Positions 1-64,000 of a stretch of DNA of 64,000 bases are shown one piece after another. The DNA lies in the NCBI RefSeq assembly GCF_964355755.1, contig NC_092677.1, positions 16,142,101 through 16,206,100 of the forward strand, in the 5' to 3' direction. Source of the DNA: Antedon mediterranea (taxonomy: Eukaryota > Animalia > Echinodermata). The position numbers and the translations under genes were made by a program. A model generated the notes under the pieces. That model was given only the letters and a program-made list of their open reading frames with translations, was not told the origin of the DNA and did not search any database. Each line of letters opens with the position of its first letter. The stretch's first letter is position 1.

Positions 1-1009
1 AAGAAGGTGGGGAGAATATGGCATCAAGTGAAGACTGCCATCTGGTTGACAGTTTGAGAGAAGAGGAGTTGAAAAATGCTCGAGGAGGGTTACATCCAGC
101 AGTAGGTGACATAATCTATGGTGATGATGATGTTATATACTTTTGTCACTATTTACCGCAGCAGTTTCTCAATACTGTACTTAATAGCAGCTTCTCCTCT
201 GAACTTACAATATGCCACTCATATATCCAGTATCTATCAACATTTTACAGAAAATTTTAAAGCAACAGTAAATTTCAAATAATTTTTAGCTAATCAGAAG
301 AAAACAATATTAAATAATAAAAATGATATATGGCATCTAAAGTATCTGATAGTTGAACTACAACAATCTGCAAATAATTTCCCTTGAACATACAAAACTT
401 ATGAATATTAATGAGCTTATTAATTAGTTATGCGGGAGTATAAGAAACTTTCCCCTGGGTAGTAAGCAATTATCATCTGACAATGACCGACTTTCTCAAT
501 CCATATTTAGTACTTTTATTGGATCAATCAAAACATTTAATCCAAATGAATTTGTTTCAACATCTGCGCAATCCATTTGAGATTTCTAGGTGAATTCCAA
601 TACGGTACTAGCCCAACATAAAATTTCAATAAAAATCAATTAGACAACAATTTTACCTTTGTGCCAGTTGGTTAGCCACCAGAACACACTGGTTAATTAA
701 AATTGAAATCTAAACGTCTAATGGGGGATATTAATTATGCATGTAGTTTTGTAATGTTCATTCCCATAACAAAAAGTCTTAGTAGTTATAGCTCTATAGC
801 GGTTAGCCTTATAGTCTATCCGGCTTAGTAGATATAGAGCTGTCGCCTATTTATCACCTACTAGTAGATAGATATTTGATAGATTTTTTATAGTTGTTAG
901 TAGATTTTTGCCTCATTAGCATATTTCGCGATGATATTAGTAGGCGACACCTACTAAATACAACTATGATTAGACTACCAATAATCTATCTAGAATGGAT
1001 TCTTAATTG

Positions 1010-2100
1010 GCTATTATTTGGCTTTTAAAAATCTACATTAATTTGCTATTTATGGGCTATTAAAAATCTACTATTTAAATGACTATTATTGGGCTATTAA
1101 AAATCTGTATAAATTGGCTATTATTTGGCAATTAAAAATCTACATAAAATGGCTATAATTTGTCTACTTAAAATCTACATTATTTGGCTATTAATATACT
1201 ATTAAAAATCTACTAAATAATTGGCTATTATTCAACTACTAAAAATCTACATTATTTGCCTATTATTGGGCTATTAAAAATCTACATAAAAATGGCTATT
1301 ATTTGTCTACTAAAAATCTACATTATTTTGCTATTATTGGGCTATTAAAAATCTACTTAAAAATGGCTATTATTTGTCTACTAAAAATCTACATTATTTG
1401 GCTATTATTGGGCTATTAAAAATCTACATAAAAATGGCTATTATTTGTCTACTAAAAATCTACATTATTTGGCTATTATTGGGCTATTAAAAATCTACAT
1501 AAAAATGGCTATTATTTGTCTACTAAAAATCTACATTATTTGGCTATTATTGGGCTATTAAAAATCTACATAAAAATGGCTATTATTTGTCTACTAAAAA
1601 TCTACATTATTTGGATATTATTGGTCTATTAAAAATCTACTTAAAAATGGCTATTATTTGTCTACTAAAAATCTACATTATTTAGCTATTATTGGTCTAT
1701 TAAAAATCTACTTAAAAATGGCTATTATTTGTCTACTAAAAATCTACATTATTTGGCTATTATTGGGCTATTAAAAATCTACACTATTTGGCTATTATTG
1801 GGCTGTTAAAAATCTACTTAAAAATGGCTATTATTTGTCTACTAAAAATCTACATTATTTGGCTATTATTGGGCTATTAAAAATCTACATTATTTGGCTA
1901 TTATTGGGCTATTAACAATCTACATATAGATATTATTGGACTATTAAAAATCTACATATAACTATTATTGGGCTATTAACAATCTACATATAGATATTAT
2001 TGGGCTATTAAAAATCTACATATAAATTGGCTATTAAAAATCTACATAAATTAACTACTGTTAATTTAGATACTTAAAATCTACAGAAATTAAAAATCTA
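1010..2100 (+). repeat. Tandem array, ~71-bp dimer of ~35-bp subunits (GGCTATTATT..CTAYTAAAAATCTAC)
   Basis: GGCTATTATTTGTCTAC recurs at 1294 and 1365 (period 71); copies degenerate toward both edges. Confidence 0.92.
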
Positions 2101-2199
2101 ATCTTTTCTGGCTAAAATACAGATACAGAACAATAATTCATCTTATTGGCAAATAACAAATGTATAATGACAATAATAATAACAAATTAATTTTTTTCT

Positions 2200-2730
2200 C
2201 GTATTTGTAAACCTTAATCTTGTCCATACATATGCGAGTCCGAAAACTTTAAGCACATATTTTAACTCAGTTGGACATGTAAAAGGAAGAATACCAAACA
2301 ACAACAGTTACTTTTGTAACAATTTAGACTTATTAAGTGAAACAAGACATTAGTAAACCAAATATACAGTATACATTTTATAAATTTATTTAACAAAAAA
2401 TTAAGATAGTACATTATTTGTAAACCTTAATATCTTAACCATTGCACATGTTTTAACTCAGCTGGACATGTAAAAGGAAGAATACCAAACAACAACAACA
2501 GTTACTTTTGTAACAATTTAGACTTATTAAGTGAAACAAGACATTAGTAACCAAATATACAGTATACATTTTATAAATTTATTTAACAAAAAATTAAGAT
2601 AGTACAGTATTTGTCAACCTTAATATCTTAACCATAACATTGCACATGTTTTAACATCACTTTTGTAACAATCTAGACTTATCAAATGAAACAAGACACA
2701 GTATCCAAATATACAGTATACATTTTATTT
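2200..2730 (+). repeat. ~190-bp tandem duplication (~2.5 copies)
   Basis: TTTAACTCAG.TGGACATGTAAAAGGAAGAATACC at ~2261 and ~2452; third partial copy ~2640-2730. Confidence 0.85.
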
Positions 2731-3864
2731 AAACTTCAAAATTCAAAACAATTCCTGAATGGAATTAGACCAGACAATAAGAAATGCACCAAATATTGTC
2801 ACTATTGACATGAAAAATTAATTACGCAAAAGCACACTTCACCATAAATTAATCATCTTTGCACTTGACCATCAAATTTGTACTTGTATAGGTTAAAGAT
2901 CGTCTCTCTGAAAAAATAATTGTTTAAACATTTTTTTGTTGAATATGCCATTTGAATTTGGCTATACAAGGGCTACCTACCAGTAACCTATTAACAGACT
3001 ATAAACAAACTGATAATAGCCAGTAACTATTAATAAACTATTTATTTTATATACTTAGGCCTACTAAGAATTATTACAAATAGATACAGTAGATATAGCT
3101 AGATGACCTAGGCCTCTAGGCCTAGATACTGCATTAGAAATCTATTATTTAAATATCACAGTTGTAATATCTATCAACTGCATACTTACAATAGCTATAC
3201 TAGGGCTACCAATAATAACCTATTAATAGACTAGGCTTAGGCCTATTAACAAACTGATAATAGGCCTAGGCAGCCCAGTATAACTATTTAGTATTAATAT
3301 TATAAACTAAAAAATCTATTTTATAATTGAACCCTGGGAAGTAGGCCTACAACTTGTGGCTTATTACTATGTTTTCATTTATGTACACACAACAACAACA
3401 AATAGGCAATGTAGGGCCTAGGCTAACTAGTAGTAGGCCTATAAGCCTAGGCTATAAAGTATATTAGGCCTAGGCTAGGCTATTATAATTATAAATTGAA
3501 TGAAAAATGCCTAGTGCAATTTAAAAAAGACTAGGCCTAGGCCAGGGCCTACCTAGCTTAGTAGCCTAGCCTAGGCCTACTAACTAATACAGGCCTGGCT
3601 AGCTTATAGAGCCTAGCTTCTAGCCTATCAAAAAGGAACACTTTAACTTTAACAAATAAAATGTAAAGATATGGATTGATTCACTTACCACTAAACTGAC
3701 ATTGTGGTTGGAATAAAAATAAACATTCATGGTCTGATCGAAAAGGCCTACAACAAGCGAATGCTCCTTTTTTCTCTGATCATCTGCATCGTGCCTGCTG
3801 CTGCTGCAAAACAGAAGCGGGAATTTGGGTGTAACAATTGTTATACACACGCACTAATATATAG

Positions 3865-5772
3865 ACAACGGCTATCTATAACCTATTAACAAACTACATT
3901 TTACATTTTACATTTAACTTTTATTCCATACCTACTAAATATCTATTATATATAGATAGATGGAGGCTACTACAAGTCTATTAGAAATCTATGAGTAACA
4001 CAGTTTTGTATTATCTATCAACTGTCTACTTATAATAGATAGACAACAGCTATCTATAACCTATTAACAAACTACGTTTAACATATATTCCATACCTACT
4101 AAATATCTATTATATATAGATAGATGGAGACTACTACAAGTCTATTAGAAATCTATGAGTAACACAGTTTTGTATTATCTATCAACTGTCTACTTATAAT
4201 AGATAGACAACAGCTATCTATAACCTATTAACAAACTACGTTTAACTTATATTCCATACCTACTATATCTATTATATATAGATAGATGGAGACTACTACA
4301 AGTCTATTAGAAATCTATGAGTAACACAGTTTTGTATTATCTATCAACTGTCTACTTATAATAGATAGACAACAGCTATCTATAACCTATTAACAAACTA
4401 CGTTTAACATATATTCCATACCTACTAAATATCTATTATATATAGATAGATGGAGACTACTACAAGTCTGTTAGAAATCTATGAGTAACACAGTTTTGTA
4501 TTATCTATCAACTGTCTACTTATAATAGATAGACAGCAGCTATCTATAACCTATTAACAAACTACATTTAACTTATATTCCATACCTACTAAATATCTAT
4601 TATATATAGATAGCTGGAGACTACTACAAGTCTATTAGAAATCTATGAGTAACACAGTTTTGTATTATCTATCAACTGTCTATTTATAATAGATAGACAA
4701 CAGCTATCTATAACCTATTAACAAACTACATTTAACTTATATTCCATACCTACTAAATATCTATTATATATAGATAGATGGAGACTACTACAAGTCTATT
4801 AGAAATCTATGAGTAACACAGTTTTGTATTATCTATCAACTGTCTATTTATAATAGATAGACAACAGCTATCTATAACCTATTAACAAACTACATTTAAC
4901 TTATATTCCATACCTACTAAATATCTATTATATATAGATAGATGGAGACTACTACAAGTCTATTAGAAATCTATGAGTAATACAGTTTTGTATTATCTAT
5001 CAACTGTCTACTTATAATAGATAGACAACAGCTATCTATAACCTATTAACAAACTACGTTTAACTAATATTCCATACCTACTAAATATCTATTATATATA
5101 GATAGATGGAGACTACTACAAGTCTATTAGAAATCTATGAGTAACACAGTTTTGTATTATCTATCAACTTTCTACTTATAATAGATAGACAACAGCTATC
5201 TATAACCTATTAACAAACTACGTTTAACTTATATTCCATACCTACTAAATATCTATTATATATAGATAGATGGAGACTACTACAAGTCTATTAGAAATCT
5301 ATGAGTAACACAGTTTTGTATTATCTATCAACTGTCTACTTATAATAGATAGACAACAGCTATCTATAACCTATTAACAAACTACATTTAACTAATATTC
5401 CATACCTACTAAATATCTATTATATATAGATAGATGGAGACTACTACAAGTCTATTAGAAATCTATGAGTAACACAGTTTTGTATTATCTATCAACTGTC
5501 TACTTATAATAGATAGACAACAGCTATCTATAACCTATTAACAAACTACGTTTAACTAATATTCCATACCTACTAAATATCTATTATATATAGATAGATG
5601 GAGACTACTACAAGTCTATTAGAAATCTATGAGTAACACAGTTTTGTATTATCTATCAACTGTCTACTTATAATAGATAGACAACAGCTATCTATAACCT
5701 ATTAACAAACTACGTTTAACTTATATTCCATACCTACTAAATATCTATTATATATAGATAGATGGAGACTAT
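3865..5772 (+). repeat. Homogeneous 164-bp tandem array (~11.5 copies)
   Basis: ACTGTCTACTTATAATAGATAGAC at 4021, 4185 etc. (period 164), near-identical units; diverged relatives at ~2960-3320. Confidence 0.95.
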
Positions 5773-6092
5773 TCCCTGTCTACATAAAAACTCTTAAGGT
5801 GAAAAATATCTATTAAAAACTACTAACAATGGTGTAGCTTAAAGACCTACTTTAAATAGTGCAACATCAACTATGATACAACTACTTACTGTGTACTTTT
5901 AATAGGTAGTACCTATTATGTCACCTATCTATTTTATGTAGTCAGAAAGTAGTCAAAGAAATTATGATAAAATCCTTAGTAGCCAAGAGAAAAAAACTAC
6001 TAACGGCCTATTAAGCCTACTAAGGATAGAGCTATTTCTATTAAAGACTATCTAAATATACTTAATTATTTCGTTATGGGTTTGAACTATAA

Positions 6093-6196
6093 CATTAGAA
6101 CCCCAATTTGTCGGACACCTTCAGGACCATAAAAAGTGTCCCCTTTAGGGGTGTTGCCTGTTAACATGGGTTTCCTAAAGGAAGGGTTCCACTGTA
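6093..6196. mobile_element. Small degenerate Tc1/mariner-type MITE
   Basis: CATTAGAACCC ... GGGTTCCACTGTA imperfect TIRs ending at TA; internal GGACAC/GTGTCC inverted motif; similar fragments near 12635-12770 and 32510-32560. Confidence 0.45.
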
Positions 6197-7417
6197 TCAA
6201 AAATTAGAAATAATTTTTGTTTTGCATATTGCAGATATTTTTCATTTCATGAGAAGCATTAAAGTTGCTATTGTATTTAAAAAAATGTTTTTTAATAGTA
6301 CACTGTACTAATATTAAAAGTGTAAGTAGGCATGGATCACAGTGTCGACTGATCTACTGAGAGTGTAGTTACTGTATACCCCAGGGTAGACTTATGCCAT
6401 TATCAGTGGTATTTAGAAATTTTTATAATTGAATTTTGATTTTGATGTGTGAAGTGAAATCCTGATAAACTTTTTTTATTCAATTCCATTTATAATATAA
6501 TTTGCATAAATTACATAGACAATTATGTTGCTCTGAAAAAAAGGCAAAAGGTATGTCACATCTTTCTCTAACATTCAGTGCTGTAAACACTATTACTGAA
6601 CACATTTAAAGGATGAAGTTTTTTCCCATTTCTTCCATCTAAACAAAGTTTAAATTATCAGGGTTCAAGGGTGAGGTAATGTCATTGATGATTGTGTACT
6701 TAAAGTCAACCTAGAGGCAAACACCAGTAATTAATATCAACTGTGTTTAACTTACTATAATATAATATCGCTCAAAATAGCCGTAATTTTTCTTTCAAAT
6801 TCGTAATAAACGTACAGCTTTTAAAAGCTTTAAAGCCAGAATATATTCCTGTCTACAGTGGGGCTAATTTAAAAAATGTATTATTATTATTATTAGTATT
6901 GGTAATTTAAATATTTATGCCTTATGGCTGTGCAGAGTTCTCAATTAAGAGAACTATAAAGAATTGATAAGGAAAGTAATTAGTGTCTGGTGCCAGAAAG
7001 GTAATAGAAAAGCTCCTAAAATCATTAATTTGTTGCAGTTTGTTCTCAGATTTATTTTTTATAAATGAACTCCGTACATTTACTAGGACACTAGAATAAA
7101 TTATTGATTAAGTTTAAAAGTATAATTTTGAATAGATTTTGAAAAGGTTACATACTTCATGAATAACATTGTAAAAGAATGTTTGTAGACCATTTTTTTA
7201 AAGTGAAATATGTTGTGTCGTAGAGTAAATGGTTTTATTTTGTTGCTTTGAGTTTATAGCCATTAGTCTAGTTTGCGCCTAGCTTACCTGGATAAACCAA
7301 CACAGGCTTTTACTCCTCCTCCAGTCCTGCCTACATGGGGAGGACAAACTGTAAGAGCATATAACTTAAAGGGATTAGGGATTTTCAATGTTTGTGTTAC
7401 CTTTCGAGTGTCCCTAA

Positions 7418-7687
7418 AGTCTGGTTTCCATAAAATCGCTACACGACAGAGCGTAGCGATTCTATGGAAACGCTAGAATTTATCGGAGATCTAGTACGCG
7501 AGCGCTAAATATTCTTTGGTACGCGTATACGATTCATCGCCGACAAAATCGGCAAAGTTGAACATGATGGTTGAACTTTGCCGATTTGACTGCGATGAAT
7601 CGGGGAGCCTTCCCGATTGCGTCGGCGACATCTGCGCGTGTAGCGATTTTAATGGAAACGCTGTAGCGATTTTAATGGAAAGTCGGT
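7418..7687. mobile_element. PIF/Harbinger-type MITE
   Basis: TAA|AGTCTGGTTTCCATAAAATCGCTACA ... TGTAGCGATTTTAATGGAAAGTCGGT|TTA; CpG-rich interior with internal copies of the TIR motif. Confidence 0.6.
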
Positions 7688-8039
7688 TTATCCAGATATG
7701 ACGTGCAGACACAACCAACCACTTTCCTGATTTGTGTATTTAAATTATATTAAGTTAAAAAAATGCATCAATATAAAGTGTTGTCATTTAAGTAGTTAAC
7801 ATTTATACAATTTGAAAAAAAAATAGTATAATTAATGGGGGAATAATGATTCAAATTAATTTATAATACATATTGAAAAAACAAAAACAATTTTCTTAGT
7901 AGCAGCTCACCGAGATTAATGTATAATTTATTAGATGGATGAGGGAATTATATTAATTTCTGGACTTCTACTTAAAGGATCAAGAAGAGAGTAGATTGGT
8001 TTTACATGTTGACTACTTGCGTTTACCATTGGGCTAGTT

Positions 8040-8340
8040 AATTTATTATTTGTATTCACCCAGGAGCCAAAATGGTACCTGATTGCATTTTTAATCATTC
8101 ATCATTCAACTTGTATTGATAATAAGCTTGTTGTATTATTTGTATTTACCCAGGAGCCCAAATGATGGCATTTTTATAATCATTCATCACTTAACTTGTA
8201 TTTATACTAGGCTTGTTCTCTCTTGCTCCCTCTTATTTCTATTCACCCAGTAGCCCAAATGGTTCCTATTATGCATCATGTCTTTCTTCACTCAACTTGT
8301 ATTTCAACAAGCTTTGTCTTTTATTATGTTCACCAGGGAG
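8040..8340 (+). repeat. Degenerate ~100-bp tandem repeat (~3 copies)
   Basis: TTATTTGTATTCACCCAGGAGCC..AAATG recurs at ~8046, ~8136 and ~8234. Confidence 0.6.
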
Positions 8341-8349
8341 ATGAATTAA

Positions 8350-9907
8350 TCTATATATAAATTTACGTAAGGGCAAAATTCGGTAAATCGCGCCTTACTT
8401 CTATAATTTTTACTCGATGGTATATAAAGTTGGTTCGTACTTTCGGTACTGATTTTAACCACCTGATGTAACCCTGTTTACTAATTAAATTAAGTTAGAT
8501 AATAAGTTATTGACGGTTAAAACGAATTTAGGTTCCAAGATTTGCCCCAAATAGGGGTGTTTTCCGACCGTGGTATACACTGTATAATGGATGTCCGTCT
8601 TGAAAAATACCCGCCACAAAAATGCGAGGAGGCTTCGCATTTTCCTATCTCCTCCTACGATAATTGTTTTTAATGGCTGAAAACCGGTTGAACAGCTAGA
8701 GTACACCATCATAATGTTGAAGACAGGCCGATTTTCTTTAAAAAATACTATTTTGATACATTTAATATACGTTTTTACAAATGTATTGATTTGTGATGAA
8801 TGGAACATTCCAAATTATTTGGTTTAACCATACAGGTATAGATTTAGATTTATGGGCCCCCTTGGAGAATGAACATAAATAGTATTGCAATGCTGTACAA
8901 TACTGTTAAGGTATTAACCACTTTTGATCGCAATTTGAATCGCAAATTTCTTACTGTGAGTGTTGGTACTGTTAGATGTAATATAAAAATATATACAAAT
9001 AAACTTTATTACTGTGAGTGTGGGTAGGCCCTACTGTTAGATTATAAACATATAATATACAAATAAACATTCCACATTATTTGGTTTAACCATAGAGGTA
9101 TAGATTTAGATTTATGGGCCCCCTTGGAGAATAAACATAAATAGTATTGCAATGCTGTACAATACTGTTAAGGTATTAACCACTTTTGATCCCAATTTTA
9201 ATCGCAAATTTCTTACTGTGAGTGTTGGTACTGTTAGATGTAATATAAAAATATATACAAATAAACTTTATTACTGTGAGTGTGGGTAGGCCCTACTGTT
9301 AGATTATAAACATATAATATACAAATAAATAAACGTTATTACTGACAGTTGCTTCTCAACGTTTGTATTAATTAATAATTTAAAAATATATAAACGTTGT
9401 AGTGGTGTATCGTTACATGTACTTTACTATTTCAATCGACTATGACAGTGAGAGTTTTAACAAAGTACCGTATTAAATCGTAAATGTTTTACTGTATTTA
9501 GTGGTATATTATTTATAGGCCTATAAAACATTAAAAACAATATTTCGTTACTGAGTGGATAAGAATATATTTTAAAATGTTTCCTCTTTGTACCTATCTT
9601 CTTCCCCCATCCCTCAACCCTTAATGTTACATACAAAACACAAATTGGGTTTGTTTAAATGAGTCCAAATAAAAAAATTTGACTCATTTTGTTTCTCTCT
9701 CGGAAGTAATTCCCAGGGTGCTAATTTTGGTTGACTACATAAATCATTGTGTATATTTATTCGTTTCTGTAAACGACAATGTATTATAGTCCTGCGGTAC
9801 GTACATTTGAAATCTCCATTTTTTTCTCGCTGGAAATACTGTGTATTCGAGAACCATCTGTGGGCACGACCTAGATGGTACGCGAGCGAAGCGAGCGTGC
9901 CATCTAG
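8350..9907 (+). mobile_element. Non-autonomous Helitron
   Basis: 5' A|TCTATATATAAA at 8350; 3' GC-rich hairpin CTAGATGGTACGC-GAGCGAAGCGA-GCGTGCCATCTAG (9871-9907) ending CTAG|T; inserted between A and T with no TSD. Confidence 0.75.
8805..9330 (+). repeat. 262-bp direct tandem duplication inside the Helitron
   Basis: GGTTTAACCATA.AGGTATAGATTTAG at 8821 and 9083; near-identical copies. Confidence 0.92.
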
Positions 9908-11042
9908 TACCTAAAAATACCTTTAACTAATTTTTTTTATAGAATACACTACTAGATGAATTTACATAAGTTAATAATATGGTTGGTTGCCCACAAATTT
10001 CAGACTAGGGAATTAAATGCCCTTTTGTATCTGTCAAATTAGCACCCTATATAATACTATATATATATAAAAAAAAACATTTCACATCTCATACTACATC
10101 TTTTATGATGAATTACATAAAATAACAATATTTTGTTTTTTTATGGGATGTTCGTAAAGATTATTATCCCTTTCAACTAATGTGCCATGGGACGAAATTC
10201 TACAACAAACAAGGATTACTTTTTAAGTGAACTAATGTCATTAGGAGTATTAAAACACCGACAACATTACAGACAGATTCATATAAATCCAGCGTGCTCT
10301 CAATTTCACAAAGTTCATCGCAAGTCCTATATTACTTTACATTGTTTTTTTGAAAGGATATGTTTATTTTATTGGCATGTAGTGTACAGTGTAAATGTAT
10401 TTAAGTATGTAGCAGAAGAATGTTTGCTATCTTGAAATAAACTTTAGTTTTGTTCCATATTTGAAATAAAGCAAGAAACTTGTTTTTATGGCTTTACTTA
10501 AAAAAAGAACAATAAATAGAATGGTGTATAGGTTGATAGTTAGCTGTGACAAATCCAATGCATTTGAGATGATGGTTAAACACTGGCAATCTTTCGTTTT
10601 GACACTGACTATGCATCTATCTAGTGCAAAAGTCATGCATGCTCAGAAACATAAGAGTATATGCAAAATGACTGTATGCGGCTGTGTGGAACGCTGTGAA
10701 AACTTTACATTTTTAGGATATGTGCTGCCATTTATCAATCTTTTTTCTTAAGTCAAAATAGTTAAGACAGTGCTGAAGTTGTCTACAATTGACCAGTTTA
10801 CACAATGTACAAAATCTGTTCCATGTTTTCAATTCAATTCTGGTTTATTCAAAATCTTTCATGCAGGGTATAGTTTATGTGAACATATAGTACGTACTGT
10901 AGAATGTTTAAAAAGGAACTTTCCAAATAGCAATATCATATAGTGATTGAAAATGTTCATCTGGAAAAAAGAACATTTCTAATAACTTAATATCATATAG
11001 TATTATAGTATTGTAGATTATAGGTACTGCTGTAATATGAAA

Positions 11043-11114
11043 GCCCCAGTGGTCTAATGGTTAGGACATCTGCATATCAAGCAGGCGGTCCGAGTTCGAG
11101 TCTTGGTTGGGGCG
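11043..11114 (+). tRNA. tRNA-like cloverleaf with ATC anticodon (tRNA pseudogene or SINE head)
   Basis: Acceptor GCCCCAG/TTGGGGC, D-arm GTCT/GGAC with A-box TGGTCTAATGG, anticodon stem TCTGC/GCAGG with loop ATATCAA, T-arm CCGAG-TTCGAGT-CTTGG, G73, then a T5 run. Continues ~110 bp into a (TA)n tail. Confidence 0.6.
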
Positions 11115-11224
11115 ACTTTTTCTCATTCTCACAGATTTCCTCATCTTTATCGTTTCAAATTAATTAATTAAATTTCAGTATATCACCGGACGGTTTAGAA
11201 TTAATGTTCTTTGCCTGTTGTGTT

Positions 11225-11225
<1 letters not shown>

Positions 11226-11250
<25 letters not shown>
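11226..11250. repeat. (TA)n microsatellite
   Basis: Directly visible; possibly the tail of the tRNA-headed element. Confidence 0.9.
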
Positions 11251-11257
<7 letters not shown>

Positions 11258-11280
11258 GGTACTTAATTCTTCTTCTCCAG

Positions 11281-11465
11281 ATATGCGAGATGATTTTCGG
11301 AAGGTGTCTGATGATCTTACTGCCTCTTCTGGTGACCAGTTGGAGTTGGAATGCACACCACCAAGAGCTAATCCAACTCCAAATGTGACCTGGGAAAAAG
11401 ATGGTCAACCAGTGGTACCGAGTGGTAGAAGGAGACAGCAAGATGGCAATCTACAGTTTACACAA
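11281..11465 (+). CDS. robo: Robo exon: Ig2 N-half
   Basis: ctccag|..MRDDFRKVSDDLTASSGDQLELECTPPRANPTPNVTWEKDG..LQFTQ|gtaagt. Confidence 0.92.
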
Positions 11466-14400
11466 GTAAGTTGAACATTCTCTTGTAGTTGTACTCTCTA
11501 ATTTATTAGACATTTTGAAGAAATCTTGAGATAATACATAAAAGCAAAATCGAATGAACTATTTTGAAGAAGAATCTACTTATGTTAACTCTAGTTGAAT
11601 ATCTTGCAAAGGTGATGGAATGTTTCTTTATTCTGAGACTGAAGACAATTTTGAGAACCAGTCAAGAAAGATCTGGTAATCTGTAGTCTTCACCAATCAC
11701 ACTTAAGTGAAACATTTTCTTTTAGATATACTAAAGTGATTTACTAACATTATGTAAACATTTGCCATTTTTGAAAAAAATGTAGAATGTTTACTGCAAA
11801 TAAAAAGTTTGTTTGACTACCCAAACAAATAAATTGCTATTACTTAAAAATAAACAAATTGTCATTACTGTAATAGTATTATGGTCCCTTAATCTTACAT
11901 GTTGAAGAAGTTTGTTTTATACTCACTAATCAATTAATACAATACAAAGAAAAAAAACATTATAAATGATGCCTAAACATTGAATCAATTGAACAAAACA
12001 AACATTACAGCTTATATAGTAAGAAACTTGGTCATATGTAAACGTGATAAGTACCACTTACAGAATAGTAATTCCAAAATAATTTCTAAGCAGGAGAGTT
12101 GACCAAGTGTGGCGCATTCTCTGTGAATCTACTTAGAATTTAGCGCTTCCGATCGTTGAAAGCTCATCAGGACACTAGTGTGCCGTCATGTGTGACAAGA
12201 CGATTGAAGAATTGATTAATTTTATATAACCACCGACGGCATTTTCCTTTCATGATGCCAATTGCGGCATAACTTTGAATTTGCGTGTAGACTTGGATTA
12301 AGTTTTCATTTAACAATGAATGAATGTGCCACGGACATAACTTTATCACATGAATTGCTGTATTAAATGTCTATATTCACTGTATGTGGATTGATTGCAG
12401 GAATACACATACAAGAAAACAATTAATATTTTTTCTAAAGCTCTGTCTACACTATCAAACTAGTTTGACAAAAAAGTGCCCAAATATGGTAGTGATATGC
12501 TTAAGTATTGTAGTGATGACATTGTCATGTCCATATATATGCACATCACATTTGTTTGTCACATAAAGTTTAAAGCTTTCTAAATCTAAATTCAAAATAA
12601 ACTACAAAATGGCAACTTTAAATTTAATTTATAATACAGTAGAAAATTCTATTAAAGGGACATTTCAATCCAACAAATTGTTCCCTGAATGTGGTGTGTG
12701 GCAGGTTGAGACTTAAATTTTCCCTCGTTTATTTTGTGCTAAAAGTGTCCCAAATAAGGAGTTTTAACACTTCATACTTGACTACTACTCAAGATTCAAG
12801 AAATTTTATTTGTCCATAAAAATGGAAATTCACTTTGCTTGGTAGATTAAAACAACAATATTGCAACAATTTAAAACGTGCCGTGATTATAACAGATTAA
12901 AGATACAAGATAAAAAGTTTAAAATACTGTTAAAAATGTAAAACTATTTAAAAATTGCATTATCGTCTTACATTAGAATTAAAAATATGAATGCTATTTA
13001 CAAGGAAAGATTTTCTAGTTCTACAAAGATTTGCTTTTGGAGGTCGTAGCCTAATACCTGATCTATTTAAGTTATAACAGTAATGTAACGGATGAGTGGG
13101 GTCTTTCATAATATTGTTTACTTTTTTTTAAATACTCTTTTCATAGATAAATGAACAAGGCGTTAGATCAGCTTTAATAATTCGTTGTGCAATTTTACGT
13201 GGTCTCTCAATATTTTTCATATCATTTTCAGTAAAGTTACCATAAAAACATCCAATGCTAAAAGATAAAATACTTTGAATAATACTTTGATAAAATAAAA
13301 TTAAAATAGTGTTATCAACTCTAATTTGCTTGAGTTTTCAGAGAAAGTAGAGCCTTTGAGATGCCTTCTTGGAAATCATGAGAGAGTTTGACTCCCATTT
13401 TAATATGTTGTCAATTATAGTACCTAAGTATTTGTATTGGGTTAAACTCTTTCAACCTCAGTTTGAATAAAAAGAGAACAAAATTGGAGAAATAACACAT
13501 CCTTGAGGACTCAAGTATACTCCAAATAAAAGTTACACTAATTAAGCATTTATTATCATATTTTTTAAAAATTTGTCTGTAGGTGAGGGCAGTGGATGAG
13601 GGTGAGTACGTCTGCATAGCAACAAACATGGCAGAAACCAAGAGAAGCAGAGCTGTTGTGTTACTAGTTTCTGGTAAGTTAATTCAATTATAAAGCATGT
13701 TATCCACTAGGAAAATCTAGGACCAGTGTAAAGGCAGTATTAGTTCTCACTGTGTAAACCCAGGACCCTAGAAGCCCCGGAGCAAGAGCAGCCCCTAATG
13801 CAACTAGCATGTTAGAAGCCCCTTATGAGACCAGTAGCTTCCATCCCTTTTTCCCTCCCCCACCTGTGTTATGCCATTGATTAGGACTAATGACTCGGAT
13901 CATTCGGTACATGCTTTTATTTTATTATCTTGCATGTACATAAACCAACGAGCAAATGAATTTATTTAGATCTGTATTTTTACTGCTACACAGCACACTA
14001 CTTGGCAAAACTTTGAATTTGAATACCTCGGTTTGGTTGACATGTATATAATATATCAATTGCTTCCGATTGATATATCTTAAACCTTTAACATAAGGAA
14101 AGCTTTTGATGAAAGACATCAATTTCATGTATGTTAGTTATCTAATTAATTACATTTATACCTTCGATGTCCCACGAGCAACTATTAAAGAAATTTTTTC
14201 CAGCTCAATTATCCTGACTTGAATGTCATTTCATGTTCTTCCCATTAATGGATTAATTTGACAGGCTTTAAACTAGATTAGGATTCGGTGCCCAGTTACA
14301 AATAAGATTAAGATTCAGCCTTCAAGTTGGCTAACTGATATACTTGAGAGCAGTTTATTAGATGAACGTTGTATATATTCATTTAAACTGTCACGACAGT

Positions 14401-17400
14401 CTGATGTTTTTCCAACTTCAGAATTATCAGTAAAACAGTTCTTTAATTCTTCAATTTATTTAGTGTACTGTGACATAATCCTGCCAGAGCACAATTAGAA
14501 AAATAGCCAGGTGTGGATGATATTTTAGAGAGCTTTGGCGTAAAATTGTTTAATGTTTACATTAATGTTATACATTTGTCAGAGATATGTGGGCAAACTT
14601 ACTTACTTCACACAAACAGTAAAATAGAATCAACTAAAGCAAAAAAAAAATAACATTTTTATAGCAGACTTGCTACTATAAAAACCTGATTTCCAAATGT
14701 TTAGTTTTCCAATGAATAAGATTTTTGTTTTGAATGGTGTAAATGACCTAAACGACCTAAAGATTATCTTGTGTTTAGTTAATTGATCTTTGAAGATGTA
14801 CGTTCAAGAATTGTTTGTGCGAGATTTTAATAATGATACCTACTAATTGATATAAGTAATCAGGATAGATCTGTCTTATTGATCTGTTTTTGTGATTTCC
14901 TAACAGAAGGTCCAGACTTCCTGATCGTACCTGAAGACACTGTCGCCACGGTCGGTGAAACGGTCAAGCTAGAATGCCAGGCAGACGGTCAACCACTACC
15001 GGCCATTAGTTGGAGTAGACTGGAAAGTCCAATGGCAACTGGCAGGTGGGTTGATATTGAATGGTGGAGTAGTTTATAATCCTTAATGAATGAATATGCA
15101 GTAGTACAGTATTCTTCTACTCAGAGCTGTCTGAAAACAAAATGGAAAACGCTAGAGCCTTGTTCACACTAACAAATTCATGCATCTATCAAAAGAGAAT
15201 AATTTCACTATCGGGTTGTTTTGGATTGGTTTATTCCATGGTCTGGGAGCCTACGAGTCTAAGCCACAATGATTGTTTTCTTTTGACAGCATTGCCACTA
15301 CGATAGTGAATGAAATCACTTTGGTAATATCCTTGGAAATATGCCTACATTGAGATGTAGAATAAGAATAACATCATTACAAAATATTCTACATCAGTAG
15401 CCATCTAGAATTCAGTATTTCTTAAAGACATCATGGATGTTCTACTTCTTAGCAAAATGTAATAATTACTTTCTTAATGTATAACAAAAAAAAACAGTTG
15501 TGAAAATCCTGCAAGGACTTGCTTTTAATCGGCTTATTTTAATAGGACTGTCACCTCCTCTGAAAAAATTGCAATCATTATTACAACGGGTGTTCATGGC
15601 GTGTCGATAGATACAGATTTAACTGTCAAAGATGATGAGAAACCATTGAAAGGCTTGAATCCAAGAAATTGCAAAACGCTTGAAAACGAGTACGCTAGGA
15701 GGATAATACGGATTTACATCCGTCAAACATTCTCGTGTTTGATGACTGATTGCTCAAGGAATGACTAATGGCATAAAATCATATAGGCTGTAACAATTAG
15801 GTAAATAACATATATCCAGTAGGATCTCAGGCGATTTTTACATAACTAATTATGTGTGATCAGAAGATGACAGCGAATGTATAGATGTTTTATTTCACAA
15901 AATCCAATCAATACTTTTAATGACCTTGTAGATTGATGAGGATTTTCAAAAAAATTCTGATAAGAAAATCAAAGAAAACAGAAACTAGTATCCAAATTGA
16001 AACTTAAATGTAAGACTTTAGGTTTAGAACTTCTGTTTTGTAAGAAAACAAAATTATTAACTTTAGATAAAGACACTGTTTTTTCTCAAAATATAATTCT
16101 TTCAATTTTAATTTGTAAAAGTCTTTTTTTTGTTTCAGTCAGACTACGCCTACAATTACACTTTTTTTACACTATCAATATTTTATTTTCAGTTGTGTAA
16201 GACTTTAGGTTTAGAACTTCTGTTTTGTAAGAAAACAAAATTATTAACTTTAGATAAAGACACTGTTTTTTCTCAAAATATAATTCTTTCAATTTTAATT
16301 TGTAAAAGTTTTTTTTTTGTTTCAGTCAGACTACGCCTACAATTACACTTTTTTTACACTATCAATATTTTATTTTCAGTTGTGTAAGACTTTAGGTTTA
16401 GAACTTCTGTTTTGTAAGAAAACAAAATTATTAACTTCAGATAAAGACACTGTTTTTTCTCAAAAAATATATATTTGTTTAATTCTTTTAATTTTAATTT
16501 GTAAAAGACTTTTTTTCAGTCAGACAACTCCTATAATTACACTTTTTTTTTACACTATCAATATTTTATTTTCAGTTGTGTAGGGTAGTTAAGGTAAATT
16601 CAAAATCAGACAAAAAGCATCCCCAAAACTTAAACCTCTCTCAAAAACCAAAATGTCCAATATTTTATAGTGTATTATGATATTATTTTGGTCTGGATGT
16701 ATAAGCCTCTCTTTACCCAGTTAAGTTTTTACAAGAAATGCTTAACAATCATGTTTTTTCCTAAATTAGGGATTCCCCGAGTACAGTCCCACCCTTCAAA
16801 ATCAGCCCAATTTCGTATTATAGGGGTGTGGGATTATACTAGAGGATGTACGATAATTTATTTGAACCTTTAAATTTTGTATTTTTTAAATTTATTTAAC
16901 CTTAATTTCATTGTACTGTACTGCATGTTTGTTATACCTTAAAATGGTTGTAATATTTGTTGTAAATTATTATGTGAATAAGAGTGTCAGTAGTACGTTC
17001 TGTGAGTTAATGAGAAAATTGGAAAAACAACATTTTGTAATAATTACAAATTAATAAAACGTATCGGGTATATTACCTGTATGTATTAACAACTGATATT
17101 AATTTGTTAGCAAACATTTTCTAAATAATCCAATTACATTACAAGGCCATCTTATCATTGGATCCTCATACCTAAGCTCTAATTCCAGCCCTCAATTTCC
17201 TGAGGCAAATTAATGAAAGATGATATTGATTAGGGCCTCAGAGAGAGTTTCAATTGATATTTTATTCTACCATACAGTATATTATATGGTTCAGTGATCA
17301 GGTTTTGGTTTTCATTGAGGAAAGCATGGGTTCGAATCTATCAATGAAGTCTGAGAGTTTAAATTACATGGTTTCAATGGCCAAGCGTTTTTTTTTTAGA

Positions 17401-20400
17401 CATTTTAATTGATTATGGGTTACATTAGTTAAATGTTCATTTATCAGGCTTTACTCAAGTTTTATCAATGTGTTTGAATTTTTCTATCTATATTCAACAG
17501 AAGAGAACACTTCATTTGTAGCGAAATTACAATTTACTTTTAATTTTAATGAAATGTATACTTATATCTATTAGGGTAGCAGTACTGGAAGACAACTCTC
17601 TCCGCATCAGGGATGCAACTATAGCCGATTCTGGCACATACGTCTGTACTGCACAGAGCCAAGTTGGGAAGAAGTCAAAACAAGCTATTATCAAAATAGT
17701 CGGTAAGTAAACTATTATTAGAAGACCAGAACTAGAATGTGAAATTATTGTTTGTTTGTTTGTTTTCACACAAAATTGAGTAAGTATTTTATATAATACA
17801 TGTTTCTTAATATTTGGTCATTGTTACCAATCGGTATCCATGATATACACATATGGAGAGTTCACCAAGATTGTCTATAAAAGCAATGAATAAAAATCTG
17901 ATCATACACAAATTGGAGCATAGTGCAGTTCTACTCATTTAAATAAAACTCTATTCATATGGAATTCAAATTCAGAGAATGTTTATGTATGTCGTCGCTG
18001 TATTCTTTGTCATTAGATCATGTTCGGTTTCAGTTTGATTAAGTGTGAATATAGCTTAAGGGTCCATGAGAGGGATGTTTGCATGCCTCCTATGCTATTA
18101 AAAAGCCCACATGATTCATCTTTCGGGGTAGCTGTCTAGTCTCTGTAGTGTTTGCTTCAAACGAAGTATAATCAAATTAAACCACATAAGCCATGATACT
18201 GATGATATGCAAACAATGTTATGACACATGTATTGAATTTAATAACATTGTAATTACATTAGGTAATAGGTAACTCGGTGAATGCCGCATTTCTCTATCA
18301 TATAAATTAGAAGCACATATTTTTGTCTTTATACTCAGTTCATATTCTTTAAAACATTCATTAGACATTTAGATTATATTCTGTTTTAAAATTGATTGGT
18401 TGTTAATTGATGAGTAGGTGTATTTAGTACATTCACTTGAAGCAATATAGACGATTTTACAGAGAAGAATGTCTTGCGGAGTTTTTAATTGAGTGTAGAG
18501 TGCATGAAATTCTTTATTACACTTTAGGTCATTGCTCCTGAGAAACAAGTCTATATTCGCTCTGGCTCTCCGGAATTATATGTAACTTTCCTATGTGTAG
18601 GCCTATCTCTACTAAATTTCAGAGATCACCTAAATTCTCCAAGGTTGGTAACCATTGAATTTTCCTATATTCTTGGGTCAACTAGGATTACTTCATATAG
18701 GATCCTATAGGATATTTTTACCAAGGGTTGCCTTGGAACTTTGGCTTTGGTCTGCAAAAGTAATCTCGAAAAGAAGCCCATCTTGATATCAAGCCCACTG
18801 GGCTTTTTTTCAAGCCAGTGTAGGCTTTTTCAAGATCAAGGAACAAGATAACTTGTGCTGCAGGTATAATCCCTGTGGGCTTCTTTTCGAGGTTCCATGG
18901 GATGATGTTGTTGAAATGTAAATTATTTGTTCTTATAGCAAGCATAGACTTTCTGACGGAGCCAGTAGATGTGACTGTAAATGAGAATGGTGTTACCAGT
19001 TTCCAATGCGTTGCTAATGGCAACCCTAAGCCAACAGTTTTCTGGCAAAAAGATGGAGTTGGTGTATGTATAAATATTTAATATTTTCTTTATTCTAACC
19101 AATATTGTATTATTTAATATTGTCTTAAAGATGTATTGTCCCCAACAACATCATCATCAGACTTTCATAGACCATTTTGTAGTTTTAATAAACTTAATCA
19201 CTTCCGTAGAAAAAAAACGAACGAACGAACAAATTATGTTAACACATATAAAAAGACAAAATAAATTGATAATTCAATAAAAAATGTTACTATTTTTTTA
19301 CTTTAAAATACTGTTTTTTCAGGTAAATACTTGTTTTTTCTATGCAATTTTTGATCAAAGTAAATAAAGATATTATTTGACATTTATTTGTTTTCAGTGG
19401 AAAATATATCTTTAATATAATATTGTTATCTTCATAATTCATCTTAGTAGTTGATTCAATTTTACATAAATATTTTGTTGAATCGCATCAGACACCCACA
19501 TAGATATCAAACTCATAATTGCATGTCTTATTGAATTCCATGTTGGCCTTCCTTTGTAATATCAGACAAATTGCGATAATACGAGAAATAATCTATTATA
19601 AAAGGTCACTATGAAATATACTTATGTCTTGACACACATTTAATGAATTTGGAAGGTCAAAGATGATTGACCATTGTCGTTTCAAATAGTATTGGCTGCC
19701 CGGGAAATTATAATAAATTTAATTGACAGAAATGTTCACAGTTTAAAACATAATTACAGTATCGTAAGATAATGTTCGAAATAATTAATGTCATTACTTT
19801 TTACAGGACTTGTTCATGTTTCCTGGTCAGAATTACAACCGATATTCTGTATTAGAAGATGGGACATTGACTATCGTTCGTGTGCAGACATCTGACGAAG
19901 GGCGTTATGTATGTTCTGCCGTTGGCCAGTCTACTGTCTCCACAAGTGCTTATCTTACCGTTGAAGGTATGTGCAAGTGTTCGCAAGGATTCTATTTATT
20001 GAATCTTATTGGTCTTATGTGAGCAGTATCAATTCTGGCATGCAAACCCAGGGTTTACTTTATCATAAGGTGCCATTATGCTATATCATGGGCCGGTTTA
20101 AAGACTTGATCCTAGAGGTTTGATTATGCCATCCTGGTGCTAATCATGGGATTAAGGACTCAATTCTAAGTTTCTATCCTGGGGCTTGATACTTGGATTC
20201 TTAGTATTATTGAGAACAATCCTGAACCTTTTGCCAAGGGCCCAATCAAGCATGGTCAAGCAGCAAACTCCATCCTAAAGCTTCTTTTAGAGCTTGTTTT
20301 AGGGCTCAATGCTAGGGCTCTATCCCACAGTAGTGTTTTCATTGATAATTACTTTCTAATACATTTTAGAGTGCAACTATGGCTTTCTCTCGTCCTACCT

Positions 20401-23400
20401 CTATCCCCTTCCTTGATATAGGGATACAGATGTACCGGAAAAAGATTTAGTACAAATTCTGTTAAATAATTTTATATACCTAAATCAATGCCACCTTAAT
20501 TGAAGTCCCCTTCTGAGAGCTAAACTGGAAATATTAACTACCTGTACTTTCTATTCCTGACTGACTGTAAATATCATAGTGCATCCCATTCCCCATTAAA
20601 AAACATAATCTTGTATTCAATCCAATACAACGACATTATTATTTTGTCTTCCGGGGCAAAGACAGAAATATGTCTACAAACACAATAATTCACAATGTGT
20701 TCGATATATCATTATGCGTCCTTGGTATCTCAGTGTTAGAACATCTTTGCATTTAGGTAACGATCCAACATTATTGCAGGTGAATTTGGCATGACAGACA
20801 GTCGGGCTCTTGTGAACATGCACCTTGAATTGTCCATAACAACAGCCGTATAATTGATAAATGAAATTACAAAGTTGTTGCTATGGAAATTATCAATAAT
20901 GTTTGTTTATGCAACATTGTGGGGATTTTGTGAATTGCAATAACAATGTTTTACAAATGTAGAGAAGTTAAATTTTGACGTTCAAATGAATTATCACACA
21001 CTAATTGTTCATAAAGTATAAACACATCTGTGAATTCTATTTTTTGCTTACTAAATTATTTTTAACTCAAACTTTACTGCTTTAAACAAATTAATTGCGT
21101 CATATAAATTAAACCTACTGTCAATTGGTAATATACTTTTATTTATATTGACTAAACTCCAACCAAGAGGTTGTTAATAAACTGAGTGATTTTTTTTTCT
21201 GTTTGCATCGATCAAATGTTTTACGATCAGCCTAACGTACTTTAAAAAAGAAGAAGTAATTGCATCATACCATCCATTATGTAATTCTCCAGCTGACCTT
21301 TGAAGTGTACTTTCACTTATTGTATATAATGGCCTTCATTGATATTGGGGTTTTGTGAAACACAGTGATATTTGAAACATTTACAAAAATGAACATGTGC
21401 GGAAATATTGACACGATGCATATAAAACAGACAATTTATGGACATTTTTCAATAAGAAAACTGAAATTAATTATAATTAGAAGTCACCATAATATTGTAT
21501 CATAATATACCCGTATATAATTGTGTTAAGTGTCTTCTTTCACTGTGACAACGCATTTTTTATTCATGCTGCCTCTCCAAGTTAAAGAATGAGTGCCAGC
21601 AAAGGTTAATAAACTCTTTTTAAAAATTTATTTAGTTTTGATAACCTTCATCCACATATTAATTGTTTTTATTATAATTTATTAAAACAAAAAATAATAT
21701 CACGTCAAACAGTCACGCTGCACATACACACATGTTTTCACATAATGACAGTGCATTGCAGTTACTTGGTGCACCATAGAAAGGCCACATTCTGTGTTTT
21801 AATGCTCGAGTGCGGATGATTGCGGTAAACCTTTTTTTCTTTTTTGTTTGTCCATAATTATTGTGTTTTACCGATATTATTCCATAATTAAAGGCCAAAT
21901 CATAATTTTGCTTTATACACAATACAGTAGTTTGTATGAATTTCTATAGGATTTATCTTATAATTTCCGTACATTCATATTTTTGGAGTACTTTTGTAGC
22001 ATACAGACAGACATATACTTGAAAAGTCTGTTACAGTCATTTTTTATGAACATTATATATCTATATTCTATTTTTATATCAGAATTTTTTTAATGACAAA
22101 TCAAGGCCTAGTTTAATAAAGATAACTCCACTGTATCATATAATATATCTATTGCTTTTTGTATCCTTGGCAAAGTGCATCATCTATATTATCTCTCTCC
22201 AACCAGGAGTATGAGTGGGTACCTGGGGGGTTCAATGTCACTGCCATGGTTACAACAGTAACATTATGAAATATTTCACACAGATGGGGTTGTAATTCAT
22301 CTATAGAATAAATTAAGTAGATTTAAAACCTTGGTTGATAAGGTCCTTGTATTGTAATGGTAAATGTTTTATTAGCCACATTTAATGTTAGGCCTAAGTG
22401 CCATGGTCAATAATATTTACATTAAGAAAGTGGACAGTTAAGTGCTATGGTGCTTTTATGTGCTTTCTAACCCAAGAGTTACCATATTTCGAATAAACGC
22501 TCCACTTTAAATGCCGTCCCTACCCCTTGAATAAACCATATGCCTTCCCCATCCCCTCATTGAACAGCATTTTGAATACACATCCACATCGAATAAAAAC
22601 CCCAGTATTCATTGACTGCCATGATCTACAAGGTACCAAACATTTTGATCTCTTCTTGATATTAATTTTCATACCTACCTGATATATTTCTTTGATAATT
22701 TTGATTTAAAAAAATAAAGTCCTAACTTTAAAAAATTTAAACAATAAACAAACGGAAAAAGAATAAAAAAATAAAGAGAAAAGGAAGACAAACAATAACA
22801 TAAAAAATTATAATACAAAAGATAAAATAAATAATATGATTAAATAAAATCTTATTTATTATTTTTCTTTTAGCTGTAATAGATAGTTACCCACCAGTGA
22901 TAGATATTGGAGTTGTCAACCAAACATTAACTGTCGGAGAGAATGCAATGCTTCCCTGTCAGGTTATATCTACAGACCAAACCAACATATTGTGGCTGAA
23001 AAATAATGCACCCATCAGTAGGAATGACAGGTAAGGATAACAACACCAAAAGTTTTGAAAAACTAAGATGTTTTAAATTAGCCATATTGTAAAACAAATA
23101 TTCTTTGCATATTTTGAGTTTATGGTTATAACTTTGGGTCTTGGTTCCTCAATTAGGGCTACTACTGTAAAACCAGAAACTTTCGCGACATGAAACTTTC
23201 ACAAAAAGGTTACATCTGCTATTTTTTAATTAGAAGTAAAGTAAACAATGTATGAGATTGCGTCCATCCATCGTGAACACGACCTTCGTACTGTATTACA
23301 ATGCATGTACTCTGTACCAATAGTATAAATACAGTAACGCATTGTAGTAAACAAGATCGTATCAACCATCGTATTCACAACCTTGGTGTTAATACTTCTT

Positions 23401-26400
23401 AAAAAGCATTCGCGGCATGATACCATGGAAGACTCCATGATGATACTTTCATTTTTGTTTTATAGTATTCGTTTTGTGATTAATGATAATAATAATAATA
23501 AACAGTATTTATATATAGCGCCTATGGATCACTGACCCCTCTAGGTGCTTTACATTAGACCTTAACTAATGGTAATAAACTATCCCTTCGTGAGGTGGTT
23601 TCCCGAATGATTGTAAAATCAAAACGGTACTGTGTATGACCAACTAGCGTTATTGTTACCGACTAGTCATCCATTCATAGAAGTACTGATGTAGTAGCCT
23701 ACCTGTACGGTGACCATAGAATGTGACCCGAGGCATGACTAACTATGACTTTTTAGTTGATAGAAGATTGAAAAAATGGTTAAGAAGAGTTATACTGTAT
23801 GTGGATGTTTAATGAAATTATGTCAAACATTTTTTTTTTTTTTTTTACACACTATAGGCATATCTATAGGCATATAAATAGTAATGTTTGTTAGTAAAAA
23901 TAATTTTGAGTTAATAAGAATAAGATATAAGGAAGAAAAGCAAAGAGACTATGGAGCGGCTATTCCTGAATATACAATAGGCCTACTAAGTATCGTAGAT
24001 TTAAATTATAAATTTTAGGCGATCTTGTCAAAGGTCAAGCGCTATATAGCCTGCCACGTTTCGATATTCAATATTGAATATTGACACCATTCCGGATTGA
24101 GGGAGTACCTGCTTTGCACCGGGTATCTTTGTTAGTATCCCAACAATATTATAATGATCACATTATAGAATATTAAAACTTTACAAGTTAAACATGACCC
24201 TGGTGTGGTCCATTGAAGGCCCCTGTTGGGCGCCACTTGATGGCAGCACTCGACAGTTTTGTACAATTGTTAAAATCAGACTTTAAAAAATGTTCTATCA
24301 ACTATGACTTTTAGCTATAGAATATGATTTTGTTTTTAATGATGCCTGCAGCAATACAAGGTTTTTTTAATTTTTAAAATGAACATTCAAAAGATAATTA
24401 TGATATTATACATGCCAAGAGTTCATGGATTGCTATTACGTGCGTCAATGTGCACTTATCAATGTGATCCAGCAATCCAAACTCGATTTCCATAGTAAAT
24501 CTCCATAATCTTTAAAATCCTTCCCTTCTATATGTATTCTCTTACTACAGTATATTCATATGTTGGATTGACATCATACATGTCTGACATATGCTTAAAA
24601 TTATTCTGTTCACCTTATCAAACTTGAATTGTGCAAATTAACAAAACGCACATTTTTTCTTCATAAATTTAATGTCCAGTTTATTCTGTTTCTGTATATA
24701 AATATTTATTATTATTTCAAGAGGTACCCACTTGTGTGTTAAAGTTTTTTTACGAATAAAATGTTTTAGTCTATTCTGGTTTATTATAAACAAAGACATT
24801 GCATTACAAATTGCTTTTTGACTTTTTGACTTTTTCAAAAGATAGAAGATACCAAAAACTATATAAAATTTAACAAGAACAAAAAAAACCATTCAATTTA
24901 AATGTACAAATCTAGATTAAAATGTGCACATAAAAATATTAGATGCATCACATACAAAAAAAAGATATTAGCACAAAATTATGAATCAAAATTTTAAGTT
25001 CAAAAACAATATATATATAGATAATACATTAAATAAATTTTGCACACAATATATACAACCTTAAGATTGTACTATACTTTTTTATGATTGATAATTTCAG
25101 TTTGTTTATATAGCAGTTTTATTCTAAATTTTTTTCTTCTAACTTTTCTACAACCTGAATAAACTAAATATTCTGTCGCACAACTATACATACTTCTCTA
25201 AGAAATGAAATAAAAATAAATCGATAAACCATAAGTTTAGATATGTTCTAAATCAATTTCCTTCTTCTTTTTTAAAGAATAACACAACTAGATTCTGGAA
25301 CTCTGCAGATCTCGGCTCTCCACTCCACCGATTCAGCTTTGTACACATGCGTCGCAACTAGAAGCAGCTATCAAACTAAGTGGAATGCCACATTGCTTGT
25401 TATAGGTGATTATACTGCTGTTACTGCAGCATTGCTGCTGTAGTTTATTAGCAATAGAGTAAAACAGCAATATTTTATGTTGGTATAGATTAATATAATA
25501 GTTCATTAATGATTCTAATTGTGAGTAGTGTGTTTTTTCAGTAGGCCTACCTAATCTAGAATGTTGGGAAAGAGGAATTGCAAATTGGGGTATGGAATCC
25601 CCTCCAACAGCCCTGTGCCATGTCACCACCACACTGAAAAGCCTTTTCAATGTTAAGAGATTGCTTTCCAATTAAACCATGCCATTGGTTAAAGAATTTA
25701 TTACTGGCTAGTGCTAAATGCTAGTTCCTGGAAAATGAACTTTCATATCCCACTTTTATTGTATCTAAAAATTGGGTATAAATATATATCCAATCTGCAG
25801 ACAGTACTGTTTGGATCTTATTAGATCTCGTCAGTGCAACTTATATTTTTCATTTTCATAATCTCCTTAAATAATAATTTTCAATATTCTATATCGTTAA
25901 ATCTCTCCACGTGTTGTAGTGGAATTTTAAATTGAAATCCTTTTTAGAAAATGTTAAATGAGGCTGAACCCGACATAATTTAGACAGTCTAAGAAGACTA
26001 ATAAACAGATGTTACAGAGTCTTTTGAAATGAGCTATTATTCTAAAGTAAAATTTGTATTCAACTTCATTAAGAGTATTGTTAATGATTTTATTATCAGG
26101 TGCAGATGAGATTGAGAAAATTGGAATACGAAAAATGCCACCTGAAAAGGATTTACCTTCATCACCACGGCAACTGATTGTTAATAATATCACAGGAAGC
26201 TCTGCATTATTGTCATGGCAACAGCCAGTAAACAGTGGAGGAAGCGTCATTAGTCATTACCGATTAGACTATTTTATAGATGAAGGATTACAAGGTGAAA
26301 TATTTTTAATTATTTACTACTGTACTAGCAAATACTGCAGGTTCAAGTCATTCCTCGACCAGTTTTAGTGGTGAGTGAGTGGCCAAGAGGTTAAGACAGT

Positions 26401-29400
26401 GGAACTATAATCCATAGCCTTGTGGTTTGAGGTTTGAGGCTCTCTCGCTTCATGGTGCTGGTGGTAGAACAGGTTTTCTTGGATACAAACTATCTGTAGG
26501 TCTAGTGTACACACATTGCTTATGAGACGAGTAGGGTTAACCCTTATAAACGGCCACTCTTGTGGACAGAAGCAATAGCGCCATAGTTGGCAGCACCGAC
26601 ATAACATTAGGGGAGACTAAGCCTGTATTTGAAAAGTGTACAACGACGACACTATTTGTGGCATGAGCTACATAAAGATTAACATTAGAACTAAGTCTTT
26701 TTTTAATATAAGTACTTTAAACTTGAGGTCCAGTGAGAGGTCTGATTCGTGTGCACCCAGTGCATCTTTCAGAAGGGTAGAGGTACCCTGGTGTACTGTT
26801 CCACCAGGAACAGAAAAATGAGATATAGGCCTATGGTTGCAGGCCAATGAGATATATAAATGTATGATCCTTGCTTTACAATACATTGCTAACTGTATGT
26901 ATGTTAAATAGTTTTGCTTTTATATTATTAGAAAAGATTGAAATGTCCAAATTATGGCTTCTCTCTCATTTCTTTGATTTGATTTATTTGCATTTCATTA
27001 AAAACATAATCAATTTTTGATACAAGATATATCATGACAATTTCTCAAAATGTATTAATTAGGTAATTTTGTATTTCTAGCTGGATGGATGGTATTACTT
27101 GACCGTATCCCAGCTTCCCCAGTTCATGTTTACAATCTTAGACACCTGACAAGCTACAGGTTCATCGTACGGGCAGCGAACGTTCAAGGGTTCGGTAAGC
27201 CCAGTGAAGTATCTCAACCCATTGCGACATTAGGTACGTAGATCGTTATTAATTCATTTTTATTCTAATCGGTATAGAAGAAGATTGTATTGAATTTTGT
27301 TAAACCATTTAGGACATTAGTGTACTTGACACAAGTCAAGCTACTGAAATTTCAAAAATATTTTATATAATAATATTTTAAGTTTAATTTTAAGAAATAC
27401 TGAAGTATAGTCTCAGAAATAACATGTTTCACAGGAAAATGTCTCCTTAATAAGGGTGTCCATTATATAGGCATGTACAGAAGATGATATAAAGTTTGTG
27501 GTACACCACGTATACAGGTATTAGATCTGAAAGAACTGTTGAGTTTCTCGACATTTCGAGAAGGAGCGAGAAGCATACTCAACAGTTCTTTTCAGAACTA
27601 ATATGTGGTGTAACTGCAAACTTTATATCAACATTTGATTTCGCTGTGCAACCTTCAAATAAAATTTATCTGCATTGGTAATGTGCCTATTTATAAACAT
27701 AACAAATAGTTAAATTGTTTTCGTGTCTTCAGATTCACATGTTACACCTCAACCGAGAGTTACCCTTCCTATTAGCCCTCAAATGAAGTTAAACATGGCC
27801 GGAGTGAGCATAGTAGAAGTGCAAGTCCTTAGTTCAACAGCTGTAAAGCTGATTTGGCAGGTAAAGAAAAGTTCATTTCATTTAATCTTGAATGCTTTTA
27901 AATGTTAAAAGTGAAATTGTATTCACACCACTGTAACTGTAACTATATTTTCCAATATGCACAGTTCTCATCATCAATACTCAGTTTTCATACATCAGAG
28001 CCACACACACATAATTGGTGGTGCATTCATACAGTAATATCATTGGGATATCCTTTGAACAATAAAATAATACTTTGGTATATAGAAAGAGGTTACAAAA
28101 TGAATTTTGGGATGTATTGGTACAGTTTCTCCAACCCAAGTCCAAGTTGAAAATTCTTCCAAATTATAAACAGAAATGATTTGTTAAAGTTAGTGCTTCT
28201 GTCATCTATAGTTGGTAGTTCAATAGTATTCACAATCAATAAGTACACTTATTACTTAAATATTTGATATGAAAACAATTATAAATTTGACACAGATTTG
28301 AATTACTATGGAAGTAAGTCAATAATTACACAATAGGGTCTGTTTATTGTAGAAGAACTGTACACTATTGTTTGTTTTCCTATTCAGAGAAAACCAATTT
28401 ACACATTGGAAAAGACCATAATTAATTAAATCACACTTGACAAATTGATATTAAACTAGTATAGAACAAACTCAATAGTAACACAATAGTGCCATGCTTA
28501 AACATACTAAAATTGGTATGTTTTGTGATTCTATAATAACACTGTTTATCAACACAATCAATATACAAACTACATTGGACAAGAACAACAATTAATATTA
28601 ATAAAACTTAATACAAATTATAATTAAACTATTAGAGTTAAGTCAATAATAGCACAATAGGACATGTTTAAATAATACTGAAATTGGTATTGTTTGTTTT
28701 TCACCTTGTCATATTCAGTTTATCTGCACAATCAATACACAAAGTGTAAATATTGGCCCAGACCTCGGTTAATTAAATCACACTTATGACAAATTTAAAT
28801 TAAACTATATTAGTATTAGAGATGTACTAAAATTAATCTGTTGTTTATTTAATAACACTCATATTCAGTTGCAATCATTACAAAGTGTAGTTAATGAAGA
28901 AGAAAAACCACTACTTACAACAAATTTAAATTAAAATGTTTTGTCAATATACTAACCTTAATGATCTTAAACAAGATTAATACTGTAATTCATTTGTACT
29001 AATGAGAAATAATGGTTTTACTCAATAAAATAATGGTTCATTAATTTATGTTGATCAAGGACTTTGTTTTTGTTGATGATTTGATTGGCATGTTATAATA
29101 AATATTGACAGAAATGTCAAGAACCATTGGCCTTTTTCGCAATGCTACACTGTTGTTTTTGTCATGTTTTATATATTAAATATTTTAAATGTTAATGAAA
29201 GTATTTCAATAAAAAGACAGCATAAATAAATATATATACAGTAATTAATTAAAAATTATTTCCCAACAAAAAATGTATAAGATAGAGAAATAAAACCAGA
29301 CCAAAAAGGTGATCAACACTACCGAACTTGAAAAAATGTGATGTGGCCAAATAATAATAGACATGATGATCATATCACTACCATATTTAGGCACTTCACA

Positions 29401-32400
29401 CTTTTTTTGTCAAACTAGTTTGATAATGTAGACAGAGCTTTAGAGTTCTGTACTGTTTTTATACACATTTTCACAAAAACAGGGGTTCCCCCCTCTCCCT
29501 CAGTCTTTTTCTCCATACCATTGTTAAATTTCACCAAATCGTCAAGTCAAAACATTGACTTTTCATGAAAAATTTATTTTCATTTAATAAATCTTTTGTT
29601 TAAAACTACTGTACTCATACATCACCTTGCTGTCGTCTTTAAAATGAAAATTGTTATTTTATTTCTGCAAGGCAGGTGGTAAAACAGTTTCAATCTTATC
29701 TAAACATATTTATCCGCTAATAAAACAATAATTGCATTGTAAGCTTTTGTCTTGAATGTAATTAGCCGAATTCTGATGGCTTTATCCCTAATCCATGTTT
29801 ATCTTTGATATCTATTTTTACTCCTCTTGGGAACTGTATTCATAACAATTTTTTTTGTAAAAAAATCAGCATTGGTTTGGTAGTGTTTTTTTCTTTAAAT
29901 TCTTTGCCTATATAATAATTGCCAACAAATCTATTTTTGCTTGACAGGTGGAACGTTATCAAGAATATATAGAGGGATTTTATATCAGTTATCGTAAAGT
30001 TGGTGTTCTAGAGCAGCAGGTTGTTGAAACCGTGCGTGACGTCAGCATGTTACTTATAACTGAACTTACACCAGCTACTCATTTCACTTTTACAATCAAG
30101 CCATTTCACCAGCAAGAAATCGGGCTTGAAACTCCCCCTTTTACTGTCAGTACTTTGAAACATGGTACGTTAATATTAATTTAAGTTTATGTGTTAAACA
30201 CAGTTTCTGCCTGGTTGCAGAAAACTCTTAAAGATGCCTATTGAAAAAAGTTATTTTTTAAAAAAGGACCAAAAATGATTCTTAAAATGTTCACTTTTTG
30301 AGATAAAAAGTTAAATATTTTCAAAGATTAATCTATTTTCATCCTCAAAGAGTAAAGTATTTGTAAGGTTTTCTTGAACATGTTGAACTAGTTCTGAATT
30401 TATAAAGGCATCTGATGAAATAATATGCTGCTTTCATGGCATTTATTGTCCAATATGAAATATTAGAAATTTGTAGTTTGAACTTACAGGTAAAATACAT
30501 AATTAGTACACAATCAGGAATTAAAATGTGTGGTGTCATTTTTACCGTTTATACACTTATTTATTTATAGGTGATGAATTGCCAAGAGAGATTGGTGGTG
30601 ACGATGTTCTCCAGGAGAAGTTGAATCAGTGTGAAATCAGGCTTAGGACTGTTGAACCTGTTAGTACAACAAGCTTCAAAGTCTTGTGGAGAGTGAGTTT
30701 TTGGAATTTAATCTATGTTACTATATTCACCCTTTTTTTCTTGAAGTAGATGAAGGTTAAGTTTCGGAAACAAAAGAAGTAGCTCTGCTGAAGGAGTAAA
30801 AACAAAATTAATTTAGTTCTTTAAGGCTCTATGTAGGTTAATATAAATATGCATTATATTCTGATCCTATACATATACTTTATATTTTTTGAAGTATCTT
30901 TTCTCCATAATGTTTTCATTTTCTCCCAAATGTTGACTTTTTCTTTCTAAATGTTATATCTTTCTTCCTAAAATGTTATCTTTTTCTCCCTAATGTTATC
31001 TTTTTCTTCCTAATGTTATCTTTTTCTTCCTAAGTTGTTATCTTTTTCTTCCTAAAATGTTATTTTTTCCTCCTAAAATGTTATCTGTTCTTCCTAAAAT
31101 GTTATCTTTTTCCTCCTAAAATGTTGTCTTTTTCTTCCTAAACTGTTGTCTTTTTCTTCCTAAACTGTTATTTTTTTTCCCTAAAATGTTATCTTTTTCT
31201 TCCTAAAATGTTGTCTTTTTCTTCCTAAACTGTTATTTTTTTTCCCTAAAATGTTATCTTTTTCTTTTCAACTTGGTCTTTTTCTTCACAATGTATTGTT
31301 CTCCCTAATGTTGACTTTTTCTTCCCAACTCTGTCTTTTTCTCCTTAATGTCAACTTATTTTCCCTAATGTTATCTTTTCTCCGTACTGTCATCTTATTT
31401 TTCCTAATGTTAAATTTTTCTCTCATTATTTCTTTGAGCCAGCACGTAACCTGTTGTGTAATCGTACCTCTAATGTAGTACATTACATTTTATGAATGAA
31501 AATAATCTTCTGCTACATGTACAAACCATCTATCAATAGCCCACGGCTTTGTTTTGTTAACGTTTTATTACATTAATTGTTTTATCTTCCTATAAAGCTT
31601 CAAAATGATGTTTGTAAAGATTACATTGATGGCTATCACATCAAGTATTACAAAGACAATAACAAGAACCCATACTATTTAAAGACGGTGAAGAAGTCAA
31701 GAATGGCGACCATACACAACTTGGATCCAGACTCAACATATCATGTTAGTGTTCTGCCATTTAACGGAAAGCAGCTGGGAAAAGGAAGTGACGTCAAAGA
31801 AGTTACTTTTATCAGCACTGGTATGTTGAATTCTATTTTTTAGTTGTCCATTCCTAAATTGTTTATATCTACCAAGCTATTTTCATTGTTTTCTACTCTT
31901 ACTCTCTCCACCCTCTATTCACCAGCATGTGCCTCCTTTGTTTTTATTTCTACAAGTCCACTCAGGCAGCAATTGTCTTCTTTATATTCTCAATTATGTC
32001 TAAGTACTTTCACTTGCAATGATCAAGTTTTGCACGAAAGCACTGCAAATTTGTCTGGCTGTGTACTTTATCGTTTTGATTTAGCTTTCTGCTTATTTTA
32101 TTTTGTATCTCCATTAAATTCTAGCCACTGATACAGCATTGTCATTTTTTCAGTAATTGCCTTTGATACATTATATATATATACTGTATATGATATAGTA
32201 GAACCCCAACAACCTGTGTCCCCTGCATGGGTTGGCCGTAGTGTTAAAACACATATTTCAATTTGTTTATTTATTTCACAGGAAATGTTCATAAGCTAAG
32301 TTCACACTAGAAAATAAAATGCTATATATCAATAAATGTCGAAGAAGAAGTTGCGATGTATGCAAAGCAGAAAATATGTGTAGAACGTCTCAGGCACCAT

Positions 32401-35400
32401 GCTAGTTCAGAAGAATATAGTTACCACTTGTGACACGCAATGTTATGTTCTTACAGCACGTTGTGTTGAGTGTACATTTTTGCGTTGCATCCTAGTGGGA
32501 ACTAAGTCTTAATAAGAATGTCTCCTAATAAGGGCTGTCTCATAAGAGATGTTCTGCTATATGCTAAAATCATGTGTTTTTTCCTTTCTGTATCACCACT
32601 TCAATATTGTTACTATATTTAATTAGGTATTGATCCTTGTCTATGCACTTTTTTATGAATGATGCAAATATTTATCGCATGGCTATTATAATTTTCTAGT
32701 AAATGCATGTGTCTTTATATACTTCTCATTAGGTTCCTTTACTTCTGCAGTGAATGAAAACACACCAGGCAGTCTGGATGGATTACCGATCGGTGTCCGT
32801 GTTCATGTGAAATCATCTGAAACCATCTCTGTTGAATGGAAACCTCCCGTCATCACTCACGACGTCATCGTTGACTACCTCGTCATGTGTTTAGGCAACA
32901 ACAGCATGTATCATCGTAATATTACAACAAAGAATAATTTGACATTTTATGTAACATTTACCGACTTGGAGCCCGGTATGACATACACGATACTCGTTGC
33001 TGCTCGAATGCGTGATCGCAGTGCAGCGACCCGTAACATGGTCAGGATTGGTCCACCAAGCACTGTTACCATACAACTAAGTAAGATCTACAGCACTGCT
33101 AAGTTATGAACATTTACTATTCATGTTCTGTTGATATACAGTTTGCAGTACACCAAGTATATTAGTTCTGAAAAGACTATCAGAAACAATGCTCTTCTAT
33201 AGCAAGTTTCCATTCACTATTGTTCATGAGAAACAATGCTTTGCTATAGCTAGTTTCAATCCCTCCCACTGTGTGAACTTGCCATTGTTTCTGGCTTTCA
33301 CACCCGTCCCACCCTTTCCACTTATATTCCAAGTTTCCTGGACTTTCTGCATTCTCACTCCGGAGGACGATCAAAGCATATTGATTGAAACGTTGAGAAC
33401 TCAACAGTTCTTTTCAGAACTAATATACGTGGTGTACCGCAAACTGTATATCATTTGATTTTGCCATGCAAACCTTCAAACAATATATATTCGTGTTCTG
33501 TCTATCGCATGCATGTTGTAACTAGCGAAGCATTATTTATTTTTGAGATCATACATATTAATACAGATATATCTGTGTACTGTCATGATGTTATGATGAC
33601 ATTAAATAAAGCCATGTATCTATAATCACATATATTTATTTTGCATTACCGGATGCAAAGATGATTTAATGTGGATTAATATAGGGATTATCTAGAATTT
33701 ACAAGGATTACTTTAGATTTGTTTTATTTTACTATCAGATTGTTTTGTATTATAGTACGGTATAGTTTCAATATTTTGTGTTGTGAAATGTTCTTAAAGG
33801 AAATGTTACATGTACAATATTATTATACTTGAATACCAGTATTCATAAAAACCCACTTTAAGACTGCCACCTTCCATCTTATTATATCAAGTTTCTTGTT
33901 AATCATTTTTAAATATCTTTGATTAAAATTATTTTCATTTCAGATCAAGATCCAGTAATTTTAAATAACAAAAGTGATGAGAGTCTTGTTACCTCACCTC
34001 TGTTCATTGGAATACTTGGAGGCGTCATTAGCATTCTGGCTATTGTTATTTTAACTTTCTGGTTTTTAAAACAAAAGAGGAAAAAGAAACAAGGAATGAA
34101 TTCCAAAGGTAAATAAAATTTCAGATCCGTTGAGAATTCATGTCTTGATCCGTACTTGTCCTTTCCATACTGTTTATTTATTTATTAATTCATTATGTAT
34201 TCTTTTTTATTATGTCCTATTCATTATCATTTCTTTTTTAAAGGCTTGCTCAACACAAGATGTTTTCTTTCTCTTTTAGGGAATCTGCCGTAAAACTCTG
34301 ATCATTATTTTATTGCATTTTACTTTATTATCTTCTATTTCAGAGTTTGTATAAATGTTATGAAACTAAACTCAACTGAATTAACTAAATTATGATTTTA
34401 AAATTATAATTACAAAATTACAAATTGTCCAATTATCAGCCTGGGTCAATGCATGAGGTCACAAAAAGACATAAGTTGAATATTTTAGTACAATTGAATG
34501 GTTTTATTAACATTAAACATGTTTGTATATTGCTAATCAAACTGAAGAATACATCTGTAATCTGTTTTTCCAAGCAGTAATTCAAAACATTAATGTTTAC
34601 TGAGAAATATGATTGATTAAAATATTATTGTCAGTTGTTTTACGTCATGTTTTGGCGATCAAAATTGTAAAATCTGAAATATATTGTACAATTTGAAGAG
34701 AAAGTTAGAAAAATATTCATGTTATGCGATTGGTGTGAAAATGAATTTGAGAATAAAACTATTATATATAGATTTAAAACATTAATGTTTACTCAGAAAT
34801 ATGATTGATTAAAATATTATTTTCAGTGGTTTTTACGTCATGCGATGGTGATGGAAATTGCAGCATTTATAAACCAGCCGTAAGTCAAGTTAGTTCAAAA
34901 GGTCAAGAAGGTCAATGGAACTCACACTCATGGCAGAGAACACAAGTTGATAATCAGGGTAAGAAAACATAGTTTATAACTGTAGTTAAAACATATCTAG
35001 ACAAATTTATCAATTTTCTATTAATTTAAAATTGTAAACACTTCAAATGTACATTTTTAACCATTTATTTTTCTAGAATATACTGTAAATACATATGGTT
35101 TCCACAGCAACTGTGACCACCCAGTTCCTCATGATTGTAGTGCGTCCAATACATGGTCATCGGCAGGTCATTCAACATTAGAAACATTTCACCGTCGTAT
35201 GCAAAAACCGTAAGTGATTTTTTACCTTTTAAAATCAATTTAACAAAAGAAAGTATGCATACAAAAATATTATTCTGTACTAGAATTTATAAGTACCAAT
35301 ATATAACATTCATGAGTTGGTCATGAATTCATGATCCACTTGCACTGTGCCAGGATATGTGCAGCACTAGCAACAATGTTTTTCACTAAAAATTAAAACG

Positions 35401-37346
35401 ATGCAAATAAATAAAAAGTTTGGTTTATAAGCTACTGCATCTGATTTCTAAGAGTCTTCTGGTGGATTTAAATAAAAAATTGGCCTAAATGTAACTGAAA
35501 TGAAATTCTTGTTTAGGTAATAGCTGCCACAAAATGCTTGTAGGTGTACTTAAGTGTTTTTAAGAATAGTTCGAGAAGACCTTCTCTTACAAGAGAAACA
35601 TAGTTGTCTTCAATGAATATTTTTAAAAGCTATTTTTCGCTTCCACAGAGCACTTGGTCCCGAGTATGCTGTTGTAGAGAAATCAGAGAGCCCAAACTGT
35701 AGCCTACATGGAATACACGTCCTCATGCCTAGCAACAGCAAAGAAGATCCTTTAAACATTGAGCCATATGCATCTACTTCCCTAATACAAGCAAGATACC
35801 TCCACCAGCAGCAACAAGCTCAAAGATTGTCTGAAAACTCTCTAAACAGATCAGGTCCAAAAGCTCCATGGCATGGGGAAGTTATTAATAATGGATACAG
35901 TAGCAGTGATGGGTCTGGGGCACTTCCTCCAGCCCCTCCTCCACCTCCTGATAGATGTATAGTGGGTAAGTATCTTAGATGGCCTGATGGAAGAACATTG
36001 ACCATCCAGAATTTTGGTTTGGTAATAAAAGTGTAGACAAGATAATTTATTGATTTCTGTTCTTGTTTTGTAGACAGAATGCAACATGTTCCTGGGGGAT
36101 TTCCAAAACCAATCGAGAATAATTCCTGTACTCCCTATCAAATGAGGGCATCATCACCTTGTAATACGTGCCAAAAACCAGCCAGGCCTGCCGTTCACAT
36201 AACAACAAATCCGCTTGCTTCCAGAAACATAACCTTCCATGGTGGCGTACCTCATTTACCATACACACCGGCAGCTACGACGACGGATCATTCTCCTACG
36301 CCACCCAATCGACAGTGGGCACTATCGTCTGCAGATTCCTGTTCTGATAATAACCCAAGTCCACCTTGCGATCAGTTAAAGGACAGGTTCCAAATGTCAG
36401 GATCACCAGATCCCTACAAGAGCCAACTAAATGATCTGTCATCCCTTCAAAGCTACCAGGTGTCTCCTATGCAACAGAGCTTGCCATTACATAAGTACTT
36501 AACACAACAACAACAACAGCAATTACTACTGGAACAAGAGGAACAGCAGATGCTGCAGCAACAGCAACAAAACCATCCTCAACAGCAACAGCAACATCCG
36601 CATCCGCAACAATATCAGCATCAACAACATCATCAACGACCACAAGAACAGCAACCTACTTACCCCCCTCCAGGTAATTCTAGACTATTTACTATTATTC
36701 AATTTGTTGCAATTAACAGCCTAAAATTTGGTACCAACTTAAAATTAGCACTTTAAAAGAAATGATTTTGAAATAATCTTGTTTTTTTTTTAGATCACGA
36801 GTGTGAAGATATAGATTTTGAAAAAGTTAATCCAGAGTTAGATTCCATTAGTATGTGTACAGGTAAACTAATTTTCATTCAATTATTTGTTTTCCATTGC
36901 TTATTTTAACACATTTTAAAAGAAATATAACATATGATTGGATGTTGGATGTTTTATGAATAAAGATCGTATAGGTTCCTCCTATTGTTTGGTCTACACT
37001 TTCCAATGATCTTGTCCTTTCCTTTAAGATTTACTTTTACTATTAGACCTTTACTTTCATTCCTATGCATGTGATATTTGACATTCATTTTCGCATCAGA
37101 GCCCTCTGGCCCATTTAACTACCTTTGGTCCAGGTTAGTAATGGAATGCTACACTAAACTTTTGTTTTTGTTGCAGATTCTATAGTAACTTCTTGCACCT
37201 CCGGCAGCAGTAGCATGCACCACAGTAGAGAAAGCCTAGACTCTGATGGTTCATATTTTTCAGATGTACCCAACATAACTTCCATTCCACAAATACTCAA
37301 CGACCGTTCTCCGTCGATCTCCAAAACATCATCCTCCATCACATAA
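11281..37346 (+). CDS. robo: Roundabout (Robo) Slit receptor, 5'-partial; 22 coding exons (~1360 codons): Ig2-Ig5, 4 FN3, TM, cytoplasmic CC motifs
   Basis: All exons have AG/GT borders with mutually compatible phases. MRDDFR..LECTPPRANPTP matches Robo Ig2; CC1-like EPYASTSLI, CC2-like LPPAPPPPP and a C-terminal SDGSYFSD motif are present. Signal peptide and Ig1 were not found in the window. Confidence 0.92.
12439..12575 (+). mobile_element. Harbinger-type MITE fragment
   Basis: TAA|AGCTCTGTCTACACTATCAAACTAGTTTGACAAAAAAGTG; reverse-complement copy at 29325-29439. Confidence 0.6.
12790..13330 (-). mobile_element. 3' fragment of a LINE (Rex1/L2/CR1 group)
   Basis: Minus-strand remnant ..NRSGIRLRPPKANLCRTRKSFL.. 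resembles a LINE ORF2 C-terminus, followed by AATAAA and a (CTTGAAT)-like short repeat tail. Confidence 0.5.
13583..13673 (+). CDS. robo: Robo exon: Ig2 C-half
   Basis: ctgtag|VRAVDEGEYVCIATNMAETKRSRAVVLLVS|gtaagt. Confidence 0.9.
14907..15045 (+). CDS. robo: Robo exon: Ig3 N-half
   Basis: aacag|GPDFLIVPEDTVATVGETVKLECQADGQPLPAISWSR..|gtgggt. Confidence 0.9.
16008..16582 (+). repeat. 187-bp tandem repeat (3 copies)
   Basis: TGTAAGACTTTAGGTTTAGAACTTCTG recurs with period 187 (also seen as repeated ORFs in the track). Confidence 0.93.
17575..17702 (+). CDS. robo: Robo exon: Ig3 C-half
   Basis: attag|VAVLEDNSLRIRDATIADSGTYVCTAQSQVGKKSKQAIIKIV|gtaagt. Confidence 0.9.
18939..19063 (+). CDS. robo: Robo exon: Ig4 N-half
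   Basis: ttatag|SIDFLTEPVDVTVNENGVTSFQCVANGNPKPTVFWQKDGVG|gtatgt. Confidence 0.9.
19129..19411. mobile_element. Kolobok-like MITE (TTAA TSD)
   Basis: TTAA|AGATGTATTGTC ... GAAAATATATCT|TTAA; imperfect TIRs starting AG. Confidence 0.5.
19807..19966 (+). CDS. robo: Robo exon: Ig4 C-half
   Basis: ttacag|DLFMFPGQNYNRYSVLEDGTLTIVRVQTSDEGRYVCSAVG..AYLTVE|gtatgt. Confidence 0.92.
22874..23030 (+). CDS. robo: Robo exon: Ig5 N-half
   Basis: ttttag|VIDSYPPVIDIGVVNQTLTVGENAMLPCQVISTDQTNILWLKNN..|gtaagg. Confidence 0.9.
23485..23740 (-). mobile_element. Degenerate SINE/L2-tail fragment
   Basis: Minus strand TGTAAAGCACC..GGCGCTATATATAAATAC followed by an (ATT)n tail, typical of L2-mobilised 3' ends. 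Confidence 0.45.
25278..25405 (+). CDS. robo: Robo exon: Ig5 C-half
   Basis: ttaaag|ITQLDSGTLQISALHSTDSALYTCVATRSSYQTKWNATLLVI|gtgatt. Confidence 0.9.
26100..26294 (+). CDS. robo: Robo exon: FN3-1 N-half
   Basis: atcag|..KMPPEKDLPSSPRQLIVNNITGSSALLSWQQPVNSGGSVISHYRLDYF..|gtgaaa. Confidence 0.9.
26372..26635 (+). mobile_element. Degenerate tRNA-derived SINE (same head/core as 39495-39806)
   Basis: GTGAGTGGCCAAGAGGTTAAGACAGTGGAAC..CATGGTGCTGGTGGTAGAAC..GTAGGTCTAGTGTACACA..GAGACGAGTAGGGTTAACC aligns with the minus-strand copy. Confidence 0.7.
27081..27233 (+). CDS. robo: Robo exon: FN3-1 C-half
   Basis: ttctag|GWMVLLDRIPASPVHVYNLRHLTSYRFIVRAANVQGFGKPSEVSQPIATL|gtacgt. Confidence 0.92.
27484..27665. 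mobile_element. Inverted pair of Penelope-like pLTR ends
   Basis: GATATAAAGTTTGTGGTACACCAC..GAACTGTTGAGT is the inverted complement of ACTCAACAGTTC..GTGGTGTAACTGCAAACTTTATATC; same family as 33133-33485. Confidence 0.55.
27733..27860 (+). CDS. robo: Robo exon: FN3-2a N-part
   Basis: cttcag|SHVTPQPRVTLPISPQMKLNMAGVSIVEVQVLSSTAVKLIWQ|gtaaag. Confidence 0.85.
29325..29439 (-). mobile_element. Harbinger-type MITE fragment
   Basis: CATATCACTACCATATTT..TTGTCAAACTAGTTTGATAATGTAGACAGAGCT|TTA; reverse complement of 12439-12500. Confidence 0.6.
29948..30164 (+). CDS. robo: Robo exon: FN3-2a C-part
   Basis: tgacag|VERYQEYIEGFYISYR..ITELTPATHFTFTIKPFHQQEIGLETPPFTVSTLKH|gtacgt. Confidence 0.9.
30571..30692 (+). 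CDS. robo: Robo exon: FN3-2b N-part
   Basis: ttatag|DELPREIGGDDVLQEKLNQCEIRLRTVEPVSTTSFKVLWR|gtgagt. Confidence 0.88.
30890..31430 (+). repeat. ~20-22-bp minisatellite (AATGTTATCTTTTTCTTCCTAA)n
   Basis: Directly visible pyrimidine-rich tandem repeat in the intron that splits FN3-2b. Confidence 0.9.
31598..31820 (+). CDS. robo: Robo exon: FN3-2b C-part
   Basis: ataaag|LQNDVCKDYIDGYHIKYY..IHNLDPDSTYHVSVLPFNGKQLGKGSDVKEVTFIST|gtatgt. Confidence 0.9.
32294..32509. mobile_element. Harbinger-type MITE
   Basis: AGCTAAGTTCACACTAG ... CTAGTGGGAACTAAGTCT imperfect TIRs in TAA/TTA context. Confidence 0.45.
32733..33080 (+). CDS. robo: Robo exon: membrane-proximal FN3
   Basis: ..DGLPIGVRVHVKSSETISVEWKPP..DLEPGMTYTILVAAR..IGPPSTVTIQL|gtaaga; two in-frame acceptors (32733, 32751). 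Confidence 0.9.
33133..33485 (+). mobile_element. Penelope-like pLTR remnant with inverted 5' partial copy and degenerate hammerhead motif
   Basis: 33133-33178 is the inverted complement of 33407-33453; hammerhead-like core at 33358-33397. Confidence 0.6.
33944..34108 (+). CDS. robo: Robo exon: transmembrane segment
   Basis: PLFIGILGGVISILAIVILTFWFL followed by the basic stop-transfer KQKRKKK; tttcag| ... |gtaaat. Confidence 0.93.
34827..34958 (+). CDS. robo: Robo cytoplasmic exon
   Basis: tttcag|VFTSCDGDGNCSIYKPAVSQ..WNSHSWQRTQVDNQ|gtaaga; open frame, phase 1/1. Confidence 0.7.
35077..35209 (+). CDS. robo: Robo cytoplasmic exon
   Basis: ttctag|YTVNTYGFHSNCDHPVPHDCS..HRRMQKP|gtaagt; phase 1/2, required to join the next exon in frame. 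Confidence 0.72.
35649..35965 (+). CDS. robo: Robo cytoplasmic exon with CC0/CC1/CC2-like motifs
   Basis: ccacag|ALGPEYAVVE..EPYASTSLI..LPPAPPPPP..|gtaagt. Confidence 0.88.
36074..36673 (+). CDS. robo: Robo cytoplasmic exon, Pro/Ser-rich with Gln-rich tract
   Basis: ttgtag|DRMQHVPGG..QQQQQQLLLEQEEQQMLQQQQQ..TYPPP|gtaatt; 600 nt open. Confidence 0.85.
36794..36862 (+). CDS. robo: Robo cytoplasmic exon
   Basis: (t)n-tag|HECEDIDFEKVNPELDSISMCT|gtaaac; phase 1/1. Confidence 0.72.
37177..37346 (+). CDS. robo: Robo terminal coding exon
   Basis: ttgcag|SIVTSCTSGSSS..SLDSDGSYFSDVP..SSSIT-TAA; SDGSxFxD resembles the vertebrate Robo C-terminal motif. Confidence 0.82.
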
Positions 37347-39494
37347 CTCTGGAACAGAAAAAGTTGTCAATTCCACCAAGACAATCTAACAAAAGGACAC
37401 TGAGCTCACCTTTCTAACATAAGAACTCGTAACAGTCCTTTGATCTTATGTCTGGCTGCAACAAGTACCAACAGTACTGTACTATGTACATATTCTCTGC
37501 AGTGTGCGGTGTCTGTTAAGGGTGTGGAACTGATTGTGTCGCAGCCACAAATAAACCATTTGATCTCCGGAGCTCAGCATCCTGTTGTTACCTTGCTTCC
37601 ACCGATATAAAGTAAATTAATTGTGATAAGTTTTGATCAAATCTATTTTATAGATTATTTATGATTGTAAAGAATTATTGTATGAAAAAAATTGTATTAA
37701 TATTATATTATATTGTTTATATATGAAAATTTTGATTTTATAACAACTTTTATGTTTTATTGAAGGTACATAAAAACGAGGTATTTATTAAATTATCTGG
37801 CATTAAGAATGTAAAATTATTTTTAGAAATGTTAATTTCTTTTAGGCGTAGCCTTCGGTCAAAAATCCAATATTAGAACCGTTGATTTTCTCGGAAGATC
37901 TTTTTACTTCACAGAAAATTACACAAACTGACTGTGGTGTACAATGCATATTAGTACTTCTGTTTTATCAGAGAATTGTGAAATTACACTCTTACCTGGT
38001 TATATATACAGCATACAGCATATTTAAGAGCGTATATTGAGATTTAAAAAAAGAATATGGACATTTATAAAAATGTTTGTAAGATATGTTAAACTGAAAA
38101 ATAAGCCCACAAAATACTTATCTAAAGGTATTTATTATCGTCCTAAAGCGTAACTAGAATCTATGGATTAGACCATCTACAGACCATGGCAGCCAGCAGC
38201 TTCACGTCAAATCTGAAGGACGAGTCAATGAGACTATAAAGCATCTTAATTGCCTAAAGTATACAATCAATATGGCACAGATTAAACCATGGAGAAATAA
38301 AACTTATTTCTCCATGCTTGAACTCATGCCTATCACATGCTAGTCCAATTACTTTATCATTACACCATCACTCTCTGGTATATATAGGACATGATATTCA
38401 CAGAAAGTCTCCTAAGAATTCAACCAGGCCTAAACGTTTATAATTGGGTGATCTGACGAGAATCAATGTTTCAACGCAGTATAGCCGTATAATAGAGAAA
38501 GAGCATATGGACATACTGTATGTTGAAAATATTTTATTTTGAAAAAATATATATGCAAGTATTTTTGCATAGTCTAACATAACTATGACATACAGTACAG
38601 ATAAATTACACACACATGAAATCAACGTTTACTCTATGTAACATGGTCAGTAGACATTTGTACAATAGTAATCAAGATAAAATTATTATAAAAATCATAA
38701 TACCACAGTAATAATTATGGTATAGTATTATAATTATAATTAATCTTTAAAGGCACTAATTGTTAATTGCTTTTTTGTATCTTAGCAACCAGGCACTGTG
38801 CTTCTGTACCACATTGCGAATCTATGGTAAAAACCAAGTGTTTGTAAGCAAGTGTCCCAAAGATAATACAGACCCTGTATCACATTTAAAAATGACACAT
38901 CTCAGAATAAAAAATCAAATATATATTTAATAAAGTTATATTATATCTTCACCTAAGTATGGCATGCAGCGAAGCATTGAACGTTTATGCAAAAGAAAAC
39001 CAGGGCGAGATAAAAACTAAGCTACATTTTACTGGGATTATTAAAATGTTTATTTAAACCAAGTGTACTATTGCAAGAAAAAATGCTATAAAATAATTGA
39101 ATATTTTAGGCTAATGGGATCTTATTTGCATAAAAATGTTACAAAGTGTTTATTAAGCAGTTCATACCTGCTGCATGATGATAGATGCATAGATGCTCAT
39201 ACTCCAACTTTAGATTTAGTCGAGGTTCTCATGATATGAAACTCCTGCAAAGGTTTTCTGTCCAAGTTTGTCAACTGGTTTACACTAGCAAACTTAAATT
39301 GTTAGGCCTACCTTGAACTGATAAAATTCCTGTCGATCGATCGAAACGATTCCACTCAAGAAAAATTAACCGATAATTATCTCAATCAAATCATATATTT
39401 TTTAACCTTTGACCTAAAGGACAAATTGTTGCATTGTGATTTGGCATTTGGTTGTTCGGTAATGTCTGATCATGCGCACTTATTTTTTTATTAA

Positions 39495-39806
39495 TTGTTT
39501 GTTTGTTTTATCTTTATACTGGGTGACCTCTTCAGTCAAAGACTGATCTCCCAGAGGGCCCAGTTGGTGATCAGTGGCTGTGATGTACTAATACACCGGG
39601 GTAACCCCCTACTCGTCTCGAAAGATGTACTAGGTTCTTTAAAGTGCACACGGGCAAGTTGTGTACACTGGACCTACGGTTTATAGTCCTTATCCGAGAA
39701 GACTCGTTCTACCACCAGAACCATGGAGTGAGTGAGCCTTGAACCCCTGCCGATGTTATGGCTACGTGATTACGGTTCCACTGTCTTAACCGCTCGGCCA
39801 CTCACT
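39495..39806 (-). mobile_element. Full-length tRNA-derived SINE with Deu/Nin-type core
   Basis: Minus strand: A-box GTGGCCGAGCGG, B-box-like GGTTCAAGGCT, core CGGATAAGGACTATAAACCG..CACTTTAAAGAACC..GAGTAGGGGGTTACCCCGGTGT (resembles the Deu/Nin domain), (AAAC)n tail. Confidence 0.8.
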
Positions 39807-40227
39807 TAATTTTTGATTGGTTAAAAAATTAACTGATAATTTTGTTATGACTGTGGAAGCACGGAATAATACAAGCAGTCGGCTCTTCCTAAACTGGACA
39901 TTAATGTGCTGCTTCAGAAAGTCTGGTTCATTTTGAACAAAAAACAATATGTGAGAAAGGTATTAAGAATTTGCTGTTTTAGGAAAGTTGATGGTACAGC
40001 ATCTAAAGCATATTTTTACAGATGGATGCTTTTGTAATTATTTTGTATGATATTGAAAAGGACAACCAGTAGGGAAACTTGCAATAGATAGTTTAGTGTT
40101 TTAAAACCCTGTTCAGTATATATTCTTTCAAATTTATCTGTTTAAATATGTTATTTATGTTAAGTGCAAGATAAAATAAAAATCCTGCTTATTGAATGAA
40201 ATGTTGACAAATTATTTTCTTTAGTAT

Positions 40228-40464
40228 AGCTGCTTTCACATTGCTCCTGGATTCGGTCTGGTGGCCTGAGAAAAATAGGTTCAGTAGTAAAGATTGTTCA
40301 CAACAAATCCGTACCGATGGAAATAAGAAGCCATTTGTTGGCTGAAATCCTATGATTTTTTTCTTTTGTCCAATCAGCAGTGAGCATGAATGACCTCACT
40401 TGACAACGCATTTTTTTTCAGGGTTGCCATACCGAATCGATCCGGGTGCAATGTAAAAGTAGCT
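40228..40464. mobile_element. Harbinger-type MITE
   Basis: AGCTGCTTTCACATTGCTCC ... GGTGCAATGTAAAAGTAGCT|TAA imperfect TIRs extending ~45 bp. Confidence 0.6.
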
Positions 40465-41622
40465 TAATACCGAGTTATTAGTTGTTTTGGCCATTATATC
40501 CGCTTTAAATTAATTATTAAATAATAGACCTTATTCTCTGCTGCAGAGAATATCTTTTAAATACTATTCTACATGGTCCGTCTACTACGTTAGGAGGCCA
40601 TCAACACAATAAACCGTACCTGTACAGTAATTAGACATTTTATATTGGTATGGAAAATAGTACAGTATTTCTATTGGCACAGTTAACCATGCATCAAGTT
40701 CATTTTCCTGTATAGTATAGAAGTGGTTCATTTCATGAACTAGATGCACAGGTTTTTTGCCATGCCGATAGAAAGTAATATACACATGCCGACTGTGACT
40801 TCTCTATTCCATACAAGTTCTAGTTCAAAGAGGTTTATGGAAAAGTATTTATCTACAGAATAATCAGTGAAAAAGTCGCACTGCAAATTTATACTATATC
40901 TTACAAATTGTTTATTTCCAACTTTCTCACAAATCTCTCTTTAAAAATAACACTGATACATATATAGAATGGAACAATAATTAAATTAGTGTATAGCTTT
41001 TAGTGGTTATGAAATTAACAAAGAACTGATTTTAGAATTCCAGATTGCCAACTGCGATATTAAAGTATATATACAGTACCACTAGGTTGAACAGACCCCT
41101 ACATAAAACAATTAAAACTAAAATAAATGTACATGCCTTTACATAGTGTTAACACTCTCGAATAATCATTGCAGTGCTTTGTATGGCAATGTACTGCAAT
41201 GACTAAACGAGTACATTACCATTACTTGACTCTCTGTTTATATCCTGATTAGGCATACATAACAAAAAAAATGTATTACATTATATGCAGATATTTTAAT
41301 TGATGGTAACTATTAGACTGGCACATTATACTCCCATTGTATGAGTATTTAAAAATAAAACTCACTGCTACCTGTCCAAGAACAAGTCTTTAATACCACC
41401 TCAAAATTAGACCCATCGTTTGGTAGTTGTCTAGAGAGATGGGTCAGAATCGGAAGAACACATTGGGATGATATCAATCGTATCAAGAATGGTAACATTC
41501 CATTTGCCTCACTTAAAGCGGTCACATAAGTTTAGGGCAAGTGGAATCGCATTTTTCCATAGCCACAATGCATGGTAAGAAGGCTGTTCATTGTTCATAA
41601 AGTTCAATTGCAAAACATGTCA

Positions 41623-42701
41623 CTATCGCCTCTGTGGAGGTGGTGCACGCATTGGTGGTCGCATTCCCATTGGTGGCATTCCTCTGCCCATAGGTGGTGG
41701 CATCCTACCACCAGGCATCATTCCTGGTCCTCCCATTGGTGGTCTCATGGGTGGTCTTCCAACAAATCCTGGGGGACCTATAAAAATGATAAAATAAAGA
41801 TTAGTTGACATGTCATACAGTAATTGAAAAATGAATACTGCTTTAAAAATCATCGCGTTTATCCGAATAGAAACGTAATAAACAGTTTCTTACCTGGCGC
41901 CCTCTGTGGTGCCATCATGCTTTGAGCTGGTCCGCCAACACCTCTTACTGGTCCTGAAAGACCAGCTGGTGCAGCTGAATGATGTGGATGTGTAGGAACC
42001 CCTCTACCTGCCGCTCTTCCCATTCCTGGTCCTCTACCGCCTCCTGCAACTGGCACACGCGGCCCTTTATCTTTCACTGGCGGCCCTTCAACAGTCATAG
42101 AAACTAAGTGTTCGCCTCGTAGTAATACAAGACCTAGAACCCTCTTCTCTTCCCTGTCAGATGATTTTGCCTTTGCCCGTACTTTCCTGAATTCTTCACA
42201 ATCACCAAGGATGACGTTCATGTGTTTGTCGAATGCGAGGAATGTACCAATGAAGATGCGGCCATCTTGGAGGACAACACGCATCCTGTAATTAATGTGT
42301 TGAATCATCTTGTTACTTTTGCCCTGCACCTAAAAAATACAAAAAAAAGTATGGTTAAAAATAAATAACATCATTTTAACATCTAAAAAATATGCTAACT
42401 AGGCCTACCACCATTGACATTGTAATGGTGGAATATTAAGCTATATGATAAATGTAGGTACAGTAGTACAAATTTACAAACAAGTCGGCTTGCCTAACTT
42501 AGCCTAGGCCTAGTAGGAGGCTTAACCCTGTCCAGAGGCTTAGCACAGCCCGGTTAAGCTGATCAAACCGGCTTGGTAAAAGTGGCCTAGGTAGCCCTCA
42601 GAATCGGATAGAATATTACAGAATAGTTGATAGTTCCATAAAAATAAACCCACTGAAATAGGTTGTAATATATAACAAACAAATTAACACATTATTACCA
42701 T
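41623..42701 (-). CDS. SNRPB: Small nuclear ribonucleoprotein-associated protein B (SmB), 197 aa; exons 42701-42699 (ATG only), 42329-41894, 41777-41623
   Basis: [70 protein letters not shown] Sm fold, GRG repeats and PPMGMRPP tail; canonical GT-AG introns; ATG-only first coding exon as in vertebrate SNRPB. Confidence 0.97.
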
Positions 42702-42729
42702 GTTTGCAAATTTGATGCCTTCCGATTTT

Positions 42730-42935
42730 CAAGATATAAAATACAAACTACTGTACTTGCTTCTCACACACGACACCACCAACAACACCGGTTTTTCATA
42801 AACAACGTAGAGGCAACGCGCTGTACAACATCCAATCAAAAGGTATCTTTTATACCTAGATGGTTTGTAAAACGTGTTGTCATTGGTTGGTAAAGAAATT
42901 TCCCACACGCCACTTCTACAAATGTCTGCGGCCGC
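42730..42935. promoter_or_regulatory. Probable bidirectional promoter upstream of SNRPB
   Basis: CpG-retaining segment with CCAAT boxes in opposite orientations (CCAATC ~42832, ATTGG ~42882), flanked on both sides by donor sites and TAGGCCTA-rich introns. Confidence 0.5.
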
Positions 42936-43020
42936 TAAAAAAATTATTCTTGCAGGTTTATACTGCATTTGACATGGTTATACAATTGAAGAGTATAAAT
43001 TGCGTACAAAAATAATTATA

Positions 43021-43050
43021 ATGGAAGACCAGTTTGAACCTTACGATGCG
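43021..43050 (+). CDS. Putative first coding exon of an unidentified divergent gene (MEDQFEPYDA)
   Basis: ATAATGG Kozak-like start, 10 codons, GTATGT donor; head-to-head with SNRPB; no downstream exon visible in the window. Confidence 0.35.
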
Positions 43051-43573
43051 GTATGTATTTATTTGTTATATAAACTAGAAATAATAAGTAACATTTCCTA
43101 GGCCGGTGTCGCCTCGGTGACTTGTTTTTTAGAATATCATTCACTGTATGCATCCATATGGATGGACTGTGTGGTGGTGGACGGGCGCTGCTGCCGCTTG
43201 TATTGACCGTGCCTAGGCCTAGGTTACACCAAAGAATATATAGAACAAGAATGAGTAATCCGTGGTTTTCCCTGTAACAGTGATTTATATAATAAGTCAG
43301 GGTATATACAACTTTTTGTGATGGTGACTTGTTTTTTAGAATATTATATAGGCCTATATCAATTATCATTAGGCCTAGCCTAGTAGCAGGCTAATTTGTT
43401 CAACATGCATGGAGTAAATTAGTAAAGTAAAGAATTATTATTCTTTACTCCATGATTTGTCATAATAACGAACTGGCTGCCTCTACGCGCCTAGTCGTAA
43501 ATCCAATCCTGATTCTTTTCTATATTCATCTACTGTGCCTGTGTTTACGTGTTTTCACAAAGGATAGTTTGAT

Positions 43574-43740
43574 ACCGGCGTGAAGTTGGTTACTTATTCC
43601 TTATTCGATATTCAATTTTTTTTGTGAAGTTGGATCCTTATTCGACATTCACATTCACATGTATGGGGCGCAATGTGTAATAATATTTTAATTAAATGAT
43701 TTTATACTTACGGCTTAGATTAACTAGGGCTATGATTTAT
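43574..43740 (+). repeat. Left unique terminal inverted repeat
   Basis: Reverse complement of 63778-63944 with one small local difference (CAATGTGTAATAATA vs CAATATGTGTAATA). Confidence 0.93.
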
Positions 43741-46700
43741 AGGGCTATAACTTCGTTATAAACGGCATGGACCGGGATGACGATACATGGGTTCGGGCTA
43801 GTAGGGTCCAGTAGTTTCAGAAAAATACCACTTGCCCCGGTCCATGCCGTCTAGCTGTCATTTTACGCCATTTTAAAACCTTACTACAATTTAACGTTTT
43901 TAAAAATAAAAAATGCAATATAACCGGATGATTTATAGGGCTATAATTACGTGATAAACGGCATGGACCGGGATGACGATACATGGGTTGGGGCTAGTAG
44001 GGTCCAGTAGTTTCAGAAAAATACCACTTGACCCGGTCCATGCCGTCTAGCTGCCATTTCACGCCATTTTAAAACCTTACTACAATTTAACGTTTTTATA
44101 AAAAAATGCAATATAACCTAATGAAATATAGGGCTATAATTACGTTATAAACGGCATGGACCGGGATGACGATACATGGGTTGGGGCGAGTAGGGTCCAG
44201 TCATTTAAGAAAAATACCTCTTACCCAGGTCCATGCCGTCTAGCTGTCATTATACGCCATTTTAAAACGTTACTACAATTTAAGGTTTTCATAAAAAATG
44301 CAATGTAAACATATGATTTATAGGGCTATAATTACGTTATAAACGGCATGGACCGGGATGACGATACATGGGTTGGGGCAAGTAGGGTCCAGTCAATTCA
44401 GAAAAATACCTCTTACCCCGGTCCATGCCGTCTAGCTATCATTTTACGCCATTTTAAAACGTTACTACAATTTAACGTTTTTTTTAATAAAAAATGCAAT
44501 ATAACCGAATGGTTTATAGGGCTATAATTACGTTATAAACGGCATGGACCGGAATGACGATACATGGGTTGGGGCTAGTAGGGTCCAGTTGTTTCAGAAA
44601 AATACCACTTGACCCGGTCCATGCCGTCTAGCGGCCATTTCACGCCATTTTAAAACGTTACTACAATTTAACTTTTTTTATAAAAAATGCAACATAACCG
44701 GATGATATATAGGGCTATAATTACGTTATAAACGGCATGGACCGGGATGACGATACATGGGTTGGTGCGAGTAGGGTCCAGTCATTATAGAAAAGTACCA
44801 CTTGCCCCGGTCCATGCCGTCTAGCTGTCATTTTACGCCATTTTAAAAGGTTACTACAATTTAAGGTTTTTAAAAATAAAAAATGCACTATAAACGTATG
44901 ATTTATAGGGCTATAATTACGTTATAAACGGCATGGACCGGGATGACGATACATCGGTTGGGGCAAGTAGGGTCCAGTCAATTCAGGAAATACCACTTGC
45001 CCCGGTCCATGCCGTCTAGCTATCATTTTACGCCATTTCAAAACGTTACTACAATTTAACGTTTTTTAAAATAAAAAATGCAATATAACAGGATGATATA
45101 TAGGGCTATAATTACGTTATAAACGGCATGGACCGGGATAACGATACATGGGTTGGGGCGAATAGGGTCCATTCATTTCAGAAAAATACCACTTGCCCCG
45201 GTCCATGCCGTCTAGCTGTCATTTTAAGCCATTTTAAAACGTTACTGTTACTACAATTTAATTTTTTTTAAATAAAAAATGCAATATAACCGGATGATTT
45301 ATAGGGCTATAATTACGTGATAAACGGCATGGACCGGGATGACGATACATGGGTTGGGGCTAGTAGGGTCCTGTCGTTTCAGAAAAATACCACTTGCCTC
45401 GGTCCATGCCGTCTAGCTGTCATTTTACGCCATTTTAAAACGTTACTACAATTTAACGTTTTTTTAAATAAAAAATTCAATATAACAGGATGATATATAG
45501 GGCTATAATTACGTTATAAACGGCATGGACCGGAATGACGATACATGGGTTGGGGCGAGTAGGGTCCAGTCATTTCAGAAAAATACCACTTGCCCCGGTC
45601 CATGCCGTCTAGCTCTCATTTTACGCCATTTTAAAACGTTACCGGTCCTACAATTTAATTTTTAAAAATAAAAAATGCAATATAACCGAATGATTTATAG
45701 GGCTATAAATACGTTATAAACGGCATGGACCGGGATGACGATACATGGGTTGGGGCTAGAAGGGTCCAGTTATTTCAGAAATATACCTCTTACCCCGGTC
45801 CATGCCGTCTAGCTGTCATTATACGCCATTTTAAAACGTTACTACAATTTAAGGTTTTCATAAAAAATGCAATGTAAACATATGATTTATAGGGCTATAA
45901 TTACGTTATAAATGGCATGGACCGGGATGACGATACATGGGTTGGGGCGAGTAGGGTCCAGTCAATTCAGAAAAATACCACTTGCCCCGGTCCATGCCGT
46001 CTAGCTATCATTTTACGCCATTTTAAAACGTTACTACAATTTAACGTTTTTTTTAAATAAAAAATGCAATATAACCGAATGGTTTATAGGGCTATAATTA
46101 CGTTATAAACGGCATGGACCGGAATGACGATACATGGGTTGGGGCTAGTAGGGTCCAGTTGTTTCAGAAAAATACCACTTGACCCGGTCCATGCCGTCTA
46201 GCGGCCATTTCACGCCATTTTAAAACGTTACTACAATTTAACTTTTTTTATAAAAAATGCAACATAACCGGATGATATATAGGGCTATAATTACGTTATA
46301 AACGGCATGGACCGGGATGACGATACATGGGTTGGTGCGAGTAAGGTCCAGTCATTATAGAAAAGTACCACTTGCCCCGGTCCATGCCGTCTAGCTGTCA
46401 TTCTACGCCATTTTAAAAGGTTACTACAATTTAAGGTTTTTAAAAATAAAAAATGCACTATAAACGTATGATTTATAGGGCTATAATTACGTTATAAACG
46501 GCATGGACCGGGATGACGATACATCGGTTGGGGCAAGTAGGGTCCAGTCAATTCAGGAAATACCACTTGCCCCGGTCCATGCCGTCTAGCTATCATTTTA
46601 CGCCATTTCAAAACGTTACTACAATTTAACGTTTTTTTAAATAAAAAATGCAATATAACAGGATGATATATAGGCCTATAATTACGTTATAAACGGCATG

Positions 46701-49700
46701 GACCGGGATAACGATACATGGGTTGGGGCGAATAGGGTCCATTCATTTCAGAAAAATACCACTTGCCCCGGTCCATGCCGTCTAGCTGTCATTTTAAGCC
46801 ATTTTAAAAGGTTACTACAATTTAAGGTTTTTAAAAATAAAAAATGCACTATAAACGTATGATTTATAGGGCTATAATTACGTTATAAACGGCATGGACC
46901 GGGATGACGATACATCGGTTGGGGCAAGTAGGGTCCAGTCAATTCAGGAAATACCACTTGCCCCGGTCCATGCCGTCTAGCTATCATTTTACGCCATTTC
47001 AAAACGTTACTACAATTTAACGTTTTTAAAATAAAAAATGCAATATAAACGCATGATATAATAGGGCTATAATTACGTTATAAACGGCATGGACCGGGAT
47101 GACGATACATGGGTTGGGGCGAGTAGGGTCCAGTCATTTCAGAAAAATACGACTTGCCCCGGTCCATGCCGTCTAGCTGTCATTATACGACATTTTAAAA
47201 CGTTACTACAATTTAAGTTTTTTTAAATAAAAAATGCAATATAACCAAATGATTTATAGGGATATAATTACGTTATAAACGGCATGGACCGGGATGACGA
47301 TACATGGGTTGGGGCGAGTAGGGTCCAGTCATTTTAGAAAAATACCACTTGCCCCGGTCCATGCCGTCTAGCTGTCAATTTACGCCATTTTAAAACGTTA
47401 CTACAATTTAAGGTTTTCATAAAAAATGCAATGTAAACGTATGATTTATAGGGCTATAATTACGTTATAAACGGCATGGACCGGGATGAAGATACATGGG
47501 TTGGGGCAAGTAGTGTCCAGTCAATTCAGAAAAATACCACTTGCCCCGGTCCATGCCGTCTAGCTGTCATTTTACGCCATTTTAAAACGTTACTACAATT
47601 TAACGTTTTTAAAATAAAAAATGCAATATAAACGCATGATATAATAGGGCTATAATTACGTTATAAACGGCATGGACCGGGATGACGATACATGGGTTGG
47701 GGCCAGTATGGTCCAGTTGTTTCAGAAAAATACCACTTGCTCCGGTCCATGCCGTCTAGCTGTCATTTTACGCCATTTTAAAACGTTACTAAAATTTACG
47801 TTTTTTTAAATAAAAAGTGCAATATAACCGAATGATTTTTAAGGCTATAATTACGTTATAAACGGCATGGACCGGGATGACGATACATGGGTTGGGGCAA
47901 GTATGGTCCATTCGTTTCAGAAAAATACCACTTGCCCTGGTCCATGCCGTCTAGCTGCCATTTTACGCCATTTTAAAACGTTACTACAATTTAAGGTTTT
48001 CATAAAAAATGCAATGTAAACGTATGATTTATAGGGCTATAATTACGTTATAAACGGCATGGACCGGGATTACGATACATGGGTTGGGGCGAGTAGCGTC
48101 CAGTCATTTCAGAGAAATACCACTTGCCCCGGTCCATGCCGTCTAGCTGTCATTTTACGCCATTTTAAAACGTTACTACAATTTAAGGTTTTCATAAAAA
48201 ATGCAATGTAAACGTATGATTTATAGGGCTATATTTACGTTATAAACGGCATGGACCGGGATGAAGATACATGGGTTGGGGCAAGTAGGGTCCAGTCAAT
48301 TCAGAAAAATACCACTTGCCCCGGTCCATCCCGTCTAGCTATCATTTTACGCCATTTTAAAACGTTACTAAAATTTACGTTTTTTAAAATAAAAAATGCA
48401 ATATAACCGAATGATTTATAGGGCTATAATTACGTTATAAACGGCATGGACCGGGATGACGATACATGGGTTGGGGCCAGTATGGTCCAGTTGTTTCAGA
48501 AAAATACCACTTGCTCCGGTCCATGCCGTCTAGCTGTCATTTTACGCCATTATAAAACGTTACTACAATTTAACGTTTATAAAATAAAAAATGCAATATA
48601 AACGCATGATATAATAGGGCTATAATTACGTTATAAACGGCATGGACCGGGATGACGATACATGGGTTGGGGCGAGTAGGGTCCAGTCATTTCAGAAAAA
48701 TACGACTTGCCCCAGACCATGCCGTCTAGCTGTCATTTTACGACATTTTAAAACGTTACTACAATTTAAGTTTTTTAAAATAAAAAATGCAATATAACCG
48801 AATGATTTATAGGGATATAATTACGTTATAAATGGCATGGACCGGGATTACGATACATGGGTTGGGGCGAGTAGCGTCTAGTCATTTCAGAGAAATACCA
48901 CTTGCCCCGGTCCATGGCGTCTAGCTGTTATTTTACGCCATTTTAAAACGTTACGACAATTTAAGGTTTTCATAAAAAATGCAATGTAAACGTATGATTT
49001 ATAGGGCTATAATTACGTTATAAACGGCATGGACCGGGATGAAGATACATGGGTTGGGGCAAGTAGGGTCCAGTCAATTCAGAAAAATACCACTTGCCCC
49101 GGTCCATGCCGTCTAGCTATCATTTTACGCCATTTTAAAACGTTACTAAAATTTACGTTTTTTAAAATAAAAAATGCAATATAACCGAATGATTTATAAG
49201 GCTATAATTACGTTATAAACGGCATGGACCGGGATGACGATACATGGGTTGGGGCAAGTATGGTCCATTCGTTTCAGAAAAATACCAGTTGCTCCGGTCC
49301 ATGCCGTCTAGCTGTCATTTTACGCCATTATAAAACGTTACTACAATTTAACGTTTTTAAAATAAAAAATGCAATATAAACGCATGATATAATAGGGCTA
49401 TAATTACGTTATAAACGGCATGGACCGGGATGACGATACATGGGTTGGGGCGAGTAGGGTCCAGTCATTTCAGAAAAATACGACTTGCCCCGGTCCATAC
49501 CGTCTAGCTGTCATTTTACGACATTTTAAAACGTTACTACAATTTAAGTTTTTTTAAATATAAAATGCAATATAACCGAATGATTTATAGGGATATAATT
49601 ACGTTATAAACGGCATGGACCGGGATGACGATACATGGGTTGGGGCTAGTAGGGTCCAGTCGTTTTAGAAAAATACCACTTGTCCGGTCCATGCCGTCTA

Positions 49701-50436
49701 GCTGCCATTTTACGCCATTTTAAATCGTTACTACAATTTAACGTTTTTATAAAAAATGCAATATAACCGGATGGTATATAGGGCTATAATTACGTTATAA
49801 ACGGCATGGACCGGGATGACAATACATGAGTTAGAGCGAGTAGGGTCCAGTCATTTCAGAAAATTACCTCTAGCCCCGGTCCATGCCGTCTAGCTGTCAT
49901 TTTACGCCATTTTAAAACGTTACTACAATTTAAGATTTTTTTTAAAATAAAAAATGCAATATAACCGAATTATTTATAGGGCTATAATTACGTTATAAAC
50001 GGCATGGACCGGGATGACGATACATGGGTTGGGGCTAGTAAGGTCCAGTCGTTTCAGTAAAATACCACTTGACCCGGTCCATGCCGTCTAGCGGCCATTT
50101 CACGCTATTTTAAAACGTTACTACAATTTAACTTTTTTATAAAAAATACAATATAACCGGATGATATAATTATAGGGCTATAATTACGTTATAAACGGCA
50201 TGGACCGGGATGACGATACATGGGTTGGTGCGAGTAGGGTCCAGTCATTATAGAAAAGTACCACTTGCCGTCTAGTTGTCATTTTACGCCATTTTAAAAC
50301 GTTACTACAATTTAACGTTTTTAAAAATAAAAAATGCACTATAAACGTATGGTTTATAGGGCTATAATTACGTTATAAACGCCATGGACCGGGATTACGA
50401 TACATTGATTGGGGCAAGTAGGGTCCAGTCATTTCA
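43740..50436 (+). repeat. Left arm: ~34 copies of a ~195-bp monomer
   Basis: AGGGCTATAA at 43741, 43937, 44130... (period 193-198). Confidence 0.97.
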
Positions 50437-53400
50437 CCCACGTATCGTCATCCCGGTCCATGCCGTTTATAACGTAATTATAGCCCTATAAATCATGCGT
50501 TTATATTGCTTTTTTTTTTTTAAAGTTCAATTGTAGTAACGTTTTAAAATGGCGTAAAATGGCAGCTAGACGGTATGGACAGGGGCAAGTGGTCTTTTTC
50601 TATAATGACTGGACCCTACTCGCCCCAACCCATGTCGTCATCCCGGTCCATGCCGTTTATAACGTAATTATAGCCCTATATATCATCCGTTTATATTGCA
50701 TTTTTTATAAAAACGTTAAATTGTAGTAACGTTTTAAAATGTCGTAAAATCGCAGCTAGACGGCATGGACCGGGGCAAGTGGTATTTTTCTGAAACGACT
50801 GGACCCTACTAGCCCCAACCCATTTGTCGTCATCCCGGTCCATGCCGTTTATAACGTAATAATAGCCCTATAAATCATGTGTTTATATTCCATTTTTTAT
50901 TTTAAAAAACGTTAAATTGTAGTAACGTTTTAAAATGGCGTAATATGAAAGCTAGACGGCATGGACCGGGGCAAGTGGTATTTTTCGAAATGACTGGACC
51001 CTACTCGCCCCAACCCATATATCGTCATCCCTGTCCATGCAGTTTATAACGTAATTATAGCCCTGTAAATCATATGTTTATATTGCATTTTTTAATTTAA
51101 AAATCGTTAAATTGTAGTAACGTTTTAAAATGGCGTAAAATGACAGCTAGACGGCATGGACCGGGGCAAGTGGTATTTTTCTGAAACGACTGGACCCTGC
51201 TAGCCCCAACCCATGTATCGTCATCCCGGTCCATACCGTTTATAACGTAATTATAGCCCTATATATCATCCGGTTATATTGCATTTTTTATAAAAAAAAA
51301 ATTAAATTGTAGTAACATTTAAAATGGCGTAAAATGACAGCTAGACGGCATGGACCGGGGTAAGAGGTATTTTTTTTAAATGACTGGACCCTACTCGTCC
51401 CAACCCATGTATCGTCATCCCGGTCCATGCCGTTTATAACGTAATTATAGCCCTATATATCATCCGGTTATATTGCATTTTTTATAAAAACGTTAAATTG
51501 TAGTAAGGTTTTAAAATGGCGTGAAATGGCAAGTAGACAGCATGGACCGGGTAAAGTGGTATTTTTCTGAAACTACTGGACCCTACTAGCCCCAACCCAT
51601 GTATCGTCATCCCGGTCCATGCCGTTTATAACTTAATTATAGCCTTATAAATCATTCGGTTATATTGCATTTTTTATTTAAAAAAATTAAATTGTAGTAC
51701 CGGTAACGTTTTAAAATGGCGTAAAATGACAGCTAGACGGCATGGACCGGGAAAAGTGGTATTGTTATGCAATGACTGGACCCGACTCGACCCAACCCAT
51801 GTATCGTCATCCCGGTCCATGCCGTTTATAACGTAATTATAGCCCTATATATCATTCGGTTATATTGCATTTTTTATAAAAAAAAACGTTAAATTTTAGT
51901 AACGTTTTATAATGGCGTTAAATGATAGCTAGACGGCATGGACCGGGGCAAGTGGTATTTTTCTGAAATGACTAGACCCTACTCGCCCCAACCCATGTAT
52001 CGTCATCCCGGTCCATGCCGTTTATAACGTAATTATAGGCCTATATGTACGTCATCCGCTTATATTCTATTTTTCATTTTAAAAAAACTTAAATTGTAGT
52101 AACGTTTTAAAATGGCGTAAAATGGCAGCTACACGGCATGGACCGGGGCAAGTGGTATTTTTCTGAAACGACAGGAACCTACTAGCCCCAACCCATGTAT
52201 CGTCATCCCGGTCCATGCCGTTTATAACGTAATTATAGCCCTAAATATCTTCCGGTTAAATTGCATTTTTTATAAAAAAAAAACTTAAATTGTAATAACA
52301 TTTTAAAATGGCGTAAAATGGCAGCTAGACGGTATGGACCGGGGCAAGTGGTACTTTTCTATAATGACTGGATCCTACTCGCACCAACCCATATTCGTCA
52401 TCCCGGTCCATGCCGTTTATAACGTAATTATAGCCCTATATATCATCCGGTTATATTGCATTTTTTATAAAAAAGTTAAATTGTAGTAACGTTTTAAAAT
52501 GGCGTGAAATGGCCGCTAGACGGCATGGACCGGGTCAAGTGGTATTTTTCTGAAACGACTGGACCCTACTAGATCCAACCCATGTATCGTCATCTCGGTC
52601 CATGCCGTTTATAACGTAATTATAGACCTATACATCATTCGGTTATATTGCATTTTTTATAAAAAAAAAAACGTTAAATTGTAGTAACGTTTTAAAATGG
52701 CGTAAAATGATAGCTAGACGGCATGGACCGGGGCAAGTGGTATTATTCTGAATTGACTGGACCCTACTTGCCCCAACCCATGTATCGTCATCCCGGTCCA
52801 TGCCGTTTATAACGTAATTATAGACCCTTAAATCATTCGGTTATATTGCATTTTTTATATAAAAAAAACCGTTAAATTGTAGTAACGTTTTAAAATGGCG
52901 TAAAATGATAGCTAGACGGCATGGACCGGGGCAAGTGGTATTTTTCTGAATTGACTGGACCCTACTTGCCCCAACCCATGTATCGTCATCCCGGTCCATG
53001 CCGTTTATAACGTAATTATAGCCCTATAAATCATATGTTTACATTACATTTTTTATGAAAACCTTAAATTGTAGTAACGTTTTAAAATGGCGTAAAATGA
53101 CAGCTAGACGGCATGGACCGGGGTAAGAGGTATTTTTCTTAAATGACTGGACCCTACTCGCCCCAACCCATGTATCGTCATCCCGGTCCATGCCGTTTAT
53201 AACGTAATTATAGCCCTATATTTCATCAGGTTATATTGCATTTTTTATAAAAACGTTTAAATTGTAGTAAGGTTTTAAAATGGCGTGAAATGGCAGCTAG
53301 ACGGCATGGACCGGGTCAAGTGGTATTTTTCTGAAACTACTGGACCCTACTAGCCTCAACCCATGTATCGTCATCCCGGTCTATGCCGTTTATAACGTAA

Positions 53401-56400
53401 TTATAGCCCTATAAATCATTCGGTTATATTGCATTTTGTATTTAAAAAAAAATTAAATTGTAGTACCGGTAATGTTTTGAAATGGCGTAAAATGGCAGCT
53501 AGACGGCATGGACCGGGGCAAGTGGTATTTTTCTGAAACGACAGGACCCTACTAGCCCCAACCCATGTATCGTCATCCCGGTCCATGCCGTTTATAACGT
53601 AATTATAGCCCTATAAATCATACGGTTATATTGCATTTTTTATAAAAAAAAAACTTAAATTGTGGTAACGTTTTAAAATGGCGTAAAATGGAAGCTAGAC
53701 GGCATGGACAGGGACAAGTGGTATATTTCTAAAACGACTGGACCCTACTAGCCCCAATCCATGTATCTTTATCCCGGTCCATGCCGTTTATAACGTAATT
53801 ATAGCCCTATAAATCATTCGGTTATATTGCATTTTTTATAAAAAAAAGACGTTAAATTGTATTAATGTTTTAAAATGGCGTAAAATGATAGCTAGACGGC
53901 ATGGACCGGGGCAAGTGGTATTTTTCTGAATTGACTGGACCCTACTTGCCCCAACCCCGTGTATCGTCTTCCCGGTCCATGCCGTTTATAACGTAATTAT
54001 AGCCCTATAAATCATACGTTTACATTGCATTTTTTATGAAAAGCTTAAATTGTAGTCACGTTTTAAAATGGCGTAAAATGACAGCTAGACGGCATGGACC
54101 GGGGTAAGATGTATTTTTCTTAAATGACTGGACCCTACTCGCCCCAACCCATGTATCGTCATCCCGGTCCATGCCGTTTATAACGTAATTATAGCCCTAT
54201 TATATCATGCGTTTATATTGCATTTTTTATTTTTAAAACGTTAAATTGTAGTAACGTTTTAAAATGGAGTAAAATGACAGCTAAACGGCATGGACCGGGG
54301 CAAGTGGTATTTTTCCGAAATGACTAGACCCTACTCATCCCAACCCATGCATCGTCATCCCGGTCCATGCCGTTTATAACGTAATTATAGCCCTATAAAT
54401 CATACGTTTATAGTGCATTTTTTATTTTTAAAAACCTTAAATTGTAGTAACCTTTTAAAATGGCGTAAAATGACAGCTAGACGGCATGGACCGGGGCAAG
54501 TGGTACTTTTCTATAATGACTGGACCCTACTCGCACCAACCCATGTATCGTCATCCCGGTCCATGCCGTTTATAACGTAATTATAGCCCTATATATCATC
54601 CGGTTATGTTGCATTTTTTATAAAAAAAGTTAAATTGTAGTAACGTTTTAAAATGGCGTGAAATGGCCGCTAGACGGCATGGACCGGGTCAAGTGGTATT
54701 TTTCTGAAAAAACTGGACCCTACTAGCCCCAAACCATGTATCGTCATTCCGGTCCATGCCGTTTATAACGTAATTATAGCCCTATAAATCATATGTTTAC
54801 ATTGCATTTTTTATGAAAACCTTAAATTGTAGTAACGTTTTAAAATGGCGTATAATGACAGCTAGACGGCATGGACCGGGTCAAGTGGTATTTTTCTGAA
54901 ACTACTGGACCCTACTAGCCCCAACCCATGTATCGTCATCCCGGTCCATGCCGTTTATAACGTAATTATAGCCCTATAAATCATTCGGTTATATTGCATT
55001 TTGTATTTAAAAAAATTAAATTGTAGTAACAGTAACGTTTTAAAATGGCTTAAAATGACAGCTAGACGGCATGGACCGGGGCAAGTGGTATTTTTCTGAA
55101 ATGAATGGACCCTATTCGCCCCAACCCATGTATCGTTATCCCGGTCCATGCCGTTTATAACGTAATTATAGCCCTATATATCATCCTGTTATATTGCATT
55201 TTTTATTTAAAAAAACGTTAAATTGTAGTAACGTTTTGAAATGGCGTAAAATGATAGCTAGATGGCATGGACCGGGGCAAGTGGTATTTCCTGAATTGAC
55301 TGGACCCTACTTGCCCCAACCGATGTATCGTCATCCGGGTCCATGCCGTTTATAACGTAATTATAGCCCTATAAACCATTCGGTTATATTGCATTTTTTA
55401 TTTAAAAAAACGTTAAATTGTAGTAACGTTTTAAAATGGCGTAAAATGATAGCTAGACGGCATGGACCGGGGCAAGTGGTATTTTTCTGAATTGACTGGA
55501 CCCTACTTGCCCCAACCCATGTATCATCATCCTGGTCCATGCCGTTTATAACGTAATTATAGCCCTATAAATCATATGTTTACATTGCATTTTTTATGAA
55601 AACCTTAAATTGTAGTAACGTTTTAAAATGGCGTATAATGACAGCTAGACGGCATGGACCGGGGTAAGAGGTATTTTTCTTAAATGACTGGACCCTACTC
55701 GCCCCAACCCATGTATCGTCATCCCGGTCCATGCCGTTTATAACGTAATTATAGCCCTATATTTCATTAGGTTATATTGCTTTTTTTTATAAAAACGTTA
55801 GATTGTAGTAAGGTTTTAAAATGGCGTGAAATGGCAGCTAGACGGCATGGACCGGGTCAAGTGGTATTTTTCTGAAACTACTAGACCCTACTAGCCCCAA
55901 CCCATGTATCGTCATCCCGGTCCATGCCGTTTATAACGTAATTATAGCCCTATAAATCATTCGGTTATATTGCATTTTGTATTTAAAAAAATTAAATTGT
56001 AGTAACAGTAACGTTTTAAAATGGCTTAAAATGACAGCTAGACGGCATGGACCGGGGCAAGTGGTATTTTTCTGAAATGAATGGACCCTACTCGCCCCAA
56101 CCCATGTATCGTTATCCCGGTCCATGCCGTTTATAACGTAATTATAGCCCTATATATCATCCTGTTATATTGCATTTTTTATTTAAAAAAACGTTAAATT
56201 GTAGTACCGTTTTGAAATGGCGTAAAATGATAGCTAGACGGCATGGACCGGGGCAAGTGATATTTTTCTGAATTGACTGGACCCTACTTGCCTCAACCGA
56301 TGTATCGTCATCCCGGTCCATGCCGTTTATAACGTAATTATAGCCCTATAAATCATTCGGTTATATTGCATTTTTTATATAAACAAAACGTTAAATTGTA

Positions 56401-59400
56401 GTAACGTTTTAAAATGGCGTAAAATGATAGCTAGACGGCATGGACCGGGGCAAGTGGTATTTTTCTGAATTGACTGGACCCTACTTGCCCCAACCCATGT
56501 ATCGTCATCCCGGTCCATGCCGTTTATAACGTAATTATAGCCCTATACATCAAACGTTTACATTGCATTTTTTATGAAAACCTTAAATTGTAGTAACGTT
56601 TTAAAATGGCGTAAAATGACAGCTAGACGGCATGGACCGGGGTAAGAGGTATTTTTCTGAAATGACTGGACACTACTCGCCCCAACCCATGTATCGTCAT
56701 CCCGGTCCATGCCGTTTATAACGTAATTATAGCCCTATAAATCATACGTTTACATTGCATTTTTTATGAAAACCTTAAATTGTAGTAACGTTTTAAAATG
56801 GCGTAAAATGACAGCTAGACGGCATGGACCGGGGTAAGAGGTATTTTTCTGAAATAACTGGACCCTACTCGCCCCAACCCATGTATCGTCATCCCGGTCT
56901 ATGCCGTTTATAACGTAATTATAGCCCTATATTTTATCCATTTATATTGCAATTTTTATAAAAACGTGAAATTGTAGTAAGGTTTTAAAATGGCGTGAAA
57001 TGGCAGCTAGACGGCATGGACCGGGGTAAGAGGTATTTTTCTGAAATAACTGGACCCTACTAGCCCCAACCCATGTATCGTCATCCCGGTCCATGCCGTT
57101 TATAACGTATTTATAGCCCTATAAATCATTCGGTTATATTGCATTTTTTATTTTTAAAAATTAAATTGTAGGACCGGTAACGTTTTAAAATGGCGTAAAA
57201 TGACAGCTAGACGGCATGGACCGGGGCAAGTGGTATTTTTCTGAAATGACTGGACCCTACTCGCCCCAACCCATGTATCGCCATTCCGGTCCATGCCGTT
57301 TATAACGTAATTATAGCCCTATATATCATTCGGTTATATTGCATTTTTTATTTAAAAAAACGTTAAATTGTAGTAACGTTTTAAAATGGCGTAAAATGAC
57401 AGCTAGAAGGCATGGACCGAGGCAAGTGGTATTTTTCTGAAACGACAGGACCCTACTAGCCCCAACCCATGTATCGTCATGCCGGTCCATGCCGTTTATC
57501 ACGTAAATATAGCCCTATAAATCATCCGGTTATATTGCATTTTTTATTTAAAAAAAATTAAATTGTAGTAACAGTAACGTTTTAAAATGGCTTAAAATGA
57601 CAGCTAGACGGCATGGACCGGGGCAAGTGGTATTTTTCTGAAATGAATGGACCCTATTCGCCCCAACCCATGTATCGTTATCCCGGTCCATGCCGTTTAT
57701 AACGTAATTATAGGCCTATATATCATCCTGTTATATTGCATTTTTTATTTAAAAAAACGTTAAATTGTAGTAACGTTTGGAAATGGCGTAAAATTATAGC
57801 TAGACGGCATGGACCGGGGCAAGTGGTATTTCCTGAATTGACTGGACCCTACTTGCCCCAACCGATGTATCGTCATCCCGGTCCATGCCGTTTATAACGT
57901 AATTATAGCCCTATAAATCATACGTTTATAGTGCATTTTTTATTTTTAAAAACCTTAAATTGTAGTAACCTTTTAAAATGGCGTAGAATGACAGCTAGAC
58001 GGCATGGACCGGGGCAAGTGGTACTTTTCTATAATGACTGGACCCTACTCGCACCAACCCATGTATCGTCATCCCGGTCCATGCCGTTTATAACGTAATT
58101 ATAGCCCTATATATCATCCGGTTATGTTGCATTTTTTGTAAAAAAAGTTAAATTGTAGTAACGTTTTAAAATGGCGTGAAATGGCCGCTAGACGGCATGG
58201 ACCGGGTCAAGTGGTATTTTTCTGAAACAACTGGACCCTACTAGCCCCAACCCATGTATCGTCATTCCGGTCCATGCCGTTTATAACGTAATTATAGCCC
58301 TATAAACCATTCGGTTATATTGCATTTTTTATTTAAAAAAAACGTTAAATTGTAGTAACGTTTTAAAATGGCGTAAAATGATAGCTAGACGGCATGGACC
58401 GGGGCAAGTGGTATTTTTCTGAATTGACTGGACCCTACTTGCCCCAACCCATGTATCGTCATCCCGGTCCATGCCATTTATAACGTAATTATAGCCCTAT
58501 AAATCATATGTTTACATTGCATTTTTTATGAAAACCTTAAATTGTAGTAACGTTTTAAAATGGCGTATAATGACAGCTAGACGGCATGGACCGGGGTAAG
58601 AGGTATATTTCTGAAATAACTGGACCCTACTAGCCCCAACCCATGTATCGTCATCCCGGTCCATGCCGTTTATAACGTATTTATAGCCCTATAAATCATT
58701 CGGTTATATTGCATTTTTTATTTTTAAAAATTAAATTGTAGGACCGGTAACGTTTTAAAATGGCGTAAAATGACAGCTAGACGGCATGGACCGGGGCAAG
58801 TGGTATTTTTCTGAAATGACTGGACCCTACTCGCCCCAACCCATGTATCGTCATTCCGGTCCATGCCGTTTATAACGTAATTATAGCCCTATATATCATC
58901 CTGTTATATTGAATTTTTTTTTTTTTAAAACGTTAAATTGTAGTAACGTTTTAAAATGGCGTAAAATGACAGCTACACGGCATGGACCGAGGCAAGTGGT
59001 ATTTTTCTGAAACGACAGGACCCTACTAGCCCCAACCCATGTATCGTCATCCCGGTCCATGCCGTTTATCACGTAATTATAGCCCTATAAATCATCCGGT
59101 TATATTGCATTTTTTATTTAAAAAAAATTAAATTGTAGTAACAGTAACGTTTTAAAATGGCTTAAAATGACAGCTAGACGGCATGGACCGGGGCAAGTGG
59201 TATTTTTCTGAAATGAATGGACCCTATTCGCCCCAACCCATGTATCGTTATCCCGGTCCATGCCGTTTATAACGTAATTATAGCCCTATATATCATCCTG
59301 TTATATTGCATTTTTTATTTAAAAAAACGTTAAATTGTAGTAACGTTTTGAAATGGCGTAAAATGATAGCTAGACGGCATGGACCGGGGCAAGTGGTATT

Positions 59401-62400
59401 TCCTGAATTGACTGGACCCTACTTGCCCCAACCGATGTATCGTCATCCCGGTCCATGCCGTTTATAACGTAATTATAGCCCTATAAATCATACGTTTATA
59501 GTGCATTTTTTATTTTTAAAAACCTTAAATTGTAGTAACCTTTTAAAATGGCGTAGAATGACAGCTAGACGGCATGGACCGGGGCAAGTGGTACTTTTCT
59601 ATAATGACTGGACCCTACTCGCACCAACCCATGTATCGTCATCCCGGTCCATGCCGTTTATAACGTAATTATAGCCCTATATATCATCCGGTTATGTTGC
59701 ATTTTTTGTAAAAAAAGTTAAATTGTAGTAACGTTTTAAAATGGCGTGAAATGGCCGCTAGACGGCATGGACCGGGTCAAGTGGTATTTTTCTGAAACAA
59801 CTGGACCCTACTAGCCCCAACCCATGTATCGTCATTCCGGTCCATGCCGTTTATAACGTAATTATAGCCCTATAAACCATTCGGTTATATTGCATTTTTT
59901 ATTTAAAAAAAACGTTAAATTGTAGTAACGTTTTAAAATGGCGTAAAATGATAGCTAGACGGCATGGACCGGGGCAAGTGGTATTTTTCTGAATTGACTG
60001 GACCCTACTTGCCCCAACCCATGTATCGTCATCCCGGTCCATGCCATTTATAACGTAATTATAGCCCTATAAATCATATGTTTACATTGCATTTTTTATG
60101 AAAACCTTAAATTGTAGTAACGTTTTAAAATGGCGTATAATGACAGCTAGACGGCATGGACCGGGGTAAGAGGTATATTTCTGAAATAACTGGACCCTAC
60201 TAGCCCCAACCCATGTATCGTCATCCCGGTCCATGCCGTTTATAACGTATTTATAGCCCTATAAATCATTCGGTTATATTGCATTTTTTATTTTTAAAAA
60301 TTAAATTGTAGGACCGGTAACGTTTTAAAATGGCGTAAAATGACAGCTAGACGGCATGGACCGGGGCAAGTGGTATTTTTCTGAAATGACTGGACCCTAC
60401 TCGCCCCAACCCATGTATCGTCATTCCGGTCCATGCCGTTTATAACGTAATTATAGCCCTATATATCATCCTGTTATATTGAATTTTTTTTTTAAAAAAA
60501 CGTTAAATTGTAGTAACGTTTTAAAATGGCGTAAAATGACAGCTAGACGGCATGGACCAAGGCAAGTGGTATTTTTCTGAAACGACAGGACCCTACTAGC
60601 CCCAACCCATGTATCGTCATCCCGGTCCATGCCGTTTATCACGTAATTATAGCCCTATAAATCATCCGGTTATATTGCATTTTTTATTTAAAAAAAATTA
60701 AATTGTAGTAACAGTAACGTTTTAAAATGGCTTAAAATGACAGCTAGACGGCATGGACCGGGGCAAGTGGTATTTTTCTGAAATGAATGGACCCTATTCG
60801 CCCCAACCCATGTATCGTTATCCTGGTCCATGCCGTTTATAACGTAATTATAGCCCTATATATCATCCTGTTATATTCCATTTTTTATTTAAAAAAACGT
60901 TAAATTGTAGTAACGTTTTGAAATGGCGTAAAATGATAGCTAGACGGCATGGACCGGGGCAAGTGGTATTTCCTGAATTGACTGGACCCTACTTGCCCCA
61001 ACCGATGTATCGTCATCCCGGTCCATGCCGTTTATAACGTAATTATAGCCCTATAAATCATACGTTTATAGTGCATTTTTTATTTTTAAAAACCTTAAAT
61101 TGTAGTAACCTTTTAAAATGGCGTAAAATGACAGCTAGACGGCATGGACCGGGGCAAGTGGTACTTTTCTATAATGACTGGACCCCACTCGCACCAACCC
61201 ATGTATCGTCATCCCGGTCCATGCCGTTTATAACGTAATTATAGCCCTATATATCATCCGGTTATGTTGCATTTTTTATAAAAAAAGTTAAATTGTAGTA
61301 ACGTTTTAAAATGGCGTGAAATGGCCGCTAGACGGCATGGACCGGGTCAAGTGGTATTTTTCTGAAACAACTGGACCCTACTAGCCCCAACCCATGTATC
61401 GTCATTCCGGTCCATGCCGTTTATAACGTAATTATAGCCCTATAAACCATTCGGTTATATTGCATTTTTTATTAAAAAAAACGTTAAATTGTAGTAACGT
61501 TTTAAAATGGCGTAAAATGATAGCTAGACGGCATGGACCGGGGCAAGTGGTATTTTTCTGAATTGACTGGACCCTACTTGCCCCAACCCATGTATCGTCA
61601 TCCCGGTCCATGCCGTTTATAACGTAATTATAGCCCTATAAATCATATGTTTACATTGCATTTTTTATGAAAACCTTAAATTGTAGTAACGTTTTAAAAT
61701 GGCGTATAATGACAGCTAGACGGCATGGACCGGGGTAAGAGGTATTTTTCTTAAATGACTGGACCCTACTCGCCCCAACCCATGTATCGTCATCCCGGTC
61801 CATGCCGTTTATAACGTAATTATAGCCCTATATTTCATTAGGTTATATTGCATTTTTTTATAAAAACGTTAAATTGTAGTAAGGTTTTAAAATGGCGTGA
61901 AATGGCAGCTAGACGGCATGGACCGGGTCAAGTGGTATTTTTCTGAAACTACTGGACCCTACTAGCCCCAACCCATGTATCGTCATCCCGGTCCATGCCG
62001 TTTATAACGTAATTATAGCCCTATAAATCATTCGGTTATATTGCATTTTGTATTTAAAAAAATTAAATTGTAGTAACAGTAACGTTTTAAAATGGCTTAA
62101 AATGACAGCTAGACGGCATGGACCGGGGCAAGTGGTATTTTTCTGAAATGAATGGACCCTACTCGCCCCAACCCATGTATCGTTATCCCGGTCCATGCCG
62201 TTTATAACGTAATTATAGCCCTATCATCCTGTTATATTGCATTTTTTATTTAAAAAAACGTTAAATTGTAGTAACGTTTTGAAATGGCGTAAAATGATAG
62301 CTAGACGGCATGGACCGGGGCAAGTGGTATTTTTCTGAATTGACTGAACCCTACTTGCCCCAACCGATGTATCGTCATCCCGTTCCATGCCGTTTATAAC

Positions 62401-63780
62401 GTAATTATAGCCCTATAAATCATTCGGTTATATTGCATTTTTTATATAAAAAAAACGTTAAATTGTAGTAACGTTTTAAAATGGCGTAAAATGATAGCTA
62501 GACGGCATGGACCGGGGCAAGTGGTATTTTTCTGAATTGACTGGACCCTACTTGCCCCAACCCATGTATCGTCATCCCGGTCCATGCCGTTTATAACGTA
62601 ATTATAGCCCTATACATCATACGTTTACATTGCATTTTTTATGAAAACCTTAAATTGTAGTAACGTTTTAAAATGGCGTAAAATGACAGCTAGACGGCAT
62701 GGACCGGGGTAAGAGGTTTTTTCTGAAATGACTGGACCCTACTCGCCCCAACCCATGTATCGTCATCCCGGTCCATGCCGTTTATAACGTAATTATAGCC
62801 CTATAAATTATACGTTTACATTGCATTTTTTATGAAAACCTTAAATTGTAGTAACGTTTTAAAATGGCGTATAATGACAGCTAGACGGCATGGACCGGGG
62901 TAAGAGGTATTTTTCTGAAATAACTGGACCCTACTCGCCCCAACCCATGTATCGTCATCCCGGTCCATGCCGTTTATAACGTAATTATAGCCCTATATTT
63001 CATCCGGTTATATTGCAATTTTTATAAAAACGTGAAATTGTAGTAAGGTTTTAAAATGGCGTGAAATGGCAGCTAGACGGCATGGACCGGGGTAAGAGGT
63101 ATTTTTCTGAAATAACTGGACCCTACTAGCCCCAACCCATGTATCGTCAACCCGGTCCATGCCGTTTATAACGTATTTATAGCCCTATAAATCATTCGGT
63201 TATATTGCATTTTTTATTTTTAAAAATTAATTTGTAGGACCGGTAACGTTTTAAAATGGCGTCAAATGACAGCTAGACGGCATGGACCGGGGCAAGTGGT
63301 ATTTTTCTGAAATGACTGGACCCTACTCGCCCCAACCCATGTATCGTCATTCCGATCCATGCCGTTTATAACGTAATTATAGCCCTATATATCATTCTGT
63401 TATATTGAATTTTTTATTTAAAAAAACGTTAAATTGTAGTAACGTTTTAAAATGGCATAAAATGACAGCTAGACGGCATGGACCGAGGCAAGTGGTATTT
63501 TTCTGAAACGTCAGGACCCTACTAGCCCCAACCCATGTATCGTCATCCCGGTCCATGCCGTTTATCACGTAATTATAGCCCTATAAATCATCCGGTTATA
63601 TTGCATTTTTTATTTTTAAAAACGTTAAATTGTAGTAAGGTTTTAAAATGGCGTAAAATGACAGCTAGACGGCATGGACCGGGGCAAGTGGTATTTTTCT
63701 GAAACGACTGGACCCTACTAGCCCGAACCCATGTATCGTCATCCCGGTCCATGCCGTTTATAACGAAGTTATAGCCCTAT
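50437..63780 (-). repeat. Right arm: ~68 copies of the same monomer, inverted
   Basis: TTATAGCCCT (reverse complement) recurs with the same period from ~50478 to ~63780. Confidence 0.97.
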
Positions 63781-63944
63781 AAATCATAGCCCTAGTTAAT
63801 CTAAGCCGTAAGTATAAAATCATTTAATTAAAATATTACACATATTGCGCCCCATACATGTGAATGTGAATGTCGAATAAGGATCCAACTTCACAAAAAA
63901 AATTGAATATCGAATAAGGAATAAGTAACCAACTTCACGCCGGT
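63778..63944 (-). repeat. Right unique terminal inverted repeat
   Basis: Mirror of 43574-43740, followed immediately by the TSD TAGTTTGAT. Confidence 0.93.
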
Positions 63945-64000
63945 TAGTTTGATAATATTTCTATATTTAAAGACACCTTCCCTACAATTTGTGACGTTTT

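Follow-up and report, generated by a model that had tools for sequence, protein, structure and literature searches.

Introduction

Transposition is one of the routes by which satellite DNAs are believed to move between chromosomes. To our knowledge, published cases mostly involve elements that contain short arrays, with the long arrays lying outside the elements. The MULE-related Rehavkus elements of Tribolium (Rehavkus-1_TC and Rehavkus-3_TC) are described as having termini composed of a TIR and up to 50 tandem repeats of 164 to 167 bp, and have been proposed as both sources and vectors of satellites; orthologues of their repeats are reported to have grown into arrays of 80.5 kb (PMC12581902, PMC10218199). 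Their target site duplication (TSD) is given as 9 bp, and the same source records them only from arthropods and annelids, which counts against assigning the echinoderm element described here to the group (PMC6446971).

We analyzed a window of 64,000 nucleotides (the whole stretch of Antedon mediterranea DNA presented above). As in the published descriptions of Rehavkus, the element in this window has a 9-bp TSD, within the 8- to 11-bp range of the Rehavkus/MULE group, and a tip or TIR followed by subterminal tandem arrays in both termini. Unlike the described Rehavkus elements, which have a central part (Rehavkus-1_TC, 9.5 kb), it has none; it comprises about 103 monomers in 20.4 kb, contains higher-order repeats, and resides in an echinoderm. 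For Rehavkus-3_TC, this comparison covers the text and figure legends of the source.

Several other described systems share parts of this anatomy. Tetris/TIR-220 of Drosophila virilis has a unique flanking domain followed by tandem repeats (of about 220 bp there), an 8- to 10-bp TSD, and no ORF; it differs in that its TIRs are described as at most 1.7 kb, with three or four repeats, an inner domain and a middle, and in that its long arrays lie outside complete elements (PMC4079207). FB of Drosophila melanogaster likewise has an end sequence, mirrored blocks in unequal numbers, a 9-bp duplication, and no coding sequence, but its reported repeats are 27 to 31 bp long and arranged in blocks, with a middle of about 320 bp and a total length of a few kilobases (PMC7642927). 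Muta1 of Aedes aegypti, a MULE foldback with an 8- to 9-bp TSD whose subterminal repeats bind transposase, offers a model of mechanism; unlike the present element, it is described as autonomous and 3.2 kb long, with a 145-bp TIR and 12-bp repeats (PMC5225508, PMC5499845). The inversion points of TfSat01 in Tribolium freemani also bring together unequal inverted subarrays through two truncated monomers and a 9- to 27-bp loop (median array, 11.8 kb), whereas those arrays are centromeric and alternate with another satellite, and the parts of the report that treat them describe no tip or TSD (PMC12581902). A different, centromeric layout is described elsewhere (PMC13652916).

The architecture is already known from Rehavkus, Tetris, and FB. 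This copy stands apart through the lack of a middle domain, the size and number of monomers (~103), the higher-order repeats inside intact ends, and the host. An earlier note on this DNA had called the element extreme and perhaps an undescribed family that disperses satellite arrays; this overstated its novelty, given the published accounts of Rehavkus (PMC12581902, PMC10218199), a group absent from the systems listed in that note. No description of this particular family was found in the literature on sea-urchin TU, crinoid repeats, and TSD-flanked inverted satellite arrays (mostly non-subscription literature, without Repbase).

Results

The element occupies positions 43574 to 63944 (20,371 bp; Table 1). 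Perfect copies of the 9-mer TAGTTTGAT abut it on both sides; a match to this 9-mer at a given position would arise by chance with a probability of 1.3e-5. An identical base (A) follows both copies, and a 10-bp duplication is therefore formally possible; public contigs ending exactly at 63944 favor 9 bp. The public contigs analyzed here come from four runs (X5 to X8) of one organism, under one sample label in one study.

The first 160 bp and the last 159 bp of the element match in inverted orientation at 98.1% identity, with two substitutions and one indel, all confined to 43675-43680. The tip sequence has no match in the window beyond these two places. A motif of about 27 bp occurs twice per tip, 44 bp apart, and within the window only at these four tip positions. 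Relative to the family contigs, the left tip shows three changes of its own. The perfect 9-bp TSD and the length of 20.4 kb given in the earlier note are borne out, as are its unique inverted termini, although these are about 160 bp long rather than the 170 bp it had proposed.

Table 1. Features of the element and its flanking duplication (positions in the window; monomers L and R are counted from the outer end of each arm).
Feature	Position	Strand	Basis
Left TSD copy	43565..43573	+	Sequence identity
Left unique tip, ~160 bp, with ~27-bp subterminal motif twice (43580, 43624)	43574..43733	+	Inverted match
Outer left arm, L1-L15, 8-mer higher-order repeat types	43732..46671	+	L1 resembles R1; L2-L15 resemble R10-R23
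Inner left arm, L16-L34 and 79-bp partial, arm-specific, weak 4-mer	46672..50436	+	
Centre, two truncated monomers head-on, ~28 nt unpaired, no middle domain	50409..50436	.	
Inner right arm, R49-R68 and 51-bp partial, most diverged monomers	50437..54383	-	
Outer right arm, R1-R48, 8-mer higher-order repeat (~1570 bp)	54384..63787	-	
Right unique tip	63786..63944	-	Inverted match; public contigs
Right TSD copy	63945..63953	+	Sequence identity

Between the tips, TRF resolves two opposed arrays of a 196-bp unit: 34.4 copies at 43732-50436 and, in the other orientation, 68.3 copies at 50436-63787. Splitting the arms into monomers yields 34 full monomers and 1 partial on the left, and 68 full and 1 partial on the right. 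The arms join at about 50436, where the two truncated monomers overlap by one base, with no foreign sequence between them. Across all six frames of the element, the longest stop-free stretch is 80 amino acids, and there are no ORFs above that length. These values agree with the first reading of the letters, which had counted ~34 monomers one way and ~68 the other, with a ~195-bp unit and no coding core.

A fold-back read chimera or a mis-joined satellite might be suspected in such a structure, since none of the contigs listed bridges the two junctions of the site. A chimera would produce mirror-image arms. Here, each of the 12 mirror pairs nearest the centre differs by 16 to 31 changes and inner monomers are arm-specific, which excludes a fold-back chimera. 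Furthermore, a real duplication, the single-copy form of which is present in public contigs, anchors the element on either side. We therefore regard an artefact of assembly or of reads as highly improbable.

The centre also bears on whether the element once had a core. It may have jumped with one, possibly containing a transposase gene, that was later lost at this locus or collapsed in the assembly, so that gene-less giants would be dead ends. Derivatives reduced to TIRs by deletion are described as common in Galileo (PMC3573991), and the central junction resembles a single end-joining event. The inner monomers carry private changes (mostly 1 to 5 per monomer in R49-R68), so the centre should assemble uniquely. 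We consider a lost or collapsed core rather unlikely.

Mean pairwise divergence among the 102 full monomers is 8.2%, and the distance to the nearest monomer grows toward the centre in both arms (Spearman 0.72 and 0.61). At the outer ends, L1 and R1 differ by one change, and L2-L15 differ from R10-R23 at 15 of 2735 sites (0.55%; 99.45% identical). Within the right arm, R2-R12 recur as R33-R43 with 1.5% divergence, and the 8-mer blocks differ from each other by 0 to 2 changes. A weak 4-mer period of its own is seen in L17-L30, and no period in R49-R68. The monomer count within near-identical 8-mer blocks could be off. By these sequence distances, the outer arms are shown to be young and shared, and the inner arms old and arm-specific. 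Youth is indicated both by the near identity of L2-L15 and R10-R23 and by the right tip, which between 63800 and 63944 has zero differences from the high-depth family contigs of the four public runs.

For an insertion of the same age as its ends, growth in place can account only for monomers within about 1.5% of each other. Merging monomers at three or fewer differences leaves 30 + 39 types when counted by arm (13.8 kb), or 56 types overall (11.3 kb). Thus, the element likely already carried at least 11 to 14 kb when it inserted, unless conversion imported monomers or the ends of an old insertion were converted.

The alternative is that a small element inserted, and that its arms then expanded at this site or received monomers from arrays elsewhere through conversion or gap repair, the long form being immobile. 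In-place growth is the published reading for CDSTR177 in Galileo (PMC13553610) and for TIR-220 (PMC4079207). The 8-mer blocks separated by 0 to 2 changes indicate that some arm growth was very recent. In addition, the efficiency of cut-and-paste transposition declines with length (PMC6431247), which favors growth in place and counts against a jump of the long unit. Simple duplication, however, cannot yield 56 to 69 types at 8.2% divergence alongside tips and outer arms that are 99.5% alike, unless an old insertion had its ends recently converted. Growth in place of an immobile long form therefore seems to us quite unlikely.

Public contigs place the tip at other sites. The tip contig of X8 stops exactly at 63944. 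In X6, X7, and X8, a 1.56- to 1.58-kb contig carries the tip with a 41-bp deletion, departs at 63944, and continues for about 1.46 kb in different DNA. Two further contigs per run depart after 63945 into unlike flanks. These departures fix the end of the element and reveal other insertion sites. The earlier note had proposed a search for other paired copies; the tip is indeed multicopy with other flanks, although the contigs contain ends only, and neither a second full-length copy nor a second TSD was found among them.

Tip contigs have depths of 7582 (X5), 786 (X6), and 833 (X7), as compared with 247.5, 53.6, and 58.7 for the neighboring single-copy contig, which carries SmB. The resulting ratios are 31, 15, and 14, and contig depth is not copy number; taken loosely, the family comprises perhaps 7 to 15 two-ended elements. 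Summed monomer depth is 134 to 435 times tip depth and is unusable as a copy number. Monomer and tip pieces are also present in run X1, from another organism (five pieces), an observation that is weak alone.

An empty site with a single 9-mer, also proposed as a check, was found in one of the four runs, among the matches listed. Three X6 contigs track the left flank as far as 43574, after which their next 15 letters agree with 63955-63969 at 14 of 15 positions. The left flank (43425-43578) is itself a low-copy repeat, so that these contigs may represent either an empty allele or a paralogue. Should the site be paralogous, the youth of the insertion would follow from sequence identity alone. 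In either case, the single 9-mer indicates that its second copy arose with the insertion. At the right junction, depth drops to 8 to 54 at 63947-63953, and none of the contigs listed bridges tip, duplication, and flank. This drop fits, and does not prove, the absence of the insertion from X5 to X8.

Judged from these assembled sequences, the insertion is real, and the gene-less foldback transposon to which it belongs is multicopy and mobile. What looks like a satellite block is one discrete insertion, as had been proposed from the letters, with support from the multicopy tip, its other flanks, and the empty site. The element is structurally a foldback: it has long modular inverted repeats (a unique outer domain plus tandem repeats), arms of unequal monomer number, and a TSD with dispersed copies.

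The outermost part of the tip extends beyond this family. One metagenome contig, the sole match of its search, shares the first 42 bp of the tip at 93% identity and then turns into unrelated DNA; translation of the DNA left of its tip, which lies outside the element, gives only broken frames. Contigs that share just the outer ~40 bp of the tip are also present in X5 to X8. This commonality among otherwise unlike contigs suggests that related families share the terminal sequence by which a transposase would recognize them.

Each monomer is divided by base composition into a GC-rich half (56%) and an AT-rich half (25%). The GC-rich half is delimited by the two arms of a 15-bp inverted repeat, 59 bp apart. 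Common variants (at least five copies) occur at 2 of the 30 sites of the inverted motif, versus 48 of the 166 sites elsewhere (P = 0.011), while singletons per site are equal (0.53 and 0.48, respectively). Against the GC-rich loop alone, the difference has P = 0.07; 2.3% of window pairs are equally clean, and the monomer copies are non-independent. This modest signal is what selection on a putative binding site would give. None of 60 altered pairs in the monomer hairpin is compensated, which provides no evidence for selection on pairing as such; the fold has a z score of -2.4. A tip-like motif inside the monomer was rejected, as its best match (9 of 12) was equaled in 23 of 300 shuffles. An Rfam search of 43400-44600 returned 15 matches, all generic hairpins far below the gathering score. 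With no Rfam family at that score, an array of structured RNA genes was also rejected.

The monomers had been called nucleosome-sized. As a length this stands, but a 10-bp AA/TT/TA periodicity as strong was found in 55 of 1000 shuffles and is not significant. The CpG observed/expected ratio is 1.31 in the element and 0.52 in the flank. CpG decay is not evident, with a transition allele at 17 of 22 CpG sites versus 38 of 56 other C/G sites.

The neighboring gene, an Sm (LSM) gene on the minus strand (~41620-42702), encodes a protein that shares 98% identity with the SmB of Anneissia japonica, a crinoid; the matches that come next reach at most 78% (best 120 of 1143 matches). A feather star is the probable host on this evidence. 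The likely start codon of the gene and the left end of the element are about 870 bp apart; the element is thus upstream and does not interrupt the gene. The ATG probably forms a separate first exon.

Discussion

We consider it probable that the locus represents one insertion of a multicopy, gene-less foldback that was recently cut and pasted as an 11- to 20-kb unit by a Mutator/Rehavkus-type transposase acting in trans. Both the 9-bp duplication and the layout point to cut-and-paste by such an enzyme, and they make membership in the Mutator/Rehavkus group likely. On the other side, no transposase was found within the element or linked to its tip.

Other classes were considered. Helentron/DINE-type satellite carriers are not known to form a TSD and hold their array in a single orientation; the present element, with a TSD and inverted arrays, is not of this type. 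The same anatomy could have been moved by an enzyme of another superfamily: Merlin, P/Galileo, or one that is unclassified. Merlin has an 8- to 9-bp TSD, which agrees with the 9 bp found here, and tandem repeats are possible in it, but its termini start with 5'-GG and the tip here with AC. The Galileo/P superfamily has a TSD of 7 to 8 bp, as opposed to 9 bp here. Foldback structure has arisen in several superfamilies, and Tm1 links foldback TIRs to a Phantom MULE (PMC3169594). Most arthropod MULE termini tend to start with G or C (PMC13359780), unlike the tip here, which begins with A (A-C-C); this initial A would suit another superfamily. Given how closely the Rehavkus layout fits, we think an enzyme of another superfamily unlikely.

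Under the Mutator/Rehavkus reading, the transposase would be encoded elsewhere in the genome and act in trans; enzymes of this group are MULE-type DDE transposases, with a PHD finger in Rehavkus. Its recognition sequence might comprise the outermost ~42 bp of the tip together with the subterminal motif that occurs twice, and possibly extend to the 15-bp inverted motif of each monomer. In Muta1, more subterminal repeats are reported to give higher excision (PMC5499845). The arms may have grown from a few subterminal repeats via unequal exchange, in steps of eight and four monomers, and the middle domain may have disappeared in a single deletion, leaving two truncated monomers fused. Divergence near the centre stabilizes a long palindrome, and the central divergence seen here could make this giant palindrome tolerable. 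The outer ~3 kb might have been homogenized by arm-to-arm conversion, or by repair from a sister copy; arm-to-arm repair has been proposed as a homogenizing process for Galileo TIRs (PMC3573991).

More tentatively, and with more doubt than confidence, we suggest that the core-less 20-kb form is itself the transposing unit. The monomer with its 15-bp motif would then serve as a putative transposase-binding lattice that enables long jumps. Such elements would drop arrays with higher-order repeats by genes, with their tips homogenized and their centre diverged.

Here, a complete array of about 100 monomers with higher-order structure is enclosed by ends that are both intact and young, framed by a perfect duplication; the insertion sits upstream of an essential splicing gene, 870 bp from its start codon. 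Whole satellite arrays can thus likely travel as transposon cargo. With perhaps 7 to 15 elements, the family is small enough for copy-by-copy resolution with long reads. Such resolution would bear on whether long arrays jump, on how inverted arms are homogenized, and on whether monomers help in transposition.

Genomic context of the foldback

The foldback element (window 43574-63944), a gene-less transposon with inverted arms of 196-bp monomers, lies 870 bp from an SmB/SNRPB gene whose first exon is likely to consist of the ATG alone. Its insertion point falls within, or at the border of, a low-copy repeat upstream of this gene. On the right, positions 63967-64000 hold the start of a very high-copy repeat whose first bases are TTAA and which has many differing flanks in public contigs; it resembles a Kolobok-type non-autonomous element. 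Elsewhere in the window, the exons with fibronectin type III domains are likely to belong to a cell-surface receptor gene.

Features of the window
Feature	Position	Strand	Details
Tandem array	1008-2036		71 bp x 14.6
Tandem array	3909-5771		164 bp x 11.4, 98%
Exons	about 26000-36800	+	Fibronectin type III domains; proline/glutamine-rich tail
Tandem array	30895-31422		22 bp x 25
SmB/SNRPB gene	41620-42702	-	98% identity to SmB of the crinoid Anneissia japonica, highest among the best 120 of 1143 matches
High-copy repeat	43194-43347		Upstream region of SmB
Low-copy repeat	43425-43578		Upstream region of SmB

Composition and relatives of the foldback

The element is rich in CpG (observed/expected 1.31), whereas its flank is depleted (0.52). 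Among its changes from consensus, transversions (606) outnumber transitions (408). In the innermost full monomer of the left arm (50174-50357), 12 bp are missing between a pair of short direct repeats, so that the internal inverted motif has lost the greater part of one arm.

Metagenome contig L001 (689-745), from another genome, carries a homologue of the first 42 bp of the element's unique tip at 93% identity. Next to it, a portion of the subterminal tip motif recurs as a 17-bp inverted copy. Behind this homologue, monomers are absent from L001. This arrangement points to a related family.
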